From the NCBI GenBank assembly GCA_049968235.1, contig JBMFRC010000001.1, positions 256,001 to 320,000 on the forward strand: DNA of 64,000 nucleotides, given 5' to 3'. The position numbers and the translations under genes were made by a program. This DNA is from Candidatus Hydrogenedens sp. Lineage in GTDB: Bacteria; Hydrogenedentota; Hydrogenedentia; Hydrogenedentales; Hydrogenedentaceae. The notes under the pieces are model-generated. The model was not told the DNA's origin. It worked only from the letters and a program-made list of their open reading frames with translations, and searched no databases. Shown here piece after piece: positions 1-64,000 of the stretch (the stretch's first letter is position 1; each line of letters starts with the position of its first letter).

Positions 1-237
1 AAGGCATTTGTAAAAAAGGTATGTGAAGGGTATAAACTTCCTTATTTTACTTTAAGCCCCAGTTTTACAGTGTGCCCACAGGATGGATACATTCATGGCG
101 AATTTCCATCATGTCCCAAATGTGGAAAAGAAACAGAGGTTTATTCGCGTGTTGTGGGTTACTTGCGACCTATAAGTCAATGGAATGAAGGGAAACGGGC
201 AGAATTTGAACTGCGAGTAAGATATAAAATTGATTAA
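1..237 (+). CDS. nrdD: Anaerobic ribonucleoside-triphosphate reductase NrdD, C-terminal fragment (5' end outside window)
   Basis: Frame 1 translates to ...CPKCGKETEVYSRVVGYLRPI... with stop at 235-237. The Zn-ribbon CxxC...CxxC and the glycyl-radical RVxGY motif are typical of class III RNR C-termini. The activase gene follows directly. Confidence 0.6.
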   Translation, partial: KAFVKKVCEGYKLPYFTLSPSFTVCPQDGYIHGEFPSCPKCGKETEVYSRVVGYLRPISQWNEGKRAEFELRVRYKID

Positions 238-275
238 GACCCTTAATTGTTAACCTGATGTAGAATATTAACCTT

Positions 276-887
276 ATGAAAATTGGTGGTTTTCAGCCAT
301 TTTCCTTATCCGATTTTCCCAATTGTGTATCTGCAATTGTTTTTACTCAAGGTTGTAATTTCCGTTGCCCTTTTTGTCATAACCCATCATTAGTACTGCC
401 TGAGTTATTCTTACCGCCTATTCCTGAAGAAACGCTGATTGCATTTTTAAATGAACGAAAAGGAAAGTTAGATGGAGTTGTAATTACAGGTGGAGAACCC
501 ACAATACAATCAGATTTGATGAAGTTCGTGAGTGAAATTAAGGGATTGGGTTATAAAGTAAAACTTGATACAAACGGTTCAAATCCCCAACTGATAGAGG
601 AATTAATTCACAATAATCTCATTGACTATTTCGCTATGGACATTAAAGCACCGTGGCACAAATATACAGATTTAACAGGAGTAGATGCTAATATCGATTT
701 GATAAAGAAAACTATGATGATATTATTACATAGTTCTATCCCTTGTGATTTTCGTTTAACCTATGCAAAACCTTTGTTGAACGAAAACGATATTCAAGAA
801 GTGCAATCCTACCTCCCCCAAAATTGCTCTTTAATCATTCAAAATTTTATCAAGGAAAGAGCATTAAATCCCACTATTTTTGAGTAA
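276..887 (+). CDS. nrdG: Anaerobic ribonucleotide reductase activating protein (radical SAM)
   Basis: 203-aa ORF. The N-terminal FTQGCNFRCPFCHN motif is the CxxxCxxC radical-SAM cluster motif of NrdG-type activases. It lies immediately downstream of the nrdD 3' end. Confidence 0.75.
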   Translation: MKIGGFQPFSLSDFPNCVSAIVFTQGCNFRCPFCHNPSLVLPELFLPPIPEETLIAFLNERKGKLDGVVITGGEPTIQSDLMKFVSEIKGLGYKVKLDTNGSNPQLIEELIHNNLIDYFAMDIKAPWHKYTDLTGVDANIDLIKKTMMILLHSSIPCDFRLTYAKPLLNENDIQEVQSYLPQNCSLIIQNFIKERALNPTIFE

Positions 888-950
888 AAGTTCTTTCATG
901 GATTCCTTGCTTTTTCCCCTCGTTTCTCCCATCCATTGCATCCTTTTTCG

Positions 951-1919
951 TTAGGCAATCCAATCTTTGCGGAAAAACTCAAACATTTTATCTGTAAACC
1001 CGGGATAAACCTCATGGGCAAAATCGGGGTATATAACTGCTTCTTTTTTCGACTTTATTTTGTTAAATGCAGAAAACTGTGTGGAAGGTGGACAAATCTG
1101 GTCCATTAGTCCAATTGCCATGAGGACTTCTCCCTGAATACGTTCTGCTAAAAATTGACAATCAATATATCCCAACTTTGTGAAGATTTCATTTTCTCTT
1201 TCATGTCTTGGGTCGAATAGACGAAAGTAGGTTCGAAGTTCCTCATAGGCTTCTAAAGCAAGGTCCATTTCCCAGACCCGTTTATAATCACACAAGAACG
1301 GACACATAGGTGCCAACTTTTTTATCTGCGGATGAAGCCCTGCACATGCCAGAGTTAATGCACCACCCTGTGACATTCCATATGCACCAAGGCGTTGCTC
1401 ATCTACCTCTTCAAAACCACTAACAATATTTACTAATTGCACTGTGTCCAGAAAAATATGCCGGTAAAGCAAATTATCAGGCTCATCATCCAGACCACGG
1501 ATAATATGCCCTTTCAATGTATTTCCGACAACACTACCCGTTTCTGTAGATTTTCCTCCCTGTCCGCGAACATCCATGGCACACACACAGAAGCCTTCTC
1601 CCACAAAACCTAATTTTTCATACCAATCACCTGAGTTTCCACCGTAACCGTGAAATCGAAACAAGGTAGGACAGGGCTTATTCCTTTTTCTGGGTCTAAG
1701 GTATTGAGCATGTATTCTTGCACCACGGACACCTGTAAAATACAAATCAAAACAATCCGCAACCTCACTTTGAAATGGAGATGGAATTCGCTTCACCTTC
1801 GGGTCAATAGACTCTAATTCCAATAATGCCTTTCTCCAATATTCATCAAAATCAGCAGGTCTTGGATTTCTACCCTGATATTTCCACAATTCCTCTAAAG
1901 GAAGTTCAAATACAAGCAT
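951..1919 (-). CDS. CE7-family acetyl xylan esterase / cephalosporin-C deacetylase
   Basis: ORF 951..1967 contains a GMSQGG nucleophile elbow and a His near the C-terminus. The likely start is the internal Met (MLVFELPLEELWKYQG, at 1919), which matches typical CE7 N-termini and avoids overlap with the neighbouring gene. Confidence 0.65.
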   Translation of the reverse strand: MLVFELPLEELWKYQGRNPRPADFDEYWRKALLELESIDPKVKRIPSPFQSEVADCFDLYFTGVRGARIHAQYLRPRKRNKPCPTLFRFHGYGGNSGDWYEKLGFVGEGFCVCAMDVRGQGGKSTETGSVVGNTLKGHIIRGLDDEPDNLLYRHIFLDTVQLVNIVSGFEEVDEQRLGAYGMSQGGALTLACAGLHPQIKKLAPMCPFLCDYKRVWEMDLALEAYEELRTYFRLFDPRHERENEIFTKLGYIDCQFLAERIQGEVLMAIGLMDQICPPSTQFSAFNKIKSKKEAVIYPDFAHEVYPGFTDKMFEFFRKDWIA

Positions 1920-1944
1920 ACAACAACTCCTTCTATTATCTTTG

Positions 1945-2535
1945 TCATGTTCCGGATAAATGGTCAATAAGTATTTTTATGCCAATTATAAACAATAATA
2001 TTGCACCGATAATTTCCATGCTTTTGCCAAATTTCTTACCGACATAACTGCCTAATTGCATTCCTATCAATGTCAAAAATCCTGCGGTAATACCTATCCA
2101 GAATGAAGGAAACCATATTGAGACACCTATAAAAGCAAAACTTAATCCGACAGCATACGCATCAATACTGGTTGCTATAGATAGCATAACTAATGATAAA
2201 CCTCGTGTTGGGTCATTCTTTTTTGGCTCTGTGGCTATTTGTTTTTCCTCCTCTTTAATATCCGATATGGATTGATATACAATTTTCCCACCAATCGCCC
2301 AGAGAATAAAAAAGGCTATCCAGTGGTCATAAGCCAGAAACCATTGTCCCACAAGATTCCCTGTATACCATCCCAGTACAGGCATCAATGCCTGAAATAA
2401 GCCAAAATGAAAAGACAAACGAAAGGTTTGTCGCGGTTGCACATTTTTTAGCAGAGCACTGATACTAATGGACACTGCAAACGCATCCATTGCAAGAGCC
2501 ACAGCAATTCCTGCAAGGACATATGGGTCTAACAT
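1945..2535 (-). CDS. mntP: Manganese efflux pump MntP family
   Basis: 196-aa polytopic membrane protein with duplicated DAFAVS / DAYAVG motifs characteristic of the MntP (DUF204) family. Confidence 0.65.
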   Translation of the reverse strand: MLDPYVLAGIAVALAMDAFAVSISISALLKNVQPRQTFRLSFHFGLFQALMPVLGWYTGNLVGQWFLAYDHWIAFFILWAIGGKIVYQSISDIKEEEKQIATEPKKNDPTRGLSLVMLSIATSIDAYAVGLSFAFIGVSIWFPSFWIGITAGFLTLIGMQLGSYVGKKFGKSMEIIGAILLFIIGIKILIDHLSGT

Positions 2536-2762
2536 TTACTTTTCTCTTCATAGAAAGATTTTTATTACATTAACAGAATGGCAATAATAATAACCTATTT
2601 ATAATCCTATCTGACAAGTCCACCATATCCGATGGGGTAGAGAAGTCCAGACGATTTTGAGAAGTCAGACCTGCCTAATCCCTTATCTTTAAGTTTGTTT
2701 TTAGATAAAAGATAAAATACAATAGAGGTATATAAATAATAATAACTGAAAAGGAATATTTT

Positions 2763-4346
2763 ATGACACAGGAGAACAAACATCAACACCATTCCTGCTG
2801 TGGCTGTATTCACGATTTAGGGAAACTCAATATGGCACGGAGAACCTTCCTCGCTGCAGTAGGAGGAACAACCATAGGTGCGAGTGCTATCTTATCTACA
2901 AATGCAGACACGGCTTTAGCAAATGCTTCATCGGAATATTTGAGCAAGCCCATTCCTTCTGCGAAAAAGAAACCTCTGGTTGTTCAGCCCGTCTTTACAT
3001 ACCATTTATACAAACGACAGGAACAGGCAAGTTGGCGTCCCTGGGGTGGTTTCCATACACAAGAAGATGTTCAGAAAGAATGTAAACAAATAGAAAAAGA
3101 ACTATCAGAAATGAAACAAAAAGCAGAATTCCCGCTGGAAATTCTACCTCTGTTGGCGGTCTCTTCCCCTTCTGAAGAGAAACAAGCACGAGAAGCCAAT
3201 GCGGATGTAACACTTATTTACGGAGCCACAGGTGAGATAGCACCTATTTTTAGTGATAACAAGCAACATATCGTTTTTGTTCGTCATCGGTCCGGACCTG
3301 CCTATCTTTGGTATGAAATTGTCAGTCCTCGATTTTTAAGAAAAACAGTAGATGAGTTATGCGAACCGCGTCTTACTCCACAGGATGTCGTTGTTGACGA
3401 ATATGATGATATTTTATGGCGGTTGCGTTCTCTATATGCATTAAAAAATACAGTCGGTAGTAAAATTGTTTGTATCGGTGGTCCTTCAGGTTGGGGTATG
3501 GGTGGTCAAAAAGCGCCGGAACGGACAAAAGAAAAGTTTAAGATGGAACTGATTGATTATCCCTATTCGGAATTAGATAAGCGGATAAATTCTGCTCTCA
3601 ATGATAACAAACTTCGAGAGCAAGCAAAAATATGGACGAAACAATATTTAAATCTACCCAGGACCTCAATGGAAACAGAGATACCTTTCCTCGAAAATGC
3701 ATTTATACTTACAGAAATATTTGAACAAATTATGAATGAGTTTGATGCTCCTGCCATTACAGTTAACGAATGTATGACAACCATTATACCCAAAGCAAAG
3801 ACAACAGCATGTATGACATTAAGTTTGATTAATGACCGCGGTGCTATGGCATTTTGCGAATCCGATTTCGCAGTAATTCCTTCCGGTGTCCTGTTACATT
3901 ATCTTAGTTCAAAACCGGTCTTCCTTCAAGACCCAACCTATCCTCATCATGGGGTTGTAACCATTGCACACTGCACCGCTCCGCGTAAGATGGATGGGAC
4001 AAATCTTGAACCGGTACACATTTTGACCCATTACGAATCCGATTATGGTGCAGCGCCGAAAGTAGATATGCGAATTGGGGAGACCGTTACTGTGATTGAC
4101 CCCGATTTCGAGTTCAAAAAGTGGATTGGCTTTCGTGGAAAAGTTCAAGCAAATCCATTCCTTGATATCTGCAGGTCTCAAACAGATATTGAAATTGAAG
4201 GAGATTGCAATCGCCTGGCAAATGATATGGTCGGTTTCCACTGGATGATGTGCTATGGCGATTATCTAAAAGAGACAGGATATGCACTTCGTAAATTAGG
4301 CATCGGTTGGTATAACCTCACACACGACCGCACATTAGAAGCATAA
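2763..4346 (+). CDS. Hypothetical exported protein with twin-arginine (Tat) signal
   Basis: 527-aa ORF. N-terminus HQHHSCCGCIHD is followed by a Tat motif RRTFLAAVGG and an AxA cleavage region (ALANA). I do not recognise the mature domain. Confidence 0.4.
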   Translation: MTQENKHQHHSCCGCIHDLGKLNMARRTFLAAVGGTTIGASAILSTNADTALANASSEYLSKPIPSAKKKPLVVQPVFTYHLYKRQEQASWRPWGGFHTQEDVQKECKQIEKELSEMKQKAEFPLEILPLLAVSSPSEEKQAREANADVTLIYGATGEIAPIFSDNKQHIVFVRHRSGPAYLWYEIVSPRFLRKTVDELCEPRLTPQDVVVDEYDDILWRLRSLYALKNTVGSKIVCIGGPSGWGMGGQKAPERTKEKFKMELIDYPYSELDKRINSALNDNKLREQAKIWTKQYLNLPRTSMETEIPFLENAFILTEIFEQIMNEFDAPAITVNECMTTIIPKAKTTACMTLSLINDRGAMAFCESDFAVIPSGVLLHYLSSKPVFLQDPTYPHHGVVTIAHCTAPRKMDGTNLEPVHILTHYESDYGAAPKVDMRIGETVTVIDPDFEFKKWIGFRGKVQANPFLDICRSQTDIEIEGDCNRLANDMVGFHWMMCYGDYLKETGYALRKLGIGWYNLTHDRTLEA

Positions 4347-4726
4347 ATAAACAACAAAAATAACTCGGTAAATTCATCAAATATTAACATATTCTTAGTG
4401 TTCTCTGGACAACATTACCATTTTGCACAGAGAACAGAAAGGTGGGGAAATCGTAACGATTCGCATAATGCCTGTAAACAATGAGAATATTTCATCGTGA
4501 TATTGAATTAGTTTCTCCTTTCCCGCCTGTTCCTTTTTATTGGTAAGCAACCGAATCAGGGGGTAAATACATTTGAGGCATAGTAAGGTGTAGAGTAGTT
4601 ATAATATAGTAATAAAAAGATACTTTGATACTTTCGTTATTCAATTATTTATTTGATGCGTTGTATATAAAATAAAGACACGAATATTGAATAGAATAAG
4701 TGGTTTGAAAATAAGGAAAAGTTGTT

Positions 4727-7474
4727 GTGATATTTAAATTAATCGAATGGGTTTTTGGTTCCAGTAAAGAACGAGCCGTTCGCAAATTGTTGCCTTTTCT
4801 GGATGCAGTTCGTGAAGAGGAATCACGCATTGTTAAAATGTCCAATGCGGAACTGCGTTTACAGACGGCAATATTGAAAGAAAAATTATCTCAGGGAGCA
4901 ACTTTAGATGATGTCCTTCCTCATGCTTTTGCAGTAGTTCGTGAAACAGCAAAACGTGTTGTCGGACTCCGACCTTTTGATGTCCAGATAATAGGCGGTA
5001 TTGTCCTTCATCAAGGGGGCATCGCAGAAATGGTCACCGGCGAAGGGAAAACATTAGTAGCCACAATGCCTGTATATTTGAATGCATTGACAGGAGAAGG
5101 GGTGCATGTTGTAACGGTAAATGATTATTTAGCACGGCGTGATGCAGAATGGATGGGACCTATATATCAGTTTTTAGGTTTAAGTGTAGGACTTATACAG
5201 CATGACATGGATTTATATGAACGGCAGGTAGGGTACCGTGCTGATATTACTTATGGGACAAATAATGAATTTGGGTTTGACTATCTCCGCGATAATATGG
5301 CTGTGCGTAAAGATATGCAGGTTCAACGCGGATTAAATTATGCCATCGTTGACGAAGTCGACTCTATACTCATTGATGAAGCACGGACACCTCTTATCAT
5401 CTCCGGTCGTCCTGAACGGAGTTCCGATATTTATGTTAAAGTAGATGAAGTAGTTCGACGACTTCGTAAGGGGGAACATTATGAAGTAGATGAGAAACAA
5501 CGCTATGTGCTTATAACAGATGAGGGAATGGAACAAGCAGAACGACTTTTAGGTGTAGATGATTTATTCACAGATACAAATATCGGTATTGTCCATATTC
5601 TTGAACAGTCTATACGAGCCCATAATTTATACCATAGGGATAAAGATTATATCGTTCGTGATGGAGAGGTGCTTATTGTAGATGAGTTTACCGGTCGTGC
5701 TTTAGAAGGACGTCGCTATTCTGACGGACTTCATCAAGCCATAGAAGCCAAGGAGCGTGTGCCTATACGGTTTGAATCACAGACCATTGCTACTATTACC
5801 TATCAAAACTATTTCCGAATGTATAAAAAATTGGCTGGTATGACAGGAACCGCCATAACAGAGGCTCTGGAATTTAGTAAAATATACGGGCTTGAAGTAA
5901 CTCAAATCCCTACGAACTTACCCTTAATCCGTGAAGACTTAAACGATCTTATTTTTGCAACAGAAGATGGTAAATTTCATTATGTTGTAAAAGAAATTAA
6001 AAAAATCCATGAAACAGGTCGTCCTATTCTGGTAGGTACGGTCAGCATTGAGAAGTCCGAAAAGTTAGCCCAATTATTAGAGAATATAGGTATTGATGAT
6101 TACCAGGTATTAAATGCAAAACACCATGAACGTGAAGCAGTAATTATTGCCAACGCAGGGAAAAAATCCGCCATTACAATCGCTACAAATATGGCAGGTC
6201 GTGGAACAGATATTAAATTAGCAGAAGGAGTTCGTGAATTAGGTGGATTATATATTATTGGAACAGAACGACATGAAGCACGACGTATTGATAACCAATT
6301 ACGAGGTCGTGCTGGCAGACAGGGAGACCCGGGAACCACTCGATTTTATGTAAGTCTTGAAGATGAAGTAGCACGACTCTTTGGTGGAGACCGTGTTAAA
6401 AGACTGCTGGATATGTTCGGTAGTAATAGTGAAATGGATGAACAACCCTTAAGCCAGCGTATGGTCTCACGCTCCATTGAACGAGCACAAAGGCAGGTAG
6501 AAGAATACAACTACGAGATTCGAAAGCACTTGCTTGAATACGACGAGGTTATGGATAAACAAAGAAAATATATCTATTCCATGAGGCAAGAAGTTCTGGA
6601 AGATAAAGATGTAACAGAACGTTTACAAGAAATGATTCAAAACATCATTTCCGATGCAATTGACCAGTTTGCACCTGAAGACCATCTTCCGGAAGAGTGG
6701 GACATGGAAGGTCTACAAAAACAATTGAAAAAAATATTCAATACTGATTTCAATTTAAGTGGCGATAATGAAGAAGAGCCGATTTCTTTGCGTGAAAGTA
6801 TTTTTAAACAGGTGTTAAGAGAATATGAACGACGACACACCTTGCTTGAAGAAGAACTCCAAAAGCAATATGAGCAACAAACAAAAGAAGGTCACTCTCT
6901 ACCGCCCGTAAACTTTAAAAAGTTAGCCCGAAAACGCATTCACGATTTAGAACTCATGGTACTATTGCGGGCAGTAGATGAAAAGTGGATTGAACATTTA
7001 TATGAAATGGATTATCTACGAGAATCGGTGCGACTTCGTGCTTATGGGCAGAGAGACCCCTTATTGGAATACAAACAGGAAGCATTTGAACTGTTCCAGA
7101 ATTTAATACAGTCCATCGAATTAAATGTCATTCAATCGCTATTCCGTATTACAGACCCGGAATACCGCAAAAAGCGAAGTATTCCTTCTCGCTCTACAGG
7201 GGGAACTATAGAGGATGACCCCTTTGCTCATTTACAACGGTATAGTTACATTGCGGCGGATAAAGAAGCCGACCGCAGTTTCTCTGCTTTTGATACAAGA
7301 AGATTTGCCCTCGGAGGACAATCTGTTTCAGGAGGTGGAACAACAGAAGAAGCAGAAGAAGAAAAACCTAAACGTGTGCCTATTCGCGTAGGACCTAAAG
7401 TAGGACCCAATGACCCCTGCCCCTGCGGAAGTGGAAAGAAATATAAGAAATGCTGCGGAAAACAACTCGTATAA
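4727..7474 (+). CDS. secA: Preprotein translocase ATPase SecA
   Basis: 915 aa with GTG start and an AAGGAAAA ribosome-binding site upstream. DEAD-like motor motifs (MVTGEGKT, DEVDSILIDEARTPLIISG), HWD/HSD regions and a C-terminal zinc-binding tail CPCGSGKKYKKCCG are present. Confidence 0.9.
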   Translation: MIFKLIEWVFGSSKERAVRKLLPFLDAVREEESRIVKMSNAELRLQTAILKEKLSQGATLDDVLPHAFAVVRETAKRVVGLRPFDVQIIGGIVLHQGGIAEMVTGEGKTLVATMPVYLNALTGEGVHVVTVNDYLARRDAEWMGPIYQFLGLSVGLIQHDMDLYERQVGYRADITYGTNNEFGFDYLRDNMAVRKDMQVQRGLNYAIVDEVDSILIDEARTPLIISGRPERSSDIYVKVDEVVRRLRKGEHYEVDEKQRYVLITDEGMEQAERLLGVDDLFTDTNIGIVHILEQSIRAHNLYHRDKDYIVRDGEVLIVDEFTGRALEGRRYSDGLHQAIEAKERVPIRFESQTIATITYQNYFRMYKKLAGMTGTAITEALEFSKIYGLEVTQIPTNLPLIREDLNDLIFATEDGKFHYVVKEIKKIHETGRPILVGTVSIEKSEKLAQLLENIGIDDYQVLNAKHHEREAVIIANAGKKSAITIATNMAGRGTDIKLAEGVRELGGLYIIGTERHEARRIDNQLRGRAGRQGDPGTTRFYVSLEDEVARLFGGDRVKRLLDMFGSNSEMDEQPLSQRMVSRSIERAQRQVEEYNYEIRKHLLEYDEVMDKQRKYIYSMRQEVLEDKDVTERLQEMIQNIISDAIDQFAPEDHLPEEWDMEGLQKQLKKIFNTDFNLSGDNEEEPISLRESIFKQVLREYERRHTLLEEELQKQYEQQTKEGHSLPPVNFKKLARKRIHDLELMVLLRAVDEKWIEHLYEMDYLRESVRLRAYGQRDPLLEYKQEAFELFQNLIQSIELNVIQSLFRITDPEYRKKRSIPSRSTGGTIEDDPFAHLQRYSYIAADKEADRSFSAFDTRRFALGGQSVSGGGTTEEAEEEKPKRVPIRVGPKVGPNDPCPCGSGKKYKKCCGKQLV

Positions 7475-8940
7475 TCACTTTGCTTTCTATTGTTCTTTTT
7501 TGGGTCATTATGATGACCTTATTGTTTATCCGGGAAGGATATTTTACGAAATCCACATGGAGTTTTCCCGAAACACGATGGGAACAATATAAAGATTGGC
7601 GGGTAGGTGTATATACAAACAATGATAAAAAAGTAGGATATATACAGATTACAACCAATCCCGAACCGATGAGTCCTTTCGGACCTGCATTTAAAATGAC
7701 TATTACATTCCGATTGGATACAGTCATTTTCTCATTTCCTGTAAATTTATCTATTCGAGGCTTTGCATGGTTTAGTCAGAAGAAAGGACTGGAAAATTTT
7801 CAATTATCACTCCGTTCCGACAAGAGCGATATTAAAATATCTGGTGAATATGATGGATATCAATTAAAAGGAGATGTAATAACAGGAAAAGAAACCGTTC
7901 CTTATACATTACCTGTTGGCAGAAACTTTTTACTTACTGCAGGTCCTGCTTTACCCCTGATGGATACCCCTATTTTAGAACCCGGACAGAGTATTACAGT
8001 AGATGTGTTCGACCCACTTTCCAGATCCGTGCAGAAATCAATTATCACTTCGCAGAGCAAAGAGACCCTACAAATTGCAGGAGAAACTATTGATACTTAT
8101 CGGATGACAGTAACCTTAAATGGGCTCACATCAACGGTATGGGTTACTCCCGACCAGGAAATTGTCCAGGTAACAACTCCTTTCGGATTAAAACTCAAGA
8201 AAATAAGTCTTACGGAAACAACAGCACATATTCCGGATAGCGAAAAAGGAGATATAATCAGTGCAACAGCCATAAAACCTAAAGGTATAAAGCCTTTTCG
8301 CGGAGCAAAACAAATGTGGGTAAAGATTGATGGATTAACGAATATCAATCAACCTCCGGTATCCACATACCAGGTAAGAACATCTCAAGGATACTTTATC
8401 AATCCTCCTGCAGAACCTAAATCCATTCCACTAACAGAAAGAATCATGCGGACAATCCCGGAGAATACGCTTATAGGGGATGCTTTAATCCAGTCGGAAC
8501 ATCCCAAAATCCAGAAAATAGCAAAAGAAATTGTTGGAACAGAGCAAGACCTCTGGAAACAGAGTCAGAAAATTTATGATTGGGTTTTTAAAAATATTGA
8601 AAAGAAAATATCCCCGAATATCCCTTCTGCTCTAACTGTCCTCGAAACTCGTCAGGGGGATTGTAATGAACATTCAGTCCTTTTCACCGCACTTGCCCGT
8701 GCAGTTGGAATACCCACAAGAATATGTATCGGATTGGTATGGAGTGAAGAATTACAAGCCTTTGGTTATCATGCATGGGTGGAAGTATTCATCGGAGAAT
8801 GGACACCGATAGACCCCACATTAGGGCAACCTATCGCAGATGCTACACATATTGCACTGATTTATGGAAATATTGAACAATGGTTCCGCCTCACTTCCTA
8901 TGTGAACCAGATACAACTCGAAATAGTAAATGTGGAGTAA
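7450..8940 (+). CDS. Transglutaminase-like domain membrane protein
   Basis: An N-terminal TM helix is followed by a C-terminal transglutaminase-core-like Cys/His/Asp region (RQGDCNEHSVLF...GYHAWVEV...DPT). The start is uncertain because the ORF overlaps the secA 3' end by 25 nt. Confidence 0.55.
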   Translation: MLRKTTRIITLLSIVLFWVIMMTLLFIREGYFTKSTWSFPETRWEQYKDWRVGVYTNNDKKVGYIQITTNPEPMSPFGPAFKMTITFRLDTVIFSFPVNLSIRGFAWFSQKKGLENFQLSLRSDKSDIKISGEYDGYQLKGDVITGKETVPYTLPVGRNFLLTAGPALPLMDTPILEPGQSITVDVFDPLSRSVQKSIITSQSKETLQIAGETIDTYRMTVTLNGLTSTVWVTPDQEIVQVTTPFGLKLKKISLTETTAHIPDSEKGDIISATAIKPKGIKPFRGAKQMWVKIDGLTNINQPPVSTYQVRTSQGYFINPPAEPKSIPLTERIMRTIPENTLIGDALIQSEHPKIQKIAKEIVGTEQDLWKQSQKIYDWVFKNIEKKISPNIPSALTVLETRQGDCNEHSVLFTALARAVGIPTRICIGLVWSEELQAFGYHAWVEVFIGEWTPIDPTLGQPIADATHIALIYGNIEQWFRLTSYVNQIQLEIVNVE

Positions 8941-9034
8941 CACCTTTCCTTATAGAAAATCGGTCCGATTATTTATCCACTTTATACCATCGTATAACAG
9001 TCGTAAAAAAGTATCTACTTTATTCAAAACAAAC

Positions 9035-10039
9035 TTATAAATACTCTGCAATCTGAACAGCGTTATATGCAGCACCTTTAAGGAGATTATCTGCAACAAT
9101 CCACATATCCAGAGCACTGGGATGAGAAATGTCTTCACGAATCCTGCCTACAAAGGTTTCCCATCGCCCTACCGCTATTGTAGCCAGAGGATATACTTGC
9201 TTTGCAGGGTCATCCATCAGTATGACACCCGGCGCATTGGCAAGTAATTCACGTGCCTTTTCAACAGTTACCTTCTTTTCTGTCTGTATATTTACAGATT
9301 CACTATGGCTATTAATTACGGGTACACGAACTGTGGTAGCAGTAACCTGAATAGTTGGGTCCCCCATAATTTTCTTAGTCTCATTCACCATCTTCATTTC
9401 TTCATTGGTATAACCATTTGCTTCAAAAGCATCTTTCTGGGGAATCTGAGGGATACAATTAAATAAAATCTGATGAGGAAATACCTTCACTTCCAGAGGC
9501 TTCCCTTCTACATACGCCTGCATCTGGTTTAGTAATTCCTGCACCGCATTCTGCCCTGCCCCTGAAACCGCTTGATAAGTGGATACCACGACTCGTTGTA
9601 TTCTGGCAAAGTCATGAATAGGTTTTAGTGCAACTACCATTTGAATCGTAGAGCAATTCGGATTTGCAATAATCCCTTTATGATTTTTTATCTCATGAGC
9701 ATTGACTTCAGGCACCACTAACGGGACTTCTGGGTCCATTCGCCATGCACTGGAATTGTCAACGACAACACATCCACTCTTCACCGCAATGGGAGCAAAC
9801 TTCTTGCTCGTACTACCACCTGCACTAAAAAGGGCTATTTCAATCCCTTTGAATGAATTCTCATCCAGAACCTCAACAGAAATTTCCTCTCCCTTATATG
9901 CTAATTTTCTGCCTCGAGAACGCTCTGAAGCAAGAAATTTTATCGACTTAACAGGAAAATTTCTACTTTCCAAAGTCTCTATCATTTTTCTGCCAACTAA
10001 ACCAGTAGCACCTACTACAGCAACTACTTTCGGGTTCAT
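9035..10039 (-). CDS. asd: Aspartate-semialdehyde dehydrogenase
   Basis: N-terminal NAD-binding VAVVGATGLVGR motif, catalytic Cys region and typical Asd length. An alternative start two codons upstream at 10045 is possible. Confidence 0.85.
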   Translation of the reverse strand: MNPKVVAVVGATGLVGRKMIETLESRNFPVKSIKFLASERSRGRKLAYKGEEISVEVLDENSFKGIEIALFSAGGSTSKKFAPIAVKSGCVVVDNSSAWRMDPEVPLVVPEVNAHEIKNHKGIIANPNCSTIQMVVALKPIHDFARIQRVVVSTYQAVSGAGQNAVQELLNQMQAYVEGKPLEVKVFPHQILFNCIPQIPQKDAFEANGYTNEEMKMVNETKKIMGDPTIQVTATTVRVPVINSHSESVNIQTEKKVTVEKARELLANAPGVILMDDPAKQVYPLATIAVGRWETFVGRIREDISHPSALDMWIVADNLLKGAAYNAVQIAEYL

Positions 10040-10109
10040 ATGCACTACTCTTCATTTATATGGTATTTTGATTATTTATTATGAACAAAGAACTACTTTT
10101 TTATAAATA

Positions 10110-10424
10110 CTATTCAAGGAATGAATCTAACGCAGAGGCAAGAACCGCTTTCTGTGTTAAACCAACAAACCTTTTAACTTCATTTCCATCTTTTATAATC
10201 ACAAGTGTAGGAATACTCGAAACGCCAAATTGTTCTGCCAGGCTAAATTCTTCATCTACATTCACTTTTCCAATCTTCGCTTTGCCTGCATACTCCCTGG
10301 ATAATTCATCAATTATAGGACTCATCATTCGGCATGGTCCACACCACTCCGCCCAAAAATCTACAAGACTCACACCACTCGATGTTTCTGATAAAAAATT
10401 ATCTTTAGTAAATGTCATCGCCAT
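10110..10424 (-). CDS. trxA: Thioredoxin
   Basis: 104 aa with a WCGPC active site and the thioredoxin fold pattern. Confidence 0.85.
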   Translation of the reverse strand: MAMTFTKDNFLSETSSGVSLVDFWAEWCGPCRMMSPIIDELSREYAGKAKIGKVNVDEEFSLAEQFGVSSIPTLVIIKDGNEVKRFVGLTQKAVLASALDSFLE

Positions 10425-11053
10425 ATGAGACTCCTTAAAAATATACTTTTCAAATAATAAAAATCATAATTCCATATACATAAAACTATATTATTATATA
10501 ATTTGTTCCATGCATTTTTCAAACTTTAAAATTCATCTCTGATTTTCTTACCGACCATTAAATAAAAATCGTTTGATAACTATTAATTCTCTTTTCCAGA
10601 TATTCCGTTTATAATATTTACATACATTCTTTCCAAAAGATTTTTTTCCGTTGTGAATACGCAATTTATTCTATTTGTAAAATTATTTAATTATTCCAGA
10701 TAATTAATTTTCTATCCTCTCACATTCCTCAACATCTAAACATCAATTTTACAATATTTACATAAAAAATTCATTTCCCATCCAAGCACATGCAGGAGTG
10801 TGATATACCAATGTAAAACATTTTTATAACTCACTCTATAATATTTATATTTTTATAATGGGAATATAATGCCTGTATCATTACGGATAAAACATTAATC
10901 TTCTATGCTCATTTTACCTTACTCACTATATATCCTTTCTATTCTATTCCGCTATACCCTTTTAAGAAAAAATCAAATAATCATTTATAAATACTAAAAT
11001 TCGTAGATAAAAAAAGATTTAAAAAAAAAATAGATATTATATGTAAAATTAGC

Positions 11054-11082
11054 TTGACATATATTGCATTTAGTGTTATAAT
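11054..11082 (+). promoter_or_regulatory. Consensus sigma70-type promoter (TTGACA-17-TATAAT) upstream of the DUF1559 gene
   Basis: TTGACA at 11054-11059, a 17-nt spacer, then TATAAT at 11077-11082. A GAAAGGAGGTGA sequence lies downstream and a second SD-like AGAGGAGA sits 7 nt before the ATG at 11173. Confidence 0.5.
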
Positions 11083-11172
11083 ATAATTAGATAAGAGACA
11101 GAAAGGAGGTGAATATATAGAATAATAAAAAAAAAAACAAAATTAATTTTCTTTCATAAGAGGAGACCTTAT

Positions 11173-12207
11173 ATGAAAAAAACAGGATTTACTTTAATTG
11201 AATTGCTTGTCGTCATAGCAATCATAGGTATTCTTGCGGCGATATTATTGCCCGCATTAGCACGTGCTCGTGAGGCGGCACGCAGGTCCAGTTGTCAGAA
11301 TAACCTCAAACAATGGGGATTGGTCTTTAAGATGTATTCAAATGAATCGAAGGGTGAACGTTTCCCACCATTAGAATTAGAAGTAGCACAGCGAGAGGAT
11401 AATGGACAATGGAATTTATTTATTGCAGCAGGTCCGAAAGTAAAGGCTATTTATCCTGAATATCTAACAGACCCATCCATTGCTATTTGTCCATCCGATT
11501 CTCAAGACACAGTTAACGATACATTAAAGGGCGCTAGTTTCCCATCATTAGGGATTACGCCAAACGATTTTCATTTTGGTTTCTATCTCGGTGGAGGGAC
11601 CGGGGTTAATGTGATTGATGCCAGTTATGCCTATTTCGGCTGGGTATTCGACCGCATGGGAGATAGAGCCGAAGATTTAGTCCCCATAAATTCACTTCCA
11701 ACCGAAGTGCAAATGTTTGTAAATCTCATCGGAAATGTAAATTTAACAGGGGACCAACTCGTTCCTGCACAACTTCCGCTTGCTATTGCTCAAATGGCTC
11801 TTAACCATCCAAAGGGTATAGCAGCGTTACAAGCAGCAAATTCACATTCAGCCCCAAGCCCGGATCAAATTGCAGATTTAAATAATGGGGTGGATGGTGA
11901 TGTTTCTGGCAATTTACTTGCAGGCTACGGTAATGGTGGTTCAAATACTGTCTATCGTCTTCGTGAAGGTATTGAACGGTTCATGATTACTGATATTAAT
12001 AATCCTTCAGCAACAGCCCAAGCACAGAGCAGTATTTTTATCATGCTTGACCAATTAGGAACTGGTGGAACAACTGTTCTTTTCAATCACATTCCCGGTG
12101 GATGCAATGTGTTGTATTTAGATGGACATGTCGAATTTATTCGCTACCCGACAAAACAACCCATAAATCAAGGGGTTGCAAATATTATGGCTCTCTTCTC
12201 TGCATAG
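11173..12207 (+). CDS. Prepilin-type N-terminal cleavage/methylation domain protein, DUF1559 / H-X9-DG family (type IV pilin-like)
   Basis: N-terminus [29 protein letters not shown] is the class III signal/pilin motif. The C-terminal [13 protein letters not shown] matches the H-X9-DG signature. This family is abundant in Planctomycetes/Verrucomicrobia-like genomes. Confidence 0.75.
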
Positions 12208-12230
12208 TAAAAATTCTATCTCTTAATCTC

Positions 12231-12272
12231 ATACCCTGACCTATTCCAGGATAGGTCAGGGTATCTTTTTCT
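12231..12272 (+). terminator. Rho-independent terminator after the DUF1559 gene
   Basis: Perfect 14-bp stem (ATACCCTGACCTAT / ATAGGTCAGGGTAT) with a 6-nt loop, followed by CTTTTTCT. Confidence 0.65.
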
Positions 12273-12374
12273 CACCGCATTTATTTTCTATCTCCTGTTA
12301 AAAATCTATATATCCATGTGAAATATATCTTAAAAAATATTCGTTATTATTATTGTAAAAGAAAGGATTAAAAT

Positions 12375-12965
12375 ATGAAACATATAACAAAATCTTTTCT
12401 GATGTTCGCCATATCTATTTTTTCTGTTTCATCTGTTTGGAGTGCAAATATAGATACCTACAACATTGATACGGTGCATTCTTCTGTATGGTTTCGTATA
12501 CTGCATTTAAATGTTAGTCCTACGTATGGTGCTTTTGGAGACATTTCCGGGACAATTCAATTTAATACAGAACATATAGATAAATCTTCTATTGAAGTTA
12601 TTATTAAAACCGCCAGTGTAAACACACTTAATGATAAACGCGACGAACATCTTCGTAGTGCAGATTTTTTCAATGTTGAACAGTTCCCCGAAGCAAAATT
12701 TAAAAGCACTTCCTGGGAACGGATTGATGTTAATCGCTACCGCATTAAGGGAATATTGACTCTCCTTGGTGTGGATAAACCTATTGAATTTGAGGCACGA
12801 TTAGTTGGCGAAGGAAAAGGAAGAAATAATGAAGACCGTCTTGGTTTTGAAGCCGTTTTTACAATTAAAAGAAGCGATTTTGGAATGGTGAAATATTTAC
12901 CTTCCCAAATTGGTGATGAAGTATCTATCACTGTGGGTATTGAAGCGGAAAAAGTATCGAAATAA
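12375..12965 (+). CDS. YceI-like periplasmic polyisoprenoid-binding protein
   Basis: Signal peptide followed by a YceI-family beta-barrel pattern (VHSSVWFRILHL...TASVNT...LRSADFF...). Confidence 0.7.
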   Translation: MKHITKSFLMFAISIFSVSSVWSANIDTYNIDTVHSSVWFRILHLNVSPTYGAFGDISGTIQFNTEHIDKSSIEVIIKTASVNTLNDKRDEHLRSADFFNVEQFPEAKFKSTSWERIDVNRYRIKGILTLLGVDKPIEFEARLVGEGKGRNNEDRLGFEAVFTIKRSDFGMVKYLPSQIGDEVSITVGIEAEKVSK

Positions 12966-12975
12966 GAACATCAAT

Positions 12976-13512
12976 CTATAAAAGTTTTTTTTCTTTTAAT
13001 CGATAGAACATAGCTTGCAGGGCAATGTAGGTCTTGCTATCTTCAAAGTGAAATGTCCTTAGTTTCTCTTCAACCTCGTAAATAGGGATTTTTACAATCT
13101 CAATGTTTTCATCCTCGTCCGGTTTCGTGCCAACAAATTCTAAATCAGTAGCAAAGTAATAATGGATAATTTCCGAACAATAACCCACAGAAGAATAAGC
13201 CGAGCCTAAATATTCAAAGACACCAGCCCGATAACCTGTTTCTTCTTCCAGTTCTTTCTTGGCTCGTTCCATCGGATTATCGTTTCCTTCCATCTTACCT
13301 GCAGGTGCCTCCAAAATGTATTTTCCGATTGCAATTCGAAATTGTCTTACAAGAACAACTTGCTCTTTATCCAGAACAGCAATGCAAACACCTCCGGGAT
13401 GTTCTACCACCTCGCGAAATGCGGTTTTACCATCTTCTAGTGAAACATTGCCCGTTCGGAGATTTACAATTTTCCCTTCGTAAATCAGTGATGCCTCTTT
13501 CCATCGTTCCAT
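12976..13512 (-). CDS. NUDIX hydrolase (ADP-ribose pyrophosphatase-like)
   Basis: The Nudix box is recognisable as GKMEGNDNPMERAKKELEEETGY, with conservative substitutions. Confidence 0.6.
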   Translation of the reverse strand: MERWKEASLIYEGKIVNLRTGNVSLEDGKTAFREVVEHPGGVCIAVLDKEQVVLVRQFRIAIGKYILEAPAGKMEGNDNPMERAKKELEEETGYRAGVFEYLGSAYSSVGYCSEIIHYYFATDLEFVGTKPDEDENIEIVKIPIYEVEEKLRTFHFEDSKTYIALQAMFYRLKEKKLL

Positions 13513-13513
13513 C

Positions 13514-14284
13514 TTAAAAACTATCGCCTCCGCCTATTAATCGTCCTAACATACCCAATCCTTTTCCTCCTCCTCCCACATTTGTCTCTTCACGATTCCT
13601 ACGCGATGCAGAAATAATCCGGTCCGCAAGACGCGAAAAAGGCAAGGTCTGAAGATATATTTTTCCCGGTCCCTGCAATGTAGCAAGAAACAATCCTTCA
13701 CCTCCGAACAGAACATTCTTAAAACCGGACATAAATTGAATATCATATTTCACGGTAGATGCAAAGCCTGCAATACAGCCTGTGTCCACACGGAGTGTTT
13801 CTCCTGCGGATAACTCCCGCTCTAAAACGGTCCCCCCAATATGCACAAAAACGAAACCGTCTCCTGTTAATTTCTGCAATATAAATCCTTCTCCACCAAA
13901 CAAACCTATACCTATTTTCTTTACCAGTGTCGGTGCTATTTCTACTCCACCTGCTGCACACAAAAAAGCGTCTTTCTGGCAGATGAATGTCCCATTAAAC
14001 ATCTTTAAATCAATGGGTATAATCTTCCCCGGATACGGAGCTGAGAAAATTACATTTGCCCTTTCACTCCCTTTATTATAAAAATTCGTAATAAAAAAGG
14101 ATTCGTCTGTTAGCATCCGTTTCAGCCCTTTCATAAGTCCACCTGCACTTGTCTGCATTTCAATACCATTATCCATCGAGAGCATAGCCCCTGCTTCAGC
14201 AAACACCGATTCTCCCGGGTCGAGGGTTATTTGCACTGCTTGCATATCATCACCGTAAATTTGATAATCAATCTTATCTGCCAT
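13514..14284 (-). CDS. AIM24 / TIGR00266 family protein
   Basis: 256 aa. GEGLFLATLQGPGKIYLQTLP and a C-terminal Gly-rich tail match the bacterial AIM24-domain family pattern. Confidence 0.6.
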   Translation of the reverse strand: MADKIDYQIYGDDMQAVQITLDPGESVFAEAGAMLSMDNGIEMQTSAGGLMKGLKRMLTDESFFITNFYNKGSERANVIFSAPYPGKIIPIDLKMFNGTFICQKDAFLCAAGGVEIAPTLVKKIGIGLFGGEGFILQKLTGDGFVFVHIGGTVLERELSAGETLRVDTGCIAGFASTVKYDIQFMSGFKNVLFGGEGLFLATLQGPGKIYLQTLPFSRLADRIISASRRNREETNVGGGGKGLGMLGRLIGGGDSF

Positions 14285-14402
14285 TGTTCTTTTCCTTTTT
14301 TAAGGTTTGTTAAAAAGAGACCTCAAAAACCAAGCATGCCCAGTAGCAGTATAACATATTTCCTGTATTTAGCAGATAGTTATCAATACGGCGTGATTCA
14401 AT

Positions 14403-14431
14403 TTGAATAGTGAAAATATTTTCACTATAAT
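14403..14431 (+). promoter_or_regulatory. Near-consensus sigma70 promoter (TTGAAT-17-TATAAT) whose spacer is an 18-bp perfect palindrome (candidate operator)
   Basis: TTGAAT at 14403-14408 and TATAAT at 14426-14431. The palindrome AGTGAAAATATTTTCACT at 14409-14426 fills the spacer. SD AGGAGA at 14447-14452 is followed by the ATG at 14459. Confidence 0.55.
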
Positions 14432-14458
14432 ATAAAAATATAGTTTAGGAGATAAATT

Positions 14459-17191
14459 ATGGATACTATTCAAACTTTACGCAAATCAGGCTTTCCGGAA
14501 GCACTACTTAAAGAGTATCAAAATTTCTGTTATGAACTCCTTCCTTTACAAAGGGAAGCCATTGAGAACAGAACTTTATTTTCGGAACCGCATCTGCTTA
14601 TCCATGCACCGACCAGTGCAGGCAAAACTTTTCTGGCGGAATTGGCTATGGTTCATACTTACCTTCAACGCGGGAAATCGGTATATCTTGTTCCTTTGCG
14701 TGTGCAGGCAGAAGAAATTTTTCGAACATTGCGAGAGCGATACAAACGACATGGTATACACATTTTGATTTCTACAAGCGATTACCGTCATCATGACCCA
14801 TGGCTGGAACAGGGGCGATTTCATATTGCGGTTGTAGTTTATGAAAAAATGTTTCAGTTAATTGCCCGTCAACCTTCAGTACTCAACAAAATAGGGTTAA
14901 TGGTATTCGATGATATTGATTTAATCTTTGACCCTGAACGGGGCTTAACAGCCGATTTTCTTTTAACACGATGTCTCGGCTCCTCTGTCCGATGTATGGC
15001 GTTGTCTGCCTGCCTTCCCAAACCTGCCATGATGGCAGAATGGATGAAGGCGAAACTTATCCAGTCCGGGACACGACCTGTTCCTTTGAAAAAAGGAGTA
15101 ATGTATAACGGGATTTTTTACTATTCGGATGAAACAGGGCAAGTAAAGGAAGAATACCTATTCGACACATCTCTATTTTCTGAACTCCCTTATTTACAGG
15201 GGGTTAAAGAATTTGTTCATAGAGGTGAAACCTGTCTTATTTTTATGAAAACGCGAAACGAGGTTCGTTCATTTGCATGGGAATTATCTGAATCTTTGAA
15301 CCTTCCTCCGGCGGAACAGGCAAGTGAACAAATTAAATCGCTGGAACCTACCCGAGCCCGTGATGCCCTATTACATGCTTTTCAACACGGTATCGGCTTC
15401 CATTATAGCGATTTACTACCGGAAGAACGGCAGATTGTGGAAAATGCCTTTCGCAAAGGAGAAATCCGTGTTTTAGTCGCAACCAGCACTTTAGCCAAAG
15501 GGTTAAACCTTCCCGTGCAAAATGTCTTTATTTCGCATGAAAAATGGTATTACACAGACAGGCAGGGAAACGGTGGAAACATGCCCCTTTCATCTTCGGA
15601 ATATGAAAATATGGCAGGCAGAGCCGGCAGATATGGATACACGGACCAGCCCGCACGGGCTATACTTGTCGCCAATAGTGAAGAGGAAAAAGACTTGTTA
15701 TTGTCCACGTATATTCTAAAATCCTCTCCTCCCACTTTCTTATCGGATGAATTTTCGCCTGTACATTTGCCCATGCTCAGCGTTATCGCTTCTTACGAAA
15801 CGGTTACAATGGAACACATTGTAGAATTCTTCCAGTCTTGCTGGCGGGTTAGAGAACAACTACTTTTTAATAACAACCAGAACACCTATTCCGTATGTGC
15901 AAATGATTTTATGGATTCATACATTCGCAGAGGCTTCTGTATAAAGAAAAGTTTACACCGATTTGGACTGACCCCACGGGGACAGATAGTCGCTACAAAA
16001 GGTGTTTCCCCGGAAACTATAGAACAATTGGAACAATGGTTGAACTTGATACGTGGACGGGAACGAGATGAATTGGATGCTCTATTTATTTCATCGATCA
16101 CTCCCGATGCATGGTTACCTCAATTTGAACTGTCCATAAACGAGTTCCATTCTCAGATATATATGGAACGGTTAAAAGAATATCCCCTGAAAACCCCGTG
16201 GGATGTTATGACTCCTTTACAAAAGTTTCAACAAGGCTTAGCGGAACCGAATATTCACGAGGTTAAAGGATTAAAAATAGCGTTCGTTCTGCGAGAATGG
16301 ATGAATGGAAAGTTGCTCTCAGAAATAGAAGAAGAATTTTATGTTTCAGCGGGGCAGGTCGTCCAGGCGGGAGTGCGTATTGCATGGATTTTGGAGGTAC
16401 TTGCTCAATTGGCAGAAATGATGAATATTAATAACGTCGATGATTTTCGAAGATTATCGGAGCAGGTGCGATGGGGCATACCTGCTGAAGGTTTGTCCCT
16501 TGCCCGAACCTATGAAGGTTCACTCTCACGCTCACAGATGCTCTCCTTATACGCAAATGGCATATATACTATAGAACAAATTGCCAAAATACCCCCAGGT
16601 GAGTTATTAAAATATATTCCTGAGGATAAAATCAATATAATAAAACAACTGTCCCAGAAAATACGCACAAAAAACTTTAAGTTCCCATCGCTTTCCCATT
16701 CATTCGCCAGAACAAACAAAAACCATCTGGAAAAAACTCGTTGGACACAGACACACCCGATACAGACTTCGAAGGACATTCCTTATCACTCTACACCTAA
16801 AGATATTATTACACAGCAGGAAGAATCTCCTTCTACGGCAGAAAATCATACGCAAGAAGGACAAAAGAATATCCTGTTAGTCCTTGATATGAAACGTCCC
16901 GGTGAAGTCTGGTTAGAAGGGAAAAAGATTCGTCTACCTGAAAAACAATACCGACTGCTTTATCTTCTTTCCCGAAATGCTGGCTGTTGTGTCTCTTATG
17001 ATGAGGTCTATAAGGAATTATGGAATGACATTATCGTTGAAGATGCACAGATGGCTTTTCAAAAATGTATGCTTTTACAGAAATTATGTGAAGTGTCCCC
17101 CTTATGGAAAGAACGGCTACGCACCATTCCAAAACGCGGGTTTATTTTAGACTTACCGCCGGAAAAGGTTCTCCTTAAATCTACCAGATAG
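14459..17191 (+). CDS. Hel308/Ski2-like superfamily-2 helicase homolog fused to a C-terminal OmpR/PhoB-type winged-helix DNA-binding domain
   Basis: Motif I APTSAGKT; motif II region reads VFDDIDLIFDPERG (DDID where Hel308 has DEIH); motif III LSACLPK (SAC instead of SAT); RPVPL; motif VI MAGRAGR. An HhH-like segment is present. The C-terminus (RLPEKQYRLLYLLSRNAGCCVSYDEVYKELW...RLRTIPKRGFILD) matches the trans_reg_C (OmpR) pattern. Confidence 0.65.
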   Translation: MDTIQTLRKSGFPEALLKEYQNFCYELLPLQREAIENRTLFSEPHLLIHAPTSAGKTFLAELAMVHTYLQRGKSVYLVPLRVQAEEIFRTLRERYKRHGIHILISTSDYRHHDPWLEQGRFHIAVVVYEKMFQLIARQPSVLNKIGLMVFDDIDLIFDPERGLTADFLLTRCLGSSVRCMALSACLPKPAMMAEWMKAKLIQSGTRPVPLKKGVMYNGIFYYSDETGQVKEEYLFDTSLFSELPYLQGVKEFVHRGETCLIFMKTRNEVRSFAWELSESLNLPPAEQASEQIKSLEPTRARDALLHAFQHGIGFHYSDLLPEERQIVENAFRKGEIRVLVATSTLAKGLNLPVQNVFISHEKWYYTDRQGNGGNMPLSSSEYENMAGRAGRYGYTDQPARAILVANSEEEKDLLLSTYILKSSPPTFLSDEFSPVHLPMLSVIASYETVTMEHIVEFFQSCWRVREQLLFNNNQNTYSVCANDFMDSYIRRGFCIKKSLHRFGLTPRGQIVATKGVSPETIEQLEQWLNLIRGRERDELDALFISSITPDAWLPQFELSINEFHSQIYMERLKEYPLKTPWDVMTPLQKFQQGLAEPNIHEVKGLKIAFVLREWMNGKLLSEIEEEFYVSAGQVVQAGVRIAWILEVLAQLAEMMNINNVDDFRRLSEQVRWGIPAEGLSLARTYEGSLSRSQMLSLYANGIYTIEQIAKIPPGELLKYIPEDKINIIKQLSQKIRTKNFKFPSLSHSFARTNKNHLEKTRWTQTHPIQTSKDIPYHSTPKDIITQQEESPSTAENHTQEGQKNILLVLDMKRPGEVWLEGKKIRLPEKQYRLLYLLSRNAGCCVSYDEVYKELWNDIIVEDAQMAFQKCMLLQKLCEVSPLWKERLRTIPKRGFILDLPPEKVLLKSTR

Positions 17192-17234
17192 GTCTGACAG
17201 GTCTGATGAGTCATACCCATCAGACCCAGCGTAC

Positions 17235-17267
17235 AAAAAAAGCGGGACACCTTCTCAGGTGTCCCGC
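17235..17267 (-). terminator. Intrinsic terminator between convergent genes (best orientation for the minus-strand giant gene)
   Basis: 11-bp GC-rich stem GCGGGACACCT / AGGTGTCCCGC (17242-17252 and 17257-17267) with loop TCTC. An A7 run on the plus strand gives a U7 tail on the minus transcript. A second 9-bp hairpin lies at 17200-17226. Confidence 0.55.
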
Positions 17268-17300
17268 TCAAATAATCACTTCAAGCGTTCACGCAACGAT

Positions 17301-20300
17301 TTAGCGTTGCCGTCTCCGCAGTGTGAATACACCTGCCAGTGCACTCAACGCACTAACTAGTGCTATACTCACGGCACCTGCAACAGGTATGCCACTGCCT
17401 TTCGTCAATGTTGCAACACTGCTATATATGACATCCGTCAGGTCATCACTTATCACACAGCGATATTGACCTACATCTTCCTCATTAAACGGCGTGAATA
17501 CAAGTGTATTCGATGTAGCACCGCTGATGTTACCGCCATTGGTCAGGTTCACCCACGCTTTACCACCTTCGCCATCAGATTTCTGCCACTGATAATGCAG
17601 TGTGCCGATACCACCTTGAGCGGTCACACTCATGGAGAAGTTATCGCCCGGTACCACTTCCGCATTGGATATATCACCGGTTATGGAGATATGATTGGCG
17701 ATACGGACACGAGCCTGACTTGACACATGCGTATTTACAAGGTCCGTAATTTCTACCTGATACATATAGGTACCCGGTGTTAATGTGGCTGGGTCAACTG
17801 TCAGGATAAATGTATTTTCTCCAAATTCAACAGAGCCACTATCTACCACAGACCCATTGCGTTTCCACTCATAGGTGTCATAACCGGGGATAAATATACC
17901 ACCGCTGATTGTTGCTCTCAGATCAAATGCTGAGGAATCTACATACGCATCCGCATTCTGCGGTTGCGCTACATACTGCAGGTATTCACCAACATACACG
18001 GTCCGTTCGACCGGTGTGCCCGTGTGTCCGCTATAATCTTTCGGTGTGTAGGTAATCACATACATGCCCGAAGTATTTACATCCACCGTGCCTACAATTT
18101 CTGTCAGAACAGTTACACCGCCCCAGCATGGGTCATCTGCGGTGTATCCCGGTTCAACCCACGGTGTTCCTAATTTCCACGGTAGCGGGTTAGCACCTTG
18201 CAATGTTACTACCGGCAAATCATTGTCCACGACTTCCACTGTGCGATAGACAATGGTTGTCTGCGGATTTTCTGGGTCATGGTCGATTACTTTGTATTCA
18301 ATCTGATATGTGCCGGGTTCGGCAATATTCAGTGTGCTGGTCACAATTACTTCTTCTGTCAAATCACCATCTTCAGGGTCTTGCGCCACATAACCCGGTT
18401 CGACATATTCTTCTTTACAATCAATGCTCATCGGATTATCGCCTAACAGCGTTATCTCCGGTGGCTGGTTCACAATAATCTTCACGACACGGGTCTTTTG
18501 TTCGGCTACATTACCATTGAGGTCTGTATAATCATAGGTTACAACATATTCACCTGCATCAGATGGCAATAATGGGCAATTGCTCGGCACGGCATCTCCA
18601 CCTACGACTGCTTCACCGGTACCATCGCAATTATCTGTCCAGAATGCACCTTCTTCAACATAACAATCAATATTTGCCACTAACAGGACATACGACGCAC
18701 CACGCAATTGGATTTCCGGTGGTGTTACATCGCGCACCGTTACTTGTGCCGTTGCAGATGCCTGATTGCCGTTTACATCATAGGCTGTCAGATTTACTGT
18801 CTGCGGGGTTAACCGGTCAGCACAGGTAAATGTCGTCCGGTCTAATTCAAGATGGTCAATACTGCAATTATCTGTTGTGCCATTATCTACATCTGCCGGG
18901 ACAATAGTTGCCTGATTGGTCTCATCGAGGTCAACCGTAATATTCTTTGTTACCACAGTAGGTGGTAAATTATCCTCAACCATTACGGTCGCCAGACAGG
19001 TATTCTGCAAGTTCGCTCCATCCGTCACTGTCAACAACACCTGATTCTGTCCAATATTGGCACAGGTATATGTTGTTGGCGGAATGCTTAAGCTCAATGG
19101 ACCGCAGTTATCTGTGCTACCACCATCCAATTCGCTTGCAGTAAGTGTGTATTGTCCTGAAGAATTCAGATAGACTGTAATATTCGCACATACCGCTGTA
19201 GGATTGGTTACATCATTTACCGTTATCGTAGCATCGCATGTGCCCTGAGAGCCTGCATAGTCTATCACCGTTACTGTCCTCTGTGTGCTCGGTCTATCAC
19301 CACAGGTGAGGTTTACATTTTCCTGACCACTTACCACTATTTTCCAGATGCCACCGGGCACTGTGCTATTTGCGATGTCCAGTAACGAATTTGCAGGTAT
19401 GATCTGATTACCAGTCTCGTCTAAATCAACGGATATATTCTTGCAAACCAGGTTCATCGGTTGTTTCACCAATTCATACGCACCGCGGTCAGACGCAGAA
19501 TCTTGCGGTCTCGACACACCCTGGATATCGTAGTTCGGACTCGTTAGTGTCGAAGCATCAACGAACGGCGAAGCATTCGTCAATTTGAATGTCGGAGGTG
19601 GGAACACGTTATTGAACAGTGGGTCAACCGTCTGTGATGTATCACTTTCGAGTATCTGTAAGCCCGCACAAGACGGATTCGAAGCAGGGCAGAAGGTCTC
19701 TATGCAACCTGGTACATTCTGCCAGAAGATACTGCTATGAACCTGACCCGAACCCGTCGTATTATAGTTAAATATAGCTGAACTGGTTAAGCCATATAGG
19801 CCACCTGTTGTATTATCAACCGTATTACCTACAAATGTACTGAATTTAATTGTCGGGTCTGCCATATTGTTGAATATAGCACCACCACCACGCATCGGAT
19901 TACCCGCACTATCCAATAACCGATTCGCTCTATTATTGTAGAACACGCAGTTGATTATCGTAGCATTAGCGGAACTACCGCCATAAGATTCATTAGAAAT
20001 CGCACCACCAGATACTGCCGCAATATTGTCATAGAATGTGCAGTTCGCAATTACCGGTTGTGATATCCAGTTATACAAACCCGCACCACGCCATGTATGA
20101 TAATCGCCGGCAACACCGCTGGCACGACCACCACGGATATCAAAGCCATCTATACGAACATTTACGGCAGGTTGTGTTGAACTACCTACAACAATAACAT
20201 GATACGCAGGAGAACCGCCACGCGATACGGAACCATCGATAATTGTTACTACATTCCGCACTGCACGTTTCGCACGAATATCCTCTTGCATGCCCCAGTA

Positions 20301-22769
20301 GCCTTCAAACCCACCATATATCTGAACATTACTTTCTAAAATCAGGGAACCATCTACATTTGCAGGCCCGCCCCATGGAATTGTTCTCAATTCATTATAC
20401 ACATATCCACCGCCATTTGGACCGCCCGCGACCCAGACTTCACCCGCTCCGTCTGCTGCAGCCGCATCTATTCCTTCTTGAATCGTCGCAAATGCAGTCT
20501 CCCAGGTCAAACCATTCGCAACACCGCCCGGTCTCGGTGCCATCTTATCTACACGATATACTGAACCCGTAGGCAAACCGACACCTAAATATACTTCCGA
20601 AGTATATACAAATGAGCCATAAGTTGCTGAGGAAATCTTGCACCGATACCAGCCCGTATCCGTCGGCTGAGCATTGGTTATCGGTAATGACACGGGTCCC
20701 GGACCGGGGATAACTGGACCAATGGCAACTCTGCCTTTCTCCCACTGGAACCGTAAATCTGCACCACCACCCGGTGATATATCGCCATCGCAGGTGAACA
20801 CATGACTATCGCCAATATCAATCATTGCACCTGACGGCTGTAAGGTTACGACTGGCGTGGGCGTGTTTACCTGAACACCCGCCGTACCAGTCGTTATAGA
20901 GTTACCAAATGTAACTGAGGTAATAACACATCGATACAAGCCTGCATCATTTGACGTCGCGGAACTCACATTATAGACATTATTACTATCACCATCAGAT
21001 ACATTCTCCCAGTTACTTCCGCTGAATGTTCTATCTATCTGCCATTGATAACTTAATGTCCCGCTATTTTGCGTCGCATTGCAGGTAATTGAAAATGGAT
21101 TCAACGCGGTAATTGGTGGAGTTGGGTTTACTGTCGGCTGTTGTGTTATGGTAATTGGCGGAGCCTGAACCACCACTTCTACCGTATTGGAATACATAGA
21201 AGCCTTAGTATACGGGTCCGCAATCAGGCAACGGAAGTACCTGGAGCCAATCCAGTCCACCGGATCGATTACCAATACACGCACATTTCCGCCACTCACC
21301 GGCGTAGTCACATTATCCGGGGTGCTACCATAATACCATTGATAATTGAACCGTGGCGTAGAAGGCGGTAAATTATTCGGTGTCCAGATAGTGCCATCAC
21401 CGTTATCCACTGCCACGCTTAATGTCCAGCTATCCTGACCCCAGGTCAACGGCGGACTGGTGCGACCAACTGGCTGGGTCTCCAACCATAATGTGCTCGG
21501 GAAGATGTTTTCACGCAATGCCCATTCCGCTACACCCTGGGCTATAGTCGCATAAACATTGTTCGAATTGAATGTATCAGAATAAGTCAAAAAGTTCGTC
21601 CTGCCATCACCGTTCAAATTACCCGTTGATGGAGCCACCGCTAAATAACTCGTCTGTGGCTGGAACTGGCTCGCCACAACATTGTTATTCGCAAAGTTTC
21701 TAATTGAATTACATACATCACCCTCCAATATGGTCACATGAAGGTCAATAGTACCAATAGGTGAATTCACAGGAACCGTGAAGTCCACCGTCGACGTATT
21801 CCCCCACGGATTGCACACAGTCTTTGACTCCGGCTCCGGTGCATATAATTCAGGATTAGCACCTATAACTATATTCTCAGGAGGAATAGAAGTTAACATT
21901 TTAACAAACTTAGGGTCTTCCATCCCTTTCGTCATATTGCGGATAATATCATCTAACAAATCATTAATAATAATTTGTATCATCTTTCCATACCAGGAAT
22001 ACCAATAATCCATAGCCTTCTGGTCGCCTAAGGTCATATATGCAGCAGTAAAATTAATTAGTGCATCATCCAATCTCGGGTCCGCATCCTCTGCTAAGGG
22101 ACCACCTTTCTCATTTTTCAAAAAAGAAGGCACATCAAAACTTACATCCTGAGATATTAAACATCCCAAACCCGCTTTTAATGTTAGCGTCATTGTTGTA
22201 TTTGTAGTTAAATTTACAGTTTTATCATTGCCACAGCCTGCTATATCTGCACGAAGCCGAACTTGTTGTATGGTAAGTTCTGTATTGCGTGCACGCGTGA
22301 TGTTATTCTGGAAAGCAGTGCGGATAGCATTAACGGTTCCAGAGGGTAAGTTTGTGTTTCTGTTCGGGTCGAGCACCGCATCAAGCAATGCAAAATACCG
22401 CGAATCCACTAACTTAAAACCAGTGCCCTTTGGCGTATAGGACCAAGCACCACTTGGACCAATATTCGTAGTTCCGTGGTCGCTCCTACCATCTGAACCA
22501 TCCCAATACGGACCATCCTGTCCCGTCACCTGACGCCAGTACGCGCTGTTAGCACCAGCACAGTCCTGCGTCCATTGCGGACACAAGCCTAACGACACAA
22601 GCATGTCGTCTATGATATTGTCCATTTCACTTGCCATTTGTTCTAAACTGTTCCAATACTCCGTCCCGTTGTAATACATATACGGGTGCGCCTGTGCCGG
22701 CATGCTTACAAACATAAAAACAAATAACGCCAGCACACACAAGGTTGGGATAAATAATTTTTTACTCAC
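17301..22769 (-). CDS. Giant secreted surface protein (1822 aa) with Ig-like repeats, Pmp-like parallel beta-helix repeats and a C-terminal hydrophobic anchor
   Basis: GTG start with SD GAGAAGGG, then signal peptide MSKKLFIPTLCVLALFVFMFVSMPAQA. Multiple Ig-like repeats (..YRCVISDD.., ..WYRCKISS..). The central region has GGAI/GGGAI and FxxN motifs (FYDN, FYNN, FVGN, FWQN) typical of chlamydial Pmp-type beta-helix repeats. HYR-like NITVDLDETxxxxI repeats are present. The C-terminus is GSGIPVAGAVSIALVSALSALAGVFTLRRRQR. Confidence 0.7.
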   Translation of the reverse strand: MSKKLFIPTLCVLALFVFMFVSMPAQAHPYMYYNGTEYWNSLEQMASEMDNIIDDMLVSLGLCPQWTQDCAGANSAYWRQVTGQDGPYWDGSDGRSDHGTTNIGPSGAWSYTPKGTGFKLVDSRYFALLDAVLDPNRNTNLPSGTVNAIRTAFQNNITRARNTELTIQQVRLRADIAGCGNDKTVNLTTNTTMTLTLKAGLGCLISQDVSFDVPSFLKNEKGGPLAEDADPRLDDALINFTAAYMTLGDQKAMDYWYSWYGKMIQIIINDLLDDIIRNMTKGMEDPKFVKMLTSIPPENIVIGANPELYAPEPESKTVCNPWGNTSTVDFTVPVNSPIGTIDLHVTILEGDVCNSIRNFANNNVVASQFQPQTSYLAVAPSTGNLNGDGRTNFLTYSDTFNSNNVYATIAQGVAEWALRENIFPSTLWLETQPVGRTSPPLTWGQDSWTLSVAVDNGDGTIWTPNNLPPSTPRFNYQWYYGSTPDNVTTPVSGGNVRVLVIDPVDWIGSRYFRCLIADPYTKASMYSNTVEVVVQAPPITITQQPTVNPTPPITALNPFSITCNATQNSGTLSYQWQIDRTFSGSNWENVSDGDSNNVYNVSSATSNDAGLYRCVITSVTFGNSITTGTAGVQVNTPTPVVTLQPSGAMIDIGDSHVFTCDGDISPGGGADLRFQWEKGRVAIGPVIPGPGPVSLPITNAQPTDTGWYRCKISSATYGSFVYTSEVYLGVGLPTGSVYRVDKMAPRPGGVANGLTWETAFATIQEGIDAAAADGAGEVWVAGGPNGGGYVYNELRTIPWGGPANVDGSLILESNVQIYGGFEGYWGMQEDIRAKRAVRNVVTIIDGSVSRGGSPAYHVIVVGSSTQPAVNVRIDGFDIRGGRASGVAGDYHTWRGAGLYNWISQPVIANCTFYDNIAAVSGGAISNESYGGSSANATIINCVFYNNRANRLLDSAGNPMRGGGAIFNNMADPTIKFSTFVGNTVDNTTGGLYGLTSSAIFNYNTTGSGQVHSSIFWQNVPGCIETFCPASNPSCAGLQILESDTSQTVDPLFNNVFPPPTFKLTNASPFVDASTLTSPNYDIQGVSRPQDSASDRGAYELVKQPMNLVCKNISVDLDETGNQIIPANSLLDIANSTVPGGIWKIVVSGQENVNLTCGDRPSTQRTVTVIDYAGSQGTCDATITVNDVTNPTAVCANITVYLNSSGQYTLTASELDGGSTDNCGPLSLSIPPTTYTCANIGQNQVLLTVTDGANLQNTCLATVMVEDNLPPTVVTKNITVDLDETNQATIVPADVDNGTTDNCSIDHLELDRTTFTCADRLTPQTVNLTAYDVNGNQASATAQVTVRDVTPPEIQLRGASYVLLVANIDCYVEEGAFWTDNCDGTGEAVVGGDAVPSNCPLLPSDAGEYVVTYDYTDLNGNVAEQKTRVVKIIVNQPPEITLLGDNPMSIDCKEEYVEPGYVAQDPEDGDLTEEVIVTSTLNIAEPGTYQIEYKVIDHDPENPQTTIVYRTVEVVDNDLPVVTLQGANPLPWKLGTPWVEPGYTADDPCWGGVTVLTEIVGTVDVNTSGMYVITYTPKDYSGHTGTPVERTVYVGEYLQYVAQPQNADAYVDSSAFDLRATISGGIFIPGYDTYEWKRNGSVVDSGSVEFGENTFILTVDPATLTPGTYMYQVEITDLVNTHVSSQARVRIANHISITGDISNAEVVPGDNFSMSVTAQGGIGTLHYQWQKSDGEGGKAWVNLTNGGNISGATSNTLVFTPFNEEDVGQYRCVISDDLTDVIYSSVATLTKGSGIPVAGAVSIALVSALSALAGVFTLRRRQR

Positions 22770-23608
22770 GGCTTGAACCCTTCTCGTTAAAGGTTAAAAA
22801 TTATTAAATTATTATTAAAATCTAAAACATAATCAAGATGCGATAAATTACATCTTAATTGCAATTGCAACATTGAAAAATAATATGTTTTTGATACGAA
22901 GAAAGTCAAATATCGTTAACCTTTTTTTTATTCGTTTCGTTAATATTCAATTTAACTGCAGCCTCATCATATATATTGTTGTATATATACACTTCATTAT
23001 AACATCATATTATAATATACACTAAAAAAAGGAAAAAGTCAAGTCTAAAATATATTTTTTTTGGTTTTTAGCATATCCATTTTTCTAATTTATTGCATAA
23101 CAAGAATATATTAAAAGACCGATTATTCTATCCCTTAAATTAATATCTCCATGTCCTCCGTGGAGAAAAAAACATAATCAACCACAGTAACCACAGAGAA
23201 ATCATTACTCACTGCTCAACAATGCATAAAATAGTAAAGACGGAAGTTACTACTCTCCCCAGTTTGACTTATACCATCCCATCTACTCATCTACATTCCA
23301 ATTTCTTCCACAGGATTATCTCTTGCATCACTCTCAATCATTTCTCTTATCATGTCGGTTTCTGTTATGACTCTGCATAATTTAAAAACTCACCTGCTTT
23401 ACCTCTTTCATCATATTGCACATTTATCTTTCTCCTTACCGGGTAATTCACCTATTCCTTTTGTATAATATATACATTCTTCGTTTCATTTTTTTCTTTT
23501 TACTCTTCCTGTATATAATCTTTCATATACTATTTATTTTATCGTATATTTTTTTACTCAGAGGGTTTATATAATAATTTAAACCAATGAAGAAAGAGGC
23601 ATTTGAAC

Positions 23609-25672
23609 ATGCAAAGGATAAATCCATCTGAATACATAATTACACCGGGACGTCCGTATCCGTTTGGTGCTATTGTTTCAAATGATGGTGTTCGATTCAC
23701 TATTTTTTCAAGGCATGCAAAGCGAGTATGGCTGGCTCTATTTGAAGATGTTGAGGACAAACATCCTGTGTGGGAATTTGAATTTGACCCGAAACGGCAT
23801 CGAATTGGAGATGTCTGGTCTGTTTTTATCAGAGGAATCCCTACGGAAGGCACTTTATATATGTATCGGATGGATGGACCCTATGACCCGCGTTCTGGGC
23901 ATCGTTTTAACCCTTCGATTTATTTGCTTGACCCTTATGGTAAAGCGTTTATTGGGGATGTTGATAAAGGGACCATGAAGACGGTAGTTGTTCCAGATGA
24001 GATGGATTGGGAACCGGAACGACCTTCTCATCTTCCCATGAATGAATTGATAATTTACGAGACGCATGTTCGTGGTTTTACAATAAATTCTCCTGAAGTA
24101 AAAAAGCCCGGTACATATCGGGGGCTTGTAGAAAAAATCCCCTATTTAAAGGAACTGGGCGTGAATGCGGTTGAATTATTGCCCATTCAAGAATTTGGAG
24201 AGCGACGGATTGGTAGATGTAGCCTGATTACAATGGAGGAATTGATTAATTATTGGGGATATAGCAATATTGGTTTTTTTGCACCGACACATTGTTATGC
24301 GGTAAATCCTATCCGATATGAACACCTATCGGAATTTCGTCGTATGGTAGAAGCCTTACATCGTTCTGGGATAGAGATTATTCTTGATGTTGTTTTTAAT
24401 CATACATCGGAAGGGAATGAATTGGGACCTACCCTTTCTTTTCGCGGCATAGATAATACTATCTATTACTTTTTAGACAAAGATGGTCGTTATCTGAATT
24501 ATTCTGGTTGTGGTAATACATTAAATTGTGACCATCCGATTGTCAGGGATTTCATTCTGGATTGCCTTCGTTATTGGGTAGCGGTAATGCATATTGATGG
24601 TTTTCGTTTCGACCTCGCATCTATATTGGGCAGGGATGAGGAAGGGAATGTTCACCCGGATGCCCCGTTGATTGAGCGAATCGCAGAGGACCCGGTTCTA
24701 CGCCATGTAAAACTGATAGCGGAGGCATGGGATGCAAGTGGTGCTTATCATGTAGGCTCCTTTGGAGGATTACGATGGGCGGAATGGAACGGTAAATATC
24801 GTGACGATGTGCGTAGATACTGGAGAAATGACCCCGGCATGCTTCCTACTTTCGCAACGCGCATTGCAGGTAGTTCCGACTTATACCAATGGGGTGGTCG
24901 TTCACCTTCGCATAGTATAAACCTGATTACCTGTCATGATGGTTTTACTCTTCACGACCTGGTTACCTATTCTTGCAAACATAATGAAGCCAACGGAGAA
25001 AATAATCGGGATGGAATGGATGAAAATTTTAGTTGCAATTACGGTATCGAAGGGGAAACAGATGACCCCGAAATAAATAAAATCCGAACACAGATGAAGA
25101 AGAATTTTTTGGCAACATTATTTATTTCCTTAGGTGTTCCGATGCTTCTGGGCGGAGATGAGTTTGGTAGAACGCAAAATGGGAATAATAATGCCTATTG
25201 TCAGGATAATAAAATATCCTGGTATGACTGGGATTTATTCCAGAAAAATTACGATTTGTTCCGCTTCTGTAAAGGAATGATTCAGTTCCGAAAAGAAAAT
25301 CCGGTTTTACAGCGGGCAACCTTTTTCGACGGCATTCCTAAATATGGACAGCAGAAATGGGCTGATATTACATGGTTTAATGCGGAAGGAAATACGGTAA
25401 ATTGGGATGGGGAAGATTCTGTCTTTGGTTGTCGAATTGATTCAGAGGTTAATAATGGCTATGCCTTGTTCTTTATCTTTAATAACACACCTTATGAACG
25501 CTCATTTTTAGTAACAGCAGAACCATGGCGTATCCGTGTGAACACCGCAGAACCTTCACCCCGGGATTATTATGAACGGCACCAAACCCGCATACTTACA
25601 GAACGGATAATTACTGTTCGTCCTCGTTCTATGATTATTCTCGAATCAAAAAGTACCTCTTCAAATCAATAA
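23609..25672 (+). CDS. glgX: Glycogen debranching enzyme GlgX (GH13 isoamylase-type)
   Basis: N-terminal CBM48-like region, GH13 catalytic signatures (DVVFNHT, GFRFDLA, EAWD, LITCHDGFTL) and typical length. ATG at 23609 with SD AAGAAAGAGG upstream; the ORF track starts at the TTG at 23603. Confidence 0.85.
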   Translation: MQRINPSEYIITPGRPYPFGAIVSNDGVRFTIFSRHAKRVWLALFEDVEDKHPVWEFEFDPKRHRIGDVWSVFIRGIPTEGTLYMYRMDGPYDPRSGHRFNPSIYLLDPYGKAFIGDVDKGTMKTVVVPDEMDWEPERPSHLPMNELIIYETHVRGFTINSPEVKKPGTYRGLVEKIPYLKELGVNAVELLPIQEFGERRIGRCSLITMEELINYWGYSNIGFFAPTHCYAVNPIRYEHLSEFRRMVEALHRSGIEIILDVVFNHTSEGNELGPTLSFRGIDNTIYYFLDKDGRYLNYSGCGNTLNCDHPIVRDFILDCLRYWVAVMHIDGFRFDLASILGRDEEGNVHPDAPLIERIAEDPVLRHVKLIAEAWDASGAYHVGSFGGLRWAEWNGKYRDDVRRYWRNDPGMLPTFATRIAGSSDLYQWGGRSPSHSINLITCHDGFTLHDLVTYSCKHNEANGENNRDGMDENFSCNYGIEGETDDPEINKIRTQMKKNFLATLFISLGVPMLLGGDEFGRTQNGNNNAYCQDNKISWYDWDLFQKNYDLFRFCKGMIQFRKENPVLQRATFFDGIPKYGQQKWADITWFNAEGNTVNWDGEDSVFGCRIDSEVNNGYALFFIFNNTPYERSFLVTAEPWRIRVNTAEPSPRDYYERHQTRILTERIITVRPRSMIILESKSTSSNQ

Positions 25673-25743
25673 CATTTACACAATTCTTCTCATGGAATAA
25701 TTAGCATTGTTCGCCGGAATTAAAGATAAAATGTAGAGGTAAT

Positions 25744-26595
25744 TTATTTCTTATGCTTTTTAACTTGTTTTTTACGGATGGTATCCATTCTTCTTGTTTT
25801 AATAATTTGTATCGCAATAATTCCTGAAATAAATATTAGAACAAAAATCAAAACAAGGATAATCTTTATCCCTTTCGCATTAGAAGAGGTCGTTTCTTCA
25901 ATAGGCGGTGAAGCAGGGGAACTATGGTTTGAATCTGAGGAAGTGTTATTGCCCGGAAAAAGAATTTCTCCGGGAAGGACATTACAATTGACAGCGTTCC
26001 CTTCCGGGTCTGCAAGAACAGTATTAGAAAGTTTGACAAGTTGCCTGCCCGCAAGCGTGCTGTCTTCTATTGTAATGCTAACAAAAAGGATAGTTCCTTC
26101 GGGTATAGATTGTTGATTAAGTCCTGCTATGATAGTTCGGTAGGTCTGATTTTTGATCTGGTTATAAGATACCATTTTGTTAGATTTCTTTGCAGATTCC
26201 GCCACGGACATGTTTGTAATTTTTGTCCCTGCGGGAATAATAATATCGAATTGTATGCCCGAAATGCGTTCAGAGGGTTCTATTTTCAGGTCAATAGGCA
26301 AGAGAATATCCCTCTGTCCCTGCTCACACTTGACTTTTAGTGGACATAATGTTGCGGGATAGGCAAAAAGGGGAAATATAAAACCCGTCAAAAGAAGGAT
26401 AAGTATCTTAGAAAATAGACTATTTTGTTTCCTTTTATCTATTTCTTTCTTAAATAGAATTTCTGTTCCTTTATCACAGCAGATACAGTGGTCAGGGTTA
26501 TTAATAATGTGATAGTTATGGATACGAAAATTAGTAATGAATAGTCTGTTGGTAATATATTTTCTTTTGCAATATTTGTCTCTATCGTTGTACAT
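25744..26595 (-). CDS. Cohesin-like domain protein with N-terminal TM/signal anchor and C-terminal TM anchor
   Basis: Cohesin-like segment ISGIQFDIIIPAGTKI...YRTIIAGLNQQSIPEGTILFVSITI, a Ser-rich linker, then a C-terminal TM helix with KK-rich tail. The start is uncertain because the ORF overlaps the upstream gene by 157 nt. Confidence 0.5.
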   Translation of the reverse strand: MYNDRDKYCKRKYITNRLFITNFRIHNYHIINNPDHCICCDKGTEILFKKEIDKRKQNSLFSKILILLLTGFIFPLFAYPATLCPLKVKCEQGQRDILLPIDLKIEPSERISGIQFDIIIPAGTKITNMSVAESAKKSNKMVSYNQIKNQTYRTIIAGLNQQSIPEGTILFVSITIEDSTLAGRQLVKLSNTVLADPEGNAVNCNVLPGEILFPGNNTSSDSNHSSPASPPIEETTSSNAKGIKIILVLIFVLIFISGIIAIQIIKTRRMDTIRKKQVKKHKK

Positions 26596-27743
26596 TCGTT
26601 GCTCCTTCCCCTGGTTGGAGATATATTGGATATATTTAGAGCAAAATAAGGATTTTGTAAGGTTTTGTTTGTATCATCAAGGGAAACTATGCGTATATCT
26701 GAATTATTTTCGGTAGTAGCGTTCATAGTAGGCAATGAAGATTTCTCCACAGTTTTTGTGAACGGAGATGGATGCGTCCCAGCAGTCCTACCTATAGGAG
26801 TTGGATTCAAATTTTCATTTTGAGGAACTTTGTTCTCAGTAATCAGGATAGTTCTATCATCAGGTATATATTGCTTTGCCCAAAAGTTACTTTTTTCGGG
26901 AATAGGCATAAGTTTCGGTGCATTCACATTATGTTTTTTATTTTCTACTTTCCTGCTATGTAAGAATGTATCTTCATTGTGGATATAGGGATTGCTTATG
27001 TTCGTTACAAAACCTGAAGAAGAGGTTGATGAGGATGCTTTTGTAGATGATGATTGAGAATATATGGGTCGGGTTTCCGTATTTGCTACTCTTTGGATAA
27101 CGGGTTTTACCTCTGTATTCATATCAGTAATATTTGTGTTTACATCGGATTGATTGTCTATTTGATGGTTCATTTCTGTTCCGGTAGAAGTGGTGGAATT
27201 ATTTGTATCGGAAGGAGGGATTTCTTCTGCAGGATTGTTATCTGTTGAAGTTTCTGAACCTTGACTACTGTTAACAGTTGCGGATACAGGTTGTGCCTGT
27301 GGAGAGGAAAGTTTTACCTGTAAGATATTAAATCCTGGTCCATTTGTCCCCTCTGACAGAGCATTAAACTGCACTGTGAATAATTCTCCACTGGGAATTG
27401 GATGGTTATTCAATCCGATGATAAGAACTCGCAAAAGACCATACATTTTCGCAACTTGTAATTGTTTACTACTTGCCCATAAAGTGTCTCCCGGGAATGC
27501 AGATACAAATTCCCAATTCTGGGCATCATATCCACATTCCAATTGGATTCCACTTACTTCTTCTTCAGGCAAGACTGATAAAAATACATGAACAACGACC
27601 ATCGTTTCTCTTTGTTCCAGACTTGTGTCTAACATTGCAGGGAAAGATGAAATGTGTAAAAGCAAACATACTGCAAAGGGCAAAAAGAAACTCTTTTGCC
27701 TCATTTTAATAGATGATGTATATTTTCGCAATATGTTGCCCAC
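26439..27743 (-). CDS. Cohesin-like domain protein with long S/T/N-rich linker and C-terminal TM anchor
   Basis: Signal peptide (MRQKSFFLPFAVCLLLHISSFPA), cohesin-like segment VSGIQLECGYDAQNWEFVSAFPGD...LLRVLIIGLNNHPIPSGELFTVQFNA, about 250 aa of low-complexity S/T/N linker, then a C-terminal TM helix and KK tail. Confidence 0.5.
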   Translation of the reverse strand: MGNILRKYTSSIKMRQKSFFLPFAVCLLLHISSFPAMLDTSLEQRETMVVVHVFLSVLPEEEVSGIQLECGYDAQNWEFVSAFPGDTLWASSKQLQVAKMYGLLRVLIIGLNNHPIPSGELFTVQFNALSEGTNGPGFNILQVKLSSPQAQPVSATVNSSQGSETSTDNNPAEEIPPSDTNNSTTSTGTEMNHQIDNQSDVNTNITDMNTEVKPVIQRVANTETRPIYSQSSSTKASSSTSSSGFVTNISNPYIHNEDTFLHSRKVENKKHNVNAPKLMPIPEKSNFWAKQYIPDDRTILITENKVPQNENLNPTPIGRTAGTHPSPFTKTVEKSSLPTMNATTENNSDIRIVSLDDTNKTLQNPYFALNISNISPTRGRSNECTTIETNIAKENILPTDYSLLIFVSITITLLITLTTVSAVIKEQKFYLRKK

Positions 27744-27753
27744 AATATTTTCC

Positions 27754-28542
27754 CTATGTTGGACCTAAGGCAAACCCATCCTCCGTGCCAACTTCAGGAT
27801 GATAGGAACCATAGTTAAAAATTTGTATAAGTCGTAAGATTTCATATAACTGAATTTTCCAATCAGGACTTCCATAATAATCGCTATTGTGTGGAGAACA
27901 AGTTTGATTCTTACTCGTTACGCTGTATCCATCCTCCGTATCACACGAACAGTAGTATTCTTTAGAATTGTAGAATTGGATTACACGCAATAATTCGGTT
28001 AATGAAATAATCCAATCACGATTCGAGTCTGCACTGTGAAAAACACTCCTTTGAACGGTCAAATTCCCATTGATTAGAGAGACGGGAACAGAAGTTCCGA
28101 TAGGACTGGATAATATCGCACGACTTAATGAAACATCATAAATCCCCGCGGGAGTAGATGCACATACCTGTAAGGTTATCTGAGCAATACTCCCGCTGGG
28201 GATAATATTCTGGTTAAGTCCTGCAATGATAACTCGAGCCTGACCAGGAGTTACAATATTGTATTGCACCTGTTTTTGAGCCGAATTAGATGACGCACCT
28301 GCAATCACTGTTATTAGTTCACAGATATCAGGATTGTAGAGAATATCAAACTGGATAGCACTTACAGATTCACTACTGGACACGGTAAGCATTGCATTTA
28401 ACACAATTTGAGTTCCACTGTCCGCATACCCGCTTTCAATAGATAATTCTGCGGGATATGCGGAAGAGAAATACGAAAAATATCCGGATATAAATGCCAT
28501 CACAATAATCCTGATACTTCTGTAACTATCCAGTTTTCGCAT
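27754..28542 (-). CDS. Cohesin-like domain protein with C-terminal duplicated dockerin-like repeats (adaptor-like)
   Basis: Signal peptide, then cohesin-like VSAIQFDILYNPDICELITVIAG...ARVIIAGLNQNIIPSGSIAQITLQV, which resembles the CDFVYSYDPNVLEIIEIEPG / ITKDGVFATIV pattern of clostridial cohesins. The C-terminus has two repeats, DSNRDWIISLTELLRVIQFYN and GSPDWKIQLYEILRLIQIFN. Confidence 0.5.
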   Translation of the reverse strand: MRKLDSYRSIRIIVMAFISGYFSYFSSAYPAELSIESGYADSGTQIVLNAMLTVSSSESVSAIQFDILYNPDICELITVIAGASSNSAQKQVQYNIVTPGQARVIIAGLNQNIIPSGSIAQITLQVCASTPAGIYDVSLSRAILSSPIGTSVPVSLINGNLTVQRSVFHSADSNRDWIISLTELLRVIQFYNSKEYYCSCDTEDGYSVTSKNQTCSPHNSDYYGSPDWKIQLYEILRLIQIFNYGSYHPEVGTEDGFALGPT

Positions 28543-28545
28543 AAG

Positions 28546-29844
28546 TTATTCTTTGTTTTGATTTTCTGCGTAATCCAGTATTCCATTTCCATTTGCGTCA
28601 ATGTCCTGTTCATTAGGGATGCCATCTCCATCCCAATCCTGTTCAGTGCGGTTATCGGGGTCTAAATAATTAGGGATACTATCTCCATCACTATCTTCAA
28701 TAAAATCAGGGATACCGTTGTTGTTCAAGTCAAATTTGCAATGGTTCCCATTACAAATCTGATTTTCGATAAAATCCGGTATATGATTTCGGTTTGTATC
28801 TGTAACTTCGGGTATTTGCAAACTATCCAGCCATGCCATAATTTGCTGTTGGAGTTCAGTCTGGAACTGATTCATAATAAGGTTCGTGATGGACTCCGGT
28901 CCCGGTACTCCTAACTGGATAAGTGAATTTTTAATCATTTGTTGAAAGCATTGAATCAGAGGTAAAACCATCTCCGGATAGCCATCTATCTCAATCCGAT
29001 TTAATGAAGGGGTAAGAAGAGTATCCTTATGGGGTTGGATACATGTCCCTAAACTCTGGAGTAGCGTGTTTATTAAATTTTCATTAAATCCAAGTGTTTG
29101 TAAATAGGGAATTGACAGAAGTTGGGTTTTAATCTCGTTAATGAGTTGTTCATAAATATCCGGAATTTGATTACCATTTTCATCCATATCTGGCAGAGGC
29201 TCGGCAATTCTCCCCAATAAGTTCCTTAAATCGGGAATTGGGATATTGGATTGCTGTAAATTCAGATTGTTCAACTGTAAAGGCTTACCCGTGGATAATT
29301 GTAATAACGGGATAGCTAATGAATTTAAGGGACCTATCGGAGCAAGGATAGGAAAAGATTGTAAGCCATTTCCCGAATTGCTTATCATTCCAAAAGCCCA
29401 TGTGGTCCCAACAGGAAGAAGCATCTGGAATATCCCATCCGGAGATATTTCTGAAGTTATTATCCTGCCATCTTCTGAAAGGGCTACAAATAATGGAGAT
29501 GTTCCCTGTTGTTCATTGCCGAATGTAGAGGCTATTTGTCCTTCCAGAGGTTGGACCAATCCACCAGTTCCTAACACAGAATTTATCAGTGTTTGAATAT
29601 CAAGAACATCCACCATGTCATTCTGGTTAACATCTGCCATAGGAACAGGGGCATTGATTCCGATAGCGATATTAATTCCGTTCTGGACATCCAGAATATC
29701 AATTACTCCATCTTTATTAACATCGCCCGGTATAGCGTCAATTGCTCCCCATGATATAAATGGGAAAAGCAATAGGGCAAAGATTATAAATCTCTGGAGT
29801 AAATATATTTTCCCGCTTTGGGTTGTTTTTAACTTGTTATTCAT
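28546..29844 (-). CDS. Secreted dockerin-domain protein with C-terminal thrombospondin type-3-like Ca-binding repeats
   Basis: Signal peptide, then two canonical dockerin repeats (GDVNKDGVIDILDVQNGINIAIG and ADVNQNDMVDVLDIQTLINSVLG). The C-terminus has Asp/Asn-rich TSP3-like repeats (DTNRNHIPDF..., DLNNNGIPDFIEDSDGDSIPNYLDPDN..., DWDGDGIPNEQDIDANGNGILDY). Confidence 0.55.
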   Translation of the reverse strand: MNNKLKTTQSGKIYLLQRFIIFALLLFPFISWGAIDAIPGDVNKDGVIDILDVQNGINIAIGINAPVPMADVNQNDMVDVLDIQTLINSVLGTGGLVQPLEGQIASTFGNEQQGTSPLFVALSEDGRIITSEISPDGIFQMLLPVGTTWAFGMISNSGNGLQSFPILAPIGPLNSLAIPLLQLSTGKPLQLNNLNLQQSNIPIPDLRNLLGRIAEPLPDMDENGNQIPDIYEQLINEIKTQLLSIPYLQTLGFNENLINTLLQSLGTCIQPHKDTLLTPSLNRIEIDGYPEMVLPLIQCFQQMIKNSLIQLGVPGPESITNLIMNQFQTELQQQIMAWLDSLQIPEVTDTNRNHIPDFIENQICNGNHCKFDLNNNGIPDFIEDSDGDSIPNYLDPDNRTEQDWDGDGIPNEQDIDANGNGILDYAENQNKE

Positions 29845-29925
29845 ATCGAAAATCCTTCTAAAAAATATTATTTACTAATTTTATGAAACTTTATAGATAA
29901 TAAGAGAGAAATGACAAGATATGTG

Positions 29926-30417
29926 TTAGCAAACGGGAGGGGCATGACAGAGAAAGCCTGTTAGAAAGTAAGGTTCTGTTTTAAGTCTGCGACCTCTATC
30001 CTCCGGGATAGGGGACAAACGAGTGGCTTTGTACTCTGTTTCTTTGACAAAACCTGAATAAGGCTTGAAAATGTTACCTTTGCAAAAATTGGATATTGAT
30101 TGGCTATTAACTTGAACAAAAGCGACAGGAACCTGTGACCTCTTTCCCTGCCATTTCTTTTCCAACCGATTAAATAAAATCTGTAAATCTATAACATCAA
30201 TCTTATTGTCTCCATTCTGGTCTCCTATAGAAGCAAGAGAATTTCTCTGGAGTAGGGAATGCTGAAGTAAATTCAGGTCCAGAATGTCAATTTTCCCATC
30301 AAGATTTAAATCACCCGTTTTGTAATCACAAACATTTTGATTGGATAAACAAAAGGCGAACAACACCCCGCAGGAAAGAAGTAAATAAAATATTTTCTTG
30401 CCAATTAAAAACATCAT
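29926..30417 (-). CDS. Small secreted dockerin-domain protein
   Basis: Signal peptide, then two dockerin repeats (GDLNLDGKIDILDLNLLQHSLLQ and GDQNGDNKIDVIDLQILFNRLEK), followed by an approximately 80-aa C-terminal region of unknown function. Confidence 0.5.
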   Translation of the reverse strand: MMFLIGKKIFYLLLSCGVLFAFCLSNQNVCDYKTGDLNLDGKIDILDLNLLQHSLLQRNSLASIGDQNGDNKIDVIDLQILFNRLEKKWQGKRSQVPVAFVQVNSQSISNFCKGNIFKPYSGFVKETEYKATRLSPIPEDRGRRLKTEPYFLTGFLCHAPPVC

Positions 30418-30437
30418 TTGAGTCTTTTTATATTTGA

Positions 30438-30483
30438 CATATCACTAATTTTCTTATTTACATATCACTAATTTTCTTATTTA
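30438..30483. repeat. Perfect 23-bp tandem direct repeat (x2) in the leader of the dockerin/cohesin cluster
   Basis: CATATCACTAATTTTCTTATTTA occurs at 30438-30460 and again at 30461-30483. It lies between a candidate minus-strand promoter (TATAAT as the reverse complement of 30484-30489; TTCAAA as the reverse complement of 30507-30512) and the start codon at 30417. Confidence 0.7.
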
Positions 30484-30667
30484 ATTATACACTATTTAAA
30501 TAACATTTTGAAATTTTTTTGTAACATTTTTCGTTCATATTAGTAAAATAATAGAGAATAGGTTCTTTGAAAATTGAATATTAAGGTAATGAAGCAAGAG
30601 TTTTTAATATCCCTTCCTTACCTCTCTCCTTATAAATAAATCTTCCCTTAAACTCTCTTCATATCCT

Positions 30668-30750
30668 GGGCGTCATCGTTTCCCTTCCACAATCGCCAAG
30701 TAGAATTACATGCAAAAAATGCATACTCATTAAATTACATGATGACGCCC
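30668..30750. repeat. 10-bp perfect inverted repeat (GGGCGTCATC / GATGACGCCC) enclosing direct repeats and a small palindrome
   Basis: Arms at 30668-30677 and 30741-30750. The enclosed segment has AATTACATG twice (30706-30714 and 30733-30741) and ATGCAAAAAATGCAT. Confidence 0.6.
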
Positions 30751-31066
30751 TTCCTTTTTCAACTTTCGAAACATTCCATTCGCCAACATCAATGTTTTAT
30801 ATTTCTACGGTGTCATTTATACTAATACTATATTAAACCTTTTAGGTTTCGTATTCGTATTTGTATCATTACATCAAAAGATAAAAATGTATTTTTTGTG
30901 TCATGTAGGGGGTAAATCATCATTCGCCTAAAAAAATATAATATTGGCATGAACCTGTTTTAAAAGATTAGGGAAATAAATGGTAACATTGAATCACATG
31001 GATGAATAATAACCCGTAACTTTTCCATAGTAGGGATAAAGTATTGGGGTTTATCGATTGTATTCT

Positions 31067-32794
31067 TTATTTATCTGTTTGTGGGGTATAACGGAAAGGA
31101 ATAATTGTAAATGCCATGTCGGATTGAGGAAGTAAATCCGCAAAGAAAATACCGTGTGCTTCTTTTATCAGTAATCGTCGTCCACATACATGACACATAT
31201 ATTCGGAGCCTGGTTCAATATCCTCTGCAATCTTGATATGGGTACTACAGAATGGGCAAGCAAGACTGCGACTATCTCGTTTGTGGTAATCTTGAAGTAG
31301 CGAATGAATTTTTCCCATGTTATATGCTTCTATCAGGGCATCTACCATTTCAGGGTCTAATTGGCTACTCTTTGCGGATATAATTTTTTCGATAGCAATT
31401 TCCGGGTCTAACCCTTTTCGGTAAGGACGATTGCTGGTCATGGCATCCAGCGTATCTGCAACCGCTATTAATCGTCCTTCAGGTGGAATTTCTTTACTCT
31501 TCAACCCATAAGGGTAGCCTTTCCCATCGTATCGTTCATGGTGATATAGACAGTAAGGAATAATCGGCTGGAATAATGCAATGTCTCTCAGTAAATCGGC
31601 TCCTCGTAGGGGATGTATTTTCATTTTTTCAAATTCTTCATCAGTCAATTGCCCTGGTTTTCTCAGGATAGCATCATCTACTGCAATTTTACCGACATCA
31701 TGTAGCACACCTCCCATATATACTTCTTCTATTTTTTCTTCGGACCAACCTAATACTTTCGCTATCTCTATAGCGAAATTTGTTACCCGCCATGTGTGTC
31801 CTATTGTGTAATGGTCTCGCAATTCTACTGCATTAGCAATAGTTGTCAATGTGTCTTTATAACTTTGCTTTATCATTTCGATATATTGTGCGTTACGAAG
31901 GGCTATTGATGCGGGTCCTGCTATAGCCACCAGCATCTCAAGGTCTTCTTGACTGAAAGCACGAGAGGTCCCTCGCGTATCTACATAAATTACACCTAAA
32001 CATTGATTCTGATATACAAGAGGAACACACATAGCGGAAGCAATACGATGTCGAATAATACTGCCTGAAATGTTTTTAAATCGGCTATCTTCTCCTGCGT
32101 TTTGAGTAATTAAAGCCTCTTTCTTCTCAAAAGCACGATTCACAATGGTAGCACTGATTGAAAATTCTTCCACTGCTGTTTTTGTATGGATAAATTCAGG
32201 GACAAGCCGTTTTTTTCGTTTATCCCATAATAAAATGGCTCCATTGTGAGCGGGTAGATGAGAAAAAATCTGTTCTATAATTTTTGAAAATAAGCTCTTT
32301 AAATTATTCTCACTGACGATTATTTGATTTGCGTTATAAACAGCCCGTAAACGATTTTGTATGGACTTTATTTGTTCCTGGGCGACTTTTCCCTGAGGGA
32401 CTTGAAAAAGTGTTTCATGGATGAGACTTAAATCTGCACTTTCAGTGTCTTCATCTAAGGTCGCATCAAAACGCACAGGAGATTTTTCTACATCAGAAGA
32501 AGTTTCTATAACTTCATAGCGAATTAATTGTGTTCCCACACGAAAAACATCTCCCGGTTTAAGCAGATACTCTGTTATTTTTTGATTTCCTACATAAGTT
32601 CCATTAACACTATTTAAATCTTTTAGTAAAGGGCCATCCTCCGTAGGCTCTACTACCGCATGCTTTCTTGACACTTTTGGGTCATCAAGAGTAATAACAT
32701 TTTCCTGTCCTCTACCGATGGTTAAAACCTCATCCGCAGGGAAGGAAACACCTTTTTTTGTTCCCGTTAGGACTACAATATTTGCATCTTTCAT
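31067..32794 (-). CDS. FHA-GAF-HD-GYP c-di-GMP phosphodiesterase with C-terminal zinc-ribbon
   Basis: N-terminal FHA (GRGQENVITLDDPKVSRKHAVV...NGTYVGNQKI), a central GAF-like region, an HD-GYP domain (HD...HHERYDGKGYPYGL) and a C-terminal CPFC...CHVCG motif. Confidence 0.75.
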   Translation of the reverse strand: MKDANIVVLTGTKKGVSFPADEVLTIGRGQENVITLDDPKVSRKHAVVEPTEDGPLLKDLNSVNGTYVGNQKITEYLLKPGDVFRVGTQLIRYEVIETSSDVEKSPVRFDATLDEDTESADLSLIHETLFQVPQGKVAQEQIKSIQNRLRAVYNANQIIVSENNLKSLFSKIIEQIFSHLPAHNGAILLWDKRKKRLVPEFIHTKTAVEEFSISATIVNRAFEKKEALITQNAGEDSRFKNISGSIIRHRIASAMCVPLVYQNQCLGVIYVDTRGTSRAFSQEDLEMLVAIAGPASIALRNAQYIEMIKQSYKDTLTTIANAVELRDHYTIGHTWRVTNFAIEIAKVLGWSEEKIEEVYMGGVLHDVGKIAVDDAILRKPGQLTDEEFEKMKIHPLRGADLLRDIALFQPIIPYCLYHHERYDGKGYPYGLKSKEIPPEGRLIAVADTLDAMTSNRPYRKGLDPEIAIEKIISAKSSQLDPEMVDALIEAYNMGKIHSLLQDYHKRDSRSLACPFCSTHIKIAEDIEPGSEYMCHVCGRRLLIKEAHGIFFADLLPQSDMAFTIIPFRYTPQTDK

Positions 32795-32970
32795 AAACTA
32801 TCTTTCCTTACATTCAATATCATTTTACCTTATAACTCAGGTAAAAAGGAAAGAATTTATTTTGTTTTCTACATAATTTTGTAGAAATAGTAACAACAAA
32901 TATAGAAAAAAAAATTCAAATTTTGGGAAGAAAAATTATAAAATAACTCGTCTTTAGTTTATAAAAAAAA

Positions 32971-33047
32971 TGGCGCGCCCGGCGGGATTTGAACCCACGG
33001 CCCCTTGCTCCGGAGGCAAGTGCTCTATCCAACTGAGCTACAGGCGC
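32971..33047 (-). tRNA. tRNA-Arg (anticodon CCG)
   Basis: The reverse complement reads GCGCCTGTAGCTCAGTTGGATAGAGCACTTGCCTCCGGAGCAAGGGGCCGTGGGTTCAAATCCCGCCGGGCGCGCCA. It has a 7-bp acceptor stem, GTTCAAATCC T-loop, anticodon loop CTCCGGA and an encoded CCA. Confidence 0.85.
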
Positions 33048-33123
33048 GTTGACAACGGTACTCCTATTAATAAGAATATCACATTTGCAGAATCTAATTC
33101 TAAAAAAGGATAGATTTGAGGAA

Positions 33124-34350
33124 CTAATCTTTGTTCCCAAATTCATATTTTATGCCTGCAGATAAACAATGTTCCCAGGGTTCAATATCCCTCTTTTGAT
33201 GTTCACTGTCATATTCATTGGAAAGGGTAAGTTCTACACTCATGTTTTTAGAAACGGGGGTTGATAAATTTGTCAAAGAATTAATACGGTAATAGTCAAT
33301 GCGTTCCAAACTGGGCTCAAATGTTAGGTCATGAGAAAGTTCAGAACTCATAATTTTCCGTGTATATTTACTTCCAATTTTCAAACTCGTGAAATCATTG
33401 GTTGTATTTTCTGCATTTAATGGATTTAAAACTTTTATACTTCCACCAAGAATTCCGCCTAAGTTTGCAATATCTGCTGGATTTTGAATTAATCTTTGAG
33501 AAGAAGTAATTATCTGATTTAGCCCATCCTGAATTTGTTCCTGCTTAACTTCACTTTTCTGAAATGGGACATAGGGGAGCCATTCTTCATGGGTTAACAT
33601 GAGAGCTCCTTCCATAGACCAGGTCTGACGCGGTTGGGATATAATCTCATAACCTGTTCCTCCTCCAATCTGTCCCCTCAATCCTAATTTTCTACCTTCA
33701 TCTCGTTCTGCACCCATATCTGTGTAAATATACCACTTTTCTTCTGGATAGTATTGGTAGCGAAATTTTCCGTCATATCTCCGTGTATTAATTGCATTTT
33801 CAACCTCGCCATAAGCCCCTGATAATTTCATTTCTATGAGGTCCTTTTTCCTTTTCCCGGATACGGTTATACTGCTTTCAAAATTTGTGGTATCTGTTGT
33901 TCCCTTTTGAAGTGATGCAAGGACTTTACCACTTCCCGACCATTTTCTCTTATCTTTTTGTTCTTGCGTTTCTTGTGTTGCTGAATTTTCGGGTACAGGT
34001 GTGATTTTTTGTATATTTTCCCAGGGAATAGACTGTTTCTTTCCTTTTTCTATAATAAACAGCATATCACTTGTAAAATTCATTTTACCCTGAATTACTT
34101 CTCCATTCAGGAGAGATACTTCCCAGGGACCCTCTTGCTCAATTTTCTTTATATCTACTCGCTTTATATTAATAGTTCCCAGAATATCATTATTTAATGT
34201 TAAATGGTCATTTGTTATCTTAAGGATTTGCCCAGTAAGGGTATCACCATTTGTTAATTCAATATGGTCTGAGTAACCAAATGAAACTTTTAATATAGAA
34301 AAAAGCATAATAATAAAAAATATAAATAAACTATGTTTTTTTGATTTCAT
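33124..34350 (-). CDS. DUF481-like putative outer-membrane beta-barrel protein (YdiY-like)
   Basis: Signal peptide, then N-terminal repeats of LTNGDTLTGQI / LLNGEVIQGKM type followed by a long beta-strand-rich region, which matches the DUF481 family architecture. Confidence 0.45.
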   Translation of the reverse strand: MKSKKHSLFIFFIIMLFSILKVSFGYSDHIELTNGDTLTGQILKITNDHLTLNNDILGTINIKRVDIKKIEQEGPWEVSLLNGEVIQGKMNFTSDMLFIIEKGKKQSIPWENIQKITPVPENSATQETQEQKDKRKWSGSGKVLASLQKGTTDTTNFESSITVSGKRKKDLIEMKLSGAYGEVENAINTRRYDGKFRYQYYPEEKWYIYTDMGAERDEGRKLGLRGQIGGGTGYEIISQPRQTWSMEGALMLTHEEWLPYVPFQKSEVKQEQIQDGLNQIITSSQRLIQNPADIANLGGILGGSIKVLNPLNAENTTNDFTSLKIGSKYTRKIMSSELSHDLTFEPSLERIDYYRINSLTNLSTPVSKNMSVELTLSNEYDSEHQKRDIEPWEHCLSAGIKYEFGNKD

Positions 34351-34552
34351 ATATTAATCCCTAAAAAGTATAATCATTTACAATATCGTAATTATTAGAC
34401 GAATGAAGAGGATTTATGTATTCAATTTTATGTGGTAAAATTTAATATTTAAATGTAATAATAGAAACGCAGAAAAAATATAATAGAAAACAATTATGAA
34501 TGTATGATATAAAATTATGATATATTCTTGAATTTCTCTTTGAGGATTTTTT

Positions 34553-35668
34553 ATGCAAATGTTATATGACACATGGCTTTTATGGTCTATCACTTTTTTA
34601 TTTCTTGCTTTACTTGTAGTTTCTTTTATCATTGGTATTTATAAGAAGAAGAAAGAAGAAAAAAAACGCATTTTAAGAGACTGGGAACGGGTCCGCTATA
34701 TTTTGAAGGAGAAGGAATTAAATGAGAAGGAAATAAAACTTTTAGAAGAAATCATACATAAATATGATGCACAAAATCCGCTGGGAGTGACAACTTTTCG
34801 TCAGCATTTTGTCCGCTGTGTATATAAATATATAATAAATGCACGAAAATATCTCGACTTTGAGGAATTGGATGAAGTCGGGGAGATACTTCGTGAAATT
34901 AGTATTCGTTTAGGACACGATTATATTCCTTATGGACAACGTATATACACCACCGTAGAACTTTATCAGAATCAACCATTATGGATGTCGCCTCAGGGAG
35001 AAAATCCATCTTTATGGAGAAAAGGGAATGTTGTTGATATAAATGGTGCTTTTTTTCGAGTTGCTCCATATACACCGCAGGATAGGCTTCCTATAAATTT
35101 AGGGCAATATATATCATTCAAGATGTGGCGGGAAGATGATGCACGGTATCAATTCTCTACTGTGTTACGAAAGATAGAATTAGACCCTGAAGTATATGTA
35201 TTTGACCATGCTTTTTCTTTAGAACGTTTCCAGTCTCGTGCCTATTTTCGTGTTCGATTGGACAAACCTATAGAGGCAGATGTTGTTACGATAGACAAAA
35301 AATATGATTTAAATCAGATTAGTGCGGAAGATGTCTCCTGTAAAATTATTTTCTCAACACGGGCTCGTATTGTTAATCTAAGTGCTGGAGGTTCTGCTAT
35401 ACTGATTGATAGAGATATTGAAGAAGGATTATTTCTTAGAATACTTCTTGATATGGAAGATGATAAGGAACCAAAGTTTATTACTTTGTATATGCGTATT
35501 ATTAATAAAGTAAATGTGGCATTGGGAAGATATATATATCGTGGAGCCTTCATGGGATTAACAGATGAAAATCGTGACCGTCTCGCTAAATATGTATTCC
35601 GCCAACAACCTCCTGTATCCTCTGCACTTCGTGAACAACAGAAAAAAGATGAAGAGAAGAAAATATAA
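34553..35668 (+). CDS. PilZ-domain (c-di-GMP-binding) membrane-anchored protein
   Basis: N-terminal TM helix and coiled-coil. The C-terminal region has PilZ signatures RAYFR (RxxxR) and NLSAGGSAIL (D/NxSxxG). Confidence 0.6.
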   Translation: MQMLYDTWLLWSITFLFLALLVVSFIIGIYKKKKEEKKRILRDWERVRYILKEKELNEKEIKLLEEIIHKYDAQNPLGVTTFRQHFVRCVYKYIINARKYLDFEELDEVGEILREISIRLGHDYIPYGQRIYTTVELYQNQPLWMSPQGENPSLWRKGNVVDINGAFFRVAPYTPQDRLPINLGQYISFKMWREDDARYQFSTVLRKIELDPEVYVFDHAFSLERFQSRAYFRVRLDKPIEADVVTIDKKYDLNQISAEDVSCKIIFSTRARIVNLSAGGSAILIDRDIEEGLFLRILLDMEDDKEPKFITLYMRIINKVNVALGRYIYRGAFMGLTDENRDRLAKYVFRQQPPVSSALREQQKKDEEKKI

Positions 35669-35695
35669 AGTAATACAAGGAAGGCATATTCAGGA

Positions 35696-36445
35696 ATGCA
35701 ATGGGAGCGCATAAAAAACAATCAAAGTAAAATAATTCCTTTGTCCGGAATTTATATTTTTGTTCATACTGCAACATTTTTTGTATATGAACTTTTGTCA
35801 TTAAATTTAGAACTTTCATCGGGGAATTTTCCGAATGATATCTTATTATCCCTTGTAGATGTCGTTAGAGAACTGGTGCTTTGTGCCATTTTAGGTGGGT
35901 TACAATCTATCGTTTTTGCCCGGCTTGGTGTAATCTTAGAATTTCCTATCTGGCGTTGTAAAGATGATAAAGAAGCACTAAGTCGTTTCTTCCTGCTCTG
36001 GTTTGGAATTAATGCAGGACTAATAACCATCAATCGTGTAGCCAATATATTAGCAGAAAAAGGAATTTCAGACCTTGCTTTTTTATTGGGAGGAGTAGGA
36101 CTTATTGCAAATATTATTTATTTACCCCTTACTGTTTGCTGGATGTATTCTGGCGAAAAACTCTCTGAGGATGACTCTTTTCTTCGTGTGTTTCGTCCTA
36201 TCACACGACAATGGGGAGAAACATTAGGAATGTGGGCGATTCTCAGCATTTCCCTTTTTGTTGCTCTGTTTATATTAGGACTGCCCCTATTCCAGGAATC
36301 CTCCATTTTTACAGTTGTCATAAAAACAATTATAATTATACCTCTGGCAGGAATAGACATTTTTGTATTTTGCTGGACATGGCTGTTATGTATTCAGTGT
36401 AGAATTCAAGGATTGGATGAGGATGTATCATTAGATGATTTTTAA
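35696..36445 (+). CDS. Hypothetical polytopic membrane protein
   Basis: 249 aa with about 6 predicted hydrophobic helices and no recognisable motif. It lies between the PilZ gene and the sugar-nucleotidyltransferase gene. Confidence 0.35.
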   Translation: MQWERIKNNQSKIIPLSGIYIFVHTATFFVYELLSLNLELSSGNFPNDILLSLVDVVRELVLCAILGGLQSIVFARLGVILEFPIWRCKDDKEALSRFFLLWFGINAGLITINRVANILAEKGISDLAFLLGGVGLIANIIYLPLTVCWMYSGEKLSEDDSFLRVFRPITRQWGETLGMWAILSISLFVALFILGLPLFQESSIFTVVIKTIIIIPLAGIDIFVFCWTWLLCIQCRIQGLDEDVSLDDF

Positions 36446-36474
36446 CAGTACTAGAAAAGGACTAAGTTATATCC

Positions 36475-37686
36475 ATGAAAGCCATTATTCTTTGTGCGGG
36501 TAAAAGTACACGGACTTATCCGCTTACTGTAACCCGTCCAAAACCACTGCTCCCTCTATTAAATCGACCCATTATTGAATTTCAATTGGAAGGACTTTAT
36601 TCTTTTGTTGACGCGTTTATTCTTGTTGTTGGGTATCGTCAGGAAATGATACAGCAACAATTGGGTGATAACTGGAAAGGAAAAAAGATTACTTATGTTA
36701 TTCAGGAAGAACAGCGAGGAACTGGACACGCTGTATTGATGTGTGAAAAAGAAGTTCAGGGTCCGTTTATCGCGATGAATGGTGATGACCTTTTTGACCC
36801 GAATGACCTAAAAAATCTTGCCCGGCAAAGCAGGCCTTCTGCATTAGTAAAAGAAGTTTCCAATCCCAAAGATTACGGAATATATGAATTGGAGAGCAAC
36901 AATAAAGTAAAAAAACTCGTAGAAAAACCGAAGGTTATATTTTCTAACATTGCAAATATTGGTGCCTATCTATTTACACAGGACATTTTTCCTATCCTGC
37001 ATAGAACACCTTTATCTGAACGCGGAGAAATTGAAATTACTTCTGCAATACAAATAATGGCAGAACAAAAGGGATTCTGGGTAGTTCCCGCGGAGGGATA
37101 CTGGCTACCTATTGGCTACCCATGGGACTTACTTCGGGCAAACGCGTTTCTGTTAGATGGTATGAAAGACGCTACGGTCCTGGGAACAGTCATGTCCGGA
37201 GCATGGATTGAAGGAAATGTTTTTATTGACGAAGGCACAATTGTCCGTCCAGGTAGTTTTATTGAAGGTCCTGCTTACATTGGGAAAAACTGCACAATAG
37301 GACCTAACTGCTGGATAAGACCTTATACGACTATCGGGGATAACTGCCGTGTCGGTCAGGCTTCTGAAATAAAAAATTCTATTTTATTTAACCATGCTTA
37401 CGCACCTCATCAAAACTATGTAGGTGATAGCATTTTAGGTGAAGGAGTCAATCTGGGATGTGGAACGGTAACTGCAAATGTTCGACATGATGGACAAGCT
37501 CCTAAATCCGTTGTAAATGGTGTCCTGATTGAAACAGGATTAAAAAAGTTAGGGGCTGTCTTAGGCGATAATGTCCACACAGGAATCTTAACCGCAATTT
37601 ATCCCGGTCGTAAAATGTGGCCCGGCACATTTACCCGACCTGCAGAGGTAGTTGAACGAGACATCATCGGTGAAGAAAATGGCTGA
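36475..37686 (+). CDS. Sugar-phosphate nucleotidyltransferase with C-terminal left-handed beta-helix (hexapeptide) domain
   Basis: N-terminal ILCAGKSTRTYPLTVTRPKPLLPL (NTP_transferase G-x-G-T-R motif). The C-terminus has hexapeptide repeats (IGKNCTIGPNCWI.., IGDNCRVG..). Confidence 0.65.
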   Translation: MKAIILCAGKSTRTYPLTVTRPKPLLPLLNRPIIEFQLEGLYSFVDAFILVVGYRQEMIQQQLGDNWKGKKITYVIQEEQRGTGHAVLMCEKEVQGPFIAMNGDDLFDPNDLKNLARQSRPSALVKEVSNPKDYGIYELESNNKVKKLVEKPKVIFSNIANIGAYLFTQDIFPILHRTPLSERGEIEITSAIQIMAEQKGFWVVPAEGYWLPIGYPWDLLRANAFLLDGMKDATVLGTVMSGAWIEGNVFIDEGTIVRPGSFIEGPAYIGKNCTIGPNCWIRPYTTIGDNCRVGQASEIKNSILFNHAYAPHQNYVGDSILGEGVNLGCGTVTANVRHDGQAPKSVVNGVLIETGLKKLGAVLGDNVHTGILTAIYPGRKMWPGTFTRPAEVVERDIIGEENG

Positions 37687-38782
37687 TAATGAGCAAAAAA
37701 AGATGAAAATAGTATTTTTTGGAAATGCCACTGAAAAAAATGCTGCAATCCGGTATCGCGTGCAAAAATTTGCAGATATGTTTGAGGTGGAAGGATATCC
37801 GTGTATTGTTTGTTTACCTTCTTCTGTGGATTTCTACTTAAAATATTTTGAGAACCAACCAAAGTACAAGAAGGCAATTTATTGGCTTTGTGTATGGCTT
37901 CGTCGCTGGTTTCAACTACGACACATTTTTAATGCGGATGTAATATTTTTAAGAGGTCCTATATTTAAATACGGACCACCAATCTTTGAATATATAATTC
38001 ACTTGTTTAATAAAAATATGGTCTTTGATATTGATGACGCTGTCTGGGAAAAACCGGCTTTCGTAAAAAATTATTCTCTTCGTTTTATTGATTTTGACTG
38101 GGCTAAGAAAATGTGTAAAATCTGTGCGGGCGCAGTCGTCGGCAATCGTTATCTGGAAGAACATGTGAAACAATGGGGAGCAAAGAAAATTGCTATTGTT
38201 CCGACATGTATTGATATAGAGAAACACCAGCAGAAAAAAGAATACCCAAAACATAACAATCCAGTAATTATAGGTTGGACAGGAACTCATACCAATTTAG
38301 GTTACCTGGACATACTCAAAGAACCATTAAAGGAATTATCTAAAAAATATCCGATACAACTGTTTATTGCTTCTAATGGTTTGAATTACAATATGGAAGG
38401 AGTAAATGTCGTATTTGAAAATTGGAAACTCGAAAAGGAATTTGAATACTTGCAAAGGCCTGATATTGGTTTGATGCCACTTATTGACACACCACGAGCA
38501 CGAGGAAAATGTGCTTTTAAGGCATTAGAATACATGGGTGTTGGGACGCCGGTTGTCATTTCACCTGTTGGTATGAATGCGGAGGTGATAGAAAATGGTG
38601 TTCATGGTTTCCTGGCACAGACTCCTGAAGAGTGGTATGATCGATTAGAAAGATTAATAACGAACCCGGATTTACGAGAGCAAATGGGACGGAAAGCACG
38701 GCAACGCATTGTAGATTTATATTCATTTGAAGCGAACTATCCCCAACTGAAAGAATTCCTATTGGATATTGCAAAAGGATAA
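37679..38782 (+). CDS. Glycosyltransferase family 1 (GT-B, GT4-like)
   Basis: C-terminal E-x7-E-like region EYMGVGTPVVISPVGMNAEVIENGVHGFL. The start is placed at ATGGCTGA, which overlaps the upstream stop by 8 nt (MADNEQ...); the ORF track starts at 37652. Confidence 0.65.
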   Translation: MADNEQKKMKIVFFGNATEKNAAIRYRVQKFADMFEVEGYPCIVCLPSSVDFYLKYFENQPKYKKAIYWLCVWLRRWFQLRHIFNADVIFLRGPIFKYGPPIFEYIIHLFNKNMVFDIDDAVWEKPAFVKNYSLRFIDFDWAKKMCKICAGAVVGNRYLEEHVKQWGAKKIAIVPTCIDIEKHQQKKEYPKHNNPVIIGWTGTHTNLGYLDILKEPLKELSKKYPIQLFIASNGLNYNMEGVNVVFENWKLEKEFEYLQRPDIGLMPLIDTPRARGKCAFKALEYMGVGTPVVISPVGMNAEVIENGVHGFLAQTPEEWYDRLERLITNPDLREQMGRKARQRIVDLYSFEANYPQLKEFLLDIAKG

Positions 38783-38787
38783 ATCAA

Positions 38788-40101
38788 ATGAAAGAAACAA
38801 ATAATCCAGATGTGGCTCTGGCGTGGGAGTGGATAGAAGAACTGGATGCATGGTTGGGAAAAAATGGATTGTGTGGTTATGACCGTTTCAATGTAAAAGA
38901 CCATCCTTTATGTCGCTCCTTACAAACGATGCCTTTGCTTCGCAAATTGAGTCCCGGATATTCTGAATTATTTCCAAAATTTACACGATGGCTTTTACGT
39001 GTAAAAAAAACAGAGAATCCTAAAGCCCATGCGTTAATGGCAACCGGACATTTGCGATTGCTTTCAATTGAACCTGAAAAGGAACATTTAGAAAGGGCAG
39101 AAAGACATCTACTATGGCTCCGTTCTCAGAGGGTACCGGGTCTTGATGGCTGGGCTTGGGGATATCCTTTCGCTTACACAGGCAAAGGGGTTCATGTCCC
39201 TGCGAATACCCCCGTTAGCGTTGTTACTGCTATTGCAGGTCAAGCATTTTTATCCGCATATCAGATGACGCAGGAAGAACAATATCTCTCTGCCATACTT
39301 GAAATTGCAGAATTTTTTATTAAGGAACTCCCTCACTGGAAACTGAAAAACGGGGGACTGTGCTTCGGTTATGCTCTTAAAGGAGACCCACGAAAAGTTC
39401 ATAATGCAAATCTACTTGTAGCAGAATATCTTTATCATGTCTCCCATATCACAGGTGAGAAAAAATACCAAGAAATAGCAGAGCCTGCATTAGAGTTTTC
39501 TCTCAACGCACAAAACGAAAATGGCTCATGGTATTATGGATACTGGGAAGAGGACGACCCCTCTGAAAAAGAATTACATAAAATTATAGATAACCATCAT
39601 ACAGGGTTTGTTTTAAGGTCTTTATACGGAATTTACAAGTTAGAACCCAATGAAGTGCTTAAAGAAAAAATACTGAAAGGTTTCCAATATTATGCTACTT
39701 TATTTGAAGAATGCGGACAACCCTATTTTGCAGAAAACAAGAAATGGCCTGTGGATATACATGCGTGTGCAGAGGGAATTTTATGTCCCTCAATTTTAGC
39801 GGAAGTTATCCCTGCGGCACATGTTCTTGCAGTGTTCGTTCTACGCTGGGCATGGTTCCACATGCGAAACTTAAAAACGGGGGAACTCTATTATCGGCGT
39901 TACCCGTTCTTTATCTCTAAAATCACCTTTCCGAGGTGGGGTGTGGCGTTGATGTTCCGGGCTATCGCAGAATATCTTTCCCGCTTCTATGAAGTCAAAG
40001 AACGGGTAGAGAGATTAAAAATGCAAGCCATACGATGGATAGAACCCATTCCTAACATAGGAAATACATCAAATAGTAATACAATAGAAGAAACAAAATA
40101 A
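38788..40101 (+). CDS. Hypothetical protein in glycan cluster (possibly alpha/alpha-barrel enzyme)
   Basis: 437 aa with no signal peptide. Trp/aromatic-rich repeats suggest an (alpha/alpha)6-type fold, but no motif is securely recognised. Confidence 0.3.
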   Translation: MKETNNPDVALAWEWIEELDAWLGKNGLCGYDRFNVKDHPLCRSLQTMPLLRKLSPGYSELFPKFTRWLLRVKKTENPKAHALMATGHLRLLSIEPEKEHLERAERHLLWLRSQRVPGLDGWAWGYPFAYTGKGVHVPANTPVSVVTAIAGQAFLSAYQMTQEEQYLSAILEIAEFFIKELPHWKLKNGGLCFGYALKGDPRKVHNANLLVAEYLYHVSHITGEKKYQEIAEPALEFSLNAQNENGSWYYGYWEEDDPSEKELHKIIDNHHTGFVLRSLYGIYKLEPNEVLKEKILKGFQYYATLFEECGQPYFAENKKWPVDIHACAEGILCPSILAEVIPAAHVLAVFVLRWAWFHMRNLKTGELYYRRYPFFISKITFPRWGVALMFRAIAEYLSRFYEVKERVERLKMQAIRWIEPIPNIGNTSNSNTIEETK

Positions 40102-40102
40102 T

Positions 40103-42244
40103 TTGGAGATTTTCATGCTTCAGGGAATTATTAAAAAAGGTAAAGCATTGACTGTTAATGTTCCTGCTCCACAGGTAGGTAAAGGGATGTCGCTTATAAA
40201 AGTTATTTTTAGTTGCATTTCAGCAGTAACAGAATTGAGCGGACTTGCCCGTAGTAAAAAGCCATTAATTCAACGGGCATGGGAACAACCCGATAAGGTA
40301 AAAAAAGTGATGGATATATTGCGGGATGAAGGTTTTACAGTCGTCTATGCAAAGGTTAAGAATAAATTAGAATCCGGTACACCTATCGGTTATTCGGTTA
40401 GTGGTATTGTTATAGCAGTTGGTGAAGAGATTAGCCGATTTCAACCGGGAGATAAAGTTTCTGCATCAGGTGTAGGATATGCTCATCACGCAGAGTTCGT
40501 TTCTGTTCCAGAAAATCTTGTAGTTAAGTTTCCGGAGGAAGTATCTTTTGAAGAGGCATCTACTGTGGCATTGGGGGGAATTGCTATACAGAGTATACGA
40601 CGGGCAAACCTTCAACTGGGTGAATTTGTTGTGGTTTTTGGGCAGGAATTTTAGGCTTGCTAACAACACAAGTGCTCATCGCTTCGGGAATAAGAACAGC
40701 AGTAATTGATATTGACTCACATCGTTTAGACATTGCTAAAGAATTAGGTACGGAATTGGTTATTAATCCGCATGATGAAAATCCTATCGATAAAGTAATT
40801 AACTGGAGTGATGGCTATGGAGCCGATGCAGTTATTTTCACGGCGTCCACACAGCAAAACAAACCTCTTTCTCAATGTTTCCGTATGACTCGAAAGAAAG
40901 GAAAGGTTGTTTTGGTAGGTGTGTCGGGTCTTGAAATTAAACGCGAGGATATTTATTCCAAAGAATTGGATTTTCTTATTTCCACATCTTATGGACCCGG
41001 CAGATACGATACACAATATGAAGAAAAAGGGGTTGATTACCCGTATGCCTATGTTCGCTGGACAGAAAACAGGAACATGAAAGAATACTTGAGGTTAATC
41101 CACAGTAAGCATATAAAACTTGATAGATTAATAGAAAAAACATACCCCATTGAACAAATTGCAGATGCGTTTGATTGCCTATCTTCACAAACACCGCGTC
41201 CGTTAATTGTGCTTCTCCAATATGACACACCTGAGACAGAACCATTCCTTGCGGATATATCACAACAACTAATTCATGTGAATACGAACTATACACGAAA
41301 ATCTGTTATTAATGTTGCAATTATCGGCACAGGGGGATTTGCAACAAACATGCATTTGCCAAACCTTGCAAGGCTTAAAGATAAATATTCCATTTATGCC
41401 ACTATGAACCGTTCCGCACAACAGGCAAAATTCGTAGCAGAACAATATCAAGCCAAATACACCACGACCAACCTGGATGAAATATTGAGTGATAAACAGG
41501 TGGACCTCGTTTTTATAACCACAAGACATGATTCCCATGCGGAATATTGTTTGAAAGCATTACATGCAGGGAAACATGTTTTTGTGGAAAAACCTTTAGC
41601 CACATCTCAGGAAGAGTTGAATAAGATAAAAGATTTCTACACACAGGGGAGTGAACTTAAACCCATATTACTCGTCGGCTTTAACCGTCGGTTCAGTAGA
41701 TACCTTACAGAAAAAAAAACATACAGACAGGCGAATTAACCCTTTACTTATTCATTATCGAATGAATGCAGGACTTTTACCTTCGGACCATTGGGTTTTT
41801 GAAACAGGGGGTCGGATTATTGGCGAAGCATGTCATATTATAGACACCGTTTCCTTTCTCACAAAAAGCCCCCTGGAAACTATATCCGTAGAATCTCTAA
41901 CACCAACGACAGACCGATATAGACCTACGGATAACAAAATTGTGCTATTAAAATATAAGGACGGCTCTGTTGCTTGTTTTGAGTATTTCTCTGTAGGAAG
42001 TACAGAATTTGCTAAAGAATATATGGAGGTTCATTTTGACGGGAAAACCCTTGTAATGGACGATTATAAATCTCTAAAAGGTTATGGTCTGAAAATCAAT
42101 GAAATACAAACTCGAACCAGCCAGAAAGGCTACTTTGAAGAAATTCTGGCTCTTTATGATTCCATAACGGGTAAAAACCCAGATTTGCCTATCCCACTCC
42201 CCGAATTGTTCCAGACTACAGAAGCAACATTTATAATAAAGTAA
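40103..42244 (+). pseudogene. Bi-domain oxidoreductase (zinc-type alcohol dehydrogenase-like N-domain + Gfo/Idh/MocA domain) interrupted by two frameshifts
   Basis: Three consecutive ORFs (40103-40654, 40657-41739, 41651-42244) read as one protein if one G is added in GGG at 40640-40642 and one base is changed in the A9 run at 41711-41719. The first correction restores the Rossmann motif VVVFGAGILGLLT; the second bridges the Gfo/Idh/MocA N-terminal (VAIIGTGGFATNMHLPNL...EKPLA) and C-terminal parts. Confidence 0.55.
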
Positions 42245-42313
42245 AACTGCATTTTATTCTAATTGCTAACTTAATAACTCCATTCTACATTTCAATTCTA
42301 TAACCATAAATGT

Positions 42314-43921
42314 TTAATCTTTAGTGGGTTTCTCTACTTTGTAAATAGAATTCCATAATAACGAATGATGTTTCCATAAAGTATCTTTAGAACTATACAC
42401 AGGGACACCATTTTCAATCCGAAACAATTCGGGATTTAACAATACAGGATTTACAGATATTTTCGTAAGCACAATATCGGAAAGTATGTATTGAGAACCA
42501 ACAGAACTCGATAAATCAAATTTAAATATTCGTGAAAAGAAAGTATCTTTATAAATATGTCGATATTGGAAAGAATTTGATACGACAATATAATCGATAT
42601 CATATTGTTTAATAAATTCCTCTTCATTTTGTTCTTTTAGCAAACATGGGAAAATTTCCCCTCCCACAATACCGTCCACACTTATTAATTGGGCATTCGT
42701 ATTGAACTGAAACTGTATTTCATAAATTAATATTTTGCTTTTTTCATGGATACCCAATCTCCGAATTTCCTCTGCAAAATCATTTCCTAAGATACGGTCA
42801 AAACTGTACTTATAGTTTTCGGGTTTATTTAATTGCAAATGTTGATATATAGCAAATACAAACAGGGGCAACATAATAATAATTGCTATCTTTGAATATT
42901 TTGAAAAATGTCTTCCTATCTCCATTGCAATCCATGGAAACAATACAGGGACCAATGTTAGCAAATATCTGTTTGAGTAAAGCATAGGAGGAAAAAGAAG
43001 GTAAATAAATACCAGAAGTACACTACTAAAAAACATAATATTTTGTATTTTATCATTGGAAATAAGTTTAAAAATGTCTAGAAAGACCAGAAGAATAAAT
43101 AGAGGTAACACAAAAAGTAACGCGGGAGAAAACCGATATAAATCACCAATGGAAATTACTATTTTCTCTACATAGGAAATATCTTTATTTTCTAATGAAC
43201 GGATAAAACGCCCTAAAATAGAAGAAGGTGAAAGGATACCTGTCATCACGAATAAATATCCATAAACGACTACCGGGCTTGATAAACCTAAAATAAGATA
43301 TTTCCCAAATATTTTTCTATTCTCTGAAATTAATAAAAGTGCAGTAACAAAAAGCAGAAAATATTCTGGACGAACAAGAATAGAACATCCTGCGAAAAAG
43401 ATACCTGCTTTGTTCCATTTTATTTTCAATAAGAATAATGCAAATGTGGGGATAAAAATTATTAATGCAGTTTCGTATAATTGTGTAGAAGATATAAAGA
43501 GAGAATAAACAAACATATAGGAAAGAATTAAGAATAAAACAATAAATATTTTTTCCTTTTTTTGCATCGGGAATTGCTCATTGCCAATGCATATATAGAC
43601 ATTCAGGAGTACTCCTCCAAGGATAAAAATCTTATTTACATAAGTAGCAAATACCAGCCATTTTTCAAACCCCAAAAAATAATAAGGAATGGAATTTAAC
43701 ATGACCCAGAGAGGAGAGGTCGCTCCATGCTTTACTTCATAACCAAAGACAAAAGGTTTGGGGAAAAAATCACGAATAAAAGTAAAATATATAGAAGCAT
43801 CGCCATGAATTCGTGTTTTGTGAAGATAAAGAATAAAAAGAAGAAAGATAACAGGAAGAGTTAGCGATATACAATATATGACTTTTCCCTTTTGAAAATG
43901 TTGCGGATATAAATGATACAT
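42314..43921 (-). CDS. Polytopic membrane protein, putative GT-C-fold glycosyltransferase
   Basis: 535 aa. About 11 hydrophobic helices occupy the N-terminal two-thirds, followed by a soluble C-terminal domain of roughly 160 aa. The architecture resembles ArnT/PMT-like GT-C enzymes, but no secure motif is seen. Confidence 0.35.
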   Translation of the reverse strand: MYHLYPQHFQKGKVIYCISLTLPVIFLLFILYLHKTRIHGDASIYFTFIRDFFPKPFVFGYEVKHGATSPLWVMLNSIPYYFLGFEKWLVFATYVNKIFILGGVLLNVYICIGNEQFPMQKKEKIFIVLFLILSYMFVYSLFISSTQLYETALIIFIPTFALFLLKIKWNKAGIFFAGCSILVRPEYFLLFVTALLLISENRKIFGKYLILGLSSPVVVYGYLFVMTGILSPSSILGRFIRSLENKDISYVEKIVISIGDLYRFSPALLFVLPLFILLVFLDIFKLISNDKIQNIMFFSSVLLVFIYLLFPPMLYSNRYLLTLVPVLFPWIAMEIGRHFSKYSKIAIIIMLPLFVFAIYQHLQLNKPENYKYSFDRILGNDFAEEIRRLGIHEKSKILIYEIQFQFNTNAQLISVDGIVGGEIFPCLLKEQNEEEFIKQYDIDYIVVSNSFQYRHIYKDTFFSRIFKFDLSSSVGSQYILSDIVLTKISVNPVLLNPELFRIENGVPVYSSKDTLWKHHSLLWNSIYKVEKPTKD

Positions 43922-43939
43922 ACGAACTCCGAGTAAGCA

Positions 43940-45499
43940 CTATTCCGGGAATACACCAATGGGGACAGATATCGATTGGTTAATTATCGCCTGTATATCG
44001 CTTGCTCCCAAGCCATTACCATCAACATCTATATCTTTATCAATTGGTGTAATGCCCAAAATGACCTCTACTGCAAGGTCTACATCTTCATCGTTTACTT
44101 TACCATCCGAATTAATGTCACCATCACTCAGGGGAATGTCGCGACGGGTTGCCCATCCATCAACAACCTCAATTCCATTTACACGGTAAGGAATATATCC
44201 TGGTGCTGTAAAAGCAAGGTTGTATGTCCCGGGCAATAATAGCCGATGATAATTTCCTACACGCGGATGACTGAAAACAGGTTGCGTGTTGCCCTGCACT
44301 AAAACCTTTGTCCAGACAGGGTCTCCTGTATTGCGGTCATATACCAATCCACGAATTCCACGTAAAACGCACTCTAAATACGATAACATGGATTCACGGT
44401 TATTATTCCATAATGTCGGTATCCATGACCCAGCCGGGAATTTTGTGTTAAATAATTCTATCGTCATTTCAATACATCCCGTAAATCGATAATTCCAATC
44501 TTGCATTCCACCTGTAACGACATACCACTCCGCACCATTTGTTATTCCGCCGGGAAATTGAGAATTAGTGTACATGGGTGTGTTATGCATAGCATATTGC
44601 GTGGCTATCCACTTCATTAGTGCATCATCCGGTGTCGGTGCCTCAACACCACTGGGACCTCCATCATTGTCATATGGATAATTTACAACCATTGCACCTG
44701 TATGAAAATTTGCAGATAAACTAAAATTGTGTTCTAATGACCAACGCATAATATGCTGAATCTCGGGCTGCCTCGTTTCAATAGATATATTACCTCCATC
44801 ATAATAGAATGTATTGAAATCAGTAGGATAATTGGGAAAAGAACGGTTTAAATCTACGCCATTAGCATTAAACCGTGATACCGCTTCGCGTCCATCCGGA
44901 TTCATCAAAGGCACAATCCATATAGAAACCTCATCAACAACATTTTTAATCCTTGTATCTGTGGAATAGTTTTGCAGGAGATACTCCGCAAAAAACAGAC
45001 ATAACTCTGTCCCGATGGGTTCATCCCCATGTATTGTAGCAATATACTTAAACTCAGGCTCATCTTCTTCTATATCCGGATTATCCGTAATGTGAAGTGC
45101 CCACAATTCTCGTCTCTGCACAGATTGCCCCAATGACATTAAACGGGTAAGAGTCGGATATGTATCGGTAAGGTTTTGTAAAAATTGTGTTAATTCTGCG
45201 TAGTTGTGATACCCTGTAGGTGTTTTCTCTAAGTAAGGCGATGGGTCTGTCCCTATCACTTGTGGTTCAAAACCTTCATTTTGCAATTTTTTCAATGCAT
45301 ACTTCGGAATATAAACACGAGCATAATTCCCATCATACGAATCAACAGAATACCCTTGTTGCTCAAGATAATCAATGTCTGATAGGCTCTTAATTTTTAC
45401 CTGCACGATATACCATATGGGTAAGGATGCTTTCTGCGCAAAAACTTCAATATCGGAGAGAACAACAAATAACAATAGAATTAATACTAATTTTTTCAC
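43940..45499 (-). CDS. M14-family zinc carboxypeptidase with C-terminal dockerin domain
   Basis: Signal peptide, then an M14 zinc motif HGDEPIG...E and downstream His. The C-terminus carries two dockerin repeats (GDINSDGKVNDEDVDLAVEVILG and IDVDGNGLGASDIQAIINQSI). Confidence 0.7.
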   Translation of the reverse strand: MKKLVLILLLFVVLSDIEVFAQKASLPIWYIVQVKIKSLSDIDYLEQQGYSVDSYDGNYARVYIPKYALKKLQNEGFEPQVIGTDPSPYLEKTPTGYHNYAELTQFLQNLTDTYPTLTRLMSLGQSVQRRELWALHITDNPDIEEDEPEFKYIATIHGDEPIGTELCLFFAEYLLQNYSTDTRIKNVVDEVSIWIVPLMNPDGREAVSRFNANGVDLNRSFPNYPTDFNTFYYDGGNISIETRQPEIQHIMRWSLEHNFSLSANFHTGAMVVNYPYDNDGGPSGVEAPTPDDALMKWIATQYAMHNTPMYTNSQFPGGITNGAEWYVVTGGMQDWNYRFTGCIEMTIELFNTKFPAGSWIPTLWNNNRESMLSYLECVLRGIRGLVYDRNTGDPVWTKVLVQGNTQPVFSHPRVGNYHRLLLPGTYNLAFTAPGYIPYRVNGIEVVDGWATRRDIPLSDGDINSDGKVNDEDVDLAVEVILGITPIDKDIDVDGNGLGASDIQAIINQSISVPIGVFPE

Positions 45500-45922
45500 T
45501 TTTACATTAAGACCTTATGTCTACAGATTTCGATATAACCATTATAAAACTTTAAGTGATTGTTAACAACCTATCTATAAAAGAACTAAACATACATTGT
45601 TATTGATGCTAATACTAACAAATGGTACCTATAAATAAATCATATTATGCAAACAATATCATATTATATAATATTTGGGAAGGATAAGGGAGAAAAAATT
45701 GAAACAGAAAAATGAGGGAAGAGGTATATATTTTACGGAATCAATTGGTTAATTACCCGGTAAGGAAGAATTAAAATCAAAAAATCAACACGGTATAATA
45801 AAAAGGATGGAGCATAGAAGTTCTTAGATTATGTAGTGTTCAATCAGAAGTGGAAACGGCAGAGGGAAGTTTTGAATATCTAATAGTAATTTTCAAGGGT
45901 TTCTTTTTAGATATTTTTCAAT

Positions 45923-45951
45923 TTGTTTAAAAGATGTTTTTTTGCTATAAT
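45923..45951 (+). promoter_or_regulatory. Candidate promoter with extended -10 (TGcTATAAT) for the rpsF operon
   Basis: TTGTTT at 45923-45928, a 17-nt spacer, TGC then TATAAT at 45946-45951. SD GAGGAG lies about 9 nt before the rpsF ATG. Confidence 0.4.
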
Positions 45952-46006
45952 AAGAGTTTCTAAACGCCAGTAATATAAAAACCCAAACCGTAATGAGGAG
46001 TAAAAT

Positions 46007-46435
46007 ATGTCATTACGAACTTACGAAGCGCTGTTTATCGTCAGTCCGGAAGTGGAAGACGATAACATCCAGGCAATAGCCCGCGAGACCGAGAATCTGG
46101 TCATAAAGAGCGGAGGGGTTATTGTGCGCTCCGAAGTATGGGGTCGGCGGAGATTGGCTTATAAAGTCAAAAATTTTTTGGAGGGTATCTATATCCTGAT
46201 ACGTTTCCAATCCTCCCCCAACTTCATTGCGCGACTGGAAAATTATTTCCGCCTCAGTGAACAAATTATTCGCTACATCGTCGTTTATTTCGATGAAAAA
46301 ACGCTCCGATTGGAAGCAGAGCAGGCACAGCGCCGGCAGGAATTAGAATCCGGATACGAACAACAATCCGATAAAGATGAAAATCTTGCCCCCATTCCTA
46401 CAAGTGTTGCAGAGGAAGAGGAGGATGAGGAATAA
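46007..46435 (+). CDS. rpsF: 30S ribosomal protein S6
   Basis: N-terminus RTYEALFIVSPEV, a conserved core and an acidic C-terminal tail (EEEEDEE). Confidence 0.85.
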   Translation: MSLRTYEALFIVSPEVEDDNIQAIARETENLVIKSGGVIVRSEVWGRRRLAYKVKNFLEGIYILIRFQSSPNFIARLENYFRLSEQIIRYIVVYFDEKTLRLEAEQAQRRQELESGYEQQSDKDENLAPIPTSVAEEEEDEE

Positions 46436-46459
46436 ACTTTAACATAGGAACAGGTAATT

Positions 46460-46969
46460 ATGTCGGATATTCGCGTTCCTGATTTAAACATTGTTCTAAT
46501 TGCCGGTAGACTTATAGGAGACCCGGAAACCCGTGCCACTCCCACTGGGAGAACAGTTACAAAATTTACTATAGCAAATAACCGCCGTTTCAAAGGTAAA
46601 GATGGAGAAGTCAGAGAGGAAAGCCTCTTTATTTCTATCGTATCCTGGGATAGTATGGCGGATTACGCCTATAAGTATCTCCGTAAAGGGGGACCGGTTC
46701 TCGTCGAAGGTCGATTGCGGATGGATAAATGGAATGACCCAACAACCAACCAGCGCAGGTCGCGGTTCGAGATTGTAGCACGAAGTATTCAACAGCTTGA
46801 TTGGGGGACAGGTTCGTCAGGGAAAGCAGGACAGGGAAGTATTCCTCCAAATGAAAAGGCAGTTCCCAATATGAACAATTACCCTAATCAGGATAAAGGA
46901 ACTTTCTATCCAGAGGAAAATTACCCGGACGATAGTTACCCTATGCCGGAAGATGATGTCCCGTTCTAA
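46460..46969 (+). CDS. ssb: Single-stranded DNA-binding protein
   Basis: OB-fold motifs (NIVLIAGRLIGDPETRATPTG...) and a C-terminal acidic tail ending DDVPF. It lies between rpsF and rpsR. Confidence 0.85.
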   Translation: MSDIRVPDLNIVLIAGRLIGDPETRATPTGRTVTKFTIANNRRFKGKDGEVREESLFISIVSWDSMADYAYKYLRKGGPVLVEGRLRMDKWNDPTTNQRRSRFEIVARSIQQLDWGTGSSGKAGQGSIPPNEKAVPNMNNYPNQDKGTFYPEENYPDDSYPMPEDDVPF

Positions 46970-47057
46970 TTCCATTTCAAGAAAATCGTTTATTATTACC
47001 AACCTATAGAAACAATTAAAATTTTAACCCATATTTTAACAAAAGGAATAATGTCTT

Positions 47058-47339
47058 ATGGCACACATTTCTGCAAAAGCAAAATCAAAAATTCGGATGA
47101 AACGATTAAAGAGAAGAAAGAAGAAGAGAGTTTTCCGGAAGAAAACGAGCAGGTTAACCATAGAACGAATAGTATATATCGATTATAAGGATACGAATTT
47201 GTTACGGCATTACATAACCGAACGTGGTAAAATCATACCCCGTCGGATTACGGGTACCACAGCAAAACAACAGCATATGCTTACAAGGGCAATTAAATTA
47301 GCCCGTCAGATTGCATTGCTTCCTTTCGTAGCGGAATAG
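47058..47339 (+). CDS. rpsR: 30S ribosomal protein S18
   Basis: Conserved [27 protein letters not shown]...[10 protein letters not shown]. Confidence 0.85.
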
Positions 47340-47357
47340 CCCATATTTAATTCGTAA

Positions 47358-48365
47358 TTGTTTCTTATGTCCAATGTGTTAACGAAAATATTGTTTTTAA
47401 TTTTGACCACTGCCTATTTAACAGGGGAAGGATTATTTCTGTTACTTCCCCTTGTTACAATTGTAGTTATTGGCCTGACAATAGCAAGAAATTCGTGGTT
47501 ACGTACAGCCCTTCTTTGTTTAGCCCTCATTCCGGGGTTTGTATTAGGGGCAATTATGGAATCACTACCATTAAGCACTGAAAATCTTCTAATGTGGACT
47601 GCTACCTTTCTGGCAGGTATTTTATTACCCATTTTCATAGGGTATGCATTAAGAAAATACTCGTGGTCACGCTGTCTCCTTCTAATAACCTCGCTTCTGT
47701 TCATTTGCGGAATAGCCTTTACCATGTATTTCTGGAATGATTTACGCAAAGATATAACAATCTCTATTAATGCCCGGATTGCAGAAATAAAGGAACTGGG
47801 CAAAGAACAGGCCCCTGAGAATTCAGAAGAAATCAACAAGAACTTGATTGAAGGGTTGAAATATCTCGATTATCATTGGGAAGATTTTCACATTGGGCTA
47901 TTATTTGGACAAAGTTTAATAACAGCCCTAATCATTATGGGCTGGATGATTGCACGGCTAAAAAATATGCCCACAGAAGATGGCATTCATTACTGGGAGA
48001 ACTCACAGTTAGGAACTTTTTATCAAGTTCGCCCCCCGGATTACCTGGTATGGCTGGCTATTTTAACAGCAATTATCTTGATATATGACCAGCATTATAA
48101 CGCAGGCGAGTGGCTTCGTATCATCTCGAGAAATACTGCTATTATTCTCAGTTTTATTTACTGGCTCAACGGATTGAGTATACTCACTTTGCTTATCTAT
48201 TTATCTCATTGGAACATTATGTTAACACTGGGAATTTTTCTTCTTGCGTTGGGCATGTGGACTTTTCCCCTCCTTGCGATTATTGGTTTTTTCGATACAT
48301 GGTGGGAATTTCGAAATATGCTTTTACGGTATAACAATTGGGCACGCTCGAAAACAAACGTTTAG
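47358..48365 (+). CDS. DUF2232 (YybS-like) membrane protein
   Basis: 335-aa polytopic membrane protein between rpsR and rplI, which is the position occupied by yybS in Firmicutes-type operons. Confidence 0.5.
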   Translation: MFLMSNVLTKILFLILTTAYLTGEGLFLLLPLVTIVVIGLTIARNSWLRTALLCLALIPGFVLGAIMESLPLSTENLLMWTATFLAGILLPIFIGYALRKYSWSRCLLLITSLLFICGIAFTMYFWNDLRKDITISINARIAEIKELGKEQAPENSEEINKNLIEGLKYLDYHWEDFHIGLLFGQSLITALIIMGWMIARLKNMPTEDGIHYWENSQLGTFYQVRPPDYLVWLAILTAIILIYDQHYNAGEWLRIISRNTAIILSFIYWLNGLSILTLLIYLSHWNIMLTLGIFLLALGMWTFPLLAIIGFFDTWWEFRNMLLRYNNWARSKTNV

Positions 48366-48425
48366 ACTCGAAATAAGAACAAAGATAAAAATATAATTAA
48401 ACAAGAAAGGTCAGGAGAATAAACG

Positions 48426-48902
48426 ATGAAAGTGATTCTATGCAAAGACATCGAAAAATTAGGTAAGGTCGGAGAAACTGTTGAGGTTTCTGACGGTTAC
48501 GCACGCAATTTTCTGATTGCCCGTAAACTTGCGGTATCCGTCCAATCTGCTTCCGCTGCGGAAATTCGTCATCACCTTGAAATTATTCAACGACGTGAAG
48601 CCAAACGAAAAGCAGAAATGGAATCGGTAGCCAGGCAACTCAATACAATCACTATTGAATTTAAAATGCGTGCTAGCGATGAAGAAAAATTATTTGGTTC
48701 GGTAACTTCCGCTATGATAGCAGAGGAACTGCAAAAGATGGATTTTGACATTGACCGCAAACAAGTTCTTCTGGAAGAGCCTATTAAGACTCTGGGCATC
48801 TTTTCAGTCCCTGTAAAATTAGGAAGTGGAGTAACTGCGGAAGTGAAAGTATGGGTCAGTCAACTTACTGATGAAAATAATCCGGTAAATTCAGATAATT
48901 AA
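48426..48902 (+). CDS. rplI: 50S ribosomal protein L9
   Basis: N-terminus MKVILCKDIEKLGKVGETVEVSDGYARNFL with typical L9 length. Confidence 0.85.
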   Translation: MKVILCKDIEKLGKVGETVEVSDGYARNFLIARKLAVSVQSASAAEIRHHLEIIQRREAKRKAEMESVARQLNTITIEFKMRASDEEKLFGSVTSAMIAEELQKMDFDIDRKQVLLEEPIKTLGIFSVPVKLGSGVTAEVKVWVSQLTDENNPVNSDN

Positions 48903-48905
48903 TCT

Positions 48906-50354
48906 ATGGCAGATTCCCGCACGAAAGATAAGTCGAAAAGGAAATCATCTATTACGTTTTTTGACCGCGAACCGCCACAATCTATTGAATCGGAACGCGC
49001 TGTTTTAGGGGCTGTTTTTCTGGACCCGGATACATTTCCCAAAGTTCTTGAGATTTTTAATTATAACACCGACAATATCTTTTATTATGGACCGCACCAG
49101 ACTATCTTTGAAGCCATGTATGATATTTATCATACAACACAAAGCAAACCCGACCTTCAGGCAGTTGCCGGCAATCTTGAAACAAAAAAATTACTGGCAG
49201 ATGTAGGAGGTATTTCTTATCTAACAGAGTTATCCAGTTCCGTACCGACCTCCGCAAATATAACCTATTATGCGAATATTGTTATAGAAAATGCATTAAA
49301 ACGGAAACTAATTGAGATATGTGGTGATGTTATTAGCAAGACTTACGACGGACAGACACCATTTAAAGAACTTGCGGATGAAGCAGAAAGTAGCCTTTTT
49401 ACGGTTGCAATGCAAAGAAGGACAAATCCCATTTATAAATTAGGGGAATTCGCTGCATCTTTTGTTTCAGACATGGAAGAAAGAGTAGGAAGGAAAGAAA
49501 CGTTAACCGGAGTTCCCACAAACTTTCCTGAATTGGATGATAAACTGTGCGGACTTCAGTATTCCGAAATGATTGTTCTTGCAGCACGACCTTCTGTTGG
49601 AAAAACCGCTTTCGCCCTTAATATTGCTCGTAATGTGGCTAAAAGGGGGATAGGTGTGCTTATTTTTAGTTTGGAAATGTCCAAAGAATTGCTTCTTCAA
49701 AGACTTATTTGTATGGAAGGACAAATTGATGGACAAAAAATGAGAAATGCTTTTGCTGTCCAAAAAATTATGGCAGATATAGTGGAAGCCACCGGGCGAA
49801 TATGTAATCTTCCTATTTTTATTGACGATACTCCCAGCATTAATGTTATAGAACTTCGTTCAAAAGCACGAAAGCATCTATATTCAAATCCGGAAGTACA
49901 ATTAATTATTATTGACTATCTCCAATTAATGAATGTTCACCGACGTGGTGAAAATCGACAGGTAGAAATCGCAGAAATATCACGACAGATTAAAGGTCTG
50001 GCACGCGAGTTAAAAGTCCCCATTCTTACATTGTGTCAATTAAGTCGCGAGGCAGAAAAAGAATCTTCCGAGCCAAAACTTTCTCATTTGCGAGAGTCAG
50101 GAGCCATTGAACAGGATGCCGATGTTGTTCTTATGTTATATCAAGATAAAAAAGAAGAGAAAAGCAAAGATACATCTAGAGAGGAAGCTCCGGTAAGTGT
50201 ACACTTAAAGATAGCCAAACAAAGAAATGGCCCCACAGGGATTATTGATTTCTTTTTCCATCGTAGATATCAATCCTTCTTAGAGGTAGGTCATTTTATA
50301 GGAGAAGAACCTTCTTCTAAAACAAGCGAGGATGATGAGGAATCCCCCATTTAA
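48906..50354 (+). CDS. dnaB: Replicative DNA helicase DnaB
   Basis: N-terminal domain (ESERAVLGAVFLDP), Walker A ARPSVGKTAF, Walker B LIIIDYLQLM and RecA-like C-terminal motifs. Confidence 0.9.
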   Translation: MADSRTKDKSKRKSSITFFDREPPQSIESERAVLGAVFLDPDTFPKVLEIFNYNTDNIFYYGPHQTIFEAMYDIYHTTQSKPDLQAVAGNLETKKLLADVGGISYLTELSSSVPTSANITYYANIVIENALKRKLIEICGDVISKTYDGQTPFKELADEAESSLFTVAMQRRTNPIYKLGEFAASFVSDMEERVGRKETLTGVPTNFPELDDKLCGLQYSEMIVLAARPSVGKTAFALNIARNVAKRGIGVLIFSLEMSKELLLQRLICMEGQIDGQKMRNAFAVQKIMADIVEATGRICNLPIFIDDTPSINVIELRSKARKHLYSNPEVQLIIIDYLQLMNVHRRGENRQVEIAEISRQIKGLARELKVPILTLCQLSREAEKESSEPKLSHLRESGAIEQDADVVLMLYQDKKEEKSKDTSREEAPVSVHLKIAKQRNGPTGIIDFFFHRRYQSFLEVGHFIGEEPSSKTSEDDEESPI

Positions 50355-50387
50355 AATAAAAAATAAGTAAAGGTAAAGGAGAAAAAT

Positions 50388-51257
50388 ATGTTCAAAGGTT
50401 CATGGGTTGCTTTGGTAACACCTTTCAAAGAAAATTATGAAGTTGATTTTGATGCGTATGGAAGATTGATAGATTTTCATATTGAACAGGGGACGCATGG
50501 TTTGGTCCCATGTGGTTGCACAGGTGAAGCGGCGACACTCTCTCACGAGGAACAAAAGGAATGTATTCGTTTTGTTGTGGAACGCGTTGCGGGTAGGCTC
50601 CCTATCATCGCTGGAACAGGCTCTAATAATACTATGGAAGCATTAGACCTTACCCGTTGTGCAAAAGAACTTGGTTGTGAAGGTGCTTTATTAATAACCC
50701 CTTACTATAATAAACCAACACAAGCAGGCTTGATAGCTCATTACAAAAAAATCGCAGAAGAAGTAGATATTCCTATCGTTCTTTATAATGTTCCCAGTAG
50801 AACCGGTATTAAATTAGAACCGGATACAATTGCAGAACTAAACAAATTCCCAAATATTGTTTGTATTAAAGAAGCCTGCGGTAGCGTTGACCAGGTATCC
50901 CAGATTCGTTCCCTTTGCGATATAACGGTATTGTCAGGTGATGATAGTTTAACCTTACCCATGATGTCCATCGGTGCTACAGGTGTTATATCCGTTGCTG
51001 CAAATATTGCTCCTGCGGATATTGCTTGTATGTGTACTCTGGCTCTGGAAGGAAATTATGCAGAAGCACAGAAAATCCATTATCGGCTTATGCCTCTTTT
51101 CAAAGCCTTGTTCTATGAAACCAATCCAATGCCTGTAAAGGCAGGTTTGGCACGTATGGGCATGATTAAGAATATCTTGCGTCTCCCTCTGGTCCCAATG
51201 AGTGAACCTCAATTCAAACGATTAGAACAAGTTCTTCAGAAATTGAATTTCATCTAA
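50388..51257 (+). CDS. dapA: 4-hydroxy-tetrahydrodipicolinate synthase
   Basis: DapA motifs ALVTPF, GTTGE, catalytic-Lys region (IVCIKEA) and YNVPSRTG. Confidence 0.85.
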   Translation: MFKGSWVALVTPFKENYEVDFDAYGRLIDFHIEQGTHGLVPCGCTGEAATLSHEEQKECIRFVVERVAGRLPIIAGTGSNNTMEALDLTRCAKELGCEGALLITPYYNKPTQAGLIAHYKKIAEEVDIPIVLYNVPSRTGIKLEPDTIAELNKFPNIVCIKEACGSVDQVSQIRSLCDITVLSGDDSLTLPMMSIGATGVISVAANIAPADIACMCTLALEGNYAEAQKIHYRLMPLFKALFYETNPMPVKAGLARMGMIKNILRLPLVPMSEPQFKRLEQVLQKLNFI

Positions 51258-51365
51258 TTTATTACCGGTTCAAAGATTTTTATTTTACTCTAAAATAGTT
51301 CGTATCATTACATGCAGATAGTAGTTTTCTCCTCAAAAGTGTAAAGAAGGTCATGAGGAAGGGCA

Positions 51366-52964
51366 TCAGGATTTCCGTTGATACAGAGTAATACTCAACC
51401 CCCAATAAGAAACGACTTCTGTTCTTTGCCAGTTCTCTTCAAGATATTTTCGGAGAGGTTCGGTATGAGGCTTATATTCAAATGTTAATCCATGCGTTTC
51501 AAGAAACCATAACCGTTGATACTTTTTTGTTGCCTGTGCTATGGGGACAGGCAACACTCCATGATAAGCAAGTAACGTGGGATTTCCAAAAGTATCGATG
51601 TGAACCTGAACGTCAATGGCACTCATGCCTACTCTACATTGAGGGTATCCTCCCAAATAGTGTCTCATCGAAGGAGCCATAAAATGACTGGGATAAATTA
51701 TAATGTCCCCTTCCTGATAATGATTACGAATCCAATTTGCAGAACTACGGAAATCCACTTTATCATACACACCCAAACGATGCATCTCGTTAGGGTGCAG
51801 TTTCAAGTGATAGTAATCGTTAATGCAGATAGCCGTGAGTAAACCGAACACAATTAAAATCAGAAATCGCGTTGGATAAAATTTTATTCCGTGGATACCT
51901 TGTGCAACTGCAAATAAAGATACAACCCCTGAAAAGATAAATAGCCGATGTTCATAAAACGAGAAATGGCGTGTTCCCCAGATGAATACATTGGCAAATA
52001 TAGGCAACAGACTCATCAAAAATACATAAAGACCATTTTCAGGTTGTCTTCGATAGCACCATAGTCCCCATATAAAAAGGAGTATGGATAGAACAAATAA
52101 AGACCAATAAACACTGCTATTGGAAGTATAGCCTGCAAAGAAGTTTTTCCATGTTATTAATCCGGTCTTTATCGTCGGATTGGGATACCATACATAACGA
52201 ATATTCGATACTATCTCGTGAAAATACCATGCAAGATATAATGCCGGTAGAACTAATATTCCCGCTATAAAATTCGTCCAGAACCACTTGCGAAACAAAT
52301 CTCGCCTGCCTAAGCCCATTAGTATTAAAAGGAATATATTCGTTAGAAAAATCGACCAGACACTAAAATAGTGAGAATACATTAGCAGAACAAAACTGCC
52401 TCCTAATCCCAACCAGTTTTCCCACCGATTATTGGATAAAATGCGGAGTAGAAATAATAAACTTAAAAGATTTAATAGAACATAAAAGGAATAGATACGC
52501 AATTCTTGAGCATAATAAATCTGAAAAGGGGAAATGACAAAAAGGAGTGTGGCGACAAGAATTGTGAAAGGTCTGTCCAACATCCGTTTTGCCACCTGAT
52601 AAAAAACTATAATAGATAAAATGCTCCAGAAACAGGGCAACAATCGCCATGCAAAATCATCCCAGATAGAATACTGTTCCCAGAAACGGATACTGTTCAA
52701 TATCCTACCCCATAAAAAGGTTAGTAATGGATTTATCGGCGGTTCATTATTGAACAAAGGGGAGAGAAATGACCCTTTCCAATCTACCAGTTTACTTAAC
52801 TCTATGGAAGCACATTCATCATACCAGAGACTTAACGAACCCAGATGAAACAATCGGAGTAGAATTCCTGCAGGTAGCAAAACTCCCCAGAAAAGATACT
52901 CCATAATCCTCTTTTTAAACTTTTCAAGTTGTTCTTGCTTCTTTTCCTCTTCAGTTTGAACCAT
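51366..52964 (-). CDS. GT-C-fold membrane glycosyltransferase (GT39/GT83-like, ArnT/PMT family)
   Basis: 532 aa with many TM helices. The first periplasmic loop has LWYDE (a DE-motif typical of PMT/ArnT-like GT-C enzymes). Confidence 0.45.
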   Translation of the reverse strand: MVQTEEEKKQEQLEKFKKRIMEYLFWGVLLPAGILLRLFHLGSLSLWYDECASIELSKLVDWKGSFLSPLFNNEPPINPLLTFLWGRILNSIRFWEQYSIWDDFAWRLLPCFWSILSIIVFYQVAKRMLDRPFTILVATLLFVISPFQIYYAQELRIYSFYVLLNLLSLLFLLRILSNNRWENWLGLGGSFVLLMYSHYFSVWSIFLTNIFLLILMGLGRRDLFRKWFWTNFIAGILVLPALYLAWYFHEIVSNIRYVWYPNPTIKTGLITWKNFFAGYTSNSSVYWSLFVLSILLFIWGLWCYRRQPENGLYVFLMSLLPIFANVFIWGTRHFSFYEHRLFIFSGVVSLFAVAQGIHGIKFYPTRFLILIVFGLLTAICINDYYHLKLHPNEMHRLGVYDKVDFRSSANWIRNHYQEGDIIIYPSHFMAPSMRHYLGGYPQCRVGMSAIDVQVHIDTFGNPTLLAYHGVLPVPIAQATKKYQRLWFLETHGLTFEYKPHTEPLRKYLEENWQRTEVVSYWGLSITLYQRKS

Positions 52965-53069
52965 ATCCTTTTACTCTAAGGGGAATTTGTTCCATTGTTC
53001 TTATTCTATTATTAGGTATAATTTACCTGTAAGAATATCCGAAAATCAAAATAATAAAGTTTATAATCT

Positions 53070-53948
53070 ATGTCCACAAACTTACCACAAATAAAACCAT
53101 GTCCCTGCTACATAGGGGTTTCGGGTTGGGCATATAAAGATTGGAAAAAGACCGTATATTCAGAGAATCAAACCCTGAATATCCATCCCATACGATACCT
53201 TGCTCAATGGATAAATTGTATAGAAGTAAATGTTACCCACTACCAGCCCATACCTGCAATACGAGTACAATCCTGGGTAGAACAGGTTATTGATAATCCC
53301 TCCTTTTTATTTACAGTTAAAATCTGGAAACGGTTTACACACGAGGATAAAAGAAATATAGATATCGAAGATGTAAAACTTTTTATAAACTCTATTGAAC
53401 CTATTGTGGAAACGAACAAATTAGGTTGCTTACTTATTCAGTTTCCTCAGCGATTTCATCGCACACCAGAAAATAGAAGATATCTTACAGAATTAACCAA
53501 TATTTTTACTCCTTTACCTCTATGTATCGAATTTCGGCATAAATCCTGGTTGCATATTCAAACCTTAGAATCGTTCCGTGAAAGAGGGCTTGCCTTTTGC
53601 AATATTGACCAACCCTTGCCAGACCCGAATTGCCTACCTCCTACGGAAGAAGTTACCGCAGATTTCGCATATATACGATTCCATGGGAGAAATATAAAAA
53701 ATTGGTTTTCGGGAAAATCCAATCGCGATGAAAGATATAACTATCTTTACTCCGAATCGGAATTAGAACCATGGGTGGAAAGTATCCAGAGAATGCGTAA
53801 CAAGGCACAACGCATTTTTGTATTAATGAATAATCATTTTGCGGGCAAAGCCCTGATTAATGCGATACAACTCCGAAAAAAACTTGGATATTCTGTGGAC
53901 ACTCCACTTCCCTATGAACTTCAGCGAGTTATAACCGAACATAAATAA
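53070..53948 (+). CDS. DUF72 family protein
   Basis: N-terminal IGVSGWAYKDW and a conserved FRH region match the DUF72/UPF0759 family. Confidence 0.7.
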   Translation: MSTNLPQIKPCPCYIGVSGWAYKDWKKTVYSENQTLNIHPIRYLAQWINCIEVNVTHYQPIPAIRVQSWVEQVIDNPSFLFTVKIWKRFTHEDKRNIDIEDVKLFINSIEPIVETNKLGCLLIQFPQRFHRTPENRRYLTELTNIFTPLPLCIEFRHKSWLHIQTLESFRERGLAFCNIDQPLPDPNCLPPTEEVTADFAYIRFHGRNIKNWFSGKSNRDERYNYLYSESELEPWVESIQRMRNKAQRIFVLMNNHFAGKALINAIQLRKKLGYSVDTPLPYELQRVITEHK

Positions 53949-54086
53949 TGAATCTTTCGAACACATCCTACTTTTTTCGTGAGATACCCCTTTTATCTAA
54001 AAGTAAATCGTTGGAAATTATATAAATTATGAATAAAGACGGTACCTATTTTTGTTTTTGATATAATAAAATAGTAAAGGATTGAT

Positions 54087-56189
54087 ATGATTGAAAGCAG
54101 GTCGTCTTTTATACCTATAGAGATAGAACGACAATTTCTTTCTTTAGTGCAACTCCTGCATAGCAACGGGATTGGTGCAGAAGGTATTGTCCAGGTCCGG
54201 AAAGCGTTTGAATTAGCGGTATGGGCACATCAAGGGCAGGAACGTGCCTCCGGAGAGCCTTATATCACTCACCCCATAGAAGTAGCCCGATTGTTAGCAG
54301 AAATCAAACTTGACTCCATGACCATTATGGCGGGGCTCCTGCACGATGTTATAGAGGATAAACAAGTGTCACGAGAACTTCTTGAAAAAGAAGTGGGGAA
54401 AGTAGTCCTCCAGATTGTTGAAGGGGTTACCAAAGTATCCAAACAACAAATGAAGGCAACTGTTAAAGAAAATGAGGATACGCGAAAATTAGAAACCCTG
54501 CGAAAACTCTTTCTAATCGCTGTAAAAGATGTCCGTGCCTTACTGGTAAAATTGGCAGACCGTCTCCATAATATGAGAACAATCAAATACCTACCGCGGG
54601 AATCTCAAGAACGAATTTCTCGTGAAACGTTAAATATATATGCACCCATAGCCCACCGTTTAGGAATTTATCGATGGAAAATGGAATTAGAAGACCTTGC
54701 TTTTAAAGTTCTACTACCCACCGAATACAAGTGTCTGGCTTCCCGTATTGCAAGGAAAAAAGATGAACGAGAAAATGAAATCAAGAACATCATTACTTAT
54801 CTGGAGAACGAACTGAAAAATATTGGTATCCCGGCACGGATTTTAGGGAGACCCAAACATTTGTATAGTATTTACCTGAAAATGCAAAGGCAACAAATCC
54901 CTCTCGAACGAATTATGGACCTGTATGCAATACGGATTGTTGTCAATACCATCGAAGAATGTTACCGTGTGCTGGATATAGCACATCGACTGGGGAATCT
55001 TATTCCGGAGCGGTTCCGTGATAATATTCGCAAACCGAGAAGTAATGGCTATCGTTCTTTGCATACTACTGTTTTTATACCTAAAAAATATCCTCTGGAA
55101 ATTCAAATTCGAACCGAAGAAATGGACCAGGAAGCGGAATTTGGAATTGCAGCTCACTGGTTCTATAAAGAAGGTGGTGGAATAGATGATTCGCTTATGC
55201 AGAAGCGGATTGAATGGCTTCGTTCTATGGTTTCAGAACTATCTGCTCCAGGCGGTTCTTCATTCACAGCACAGGATATTCAGGATGACCTGAAAATATC
55301 CGAAATTTATATATATACGCCCAAAGGGGATGTCTTCGAATTACCTTCAAATGCCACTGTGCTGGACTTCGCATATACAATTCACACCGAAATTGGTCAC
55401 CATTGCATCGGAGCCCGTGTAAATGATAAGTATGTTCCGATAACAACCCAACTTAATACAGGTGACCGTGTTGAAATCTTGACCTCGCCGAAACAGGAAC
55501 CTCATCTGGATTGGTTAAAAATTATCACTATCGGGAAAGCACGAAATAAGATTCGGCATCACCTCCGGGAAAAGGGTATTCTACCGAAAGAGGAAGAAAC
55601 GGAAATGCCCTCTCGAAAAGAGGAGAAAAACGACGAGCGTGCAGGAAATGTCCAGACAAACAATTCCTCTCTCCCTTACCTTTCCGCATTAACAAAAATA
55701 GAATATGTTGGAGATAATAAGGAATTTGAAAAAGAACGGTATCTAAGTATACGTATCGATGGACAAAAGAATATTACTGTCCATTTTAGTCGATGCTGCA
55801 ATCCTCTTCCCGGTGATGATGTGGTTGGTTATTCTACATTAAAAGGAACCATTACAGTTCACAAAAAGGACTGCAAAATATTTAACAGTGCCTATCGTGA
55901 CCCTTCACGAATACATAAAGCTCGATGGGAAATTGATAACATTACTCACATTACTGTGCAGGTACTGGCTCGCCCATCCTCTACCGTTATTCAGGAATTA
56001 ACTTCATTACTCATAGAGAATAAAGTTCCGGTTATCTCTGCTCACTACAATTTCTTGCGGAAAGGTTTGATTAAATTTGAGTTTACACAGAAATCCATTT
56101 TTTCAGGAAATCCAAAATCTTTCGATTTGCTCATGCGTTCCATCCGTTCTATTGAAGGTGTGTTAGAAGTTCATCGCAAAACAAAATAA
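54087..56189 (+). CDS. rel: Bifunctional (p)ppGpp synthetase/hydrolase (RelA/SpoT homolog)
   Basis: HD hydrolase motifs (HPIEVA, HDVIED), synthetase domain (YRSLHTTV, GIAAHWFYKEG), TGS and C-terminal ACT-like regions. Confidence 0.85.
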   Translation: MIESRSSFIPIEIERQFLSLVQLLHSNGIGAEGIVQVRKAFELAVWAHQGQERASGEPYITHPIEVARLLAEIKLDSMTIMAGLLHDVIEDKQVSRELLEKEVGKVVLQIVEGVTKVSKQQMKATVKENEDTRKLETLRKLFLIAVKDVRALLVKLADRLHNMRTIKYLPRESQERISRETLNIYAPIAHRLGIYRWKMELEDLAFKVLLPTEYKCLASRIARKKDERENEIKNIITYLENELKNIGIPARILGRPKHLYSIYLKMQRQQIPLERIMDLYAIRIVVNTIEECYRVLDIAHRLGNLIPERFRDNIRKPRSNGYRSLHTTVFIPKKYPLEIQIRTEEMDQEAEFGIAAHWFYKEGGGIDDSLMQKRIEWLRSMVSELSAPGGSSFTAQDIQDDLKISEIYIYTPKGDVFELPSNATVLDFAYTIHTEIGHHCIGARVNDKYVPITTQLNTGDRVEILTSPKQEPHLDWLKIITIGKARNKIRHHLREKGILPKEEETEMPSRKEEKNDERAGNVQTNNSSLPYLSALTKIEYVGDNKEFEKERYLSIRIDGQKNITVHFSRCCNPLPGDDVVGYSTLKGTITVHKKDCKIFNSAYRDPSRIHKARWEIDNITHITVQVLARPSSTVIQELTSLLIENKVPVISAHYNFLRKGLIKFEFTQKSIFSGNPKSFDLLMRSIRSIEGVLEVHRKTK

Positions 56190-56337
56190 AATTCCTGAAA
56201 GAATATCCTCTTTCTCTTCTGAATGGTAGTTCCGGCATTCAGGTAATACTCCACTCTCCACCTATATTTCTTTTTCCTGCACCTTCTCTTGTATATACTA
56301 TCCCTGATAGAAATTACGACCTTATGTATACAAGCAA

Positions 56338-56946
56338 CTAAGAAATAATTCCCTGTTGAGTAAGGTAAATAAGTAAAAAGTTGATGGCTTGTTCTACGGT
56401 ACACTGTCCCGTATCTATTATAATTTCCGGATTTTCGGGTTCTTCATACGGGGCGGATATCCCTGTAAACTCCGGAATCTCACCCTTTTTAGCTTTTTTA
56501 TAAAGACCTTTAGGGTCTCGCTGTTCACATATATCAATATCACATTTAACATAAACTTCGATAAAATTTTTTGGATTTAGTTTGCGAGCCTTTTCGCGAT
56601 CACTACGATAGGGAGAAATAAAGGCTGTCATCACAATAAGCCCTGCATCCGCAAATAATTTTGCTACCTCACCAATACGACGAATATTCTCCTCTCTGTC
56701 CTGAGGTGAAAACCCCAAATCTTTATTTAATCCATGTCGTATATTATCACCATCTAAAACATAAGTTTTGCATCCTTTCTCAAATAAGGCATTTTCAAGA
56801 GCATGAGCAAGGGTTGATTTTCCCGATGCAGAAAGCCCTGTAAACCATATTACTGCTCCCTGATGTCCATTTGCCCGTTCACGGTCTTCCCGTTTAATAT
56901 CGCCTTGATGCCATGTAATATTGGTTGCCTTTATAATTTCTTCCAC
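56338..56946 (-). CDS. cysC: Adenylyl-sulfate kinase
   Basis: P-loop GLSASGKST, substrate motifs [17 protein letters not shown] and FISPYR. Confidence 0.85.
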
Positions 56947-57029
56947 AATACCTTTCCTTAATTTTTAATGTTGCGTGAACAATTATTAATAATCAGTTTT
57001 CTTTTTACAAAAGACCTGTTTGATATAGA

Positions 57030-58562
57030 TTATCTAGTTTCCTGGGGTAGAAAATACTTCTTGATAAGGTCTAAATCTATATTGGGATACACAGGATATT
57101 GTTGTAATAATTCCAATACTCTTGCCTTTTGCTTTTTCTGGATAGAAGCGTCTAATACAAAATTCTTCCTGGAAGGTTTTCCTGCATTGGGTCCTTCACT
57201 TAGAATTTCTGGTTTTGTTTCATCTAAAACATCTTTAATAATTGATGCTATTTCTTTCATTTCTACTCCACCCATGCCCAGAGTGGTTACCGCGGGAGTT
57301 CCCAATCGGAGTCCACTTGTAATTAAAGGTCCATTAGGGTCAAAGGGCAAGGAATTGAAATTAAGTGTAATACCACATGCTCGTAATGCCCCTGCGGCTT
57401 GTCTGCCCGTTAAACCGTGACTTTCCTGAACATTTAACAACATCAAATGATTATCTGTTCCTCCTGTTGCAACTACCAATCCTTCACTTTTCAGAGATTC
57501 CGCCAGCATCTGTGCATTACGAACAATCTGCCTCGCATAATCACAAAATTCAGGGCGGTTTGCTTCTGTAAAAGCAACTGCTTTGGCAGAAAGAACATGA
57601 GGTAAAGGACCTCCTAAAACTAATGGACAACCTTTATCTACAAACTCAGCAAATTCTTTCTTGCAAAGAACAATCCCACCCCGGGGACCGCGCAGAGTTT
57701 TATGCGTGGTGGATGTAACAATATGAGCATGAGCCACCGGGTCATATTCCCCTTGAAATACTTTACCCGCTACCAGCCCTGCGAAGTGAGCCATATCTAC
57801 CATCAAAACAGCACCTACTTTATCGGCAATCTCACGAAGGCATGCAAAATTAATTTTGCGAGGATAAGCACTATAACCTGCCAGTAAAATGAGCGGTTTT
57901 ATTTCTTGAGCCATTCTCTCTATCTCGGTATAATCTAATAAACCGGTATCCCGACGAACGGTATAAGAATACGCATCGAACATTTTTCCTGAAATATTTC
58001 GACGGTAACCATGTGTAAGATGACCACCGGAATAATAATCCATTCCTAATAATCGCTGGTTACCCATCTTTTCACGAATTTTTTGCCATTGTTCTTGTGT
58101 AACTTTCGATGGGTCTTTTATATCCAGTTGTTCCAATTCCGGTGTTTCAATTTTCGCAGATAAAATTGCCCAATAAGCAACTAAATTGGCATCTGCACCA
58201 CTGTGAGGCTGGACATAGGCATGCTCTGCGTCAAATAATTTCTTCGCCTGTTCGCAAGCAATTGCTTCAATTGAATCTACATTTCCACAACCTTCGTAAA
58301 ACCGTTGATACGGTATTCCTTCTGCATATTTATCAGTCAATAGATTTGCCATTGCAAACTGCGTTGACAAAGAACAATAATTTTCACTTGCAATCAATTT
58401 TAGATAACTTCGCTGATCTATCAATTCCTGCACGATCCCTGTGGACACTTGAGGAGATACTTTGGCTACTTCTGCTAAATTACATAAGTAGCCTAAAAAT
58501 CCCGAATCCAGTTTGTCCGGCGGAGTAGAACCAATATACTCAATAATAGACGGGTGTATCAT
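57030..58562 (-). CDS. glyA: Serine hydroxymethyltransferase (with N- and C-terminal extensions)
   Basis: LIASEN, GGHLTHG and PLP-lysine region TTHKTLRGPRGG. At 510 aa it is roughly 90 aa longer than typical GlyA because of N-/C-terminal extensions and one insert. Confidence 0.85.
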   Translation of the reverse strand: MIHPSIIEYIGSTPPDKLDSGFLGYLCNLAEVAKVSPQVSTGIVQELIDQRSYLKLIASENYCSLSTQFAMANLLTDKYAEGIPYQRFYEGCGNVDSIEAIACEQAKKLFDAEHAYVQPHSGADANLVAYWAILSAKIETPELEQLDIKDPSKVTQEQWQKIREKMGNQRLLGMDYYSGGHLTHGYRRNISGKMFDAYSYTVRRDTGLLDYTEIERMAQEIKPLILLAGYSAYPRKINFACLREIADKVGAVLMVDMAHFAGLVAGKVFQGEYDPVAHAHIVTSTTHKTLRGPRGGIVLCKKEFAEFVDKGCPLVLGGPLPHVLSAKAVAFTEANRPEFCDYARQIVRNAQMLAESLKSEGLVVATGGTDNHLMLLNVQESHGLTGRQAAGALRACGITLNFNSLPFDPNGPLITSGLRLGTPAVTTLGMGGVEMKEIASIIKDVLDETKPEILSEGPNAGKPSRKNFVLDASIQKKQKARVLELLQQYPVYPNIDLDLIKKYFLPQETR

Positions 58563-58616
58563 GATCAGCTCCTTAAATAAAGAAATTATATGTTTATTGA
58601 AATAATATGTTCTATA

Positions 58617-60503
58617 TTATTCAAAATTCATGATGTAACTGTAAACTCCTTCATGGAGTTGTGATTCTACTTTCAGACCACTCCGTTCAAATACCGCCTG
58701 CATAGGTTTGTTCTCACGCAGAACTTCGGCTGTAAACCCTGCAATACCATTACGACGGGCTATATTTATCAAATGACGGAAAAGGAAAGAACCAATTCCC
58801 CGGTTTTGCCATTCATCCTGAACAACGAACGCTACCTCTGCACGGTTCGTTTTCGGATTTAAGTAATAACCACCCATTGCAACAATTTCTTCTCCATCTG
58901 GATCGGGAACTGTGGCTACAATGGATACTTCATTACGATGGTCAATATACACAAATTCCTGAACCTGTTTGCGAGGGACCCATTTCATACGGCTCATAAA
59001 ACGTTTATATAGGGATTCCTGCGATAGAGAATAAAACAGTTCACGTATACGCGGTTCATCGGTTGGGTGTATAGCACGAATTGTTACGGAAGTTCCATCA
59101 TCACAAATATAAGTAGTGCGGATGTCCCTCGGACCTATTACAATCTTATTCTTAAAGTCTGTAAGTTCAGGACGAATATATTTTGATTCGATTGCTTCCA
59201 TTAATAACTTTTCGCGGAATTTTGGATGTGCAATACTAATAAGAGCCAGAGCGCGTTCCTGAACATTTTTCCCATGTAAATAGGCAACACCATATTCGGT
59301 GACAACATAATGGACATCGCCTCGGGTCGTTACAACTCCGGCACCTTCACTCAAATGACAAACAATTCGCGATACCTCTCCATTATGTGCAGTAGATGGT
59401 AAAGCAATTATGGTTTTTCCTCCATTAGAGCGAGCCGCTCCACGATTAAAATCAACCTGCCCACCAATACCGGAGTAGAATTTAGATCCCATGGAATCGG
59501 CACATACCTGCCCTGTTAAATCTACTTCTAAAGCAACATTAATAGCCACCATCTTGTTTTGTTGCGAGATAACAAACGGGTCGTTTACATATTCTGTCGG
59601 ATAGAAAGAAAATTGGGGATTGTTATGCAAATACTCATAAAGTTTTTTGGTTCCCATAGCAAAACTTGCAACGATTTTACCGCGGTCCAATGTTTTCCGT
59701 TTCCCGGTAATAATCCCTTTTTCTATAGGCTCTATAATCGAATCGGTTAACATCTCGGTGTGTATTCCCAAATCCTTTTTATCTTCTAAGAATTGAATTA
59801 CAGCCTGGGGAATACGGCCTATCCCCAATTCCAGAGTGGCACCGTCCTCTATCAAACCTGCAATGTATTGCCCTATCTCACGGGTAACATCATCCGGCTC
59901 GGCTATGGGAAATTCAATTAGCGGTTCATCCACAGGAACGAGATAATCAATATCATGTACATGGATAAAACAATCGCCCATTGTTCTGGGCATCTGCGGA
60001 TTTACCTCTGCAATAACCAATCGTGAATTTTCCGCTGCACTTTTCACGATATCCACAGAAATTCCTAAACTGCACATACCATCTTCATCCGGAGGAGAGA
60101 CCTGAATAAGTGCTGCATCCAGGGGTAACTGTCCTGTTTTAAATAAACGAGGAATATCGGATAAAAATATGGGGGTATAACCGCCTAACCCTTCCTGAAT
60201 AATATGACGGACATTCTGAGCAATGAAAAAACTATTTACCGTAAAATGATTAATCAAGTCTTTCTGGGCGTAGGGAGCATCCCCTAAAGTTAGCAAGTGC
60301 ACAATTTCTATATCTGCCAGGTCTGCATGCCTTGCTACCAATGCATCTACTAACCGTTGAGGTTGGGCACAACCCGTCCCAATAAAAACGCGGAAACCCG
60401 GTTGAATGCGAATTACCGCTTCCTGAGAGCTTACTACCATATCGGAATATTTTTCTTCCCAATTCGGGTCAAAATTCATTTCTTTTTTGGATATATCACT
60501 CAT
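58617..60503 (-). CDS. Acetyl-CoA hydrolase/transferase-family domain fused to C-terminal GNAT acetyltransferase domain
   Basis: The N-terminal ~430 aa have CoA-transferase family patterns (GGYTPIFLSDIP..., EVDLTGQV, YSGIGGQVDFNRGA..GGKTIIALPST). The C-terminal ~170 aa carry a GNAT motif (EVAFVVQDEWQNRGIGSFLF...). The start overlaps the upstream ACD gene by 8 nt. Confidence 0.6.
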   Translation of the reverse strand: MSDISKKEMNFDPNWEEKYSDMVVSSQEAVIRIQPGFRVFIGTGCAQPQRLVDALVARHADLADIEIVHLLTLGDAPYAQKDLINHFTVNSFFIAQNVRHIIQEGLGGYTPIFLSDIPRLFKTGQLPLDAALIQVSPPDEDGMCSLGISVDIVKSAAENSRLVIAEVNPQMPRTMGDCFIHVHDIDYLVPVDEPLIEFPIAEPDDVTREIGQYIAGLIEDGATLELGIGRIPQAVIQFLEDKKDLGIHTEMLTDSIIEPIEKGIITGKRKTLDRGKIVASFAMGTKKLYEYLHNNPQFSFYPTEYVNDPFVISQQNKMVAINVALEVDLTGQVCADSMGSKFYSGIGGQVDFNRGAARSNGGKTIIALPSTAHNGEVSRIVCHLSEGAGVVTTRGDVHYVVTEYGVAYLHGKNVQERALALISIAHPKFREKLLMEAIESKYIRPELTDFKNKIVIGPRDIRTTYICDDGTSVTIRAIHPTDEPRIRELFYSLSQESLYKRFMSRMKWVPRKQVQEFVYIDHRNEVSIVATVPDPDGEEIVAMGGYYLNPKTNRAEVAFVVQDEWQNRGIGSFLFRHLINIARRNGIAGFTAEVLRENKPMQAVFERSGLKVESQLHEGVYSYIMNFE

Positions 60504-62604
60504 GGCTTGTTTTAAGACCTCCTAATATCATTCGTGCATCCGCCACTGTTGGTGGAGTTCCTACTTCGCCAACAATAAACGGGTTAATATCAATTTCATG
60601 AATACCGGGGAATTCTGTGGCTAATTGACTCATTTTTTGTAGAGCCTGGGCTATCGCATGGACATCCACCGCAGATTGTCCTCGGGTTCCTTTTAATAAT
60701 GCATAAGAACGAGTTCCCACAAGCATCTGTAAGGCTTCTTCCTCTGTTATTGGGGCAAGATAAAAACTAACATCTTTCATCACTTCTACAAAAATACCGC
60801 CCAGTCCAAACATCAACATAGGACCAAATTGTGGGTCGCGATGCATCCCTAAAATTACCTCTCGACCCTGTTTTGCCATCTTTTCCACATAAATACCCTG
60901 AATTTTTGCATTTGGCATTTTACGGATTACGCGGAGCATCATTAAGTCGAAGGCATCGCGCACTTGAGAAGGATTGGATAGGTTTAAACGAACACCTCCG
61001 ATATCAGACTTATGGATAATATCCGGTGAAACGATTTTCATAGCCACTGGATAGCCAATTCGGTCTGCAATGGTTACTGCCTCTTCATCTGTTCGAGCCA
61101 ATGCCCCTGGTGGGACATAAAAATCATACGCCTGCAAAATCTCTTTTGCATCTACTTCGTTGATAAAGGTTCTTCCTTCTCGCATCTGACGACGAATAAT
61201 CCGTTCTATTCTTCTGCGGTTTACCGGAAAACGCATCACAACCCGCGGAGGTCTACGCCTCCATGCGGAATAATCACACATTGCTTTCAATGCATATACT
61301 GCCCGTTCCGGGGACGGGTAATCCGGGAGATTTGCTAACACCAATTCATCCCGCGCCGGCATAACATCCGCTCCACCCATGAATGCTGCCAGAACAGGTT
61401 TATTCCCCCGCAAATTTTTAATAATGGCTCGGGCTGTTTCTGCAGGCTGAGTCATGGCTTGTGGAGTTAATATAACAATTACAGAATCAATTGTATCATC
61501 ATCCAAAGCCGCATTTAGAGCCATAGCATAGCGTTCCGGGTCGGCATCCCCCAATACATCGATTGGATTTGCAACACTCGCCGCAGGAGGCAACTTTTGT
61601 TTCAGTGCAGAGGATATTTCTGTTTGCAATGGTTTGACTTGTAAACCCGAGTTTTCTACAGCATCTGCTGCCATAATACCGGGACCACCTGCATTGGTTA
61701 TCACCGCAACACGATTTCCCTTAGGTAAAGGTTGCATCGCTAACGCAGAAGCGTAGTCAAATAAGGATTCGAAGGTCTCTGCTCGAATAACCCCTGATCT
61801 ACGAAATGCAGCTCCATATGCAATATCTTCCCCTGCAAGACTACCCGTATGCGATGATGCGGCTCGACTACCTGCCTGTGTCGTCCCTACTTTCAAAATA
61901 ACTACCGGTTTTATCGATGCTACTTGTTCCGCTATTTTTATAAATTCTTCTCCACGCACAATATTTTCCAGATAACACGCAATAACTCTTGTTTGTTCAT
62001 CTTCACCCAACATTTGTAACAAATCAATTTCGGATATATCCGCTTTATTCCCAATGCTAATCAACTTAGCCAGACCTACACCACGACCTACAGACCAGTC
62101 CAAAATGGCTGTGCATAAGGCCCCTGATTGCGATATTACAGAGATGGAACCTTTACGAGGCATCTGGGTGGCAAAGGAAGCATTCATATTGTTCTCTGTG
62201 TTAATAATCCCCAAACAGTTCGGACCTAACAATCTCATGTGATGTTCTTTACAATACTGGGCTATTTCCTTCTCCAATAAAGCACCTTCAGGTCCTACCT
62301 CCTTAAAACCCGCAGTAATAACGCAAACGGATTTTGCTCCTGCCTGAAATGATTCTTCCAATGCGGATTTCACCAATTTGTTGGGAACTACAATAATAGC
62401 AAAATCAATGGGAATACCTGCATCTTTAGGCGTCTTGTAACATTTTAAACCTAATACTTCATCTGCGGAAGGATTTACGGGAATTACTTTCCCAGCAAAA
62501 CCGGAGGAAATTAAATTGTTTAATATGGAATATCCTACTTTGCCCGGGGTCCTTGATGCCCCAATTATTGCAATACTTTTAGGTCTTATAAGTGTTTCAA
62601 GCAT
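60496..62604 (-). CDS. ADP-forming acetyl-CoA synthetase (fused alpha/beta NDP-forming acyl-CoA synthetase)
   Basis: N-terminal CoA-binding domain (SIAIIGASRTPGKVG), succinyl-CoA-synthetase-like ligase region with a His-containing loop, and a C-terminal ATP-grasp (GYPVAMKIVSPDIIHKSDIGGV). Confidence 0.7.
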   Translation of the reverse strand: MLETLIRPKSIAIIGASRTPGKVGYSILNNLISSGFAGKVIPVNPSADEVLGLKCYKTPKDAGIPIDFAIIVVPNKLVKSALEESFQAGAKSVCVITAGFKEVGPEGALLEKEIAQYCKEHHMRLLGPNCLGIINTENNMNASFATQMPRKGSISVISQSGALCTAILDWSVGRGVGLAKLISIGNKADISEIDLLQMLGEDEQTRVIACYLENIVRGEEFIKIAEQVASIKPVVILKVGTTQAGSRAASSHTGSLAGEDIAYGAAFRRSGVIRAETFESLFDYASALAMQPLPKGNRVAVITNAGGPGIMAADAVENSGLQVKPLQTEISSALKQKLPPAASVANPIDVLGDADPERYAMALNAALDDDTIDSVIVILTPQAMTQPAETARAIIKNLRGNKPVLAAFMGGADVMPARDELVLANLPDYPSPERAVYALKAMCDYSAWRRRPPRVVMRFPVNRRRIERIIRRQMREGRTFINEVDAKEILQAYDFYVPPGALARTDEEAVTIADRIGYPVAMKIVSPDIIHKSDIGGVRLNLSNPSQVRDAFDLMMLRVIRKMPNAKIQGIYVEKMAKQGREVILGMHRDPQFGPMLMFGLGGIFVEVMKDVSFYLAPITEEEALQMLVGTRSYALLKGTRGQSAVDVHAIAQALQKMSQLATEFPGIHEIDINPFIVGEVGTPPTVADARMILGGLKTSHE

Positions 62605-62872
62605 AAAAAATCCCTAATCTATAAAAATAATTCTTGTTATTTTGTTTGCCTTTCTGGAACAAAATTGACATTCCAATAATTTTAGAAAAATTGGAATTTT
62701 TATAATATTATATTCCTTTTCCAGACCTCATTTCCATATAACATATTGTCTTATAAAAAGTAGAAATCAAACCCATATAAAAAACTCTACATAAACTACC
62801 ACACATAAAAGACGCACAATAATTATAAGGCTTTCACTTGGGTTGAGTAACTACATAATATTCTCAGTTAAA

Positions 62873-64000
62873 TTACCCTTTCTCTCCGCGAATGATAGTA
62901 TACAGTGCGTTTACCGCATTCTTTAATTGAACCGCCTGAGCAGAAAGTTCTTCTGCTGTGGAAGCGGTTTCTTCGGAAGTTGCAGAAATATTTTGTGATA
63001 CTTGATTGATTGAGGATAGAGCCAGATTAATCTGCTCAATACCTTGTGCTTGCTCTATAGTTGTTGTTGAAATTTCAGTGATAAGGGTAACCGTTTTTTG
63101 AACGGATTCTGTAATTGTTTGTATGGCAGAGAAAACTTTTTCAGATACCTCCGCCCCTTTAGCAACATTGACTTGTGATTGCTTTAACAATTCTGCTGTT
63201 TCTTTTGCGGCAAGGGCACTACGTTGTGCCAAATTACGTACTTCCTCTGCAACTACAGCAAAACCTCGCCCGGCTTCACCTGCACGAGCCGCTTCTACTG
63301 CAGCATTAAGTGCCAGTAAATTTGTCTGAAAGGCAACCTCTTCTATCGTTTTGATAATTTTGGCTGTTTCATCAGATGATTTCTTAATCGCGGACATAGC
63401 CTGATTAAGTTCTGTTACTGCTATTGAACTCTGTTCTGTAGCATTCTGAATTTCTAATATTTTGTTTTTGGCTTCTTCTGAATTTGAGGCACTCTCCTGT
63501 ACATGAGAAGAAATTTCTTCCAGTGAAGCAGAAGTCTCTTCTAAGGAAGATACCTGATTACTTACCTGAGAAGCCATATCCTGACTACTGCTGGCTAAAT
63601 GTTCAGAAGCGCTATCTACCTGATTGGCAGATTCGTTCAATAGATTTGATAAATCCATCATATGTGAAGTCAATCGTCTTGCCATAAAGAACCAAAACAA
63701 TAATGATACTACCAGCGTTAGTACAGATAGGGTAATTACTAAAATAATCTGATTTTGGAATGCCCCTCGAATTTTAGATTCCACTTCCTGAAGTTCATCC
63801 ACATAAGCACTGCAACCGATAACCCAATCCCATGGTTCATAATACATAATCATGGCTATTTTTTTACGGGGCGTAATATCGTCTGCTTTTTTCCATGTGT
63901 AATAATGAATTGCTGTTTCTTTTCCTTTTAATGTTAATGCTTTGTTTATAATGTTCTGTATAAAATATTCTCCATTGGCATCTTTTGTTTCCCATTCATT
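62873..64000 (-). CDS. Methyl-accepting chemotaxis protein with Cache-like sensor (5' end beyond window)
   Basis: C-terminal MCP signalling domain (LALNAAVEAARAGEAGRGFAVVAEEVRNLA). The reading frame continues upstream of the annotated Met to the window edge (…YFIQNIINKALTLKGKETAIHYYTWKKADD…YYEPWDWVIG), which looks like a Cache sensor domain. A TM helix follows the Cache region. Confidence 0.7.
   Translation of the reverse strand, partial: NEWETKDANGEYFIQNIINKALTLKGKETAIHYYTWKKADDITPRKKIAMIMYYEPWDWVIGCSAYVDELQEVESKIRGAFQNQIILVITLSVLTLVVSLLFWFFMARRLTSHMMDLSNLLNESANQVDSASEHLASSSQDMASQVSNQVSSLEETSASLEEISSHVQESASNSEEAKNKILEIQNATEQSSIAVTELNQAMSAIKKSSDETAKIIKTIEEVAFQTNLLALNAAVEAARAGEAGRGFAVVAEEVRNLAQRSALAAKETAELLKQSQVNVAKGAEVSEKVFSAIQTITESVQKTVTLITEISTTTIEQAQGIEQINLALSSINQVSQNISATSEETASTAEELSAQAVQLKNAVNALYTIIRGEKG

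What the first reader, a model, noticed from the sequence alone, without database searches (positions are those of the whole stretch)
17301..22769. 1822-aa Pmp-like / Ig-repeat surface protein with an unusual C-terminal anchor
The giant ORF combines a signal peptide, several Ig-like modules, HYR-like repeats and a central parallel beta-helix region with repeated GGA[IV] and FxxN tetrapeptides, the hallmark of chlamydial polymorphic membrane proteins. It ends in a hydrophobic helix plus RRRQR. That tail resembles a PEP-CTERM/exosortase-type or similar C-terminal sorting signal but lacks the PEP tripeptide. Pmp-like repeats together with the DUF1559 pilin argue for a PVC-type lineage. The sorting machinery for this tail is not in the window.
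Basis: partly seen in the sequence, partly recalled or inferred. Interest (0 to 1): 0.5.

Follow-up and report, generated by a model that had tools for sequence, protein, structure and literature searches.

The report
Giant surface protein, unmodelled sorting tail
This is a real 1822-residue secreted, adhesin-like protein of a Candidatus Hydrogenedens bacterium, and its C-terminal tail belongs to a sharply conserved tail family found on many surface proteins that matches no catalogued sorting signal and has no known processing enzyme.

Summary
The ORF (17301-22769, minus strand) is real. It is 100% identical to an NCBI MAG protein from Candidatus Hydrogenedens sp., which NCBI places in the FCB group, not PVC. 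The domain order is: signal peptide, a 400-aa domain with no solved-fold match, 3 Ig, a right-handed beta-helix ending in a choice-of-anchor Q domain, 3 HYR-like repeats, 3 DUF5011-type Ig-like domains, 2 Ig, then the tail. It is not a chlamydial Pmp. Chlam_PMP scores below threshold (18.2 vs 20.6 bits), only two GGAI motifs occur, and there is no autotransporter barrel. The tail is the interesting part. A profile of it finds 127 protein clusters among 1.84 billion, and all but one match ends within a few residues of the C-terminus. The consensus is G-[VIL]-P-[VA]-[AG]-G-x-L-G-L-A-x-L-A-x-x-[ST]-A-L-G-G-A-x-x-L-R-R-R-K, with a fixed 23-residue Pro-to-Arg spacing. These proteins have varied architectures, and 43% of pairs share nothing but the tail. 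No NCBIfam (June 2026) or Pfam sorting-signal model reaches its cutoff. The tail meets most published criteria for a tripartite C-terminal sorting signal. No cognate enzyme was found, and cleavage is inferred, not shown.

The parts
17301..22769 (-). Whole ORF, 1822 aa plus stop codon; GTG start
   Evidence: It is 100% identical to the NCBI protein P0001, 'immunoglobulin-like domain-containing protein [Candidatus Hydrogenedens sp.]'. Fifteen near-full-length relatives share 33-86% identity.
22689..22769 (-). Signal peptide, aa 1-27: MSKKLFIPTLCVLALFVFMFVSMPAQA, cleaved before HPYMYY
   Evidence: Read directly from the sequence. The AQA|HPY junction is conserved in the orthologs. The cleavage site itself is inferred.
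21462..22688 (-). N-terminal domain, aa 28-436, function unknown; mixed alpha/beta
20565..21461 (-). Three Ig-like domains (Ig_3 type), about aa 437-735
   Evidence: Pfam Ig_3 has E 3.6e-22 over 3 stretches; Ig_2, ig and V-set also hit. Domain boundaries are approximate.
19458..20564 (-). Right-handed parallel beta-helix, about aa 736-1104. It has two PMP-type GGAI / FxxN repeats and ends in a choice-of-anchor Q domain (aa 1050-1100, window 19470-19622).
   Evidence: NCBIfam NF041518 scores 35.5 bits against a cutoff of 25. Chlam_PMP scores 18.2 against 20.6 and Beta_helix 16.8 against 25.9. The AF2 model has pLDDT 79 and pTM 0.87. Foldseek hits beta-helix enzymes and Rhombotarget A with E 2e-4 to 5e-3.
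18717..19457 (-). Three ~80-aa Cys-containing HYR-like repeats, about aa 1105-1351
   Evidence: BLASTP against the T9SS protein P0016 (which carries Pfam HYR) gives 37% identity and E 3e-46. The Pfam HYR model itself scores only 10.1 bits against a cutoff of 21.7.
17985..18716 (-). Three Bact_surface_Ig-like (DUF5011) domains, about aa 1352-1595
   Evidence: Pfam PF16403 has E 1.1e-35 over 3 stretches.
17400..17984 (-). Two C-terminal Ig-like (I-set/Ig_3) domains, about aa 1596-1790
   Evidence: Pfam I-set has 2 stretches, the best at aa 1696-1776.
17304..17399 (-). C-terminal tripartite tail, aa 1791-1822: GSGIP(1795)VAG AVSIALVSALSALAGVFTL RRRQR. The parts are a G-[VI]-P-x-[AG]-G signature, a 22-aa small-residue-rich TM helix and an Arg cluster.
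   Evidence: The 60-tail profile scores it at 48.8 bits, while noise in the window scores at most 4.4 bits. All NCBIfam CTERM models fall below their cutoffs.

Best explanation
The gene encodes a giant Sec-exported, adhesin-like cell-surface protein of a diderm Candidatus Hydrogenedens bacterium. Its last 32 residues are a member of a previously unmodelled class of tripartite C-terminal sorting domain. The named members of this class all come from Hydrogenedentota. The consensus is G-[VIL]-P-[VA]-[AG]-G-x-L-G-L-A-x-L-A-x-x-[ST]-A-L-G-G-A-x-x-L-R-R-R-K-end.

Proposed mechanism:
1. The N-terminal signal peptide drives Sec export.
2. The C-terminal helix holds the protein in the cytoplasmic membrane, with the Arg cluster on the cytoplasmic side.
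3. A still unidentified membrane-embedded sorting enzyme recognises the G-[VI]-P-x-A-G signature and the conserved helix.
4. That enzyme removes the tail and hands the passenger on for surface attachment or export across the outer membrane. This parallels PEP-CTERM/exosortase, GlyGly-CTERM/rhombosortase and MYXO-CTERM/myxosortase.

Shown here: the architecture, the tail family, its strict C-terminal position, its modular spread over different passengers, and the absence of a match to any catalogued signal. Inferred: membrane topology, cleavage, the enzyme and the final location.
For: Tail family:
- A profile of 9 tails, searched against 1.84e9 cluster representatives, gives 127 hits at E<=1e-3. 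In all but one (P0099) the match ends within 0-6 residues of the protein end. Protein lengths range from 45 to 3450 aa.
- The Pro-to-first-Arg spacing is 23 residues in 117 of 124 tails. Conservation is P 100%, G+3 92%, G+6 92%, A+15 95%, G+18 100% and R+23 94%.
- Conservation is spread all round the helix (helical moment 4.5 of 62.6 bits). This argues against a one-face dimerisation motif.

Passengers:
- Passengers are diverse. Among 44 full-length members, Pfam finds Ig_3 (30), Bact_surface_Ig-like (13), HYR (7), PKD, Beta_helix, SprB, FG-GAP, fn3 and Flg_new, and some members have no hit.
- 43% of protein pairs share no BLASTP similarity outside the tail.

Other support:
- Two genomes carry two adjacent tail-bearing genes (L002 and L014).
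- Homologs of the HYR-like region in Bacteroidota carry a T9SS sorting domain instead. A 57%-identical ortholog, P0012, has a different tail. The protein also contains a choice-of-anchor Q domain.
- Generic TM+K/R tails of the neighbouring cohesin proteins score below 3.5 bits with the tail profile, against 33-55 bits for true tails.
- The organism appears to be diderm. LptF/LptG genes lie in the syntenic locus L002, and a DUF481 protein is encoded in the window (its outer-membrane role is from my own knowledge). An inner-membrane anchor would therefore not expose a 1800-aa adhesin at the surface.
- The tail meets the published criteria for such signals (bioRxiv 10.1101/2023.06.07.544157, section 5). 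Criteria 1, 3, 4, 5, 7 and 8 are met. Criterion 2 is met minimally, and criterion 6 is met for the full-length members.
Against: - No cognate sorting enzyme was found. No exosortase, rhomboid or CPBP family hit appears among the window ORFs tested, nor in the Pfam annotations of genes flanking six orthologous loci.
- Cleavage is not shown.
- 'Multiple occurrences per genome' rests only on two pairs of adjacent paralogs, because whole genomes could not be scanned.
- 107 of 114 passengers are linked through shared Ig-type domains. Part of the spread could therefore be an Ig+tail cassette travelling together.
- The conservation figures come from sequences selected by the profile itself, so they are inflated to some degree.
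- The window's own tail departs from the consensus at two conserved positions: Ser instead of Gly at +6, and Ala at +17.
Confidence: 0.6

Rival explanations
1. The tail is a permanent C-terminal membrane anchor and is not cleaved. The protein stays tethered to the cytoplasmic membrane. The conserved small-residue-rich helix (G/A/S at many positions) would serve tight helix packing, such as oligomerisation or docking to a membrane partner, rather than recognition by a protease.
For: - No sorting enzyme was found nearby.
- The helix is rich in Gly, Ala and Ser, as in GxxxG-type packing motifs.
- Other surface proteins in the same window, the cohesin proteins at 25744-27743, end in plain TM+basic anchors. 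This suggests C-terminal TM anchoring may be common in this organism.
Against: - The invariant Pro and Gly signature sits at the outer membrane boundary, with fixed 23-residue spacing and strict conservation of positions all round the helix. That is more than an anchor or a one-face packing motif needs.
- The tail is swapped for T9SS or other tails in homologs.
- The protein has a choice-of-anchor domain.
- In a diderm (LptF/G), an inner-membrane tether would keep a 1800-aa Ig-repeat protein in the periplasm.
Confidence: 0.28
2. The tail is a divergent PEP-CTERM signal in which PEP is replaced by [VI]-P-x, and it is processed by an ordinary exosortase encoded elsewhere in the genome.
For: - The tripartite layout and overall length are the same, and a Pro sits at the membrane boundary.
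- Weak sub-threshold hits appear to PEP_CTERM (12.7 bits, cutoff 16), IPTL_CTERM (17.5, cutoff 20.5) and the XrtH mid-cut motif.
Against: - TIGR02595 aligns only to the TM and basic part, and never reaches its cutoff on 11 tails tested.
- Only 1 of 126 tail regions contains the string PEP.
- The signature G-x-P-x-[AG]-G and the invariant GG near the cytoplasmic end are not PEP-CTERM features (the latter judged from my own knowledge of the TIGR02595 logo).
- No exosortase was seen in any sequence examined.
Confidence: 0.1
3. The protein is a chlamydial-type polymorphic membrane protein (Pmp), that is, an autotransporter adhesin.
For: Two GGAI and five FxxN motifs lie in a beta-helix. Chlam_PMP scores 18.2 bits over 2 stretches on the isolated region.
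Against: - The score is below the Pfam cutoff of 20.6.
- The C-terminus has no autotransporter beta-barrel. It consists of Ig domains plus a single TM helix.
- The organism is Hydrogenedentota, not Chlamydiota or PVC.
- Structurally, the beta-helix matches carbohydrate-active beta-helix enzymes and Rhombotarget A.
Confidence: 0.02

Closest known systems
PEP-CTERM / exosortase (TIGR02595; XrtA family)
   Same: Both have a tripartite C-terminal domain in a diderm: a short signature with Pro at the outer membrane boundary and no spacer, a TM helix, and an Arg cluster at the very end. Both occur on many otherwise unrelated secreted proteins.
   Different: There is no PEP tripeptide. TIGR02595 scores 8-12.7 bits against a cutoff of 16 and aligns only the TM and basic part. 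The signature here is G-[VIL]-P-[VA]-[AG]-G, plus an invariant GG five residues before the Arg cluster. No exosortase was found.
GlyGly-CTERM / rhombosortase, including the beta-helix substrate Rhombotarget A (PDB 9cdv, 9cdu)
   Same: The tail has a Gly-rich signature, a small-residue-rich TM helix and an Arg cluster. The passenger beta-helix of this protein gives Foldseek hits to Rhombotarget A (E 9e-4 to 5e-3, TM 0.38-0.44). The helix-destabilising Gly residues would suit an intramembrane protease (inference).
   Different: The GlyGly-CTERM model gave no hit at E<=10. The Pro-containing signature differs. The fold similarity is at the generic beta-helix level only. No rhomboid gene was seen.
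IPTL-CTERM (TIGR04174), the best-scoring catalogued model
   Same: The signature begins [IV]-P at the membrane boundary, followed by a TM helix and an Arg cluster. One family member, DYGIPAAGAIGIAVLALATALGGARALRKRD, aligns over the full model (1-27 of 27).
   Different: That alignment scores 17.5 bits against a cutoff of 20.5, and the other tails score 8-14.5 bits. The window's own tail gave no IPTL hit.
MYXO-CTERM and other Cys-type signals / myxosortases (CPBP family)
   Same: All are lineage-restricted tripartite signals. MYXO-CTERM remained an orphan signal, with no assigned enzyme, until myxosortases were proposed by phylogenetic profiling (bioRxiv 10.1101/2023.06.07.544157). The situation here is the same: an orphan signal.
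   Different: [quoted passage not shown] This family has none (Cys occurs in only 14 of 114 tails and not at a fixed position). MYXO-CTERM scores 10.7 bits against a cutoff of 20.
Chlamydial polymorphic membrane proteins (Pfam PF02415 repeats plus an autotransporter barrel)
   Same: Both have GGA[ILV] and FxxN repeats in a parallel beta-helix passenger.
   Different: Only two GGAI motifs occur, the score is below threshold, there is no beta-barrel translocator, and the phylum is different.
T9SS-sorted HYR-repeat proteins of Bacteroidota (e.g. P0016, Crocinitomicaceae)
   Same: The ~80-aa Cys-containing repeats are 37% identical (aa 1108-1350). Both are giant multi-repeat surface proteins.
   Different: Those proteins end in a T9SS type A sorting domain (PF18962). 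This one ends in the TM-type tail. This is the 'different anchor in another lineage' pattern.

Membership tests
Tripartite C-terminal sorting signal (criteria of Haft, bioRxiv 10.1101/2023.06.07.544157, section 5) | [quoted passage not shown] | tested here: met
   In 126 of 127 profile hits the match ends 0-6 residues from the protein end.
Tripartite C-terminal sorting signal (criteria of Haft, bioRxiv 10.1101/2023.06.07.544157, section 5) | [quoted passage not shown] | tested here: inconclusive
   Two adjacent tail-bearing genes occur in each of two assemblies: L002 (GCA_964588155.1) and L014 (ERZ21831019). They are paralogs, and whole genomes could not be scanned. The 64-kb window has only one.
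Tripartite C-terminal sorting signal (criteria of Haft, bioRxiv 10.1101/2023.06.07.544157, section 5) | [quoted passage not shown] | tested here: met
   G(-2) is 70%, P(0) 100%, G(+3) 92% and G(+6) 92%. These figures come from profile-selected sequences.
Tripartite C-terminal sorting signal (criteria of Haft, bioRxiv 10.1101/2023.06.07.544157, section 5) | 4) Hydrophobic TM segment and 5) a terminal cluster of 2-5 basic residues | tested here: met
   The tail has a 22-residue A/L/G/V-rich segment, then R-[RK]-[RK], mostly followed by 1-3 more residues.
Tripartite C-terminal sorting signal (criteria of Haft, bioRxiv 10.1101/2023.06.07.544157, section 5) | 6) Most members have an N-terminal signal peptide | tested here: inconclusive
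   The query has one. A crude rule finds a signal-peptide-like N-terminus in 61 of 126 representatives. Many representatives are metagenomic fragments, and no dedicated predictor was available.
Tripartite C-terminal sorting signal (criteria of Haft, bioRxiv 10.1101/2023.06.07.544157, section 5) | 7) Numerous pairs with no similarity outside the signal | tested here: met
   2266 of 5253 pairs (43%) have no BLASTP hit at E<1e-5 outside the tail. Pfam content is varied. By single linkage, however, 107 of 114 connect through Ig-type domains.
Tripartite C-terminal sorting signal (criteria of Haft, bioRxiv 10.1101/2023.06.07.544157, section 5) | 8) Homologs elsewhere lack the signal or carry a different one | tested here: met
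   Homologs of the HYR-like region carry T9SS sorting domains (PF18962). Ortholog P0012 (57% identity) has a different tail. A choice-of-anchor Q domain is present.
Tripartite C-terminal sorting signal (criteria of Haft, bioRxiv 10.1101/2023.06.07.544157, section 5) | A cognate membrane-embedded sorting enzyme, and actual cleavage | not testable with these tools
   No candidate was found in the window or in flanks of related loci. Finding one needs whole-genome phylogenetic profiling and proteomics.
PEP-CTERM (TIGR02595) | PEP signature, and a model score at or above the cutoff (16 bits) | tested here: not met
   There is no PEP. The window tail scores 12.7 bits, and eight consensus-like tails score at most 12.1 bits (two gave no PEP_CTERM hit at all). 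Only the TM and basic part aligns.
PEP-CTERM (TIGR02595) | An exosortase in the same genome | not testable with these tools
   Only 64 kb of the genome was available, and none was found in it.
Other catalogued C-terminal signals (LPXTG, GlyGly-CTERM, MYXO-CTERM, IPTL-CTERM, PGAP-CTERM, VPXXXP-CTERM, PGF-CTERM, etc.; NCBIfam release 20) | Model score at or above the curated cutoff | tested here: not met
   The best scores are PGAP-CTERM 17.7 against 25, IPTL 17.5 against 20.5 and LPXTG 13.8 against 15.9. GlyGly-CTERM and PGF-CTERM gave no hit at E<=10.
Chlamydial polymorphic membrane protein (Pmp) | Multiple PF02415 repeats at or above the gathering score | tested here: not met
   The whole protein scores 11.3 bits and the isolated region 18.2 bits, against a cutoff of 20.6. 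Only two GGAI motifs occur.
Chlamydial polymorphic membrane protein (Pmp) | C-terminal autotransporter beta-barrel | tested here: not met
   No autotransporter family appears in the Pfam scan at E<=1. The C-terminal 470 residues are Ig-like domains plus one TM helix.
Choice-of-anchor Q domain proteins (NF041518) | Model score at or above the cutoff (25 bits) | tested here: met
   The score is 35.5 bits, E 8.5e-9, at aa 1050-1100, covering model positions 6-57 of 58.

The most novel reading that the evidence does not exclude
The G-[VI]-P-x-A-G...ALGGA...RRRK tail defines an orphan protein-sorting system specific to Hydrogenedentota. Its processing enzyme would be a new sorting-enzyme family or subfamily, not a standard exosortase, rhombosortase or myxosortase. 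The system would deliver a whole repertoire of eukaryote-type Ig-domain adhesins to the surface of this uncultured phylum.
Probability: 0.2. Interest if true: 0.65.

Novelty: new variant of a known kind. Interest (0 to 1): 0.42.

Why it matters
C-terminal sorting signals define which proteins a bacterium puts on its surface. Each newly recognised class has led to a dedicated processing enzyme: sortase, exosortase, archaeosortase, rhombosortase and myxosortase.

Hydrogenedentota is a candidate phylum known here only from metagenome-assembled genomes. A profile for this tail would do three things:
- It would flag the phylum's surface proteome, which the hits here suggest is largely giant Ig-repeat, adhesin-like proteins.
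- It would improve annotation. These proteins are currently named only 'immunoglobulin-like' or 'DUF5011 domain-containing'.
- It would give a clean input for phylogenetic profiling to find the missing enzyme.

The finding is incremental rather than surprising, because dozens of such signal classes are already catalogued.

Tried and rejected
- **Word-indexed protein search with tail alignments.** The 40-aa and 90-aa profiles returned only short fragments (P0029 and P0030; P0029 and P0175). They did not even return the known orthologs. Searches were parameter errors.
- **Genome-collection scan with a tail alignment.** In one search, 590 stretches matched the pattern but only 1 locus was confirmed (L003). 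That is a 5.8-kb contig binned as Nitrospirales, possibly mis-binned. This used the only genome scan, so per-genome counts and a sortase search in whole genomes were not possible.
- **Metagenome scan.** One search returned 9 loci. All are relatives of the same Ig+tail proteins, and none has a neighbouring sortase-like multi-TM gene.
- **Exact look-up of the window protein's own contig.** This failed, so I could not walk beyond the window.
- **Neighbourhoods of six orthologs**. No partner gene is conserved. Synteny with L002 (helicase, AIM24, NUDIX, YceI, DUF1559) only reflects close relatedness.
- **Window membrane proteins.** The ORFs 35696-36445, 42314-43921, 47358-48365 and 51366-52964 show no exosortase, rhomboid or CPBP family hit.
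- **Histidine-brace idea.** I considered that the invariant mature N-terminus, His-Pro-Tyr, might form an LPMO-like histidine brace. I rejected this as unsupported. There is no second invariant His in the domain, and the predicted fold is a mixed alpha/beta fold, not a beta-sandwich.
- **Literature searches.** Hydrogenedentes combined with exosortase or PEP-CTERM found nothing.
- **A second cluster look-up for taxonomy.** It returned no names.
Full report
**1. The observation**

The ORF 17301-22769 (minus strand, GTG start, 1822 aa) is present exactly as described. It is a real gene. The translation is 100% identical to an NCBI MAG protein named 'immunoglobulin-like domain-containing protein [Candidatus Hydrogenedens sp.]'. 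Fifteen near-full-length relatives exist, with 33-86% identity. NCBI taxonomy puts Candidatus Hydrogenedentota in the FCB group.

The N-terminus is a classical signal peptide ending AQA|HPYMYY. This junction is conserved in the orthologs.

**2. Architecture**

The domain order along the protein is as follows.

- **About aa 437-735: three Ig_3 domains**.
- **About aa 736-1104: beta-helix region.** It models confidently (pLDDT 79, pTM 0.87) as a right-handed parallel beta-helix. Foldseek hits include the AlgE4 epimerase A-module, pectin methylesterases, phage tailspikes, polysaccharide lyases and Rhombotarget A (E 2e-4 to 5e-3, TM 0.25-0.44). The region ends in a choice-of-anchor Q domain (NF041518, 35.5 bits against a cutoff of 25).
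- **aa 1105-1351: three ~80-aa Cys-containing repeats.** They are 37% identical to repeats of a Crocinitomicaceae 'T9SS type A sorting domain-containing protein' that carries Pfam HYR. The HYR model itself scores only 10.1 bits against 21.7 on the query.
- **About aa 1352-1595: three Bact_surface_Ig-like (DUF5011) domains**.
- **About aa 1596-1790: two more Ig domains**.
- **aa 1791-1822: the tail.**

**3. The Pmp claim**

GGA[ILV] occurs twice (aa 921 and 962). FxxN occurs five times inside the beta-helix. Each count is reached by about 0.4% of shuffles, so the motifs are real. However, Chlam_PMP scores 11.3 bits on the whole protein and 18.2 bits on the isolated region, against a gathering score of 20.6. 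There is no autotransporter barrel, because the C-terminus is Ig domains plus one TM helix. The protein shares a generic beta-helix repeat with Pmps but is not a Pmp.

**4. The tail**

The tail alone was scanned against NCBIfam release 20 (June 2026). Every catalogued C-terminal sorting model falls below its cutoff:

| Model | Score (bits) | Cutoff (bits) |
|---|---|---|
| PGAP-CTERM | 17.7 | 25 |
| LPXTG | 13.8 | 15.9 |
| PEP-CTERM | 12.7 | 16 |

These alignments cover only the TM and basic half of the tail.

Yet the tail is conserved in orthologs that are only 33% identical overall. A 40-column profile of nine tails was searched with HMMER against 1.84 billion cluster representatives. It found 127 proteins at E<=1e-3.

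- In all but one hit, the match ends 0-6 residues before the protein's end. The proteins range from 45 to 3450 aa.
- The tails share a sharp consensus: G-[VIL]-P-[VA]-[AG]-G-x-L-G-L-A-x-L-A-x-x-[ST]-A-L-G-G-A-x-x-L-R-R-R-K.
- The invariant Pro sits exactly 23 residues before the first Arg in 117 of 124 tails. Conservation is G+3 92%, G+6 92%, A+15 95% and G+18 100%.
- These percentages are inflated somewhat, because the sequences were selected by the profile. The C-terminal position is not modelled by the HMM, so it is independent evidence.
- Conservation is distributed all round the helix, unlike a one-face packing motif.
- Eight consensus-like tails again reach no NCBIfam cutoff. The best is IPTL-CTERM, 17.5 bits against 20.5.
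- As a negative control, a 60-tail profile run over all ORFs of the window and 15 related loci scores true tails at 33-55 bits and everything else at 7 bits or less. That includes the generic TM+K/R tails of the neighbouring cohesin proteins.

**5. Is it a sorting signal?**

I applied the eight published attributes of tripartite sorting domains (bioRxiv 10.1101/2023.06.07.544157, section 5).

- **Position, signature, TM segment and basic cluster** are all met.
- **Passenger diversity** is met. 43% of 5253 pairs share nothing detectable outside the tail. Pfam content ranges over Ig_3, DUF5011, HYR, PKD, beta-helix, SprB, FG-GAP, fn3 and Flg_new, and some members have no hit. However, most members are connected through Ig-type domains.
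- **Alternative anchors in homologs** is met. Homologs carry T9SS domains, ortholog P0012 has a different tail, and a choice-of-anchor Q domain is present.
- **Multiple copies per genome** is shown only as two adjacent paralogs in each of two assemblies.
- **Taxonomic restriction** is suggestive only. The three hit clusters that carry names are all Hydrogenedens or Hydrogenedentota. One 5.8-kb contig is binned as Nitrospirales.
- **The cognate enzyme** was not found in the window or beside six orthologs. Whole genomes could not be searched with the tools.

**6. Mechanism**

The best reading (confidence about 0.6) has four steps:
1. Sec export of the protein.
2. Transient retention in the cytoplasmic membrane by the C-terminal helix, with the Arg cluster inside.
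3. Recognition of the G-[VI]-P-x-A-G signature and helix by an unidentified membrane-embedded enzyme.
4. Removal of the tail and transfer of the passenger to the cell surface.

The organism appears to be diderm. LptF/LptG genes lie in the syntenic locus L002, and a DUF481 protein is encoded in the window (its outer-membrane role is from my own knowledge). A permanent inner-membrane tether would therefore bury a 1800-aa Ig-repeat protein in the periplasm. For GlyGly-CTERM and MYXO-CTERM proteins, a type II secretion step carries the processed protein across the outer membrane. The nearby DUF1559/N-methyl pseudopilin-like gene is only a lead in that direction.

The main rival (about 0.28) is a non-cleaved anchor whose conserved small-residue helix serves helix packing. 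A divergent PEP-CTERM handled by an ordinary exosortase is a minor rival (about 0.1).

The passenger's function is inferred from its architecture only. It looks like an adhesin or a glycan-binding surface protein, because the beta-helix resembles carbohydrate-active folds.

**7. Verdict**

The finding is real and partly as described. The Pmp and PVC labels fall. The 'unusual C-terminal anchor' stands, and it turns out to be a member of a coherent tail family for which no catalogued model exists. This is a new variant of a well-known kind of system, with an orphan enzyme. Interest is moderate.

Noticed in passing
window 25744-30417 (minus strand): Five consecutive ORFs include cohesin domains (26439-27743, 27754-28542) and dockerin domains (28546-29844, 29926-30417). 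This looks like a cellulosome-like assembly module in a Hydrogenedentota genome. Two of the ORFs (25744-26595 and 26439-27743) end in plain TM+Lys/Arg anchors unrelated to the tail family. A cohesin protein with a TM tail also lies 4.3 kb upstream of the distant ortholog in L001 (4625-5704).
   Followed up: partly
window 21462-22688 (aa 28-436 of the ORF): This ~400-aa N-terminal domain has no Pfam, PDB-sequence or PDB-fold match despite a reasonable AF2 model. The mature N-terminus His-Pro-Tyr, directly after the signal-peptide cleavage site, is invariant or nearly so across orthologs down to 31% identity. Its function is unknown.
   Followed up: partly
L001 9054-9446 and L014 8937-9330: Two tandem, mutually similar 47-50-aa ORFs lie just upstream of the high-GC orthologs. 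Their pattern is MKHxRSxSxPxVEKAA..ILTIVGTVLT.VGG.LLSVAQ..GGG, which suggests small hydrophobic peptides. No counterpart lies upstream of the window gene, where 22770-23602 is an ~830-bp AT-rich intergenic region.
   Followed up: no
window 42314-45499 (minus strand): A 535-aa protein with about nine TM segments shows only a weak LA_3751/LA_3752-like glycosyltransferase hit (28.8 bits against a cutoff of 200). It sits next to an M14 zinc carboxypeptidase whose C-terminus looks dockerin-like (DVDGNGLGASDIQAIINQ).
   Followed up: partly
L002 5265-9248 and L014 15965-23524: In two relatives a second large beta-helix or Ig protein with the same tail lies immediately next to the ortholog, as a tandem paralog. 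In NCBI, the P0031-type paralog is named 'DUF5011 domain-containing protein [Candidatus Hydrogenedens sp.]'. The window lacks this neighbour.
   Followed up: partly
window 11173-12207; L002 20522-23137: A DUF1559 plus N-terminal-methylation pilin-like or pseudopilin-like gene lies about 5 kb from the tail-bearing gene. This arrangement is kept in the syntenic relative, which has two copies. It could be relevant if export across the outer membrane uses a type II secretion-like step, but the synteny may only reflect close relatedness.
   Followed up: no
window 32974-33047 (minus strand): A single tRNA gene is the only Rfam match at gathering threshold in the whole window.
   Followed up: no

What the first reader, a model, noticed from the sequence alone, without database searches (positions are those of the whole stretch)
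25744..30417. Five-gene operon made only of cohesin-like and dockerin-like modules: a candidate non-cellulosomal surface assembly system
Five co-directional genes encode only assembly modules. Two are cohesin-like proteins anchored by C-terminal TM helices (25744-26595, 26439-27743). One is a cohesin-like protein carrying two C-terminal dockerin-like repeats, an adaptor architecture (27754-28542). One has a canonical two-repeat dockerin plus thrombospondin-type-3-like Ca-binding repeats (28546-29844). The last is a small stand-alone dockerin protein (29926-30417). I can recognise no catalytic (glycoside hydrolase) domain in the cluster, and the anchoring is by TM helix rather than SLH or sortase. 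In cellulosomes, cohesin-dockerin pairing assembles enzymes on scaffoldins. Here the same logic appears to be used for something else, with anchoring proteins, an adaptor and dockerin-tagged proteins, possibly with the dockerin-bearing M14 peptidase at 43940-45499 as cargo. The apparent PVC-like host (DUF1559 pilin, Pmp-like giant protein) would make this far from its classical Clostridia setting.
Basis: partly seen in the sequence, partly recalled or inferred. Interest (0 to 1): 0.85.

Follow-up and report, generated by a model that had tools for sequence, protein, structure and literature searches.

The report
Membrane-anchored cohesin–dockerin cassette in Hydrogenedentota
Five neighbouring genes in an uncultured Gram-negative bacterium (Hydrogenedentota) encode three cohesin and two dockerin proteins with no recognisable enzyme, forming a conserved self-assembly kit of unknown purpose, and one of them carries a widespread protein tag that has no name.

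Summary
All five minus-strand ORFs exist at the stated coordinates. Proteins 2 and 3 pass Pfam Cohesin, and protein 1 is a clear paralog of protein 3. Proteins 4 and 5 pass Pfam Dockerin_1. Structure models confirm a cohesin fold in protein 3 and a type-I dockerin fold in protein 4. Proteins 1 and 2 end in a TM helix with a basic tail. No catalytic domain was found.

Corrections:
- The host is Candidatus Hydrogenedens (Hydrogenedentota), predicted Gram-negative, not PVC.
- Protein 3's C-terminal repeats are not a dockerin. They form a distinct, unnamed two-repeat module of ~95 aa (2,568 representative clusters) found at the ends of many unrelated extracytoplasmic proteins.
- Protein 4 also holds a ~250-aa conserved core with no solved counterpart.
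- The M14 peptidase tail is only a sub-threshold dockerin.

The cassette recurs in at least 17 loci with changing flanks, is under purifying selection, and occurs once as a protein 4–protein 2 fusion.

Best reading: a non-enzymatic, Ca-dependent cohesin–dockerin assembly tethered to the cytoplasmic membrane, so probably periplasmic rather than on the surface. The binding pairs and the function are inferred, not shown. It is a new variant of the known non-cellulosomal cohesin–dockerin kind.

The parts
29926..30417 (-). Protein 5 (163 aa): leader, type-I dockerin (residues 35-85, window 30163-30315), and a ~80-aa tail ending in GFLCHAPPVC. First gene of the cassette.
   Evidence: Pfam Dockerin_1 37.7 bits. 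Leader at residues 2-20. Orthologs in L001, L004, L006 and L012; the tail is conserved only among close relatives. dN/dS 0.14.
28546..29844 (-). Protein 4 (432 aa): leader; type-I dockerin (residues 39-91, window 29572-29730); beta-sandwich (97-194, window 29263-29556); helical bundle (206-342, window 28819-29229); TSP3-like Ca-loop repeats (345-430, window 28555-28812). The most constrained gene of the cassette.
27754..28542 (-). Protein 3 (262 aa): leader, cohesin (residues ~31-164, window 28051-28452), and an unnamed two-repeat module (residues 165-262, window 27757-28050).
   Evidence: Pfam Cohesin 44.8 bits. AF2 model and Foldseek: top 50 hits all cohesins. The module has no Pfam, NCBIfam or PDB relative and gives hhalign probability 4% against the cassette's dockerin profile. 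The module family has 2,568 representative clusters.
26439..27743 (-). Protein 2 (434 aa): leader; cohesin (residues 44-150, window 27294-27614); ~235-aa T/N/S-rich low-complexity linker (160-395); C-terminal TM helix (402-420, window 26484-26540); short basic tail.
   Evidence: Pfam Cohesin 26.3 bits. BLASTP to protein 3: 32% over 93 aa, E 9e-10. TM helix and linker composition. Same architecture in L001, L004, L006, L008, L010 and L013.
25744..26595 (-). Protein 1 (283 aa): ~59-aa N-terminal extension; hydrophobic leader (residues 60-78); cohesin paralog (~80-211, window 25963-26358); short S/P-rich linker; TM helix (245-263, window 25807-25863); 20-aa basic tail.
   Evidence: BLASTP to protein 3's cohesin: 33% over 150 aa, E 3e-20. 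Custom cohesin HMM 91.8 bits. TM helix. The ATG preceded by AAGGAG is conserved in four loci.
26439..26612 (-). Overlap of the end of protein 2 with the start of protein 1 (157 nt, different frames), including protein 1's Shine-Dalgarno embedded in protein 2's codons.
   Evidence: GGGAAGGAGCAACGAATG is identical in the window, L001 and L004 and encodes 'RGRSNEC', a conserved island within protein 2's otherwise poorly conserved linker. L006 keeps AAGGAG at a similar distance before its ATG.
43973..44125 (-). Possible cargo: dockerin-like tail of the M14 carboxypeptidase gene (43940-45499). Its link to the cassette is unproven.
   Evidence: Pfam Dockerin_1 12.2 bits, below cutoff. Custom dockerin HMM 18 bits, E 1.6e-4. 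phmmer against PDB: all 13 hits are dockerins or dockerin-bearing cellulases, best 3ul4_B E 1.3e-4.

Best explanation
The five genes form a self-contained, phylum-wide Hydrogenedentota cassette. It most likely builds a non-enzymatic, calcium-dependent protein assembly tethered to the cytoplasmic membrane.

Proposed mechanism:
- All five proteins are exported by Sec.
- Proteins 1 and 2 stay in the membrane through a C-terminal TM helix. Their single cohesins are held at two heights, on a ~30-aa linker (protein 1) and a ~235-aa linker (protein 2).
- Protein 4 (dockerin, conserved sandwich/helical core, Ca-loop repeats) and the small protein 5 dock onto cohesins through their type-I dockerins.
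- Protein 3 is a soluble cohesin carrying the unnamed two-repeat tag. Dozens of other extracytoplasmic proteins of the same lineage carry that tag, so protein 3 links the cassette to that tagged set.
- Because the phylum is predicted to be Gram-negative, the assembly probably sits in the periplasm on the inner membrane, not on the cell surface.

Shown: domain identities, folds, TM anchors, conservation of the gene set, purifying selection, the protein 4-protein 2 fusion, and the distribution of the tag.

Inferred: that the cohesins bind these dockerins at all, which binds which, the cellular location, and the biological role. I favour an envelope scaffold or organiser, with protein 4 as the main structural passenger.
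For: - Cohesin and dockerin identities rest on Pfam above cutoff, on paralogy and on fold.
- TM anchors with basic tails are present on proteins 1 and 2. They are conserved in distant cassettes L010, L011, L013 and L014.
- The same gene set and order occur in the window and in L001-L006, L010-L013, L089-L093, L097, L100 and L107, with unrelated flanking genes.
- dN/dS is 0.07-0.29.
- L014 encodes leader-dockerin-protein 4 core-TSP3-like repeats-cohesin-linker-TM in one 954-aa ORF. This fusion of protein 4 with protein 2 places protein 4 on the membrane-tethered side.
- Both helices of protein 4's dockerin keep an invariant LD[VI]Q motif across 41 homologs, which fits a conserved partner.
- No enzyme domain is found in the cassette.
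- The tag is terminal in 96 of 101 carriers. It sits on peptidases, FGE-sulfatase-like, LRR, PKD, GLUG and beta-helix proteins.
- At least 16 tag-bearing contigs share coverage and composition with a cassette contig of one assembly.
- Tag loci with the window's own composition also exist.
- The Gram-negative prediction comes from PMC11406978. A DUF481 outer-membrane-type protein and a DUF1559 pseudopilin lie in the window.
Against: - No binding was tested, and no complex prediction could be run.
- Proteins 2 and 4 only just pass their Pfam cutoffs.
- A pTM of 0.83 for protein 4 suggests its dockerin may pack against the rest of the protein. That could occlude a cohesin-binding face.
- Many tagged proteins look like surface or extracellular proteins (LRR, PKD and Ig-like giants), which sits awkwardly with a periplasmic location.
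- The envelope type is a genomic prediction for an uncultured phylum.
- No conserved neighbour, regulator or expression data point to a role.
Confidence: 0.55

Rival explanations
1. The unnamed tag is a new dockerin-class module, and the cassette's cohesins are its receptors. The cassette would then be the hub of a genome-wide display system that holds dozens of tagged non-CAZyme proteins. Protein 3 would act as an adaptor.
For: - The tag has dockerin-like logic: an internal duplication in which each half is an EF-hand-type Ca loop followed by a helix.
- It is terminal in 96 of 101 carriers and multi-copy per population.
- It sits on a diverse secretome.
- It is fused to a cohesin in 17 of 101 carriers.
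- The cassette has three cohesins, matched by two dockerins plus one tag.
- In L010 a further tagged protein lies next to the cassette.
Against: - No detectable homology to dockerins (hhalign probability 4%; no Pfam or PDB hit).
- 64 of 80 tag loci have no cohesin within 10 kb.
- Tag loci span 35-70% GC, so several lineages carry it.
- L169 (61% GC, labelled Roseovarius) has three tandem tagged paralogs and no nearby cohesin. A non-cohesin partner is therefore equally possible.
Confidence: 0.25
2. The cassette is purely structural, for example an envelope tether, a matrix element or an adhesion element. Protein 4 would be the functional subunit and the cohesin-dockerin pairs would only hold it in place. 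The tag on protein 3 would be an independent envelope- or glycan-anchoring module.
For: - Protein 4 is the most constrained gene (dN/dS 0.07).
- Protein 4 has a large family.
- It models as one compact body, with a transthyretin/CnaB-like sandwich of the kind seen in pilins and adhesins, plus Ca-loop repeats.
- It is fused to the membrane cohesin in L014.
- No enzymes are present.
Against: - This does not explain why three differently built cohesin proteins are kept.
- It does not explain why a second small dockerin protein is conserved.
- No peptidoglycan-, LPS- or glycan-binding domain was detected.
Confidence: 0.3
3. It is a minimal cellulosome-like degradative system. Its enzymes would be encoded elsewhere in the genome and recruited through type-I dockerins, such as the one on the M14 peptidase.
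For: - The M14 tail resembles dockerins.
- Hydrogenedentes MAGs are described as enriched in CAZymes (PMC7038595).
Against: - No protein has more than one cohesin, and there is no CBM.
- No dockerin-bearing CAZyme lies in 64 kb. A regex scan for single dockerin-type Ca-loop/helix repeats picked up only protein 5, the M14 tail and two stray single matches; the dockerin HMM scan hit only proteins 4 and 5 and the M14 tail.
- The adjacent GH13 gene has no dockerin.
- Inner-membrane anchoring in a Gram-negative cell would keep the scaffold away from insoluble substrates.
Confidence: 0.1
4. It is a chance cluster of generic Ig-like and EF-hand proteins with no shared function.
For: Proteins 2 and 4 have marginal Pfam scores. 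Protein 1 has no Pfam hit.
Against: - Fold matches are specific to cohesins and dockerins.
- Gene set and order are conserved down to 29% identity of protein 4, with changing flanks.
- A fusion protein exists.
- All five genes are under purifying selection.
Confidence: 0.02

Closest known systems
[quoted passage not shown]
   Same: - Single cohesin or dockerin modules occur in proteins with no cellulosomal context, in non-cellulolytic bacteria.
- Function is largely unknown.
- Binding is presumed to be Ca-dependent and pairwise.

The paper's content is from my own knowledge. It is not held in the library; I saw the reference in PMC2930009.
   Different: - Here three cohesin and two dockerin proteins form one conserved operon with fixed architectures.
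- The cohesins carry C-terminal TM anchors in a predicted Gram-negative phylum.
- One cohesin is fused to a separate, widespread, unnamed tag.
- I found no description of this cassette in the searchable literature.
Archaeoglobus fulgidus cohesin-dockerin pair (PDB 2xdh, 'non-cellulosomal cohesin')
   Same: It is a stand-alone type-I-like cohesin outside any cellulosome. 2xdh is among the top structural matches of protein 3 (rank 9, E 5.6e-12, target-normalised TM 0.80).
   Different: - It is archaeal.
- It is not organised as a multi-gene cassette with TM-anchored cohesins (my own knowledge).
- Sequence identity to protein 3 is only 21%.
Clostridial cellulosome anchoring and adaptor scaffoldins (e.g. 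C. thermocellum OlpA/OlpC; A. cellulolyticus ScaA/ScaB)
   Same: - The logic of cell-bound cohesin proteins capturing dockerin-bearing partners.
- Type-I cohesin and dockerin folds: 3ul4, 4dh2 and 5nrm are top hits.
   Different: - No multi-cohesin scaffoldin, CBM or CAZyme cargo.
- No SLH or sortase anchoring; a TM helix is used instead.
- The host is Gram-negative.
- Dockerins sit at the N-terminus, right after the leader.
Clostridium perfringens toxin-complex cohesin / FIVAR-dockerin modules (PDB 2jh2, 2ozn, 2vo8)
   Same: Cohesin-dockerin pairing is used to join non-cellulolytic proteins. 2jh2 and 2vo8 are structural hits of protein 3. 2jnk/2ozn is the best sequence hit of protein 5 (E 0.033).
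   Different: Those modules join large secreted glycoside hydrolases of a Gram-positive pathogen. Here no enzymes are joined and the cohesins are membrane-anchored.

Membership tests
Cohesin (Pfam PF00963) | Sequence match to the family model above the gathering score | tested here: met
   Protein 3 scores 44.8 bits and protein 2 scores 26.3 bits against a cutoff of 24.1. Protein 1 has no Pfam hit but is a paralog of protein 3 (33% over 150 aa, E 3e-20), so it is a member by transitive homology only.
Cohesin (Pfam PF00963) | Nine-stranded beta-sandwich (jelly-roll) cohesin fold | tested here: met
   In the protein 3 AF2 model, residues 31-164 have block-mean pLDDT of 86-97 (mostly above 90). 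The top 50 Foldseek PDB hits are all cohesins, with target-normalised TM up to 0.84. Proteins 1 and 2 were not modelled.
Cohesin (Pfam PF00963) | Binds a dockerin in a Ca-dependent manner | not testable with these tools
   This needs recombinant binding assays or complex prediction.
Dockerin type I (Pfam PF00404): proteins 4 and 5 | Two ~22-residue Ca-loop-plus-helix repeats that match the family model above the gathering score | tested here: met
   Protein 5 scores 37.7 bits and protein 4 scores 24.2 bits against a cutoff of 22.9. Every hit carrying a Pfam assignment in a search with the cassette's dockerin profile has PF00404.
Dockerin type I (Pfam PF00404): proteins 4 and 5 | Dockerin fold | tested here: met
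Dockerin type I: C-terminal repeats of protein 3 | Match to the dockerin model or profile | tested here: not met
   No Dockerin_1 hit even at E<=10. hhalign against the cassette dockerin profile gives probability 4% with only 15 columns aligned. A PDB profile search finds nothing below E 0.3. It shares only the layout of a duplicated Ca loop plus helix.
Dockerin type I: tail of the M14 peptidase | Match to the dockerin model above the gathering score | tested here: inconclusive
   Pfam gives 12.2 bits against a cutoff of 22.9. The custom HMM gives 18 bits, E 1.6e-4. All phmmer hits against PDB are dockerins or dockerin-bearing cellulases, best E 1.3e-4.
Thrombospondin type 3 repeat (Pfam PF02412): C-terminus of protein 4 | Match above the gathering score; DxDxDGxxDxxD Ca-binding repeats | tested here: inconclusive
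   Pfam TSP_3 gives 11.7 bits against a cutoff of 25. Repeats of the type D.DGDGIP[ND]..D are visible in the alignment. One homolog is named 'thrombospondin type 3 repeat-containing' by NCBI.
Cellulosome | Scaffoldin with multiple cohesins and a CBM | tested here: not met
   Each cohesin protein has one cohesin and no CBM.
Cellulosome | Dockerin-bearing carbohydrate-active enzymes | tested here: not met
   None lies in the cassette or the 64-kb window. The rest of the genome could not be surveyed.
Cellulosome | Cell-wall anchoring by SLH domains or sortase | tested here: not met
   No SLH domain or LPXTG signal is present. Anchoring is by a C-terminal TM helix.

The most novel reading that the evidence does not exclude
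The unnamed ~95-aa two-repeat module on protein 3 is a new class of docking tag, analogous to but not homologous with dockerins. Its receptors are the cassette's membrane-anchored cohesins. Hydrogenedentota would then run a genome-wide, cellulosome-style recruitment system for dozens of non-CAZyme proteins (peptidases, sulfatase-maturase-like enzymes, adhesin-like repeats) inside or across a Gram-negative envelope.
Probability: 0.2. Interest if true: 0.8.

Novelty: new variant of a known kind. Interest (0 to 1): 0.55.

Why it matters
What cohesin-dockerin pairs do outside cellulosomes has been an open question since they were catalogued in 2009. This cassette is a compact, conserved test case for it. 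It has five small proteins, three cohesins, two dockerins and one extra tag, so a 3x3 binding matrix would reveal its wiring.

Membrane-helix anchoring in a predicted Gram-negative phylum would put the chemistry in the periplasm. That setting has not, to my knowledge, been described for cohesin-dockerin assemblies.

Separately, the tag on protein 3 is a large family without a Pfam or NCBIfam model (2,568 representative clusters). It marks many extracytoplasmic proteins, so naming it and finding its partner would improve the annotation of thousands of proteins.

Tried and rejected
- PVC origin: rejected. Proteins 3 and 4 are 100% identical to proteins of a Candidatus Hydrogenedens MAG. All full-length protein 4 loci in the genome collection are Hydrogenedentota.
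- Protein 3's C-terminus as a dockerin: rejected.
- A shorter protein 1 starting after protein 2's stop: rejected. No usable start codon lies there, and the upstream ATG with AAGGAG is conserved.
- Lipoprotein signal on protein 5: rejected by eye. The Cys is absent in the L004 ortholog.
- Sorting-signal reading of the C-terminal TM helices (PEP-CTERM or LPXTG type): rejected. No conserved motif precedes the helix, and the tails are long.
- AFDB fold search: unavailable.
- Homolog search with the dockerin profile, meant to list cargo: returned only short fragments.
- Rfam: found only a tRNA.
- Promoter and terminator scans: not above shuffled expectation.
- Peer et al. 2009: not held in the library.
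- HD-GYP neighbour: seen only in the window, L011 and L107, too weak to use.
- Both structure-prediction jobs went to monomers, so no cohesin-dockerin complex could be modelled and the tag could not be folded on its own.

Full report
**1. Observation**

The five ORFs are present on the minus strand exactly as listed, transcribed in the order protein 5, 4, 3, 2, 1.

Pfam assigns these domains:
- Protein 2: Cohesin, 26.3 bits (cutoff 24.1).
- Protein 3: Cohesin, 44.8 bits.
- Protein 4: Dockerin_1, 24.2 bits (cutoff 22.9).
- Protein 5: Dockerin_1, 37.7 bits.

NCBIfam adds nothing.

Protein 1 has no Pfam hit. Its domain is a clear paralog of protein 3's cohesin (33% identity over 150 residues, E 3e-20). 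Protein 2 also aligns to protein 3 (E 9e-10).

An AlphaFold model of protein 3 has block-mean pLDDT of 86-97 over residues 31-164. Its top 50 PDB matches are all cohesins, with target-normalised TM up to 0.84. They include the non-cellulosomal cohesin of Archaeoglobus fulgidus.

A hydrophobicity scan finds N-terminal leaders on proteins 1, 2, 4 and 5. It finds strong C-terminal TM helices with basic tails on protein 1 (245-263) and protein 2 (402-420).

No catalytic domain appears in any of the five proteins.

**2. Corrections to the description**

(a) Protein 3's C-terminal repeats are real, and the two halves are visibly an internal duplication. Each half has an EF-hand-type loop, a helix (ELLRVIQFYN / EILRLIQIFN) and a TEDG hairpin. 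They are not a dockerin:
- There is no Dockerin_1 hit even at E<=10.
- hhalign probability against the cassette's own dockerin profile is 4%.
- A profile search finds no PDB relative.

(b) Protein 4 is more than dockerin plus Ca repeats. Between them lies a conserved ~250-residue core: a transthyretin/CnaB-like sandwich and a helical bundle with two conserved cysteines. This core has no whole-chain match among solved structures.

(c) TSP_3 scores 11.7 bits against a cutoff of 25, so 'TSP3-like' is a resemblance only.

(d) The 157-nt overlap of proteins 2 and 1 is genuine. An AAGGAG Shine-Dalgarno and an ATG are embedded in protein 2's reading frame. They are conserved in four loci, where they form an island of conservation ('RGRSNEC') in an otherwise variable linker.

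**3. Host**

Proteins 3 and 4 are 100% identical to proteins of a Candidatus Hydrogenedens sp. MAG.

The DUF1559/N-methyl pseudopilin that suggested PVC is present. The giant neighbouring protein is built of Ig-like repeats, not Pmp repeats.

A survey of 179 genomes predicts the phylum to be Gram-negative, with the Raetz LPS pathway in more than 94% of genomes (PMC11406978). Neither that paper nor another genomic description of the phylum mentions cohesins or dockerins.

**4. Conservation**

The same gene set, in the same order, occurs in relatives whose protein 3 is 80%, 68% and 51% identical. The flanking genes differ.

It persists in loci where protein 4 is only 35% and 29% identical (L010 and L011). 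Annotation with custom HMMs finds it in at least 17 fetched loci.

Variants:
- L011 lacks the long-linker cohesin.
- L013 has four cohesin genes.
- L014 encodes leader, dockerin, protein 4 core, Ca repeats, cohesin, a ~250-aa P/T/S linker and a TM helix in one 954-residue ORF. That is protein 4 fused to protein 2.

C-terminal TM anchors on the cohesin proteins are kept in all variants. Pairwise dN/dS against L001 is 0.14, 0.07, 0.21, 0.29 and 0.21 for proteins 5 to 1.

Cohesin-plus-tag genes also occur alone (L007, L009, L094, L095).

The surroundings of the window's cassette are housekeeping or unrelated genes (GH13, FHA-GAF-HD-GYP, DUF481, PilZ, sugar-nucleotide genes). No RNA element was found apart from one tRNA.

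**5. The tag on protein 3**

An exhaustive search with residues 165-262 finds 2,568 representative clusters at E<=1e-3 and 1,807 at E<=1e-10. Some proteins carry up to four copies.

From 80 metagenomic loci I extracted 101 carrier ORFs:
- The tag is C-terminal in 83, N-terminal just after a leader in 13, and internal in 5. Only 17 carriers are cohesin proteins.
- 64 of the 80 loci have no cohesin within 10 kb.

A Pfam census of 54 carriers shows these domains: GLUG, TrAA12-like, PASTA, LRR, FGE-sulfatase, PKD, papain- and trypsin-type peptidases, CHRD, beta-helix, CotH, BACON and purple acid phosphatase.

In one assembly, at least 16 tag-bearing contigs share 8-11x coverage, 51-57% GC and tetranucleotide correlation of 0.78-0.95 with a cassette-bearing contig. 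This is consistent with one population carrying many tagged proteins and one cassette.

Tag loci with the window's own composition also exist (r>=0.95; L122, L137, L161, L165).

Tag loci span 35-70% GC. One 61%-GC contig, labelled Roseovarius, has three tandem tagged paralogs and no nearby cohesin. The tag is therefore not confined to one lineage, and its partner need not be a cohesin.

**6. Mechanism**

I commit to a Ca-dependent, non-enzymatic cohesin-dockerin assembly tethered to the cytoplasmic membrane by proteins 1 and 2. Proteins 4 and 5 would be the docked partners. Protein 3 would be a soluble cohesin that shares a tag with a large extracytoplasmic protein set.

The two anchors hold their cohesins on very different linkers (about 30 and about 235 residues), which suggests two positions within the envelope.

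A cleaved leader plus a C-terminal helix with a positive tail gives an N-out, C-in topology. In a Gram-negative cell the cohesins would then face the periplasm.

The fusion in L014 supports physical association of protein 4 with the long-linker anchor. The invariant LD[VI]Q motif in both dockerin helices of protein 4 suggests a conserved partner and possibly two equivalent binding faces.

All pairings, the location and the role are inferences. Confidence is 0.55.

**7. Rivals**

- The tag is the true docking module for the cassette's cohesins, making the cassette a genome-wide recruitment hub (0.25).
- The cassette is a purely structural envelope or adhesion element centred on protein 4 (0.3; this overlaps with the main reading).
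- It is a minimal degradative cellulosome with its enzymes encoded elsewhere (0.1).
- It is a chance cluster (0.02).

**8. The M14 peptidase**

Its tail reads as two Ca-loop/helix repeats, but scores 12.2 bits against a Pfam cutoff of 22.9. The custom dockerin HMM gives 18 bits. All PDB sequence hits are dockerins or dockerin-bearing cellulases, best E 1.3e-4. It is a plausible but unproven cargo.

A regex scan of all ORFs for single dockerin-type Ca-loop/helix repeats picked up protein 5 (both repeats), the first repeat of the M14 tail and two stray single matches; it missed protein 4. The dockerin HMM scan of the window hit only proteins 4 and 5 and the M14 tail. So no further dockerin-type module was found in the window.

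**9. Comparison and novelty**

Cohesin- and dockerin-like modules outside cellulosomes are known (Peer et al. 2009, seen in the reference list of PMC2930009; content from my own knowledge). Examples have solved structures from A. fulgidus and C. perfringens.

The system fails every defining feature of a cellulosome that could be tested: no multi-cohesin scaffoldin, no CBM, no dockerin-bearing CAZyme, and no SLH or sortase anchor.

Three things are new here:
- a fixed, phylum-wide five-gene cassette made of one-cohesin and one-dockerin proteins;
- TM-helix anchoring in a predicted Gram-negative lineage;
- the fusion of a cohesin to a large unnamed tag family.

I found no description of this cassette in the searchable literature. 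I rate it a new variant of a known kind, with interest 0.55.

Noticed in passing
window 27757-28050 (-), protein 3 residues 165-262; also L096-L168: An unnamed ~95-aa two-repeat module (HSAD.N.D..I.L.ELLRVIQFYN..GYHC..TEDGY ... C.PH.SDYNPQDW.I.L.ELLRLIQFFN.GGYH.CP..TEDGFCPG) with no Pfam, NCBIfam or PDB relative. The family has 2,568 representative clusters. It sits at the termini of diverse extracytoplasmic proteins and is present in many copies per population.
   Followed up: yes
window 26439-26612 (-): The protein 1 gene overlaps the end of the protein 2 gene by 157 nt in another frame. Its AAGGAG Shine-Dalgarno and ATG are embedded in protein 2's codons and conserved in L001, L004 and L006. 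Protein 1 therefore has an unusual ~59-residue N-terminal extension before its hydrophobic leader.
   Followed up: partly
L014 3501-6362 (+): A natural fusion in one 954-aa ORF of a 61%-GC Hydrogenedentes MAG contig: leader, dockerin, protein 4 core, TSP3-like repeats, cohesin, P/T/S-rich linker and a C-terminal TM helix.
   Followed up: yes
window 31067-32794 (-) and 34553-35668 (+); L011 9815-10942; L107 7962-8969: An FHA-GAF-HD-GYP protein lies directly upstream of the cassette, with a PilZ protein nearby. An HD-GYP-type gene also lies next to the cassette in L011 and 5 kb from it in L107, but not in the other cassette loci. This is a weak hint of a c-di-GMP link.
   Followed up: partly
window 17301-22769 (-): A 1,822-aa protein built of Bact_surface_Ig-like and Ig_3 repeats. 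It carries no cohesin, dockerin or tag.
   Followed up: partly
window 42314-43921 (-): A 535-aa ORF directly downstream of the M14 peptidase gene has no Pfam family at E<=10 and no hit to any cassette HMM.
   Followed up: no
L007 7001-7762, L009 5318-6145, L094, L095: Stand-alone cohesin-plus-tag genes (paralogs of protein 3) lie outside any cassette. In L007 and L009 they sit next to the same FtsJ / SMC_N / LDcluster4 / beta-CASP gene group.
   Followed up: partly
L169 6726-11110 (+): Three tandem ~370-aa paralogs each end in the tag, on a 61%-GC contig labelled Roseovarius pacificus. They lie beside a sulfatase and a 1,577-aa protein, with no cohesin within 10 kb. The taxonomic label was not verified.
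   Followed up: partly
window 11173-12207 (+) and 33124-34350 (-): A DUF1559/N-methyl pseudopilin and a DUF481 protein (an outer-membrane beta-barrel family, from my own knowledge). Both are consistent with a Gram-negative envelope.
   Followed up: no

What the first reader, a model, noticed from the sequence alone, without database searches (positions are those of the whole stretch)
40103..42244. Bi-domain oxidoreductase gene broken by two frameshifts at homopolymer runs (G3 and A9)
Three adjacent ORFs reconstitute a single ~720-aa protein of the type found in polysaccharide biosynthesis clusters: a medium-chain dehydrogenase-like N-domain fused to a Gfo/Idh/MocA NAD-binding and C-terminal domain. 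Adding one G to the G-run at 40640-42 recreates the Rossmann motif VVVFGAGILG, and a +/-1 change in the A9 run at 41711-41719 joins the Gfo/Idh/MocA halves. Every other large ORF in the window is intact (SecA at 915 aa, the surface protein at 1822 aa). This is therefore either genuine pseudogenisation or slipped-strand phase variation of a surface-glycan gene, or two homopolymer sequencing errors confined to one locus.
Basis: seen in the sequence. Interest (0 to 1): 0.5.

Follow-up and report, generated by a model that had tools for sequence, protein, structure and literature searches.

The report
Ordinary frameshifted pseudogene of an oxidoreductase
A sugar-pathway oxidoreductase gene in an uncultured Hydrogenedens-like bacterium has been genuinely inactivated by two small deletions that three separate assemblies share, so it is an ordinary recent pseudogene and not a sequencing error or a phase-variation switch.

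Summary
ORFs 40103-40654, 40657-41739 and 41651-42244 are colinear pieces of one ~710-aa "bi-domain oxidoreductase" (an MDR-like module fused to a Gfo/Idh/MocA module). Thousands of intact homologues exist; the closest is 91% identical (Ca. Hydrogenedens sp.).

Two other public MAG contigs carry exactly the same two lesions. With the window they form three distinct haplotypes (1 and 12 SNPs, no indels over 3.7 and 13.3 kb). Random sequencing error and rapid ON/OFF switching are therefore very unlikely.

Comparison with 19 orthologues changes the proposed mechanism:
- Site 1 is most simply the loss of the A in ancestral GGA GCA. No orthologue has a G4 run there.
- Site 2 is a 2-bp deletion from GAA ATA AAA AAA. 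This deletion created the A9 run.
- Only A8 or A11, together with +1 nt at site 1, restores the frame. A10 does not.

Each lesion cuts one enzymatic module. The window lineage has about 3.5 times more amino-acid changes than its sister lineage at similar synonymous counts (35:59 vs 10:72, p=1e-4), including G38V at a 100%-conserved column.

All other genes in the window (about 45 ORFs) are unbroken, and 138 homopolymer runs inside ORFs cause no frameshift. Verdict: a real, fixed, recent pseudogene. Low interest.

The parts
40115..40654 (+). Pseudogene fragment 1: N-terminal 179 codons (GroES-like ADH_N part of the MDR-like module), from ATG 40115 to TAG 40652-40654. An upstream in-frame TTG at 40103 starts the mechanical ORF.
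   Evidence: ORF list. Pfam ADH_N. Aligns to residues 1-176 of the ~710-aa homologues. The same 179-aa product is called in L001 and L005.
40640..40642 (+). Lesion 1: a 1-bp deletion inside the GxGxxG NAD-binding loop. Ancestral TTT GGA GCA GGA became TTT GG- GCA GGA. The G3 run is probably a product of the deletion, not its cause.
   Evidence: The frame switches between VVFG (frame 2) and AGILG (frame 1). In 19 of 19 orthologues the Gly codon is GGA or GGT, never GGG.
40643..41719 (+). Pseudogene fragment 2 (mechanical ORF 40657-41739): the rest of the MDR Rossmann domain, the linker and the Gfo/Idh/MocA NAD-binding domain, read in frame 1.
   Evidence: Pfam ADH_zinc_N and GFO_IDH_MocA. Alignment A1. 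tblastn segment 40636-41736.
41711..41719 (+). Lesion 2: an A9 run created by a 2-bp deletion (TA or AT) from ancestral GAA ATA AAA AAA CAT. The nearly invariant Ile of YLTEIKKHTD is lost.
   Evidence: Nucleotide comparison with 19 orthologues. Protein alignment column 535. Only A8 or A11 restores the frame. It is the only homopolymer of 9 or more bases inside an ORF in the window.
41720..42244 (+). Pseudogene fragment 3 (mechanical ORF 41651-42244): the Gfo/Idh/MocA C-terminal domain, back in frame 2. Stop codon at 42242-42244.
   Evidence: Pfam GFO_IDH_MocA_C3. Alignment A1. The same 197-aa ORF is called in the L005/L156 contig.
40861..40861 (+). A SNP private to the window haplotype: AAA (Lys) here, GAA (Glu) in L001 and L005. 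The position (E250) is nearly invariant in the family. This is consistent with drift after inactivation.
   Evidence: Conservation list.
38788..40101 (+). Intact upstream neighbour: a 437-aa protein of unknown function. It is the conserved gene partner of the oxidoreductase.
   Evidence: It lies next to the oxidoreductase in 44 of 154 fetched loci, including loci with only 24-31% identity. Only a faint Pec_lyase hit and no PDB sequence match.
36475..38782 (+). Intact upstream genes of the same co-directional cluster: a bifunctional sugar-1-phosphate nucleotidylyltransferase/acetyltransferase (36475-37686) and a GT4 glycosyltransferase (37679-38782).
   Evidence: NCBIfam TIGR03992 at 465 bits (cut-off 292); Pfam Glyco_trans_1_4. 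The same gene order occurs in relatives L002, L006, L076-L079.

Best explanation
This is a genuine, recently formed pseudogene that is fixed in the sampled population. The gene encoded a ~710-aa bi-domain oxidoreductase: a threonine-dehydrogenase-like MDR module fused to a Gfo/Idh/MocA module. It sits in a nucleotide-sugar/glycosyltransferase cluster of a Candidatus Hydrogenedens-like bacterium.

Two independent small deletions inactivated it:
- A 1-bp deletion inside the first GxGxxG NAD-binding loop ends translation at codon 179.
- A 2-bp deletion just after the GFNRRF motif separates the Gfo/Idh/MocA Rossmann domain from its C-terminal domain.

Each lesion disables one of the two enzymatic modules, and either alone would prevent synthesis of the fused enzyme. 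The A9 run is a by-product of the second deletion.

Shown here: the lesions, their presence in three haplotypes, the ancestral states, and an excess of amino-acid changes on this lineage.
Inferred: that the enzyme activity is lost, and that the loss is neutral or tolerated, perhaps as part of a remodelling of the glycan cluster.
For: 1. The fragments are colinear with intact ~710-aa homologues; the frame switches fall within GG|GCA and within the A-run.
2. Two other assemblies carry identical lesions. L001 has 1 SNP in 3,663 bp. L005 has 12 SNPs in 13,349 bp. Neither has an indel, and they differ from each other at 38180 and 38953. Together with the window this gives three haplotypes.
3. The ancestral states rule out simple homopolymer miscounts. 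Site 1 was GGA GCA. Site 2 was A3-T-A7 and lost 2 bp including the T.
4. Selection is relaxed on the window branch:
   - 26 non-synonymous to 71 synonymous changes, against 6:80 on the sister branch (omega about 0.11 vs 0.02; Fisher p=4e-4).
   - With two outgroups, 35 amino-acid changes to 59 synonymous, against 10:72 (p=1.3e-4). One of the 35 (I534K) comes from how I padded the gap at site 2.
   - The flanking M14 peptidase is symmetric (20:58 vs 19:49, p=0.85).
   - G38V sits at a column that is 100% conserved in 119 homologues.
   - The window-private E250K SNP is at a nearly invariant residue.
5. The rest of the window is clean. About 45 ORFs are unbroken, and every adjacent same-strand pair I tested is two complete, different genes. 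All 138 homopolymers (A/T>=6 or G/C>=5) inside ORFs, apart from this A9, cause no frame break. They include a G6 run 65 nt upstream of site 1.
6. All close orthologues (70-91% identical) are uninterrupted.
Against: - No raw reads were available, so the sequencing platforms of the three assemblies are unknown. A shared systematic basecalling error cannot be formally excluded.
- L001 and L005 have neighbouring accession prefixes. They are probably from the same study and may come from related samples.
- Overall divergence of the broken gene from its orthologues (91% aa) is no greater than that of its intact neighbours (90-94%), and omega on the window branch is still far below 1. Inactivation is therefore recent, and the evidence for relaxed selection is statistical, not overwhelming.
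- The neighbouring intact GT4 gene shows the same branch asymmetry. Part of the signal could therefore be a regional or lineage effect and not a consequence of the frameshifts.
Confidence: 0.86

Rival explanations
1. Assembly or sequencing artefact: the gene is intact in the organism, and two indel errors were introduced at low-complexity sites.
For: - Both breaks now look like homopolymer contexts (T5G3 and A9).
- No reads could be inspected.
- The two supporting MAGs may share a platform and a study with the window.
Against: - Three assemblies with different SNP haplotypes agree at both sites and show no indel difference over 13.3 kb.
- Relative to the orthologues, the errors would have to delete a non-repeat A, and a TA that includes a T. 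That is not the usual +/-1 homopolymer miscount.
- 138 other homopolymers inside ORFs cause no frameshift, among them A8, T8 and G6 runs.
- The excess of amino-acid substitutions on this lineage is independent of the indels.
Confidence: 0.05
2. Slipped-strand phase variation: the A9 run (and the G-run) are contingency tracts that switch a surface-glycan gene ON and OFF.
For: A9 is long enough to be mutable by replication slippage (established knowledge of homopolymer contingency loci in Neisseria, Campylobacter and Haemophilus). The gene sits in a glycan cluster.
Against: - All three haplotypes have the same tract lengths.
- G3 is too short to slip at a useful rate, and no orthologue has a G4 run there.
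- With site 1 unrepaired, no A-tract length from A7 to A12 yields a full-length protein.
- The A9 run is not conserved. Orthologues have A3-T-A7 or interrupted versions of it.
- An A8 'ON' state would lack the nearly invariant Ile.
Confidence: 0.04
3. Recoding: a full-length protein is still made, by -1 ribosomal frameshifting at site 1 and by transcriptional slippage (or +1/-2 frameshifting) on the A9 run.
For: - Runs of nine A are known to provoke RNA-polymerase slippage (Thermus dnaX; poly(A) rescue in Buchnera; from my own knowledge, not tested here). A8 or A11 transcripts would join fragments 2 and 3.
- A Gly-tRNA re-pairing one base back from GGG would read VVFG-AGILG.
Against: - No orthologue has either frameshift, so there is no conservation of a recoding signal.
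- Site 1 has no X XXY YYZ heptamer in the zero frame. A Phe-tRNA slip on U UUU would give VVFWAGILG and destroy the GxGxxG motif (reading).
- The yield would be the product of two inefficient events.
- Relaxed selection on the coding sequence argues that the product is no longer needed.
Confidence: 0.03
4. Gene fission: the three ORFs now act as separate subunits that reassemble into a working enzyme.
For: - ORF2 has a TTG start 2 nt after the ORF1 stop, with an AGGA 8 nt upstream.
- Gene callers annotate three ORFs in L005.
Against: - Break 1 lies inside the glycine-rich NAD-binding loop. ORF1 ends ...VVFGQEF and ORF2 starts after the motif, so GAGILG exists in neither piece.
- ORF3 overlaps ORF2 by 89 nt. 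Its first 23 codons are out-of-frame sequence with no homology.
- None of the 7,943 homologues listed appears as such a split among the top hits.
Confidence: 0.02

Closest known systems
'Bi-domain-containing oxidoreductase' family (NCBI protein name; MDR/threonine-dehydrogenase-like module fused to a Gfo/Idh/MocA module, ~710 aa)
   Same: After repair, the sequence aligns over its full length: 91% identity to a Ca. Hydrogenedens sp. protein and 58-62% to Sulfurovum, Campylobacter and Thermodesulfovibrio members. It has the same Pfam domains and the same neighbours in relatives (nucleotidyltransferase, GT4 glycosyltransferase, 437-aa protein).
   Different: The window copy is interrupted twice and cannot encode the fused enzyme. 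The family has no NCBIfam equivalog model passing its cut-off and no solved fusion structure; only single-module relatives such as inositol 2-dehydrogenase and alcohol or threonine dehydrogenases are in the PDB. I found no functional literature. The biochemical activity that was lost is therefore unknown.
Bacterial frameshift pseudogenes (recent, lineage-specific gene inactivation)
   Same: Small out-of-frame deletions relative to intact orthologues, fixed in the sampled population, with a rise in dN/dS on the affected branch and hits at conserved residues.
   Different: Nothing unusual. The only notable points are that the lesions sum to -3 nt, which is not compensatory because stops intervene at once, and that each lesion hits one module.
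Homopolymer contingency loci (phase-variable glycan genes of Campylobacter, Neisseria, Haemophilus)
   Same: A poly-A tract of 9 inside a glycan-cluster gene.
   Different: There is no length polymorphism among three haplotypes, the tract is not conserved in orthologues, a second break outside any repeat blocks every ON state, and an A8 state would not restore the native sequence.

Membership tests
Bi-domain oxidoreductase family (MDR-like + Gfo/Idh/MocA fusion) | Colinear full-length homology to ~710-aa members | tested here: met
   The repaired 709-aa product covers 100% of the best hits: 1,462 bits and 91% identity to P0001, and 7,943 hits at E<=1e-10.
Bi-domain oxidoreductase family (MDR-like + Gfo/Idh/MocA fusion) | Domain order ADH_N, ADH_zinc_N, GFO_IDH_MocA, GFO_IDH_MocA_C | tested here: met
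   Pfam hits on the three fragments, in that order.
Bi-domain oxidoreductase family (MDR-like + Gfo/Idh/MocA fusion) | Single uninterrupted reading frame (a functional member) | tested here: not met
   Two frame breaks; the first stop is at codon 180. It is a pseudogene derived from the family, not a functional member.
Pseudogene (genuine inactivation) | Disruption relative to intact orthologues | tested here: met
   All orthologues from 70 to 91% identity are uninterrupted. The window lacks 1 nt and 2 nt relative to them.
Pseudogene (genuine inactivation) | The lesion is reproducible in independent genomes of the lineage | tested here: met
   L001 and L005 carry both lesions. Three SNP haplotypes, no indels. 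Caveat: raw reads and sequencing platforms were not seen.
Pseudogene (genuine inactivation) | Relaxed purifying selection on the affected lineage | tested here: met
   26 N:71 S vs 6:80 (p=4e-4), and 35:59 vs 10:72 (p=1.3e-4). G38V at a 100%-conserved column. These are parsimony counts, not a likelihood branch test.
Phase-variable contingency locus | Tract-length polymorphism between genomes or reads | tested here: not met
   G3 and A9 in all three haplotypes. Read-level heterogeneity could not be tested.
Phase-variable contingency locus | Some tract length restores the full ORF | tested here: not met
   With site 1 as found, A7 to A12 all stop at codon 180.
Phase-variable contingency locus | The repeat tract is conserved in related strains or species | tested here: not met
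   Orthologues have GGA/GGT GCx at site 1 and A3-T-A7 (or interrupted versions) at site 2.
Programmed frameshift / transcriptional slippage gene | The frameshift and its signal are conserved among orthologues | tested here: not met
   None of 19 orthologous loci, and none of the aligned proteins, needs a frameshift.
Programmed frameshift / transcriptional slippage gene | Slippery motif at the shift site | tested here: inconclusive
   Site 2 has an A9 run, which is slippage-prone in principle. Site 1 has no X XXY YYZ heptamer in frame (reading). No expression data.
Sequencing/assembly artefact | Not reproducible across assemblies, and other homopolymer frameshifts nearby | tested here: not met
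   The lesions are reproduced in three assemblies. No other broken gene in the 64 kb, although 138 homopolymers lie inside ORFs.

The most novel reading that the evidence does not exclude
The locus may be a natural, population-fixed knock-out of a very widespread but uncharacterised enzyme family (at least 7,900 homologues). The enzyme forms a conserved gene pair with an unknown 437-aa protein, found next to it in 44 of 154 loci across distant phyla. The knock-out would have been caught early in the decay or re-tooling of a surface-glycan cluster, because the neighbouring GT4 gene shows the same excess of amino-acid changes. In addition, the newly created A9 run could let RNA-polymerase slippage produce transcripts that join fragments 2 and 3. 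A residual Gfo/Idh/MocA-only product started at the ORF2 TTG might then persist.
Probability: 0.07. Interest if true: 0.3.

Novelty: already known. Interest (0 to 1): 0.1.

Why it matters
It matters little beyond annotation. The three ORFs should be annotated as one frameshifted pseudogene, not as three proteins, in this genome and in GCA_049969095.1 and GCA_049971155.1.

The case also shows that a break which looks like a homopolymer error can be a real deletion that created the homopolymer. Comparing the site with orthologues, and with sibling assemblies, can settle this without raw reads.

A smaller point: this lineage appears to be losing one step of a conserved but uncharacterised glycan-modification module, the bi-domain oxidoreductase and its 437-aa partner.

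Tried and rejected
- **Length variants in public metagenomes.** I searched JGI/ENA metagenome contigs for length variants of the A-tract, using lineage-specific flanks (GATACCTTACAGN{6,14}CATACAGACAGGCG). There were no matches.
- **Protein-guided scans.** Scans of metagenome contigs and of the GTDB species representatives returned only relatives at 91% identity or less, all intact. They returned no further member of the window lineage and no intact allele of it.
- **Exact-protein look-ups.** The window's ORF2 found nothing, because of its private E250K SNP. The look-ups of the downstream 535-aa gene also found nothing (in one search I had set the coordinates wrongly). The ORF3 look-up found only the L005 contig again.
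- **Literature.** Searches for the family name and for the MAG accessions gave nothing useful.
- **Family and structure libraries.** NCBIfam and the PDB gave only single-module relatives.
- **Signals around the locus.** The promoter/terminator scan was at background level. Rfam found only one tRNA in the window.
- **Compensating frameshifts.** The lesions sum to -3 nt, so I considered a compensating pair. I rejected this because the ORF1 frame hits a stop 4 codons after site 1.
- **Gene fission and programmed recoding.** Both were rejected; see the rival explanations.

Full report
**Observation.** The region contains three ORFs on the + strand:
- 40103-40654, frame 2
- 40657-41739, frame 1
- 41651-42244, frame 2

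Pfam assigns ADH_N to the first, ADH_zinc_N plus GFO_IDH_MocA to the second, and GFO_IDH_MocA_C3 to the third. Inserting one base at the G-run 40640-40642 and removing one A from the A9 run 41711-41719 gives a continuous 709-aa product containing VVVFGAGILG. That product matches 7,943 database proteins at E<=1e-10. The best hits are almost all about 710 aa long and cover 100% of the query. The closest is 91% identical and is named 'bi-domain-containing oxidoreductase' from a Candidatus Hydrogenedens MAG. In the alignment, the frame switches fall between VVFG and AGILG, and inside the K-K of YLTE(I)KKHTD. The window holds no second copy. Two details need correction: the protein is ~710 aa, not ~720, and at the A-run only -1 (A8) or +2 (A11) restores the frame, whereas +1 does not.

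**Is it a sequencing artefact?** Exact-protein look-ups of the neighbouring 437-aa gene and of the 179-aa first fragment found two NCBI MAG contigs from different assemblies:
- L001: GCA_049969095.1, 3,663 bp
- L005: GCA_049971155.1, a 16.5-kb contig

L001 differs from the window by 1 SNP over 3,663 bp. L005 differs by 12 SNPs over 13,349 bp. Neither alignment has a single gap, and both contigs read GGTTTTTGGGCAGG and CAGAAAAAAAAACATAC exactly as the window does. L001 and L005 also differ from each other, at 38180 and 38953. Three haplotypes therefore share both lesions.

Elsewhere in the 64 kb, about 45 ORFs tile the sequence without a break. Every adjacent same-strand ORF pair I tested proved to be two complete, different genes, for example AXE1 and MntP, S6 and SSB, L9 and DnaB, and NUDIX and AIM24. 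Inside ORFs there are 138 further homopolymers (A/T>=6 or G/C>=5), and none of them breaks a frame. They include A8 and T8 runs, and a G6 run only 65 nt upstream of site 1. An error process that spared all of these yet hit a G3 run is implausible.

**What the lesions really were.** I extracted both sites from 19 orthologous loci at 52-91% protein identity.
- Site 1: all 19 read GGA or GGT followed by GCx, never GGG. The window's TTTGG-GCAGG is therefore most simply the loss of the non-repeat A of GGA GCA.
- Site 2: 17 of the 19 read GAR ATA AAA AAR CAT. The Ca. Hydrogenedens terephthalaticus sequence, ACAGAAATAAAAAAACATACAGAC, matches the window's flanks exactly. The window's ACAGAAAAAAAAACATACAGAC lacks two bases, including the T.

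So the A9 run did not exist before the mutation. It was made by a TA/AT deletion that fused A3 and A7. The two deletions sum to -3 nt, which is why fragments 1 and 3 share a frame. This is not compensation, because the ORF1 frame stops four codons after site 1.

Functionally, site 1 lies inside the glycine-rich NAD-binding loop of the MDR-like module. Site 2 lies just after the invariant GFNRRF motif, between the Gfo/Idh/MocA Rossmann domain and its C-terminal domain. Each module is therefore cut once.

**Evidence of decay.** I used the sister lineage L002 and the outgroup L006 (with L079 as a second outgroup in the second count), and counted changes by parsimony.

| Gene | Window branch | L002 branch | Fisher p |
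|---|---|---|---|
| Oxidoreductase (non-syn : syn) | 26:71 | 6:80 | 4e-4 |
| Oxidoreductase (aa : syn, two outgroups) | 35:59 | 10:72 | 1.3e-4 |
| M14 peptidase | 20:58 | 19:49 | 0.85 |
| Nucleotidyltransferase | 10:46 | 6:44 | 0.43 |
| GT4 glycosyltransferase | 19:25 | 7:53 | 4e-4 |
| 437-aa gene | 18:38 | 11:49 | 0.09 |
| 535-aa membrane gene | 45:33 | 27:37 | 0.09 |

- One of the 35 oxidoreductase changes (I534K) is an artefact of my gap padding at site 2.
- Three of the 19 GT4 changes lie upstream of the likely true start.
- The M14 peptidase and the nucleotidyltransferase are symmetric between the two branches.
- The GT4 asymmetry, and the weaker trends in the 437-aa and 535-aa genes, suggest that the whole glycan module may be relaxing or re-tooling. 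This is an inference.

Omega on the window branch is about 0.11, against about 0.02 on the sister branch. That is recent, yet older than the 0.09% diversity among the three haplotypes.

The window protein carries G38V at a column that is 100% conserved among 119 homologues, whereas its closest relatives have 0-1 such deviations. The only SNP inside the gene among the three haplotypes is E250K, at a nearly invariant residue.

**Rival readings.**
- Phase variation fails on three counts. There is no length polymorphism among the haplotypes. The tracts are not conserved in orthologues. With site 1 as found, no A-tract length from A7 to A12 gives a full-length product.
- Programmed recoding fails because no orthologue needs a frameshift and site 1 has no slippery heptamer. 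RNA-polymerase slippage on the A9 run is conceivable, but it could only join fragments 2 and 3.
- Gene fission fails because the GAGILG motif is encoded in neither fragment.

**Context and comparison.** The window comes from a Hydrogenedens-like bacterium. The best species-representative match is Ca. Hydrogenedens terephthalaticus at 89%. The gene order is: sugar-1-phosphate nucleotidylyltransferase/acetyltransferase (TIGR03992, above its cut-off), GT4 glycosyltransferase, 437-aa unknown protein, oxidoreductase. A 535-aa membrane protein, weakly similar to putative glycosyltransferases of the LA_3751 family, converges on the cluster from the other strand. Relatives show the same order.

The 437-aa protein lies beside the oxidoreductase in 44 of 154 fetched loci, including loci with only 24-31% identity. 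It is therefore a conserved functional partner.

The oxidoreductase family itself has no NCBIfam model above cut-off and no solved fusion structure, and I found no functional literature. The chemistry that was lost cannot be named beyond 'NAD(P)-dependent sugar or polyol oxidoreduction, probably on a nucleotide-sugar or glycan intermediate'. That description is inferred from the domain families and the gene context.

**Verdict.** This is a real, recent pseudogene, fixed in the sampled population and made by two small deletions. It is ordinary biology. My confidence in that reading is about 0.86. The main remaining doubt is that I could not inspect raw reads.

Noticed in passing
window 38788-40101 (+); related loci L035, L039, L040, L047, L048, L118-L124 and others: The 437-aa protein upstream of the broken gene has only a faint Pec_lyase hit and no PDB sequence match. 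Homologues nevertheless lie directly next to the bi-domain oxidoreductase in 44 of 154 fetched loci, including loci only 24-31% identical. This is a conserved, uncharacterised gene pair.
   Followed up: partly
window 37679-38782 (+): The intact GT4 glycosyltransferase shows the same excess of amino-acid changes on the window lineage as the pseudogene (19 aa:25 syn vs 7:53 on the sister branch, p=4e-4). Relaxation or re-tooling may therefore extend beyond the broken gene. Three of the 19 changes may lie upstream of the true start.
   Followed up: partly
window 10429-11172, with A10 at 11021-11030 and A11 at 11127-11137: The two longest homopolymers in the window lie in a 744-nt non-coding gap just upstream of a prepilin-type (N_methyl + DUF1559) gene at 11173-12207. 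Long promoter-proximal poly-A tracts like these are better candidates for tract-length effects than the A9 in the finding.
   Followed up: no
window 32906-33047: tRNA-Arg(CCG) at 32971-33047 (-) is the only RNA gene detected in the window. It is flanked by an A9 run (32906-32914) and an A8 run (32963-32970) in the intergenic space.
   Followed up: no
window 14459-17191 (+): A 910-aa protein combines DEAD/Helicase_C, an archaeal-type helicase domain 4 and a C-terminal Trans_reg_C (OmpR-type DNA-binding) domain. This is an uncommon fusion.
   Followed up: no
window 17301-22769 (-) and 22770-23602: An intact 1822-aa protein with multiple Ig-like and bacterial-surface Ig-like domains is preceded by an 833-nt non-coding stretch that contains two T8 runs (22922-22929 and 23055-23062).
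   Followed up: no
window 30115-43463 vs L005: Of the 12 SNPs separating the window from the sibling MAG contig, 7 are non-synonymous, 2 synonymous and 3 intergenic. The high non-synonymous share is typical of very recent within-population polymorphism.
   Followed up: partly
window 58617-62604 (-): Two adjacent genes: an NDP-forming acyl-CoA synthetase-like protein (CoA_binding, Succ_CoA_lig, ATP-grasp_5; 702 aa), and an acetyl-CoA hydrolase/transferase fused to a GNAT acetyltransferase domain (628 aa). The pair resembles a protein-acetylation module.
   Followed up: no
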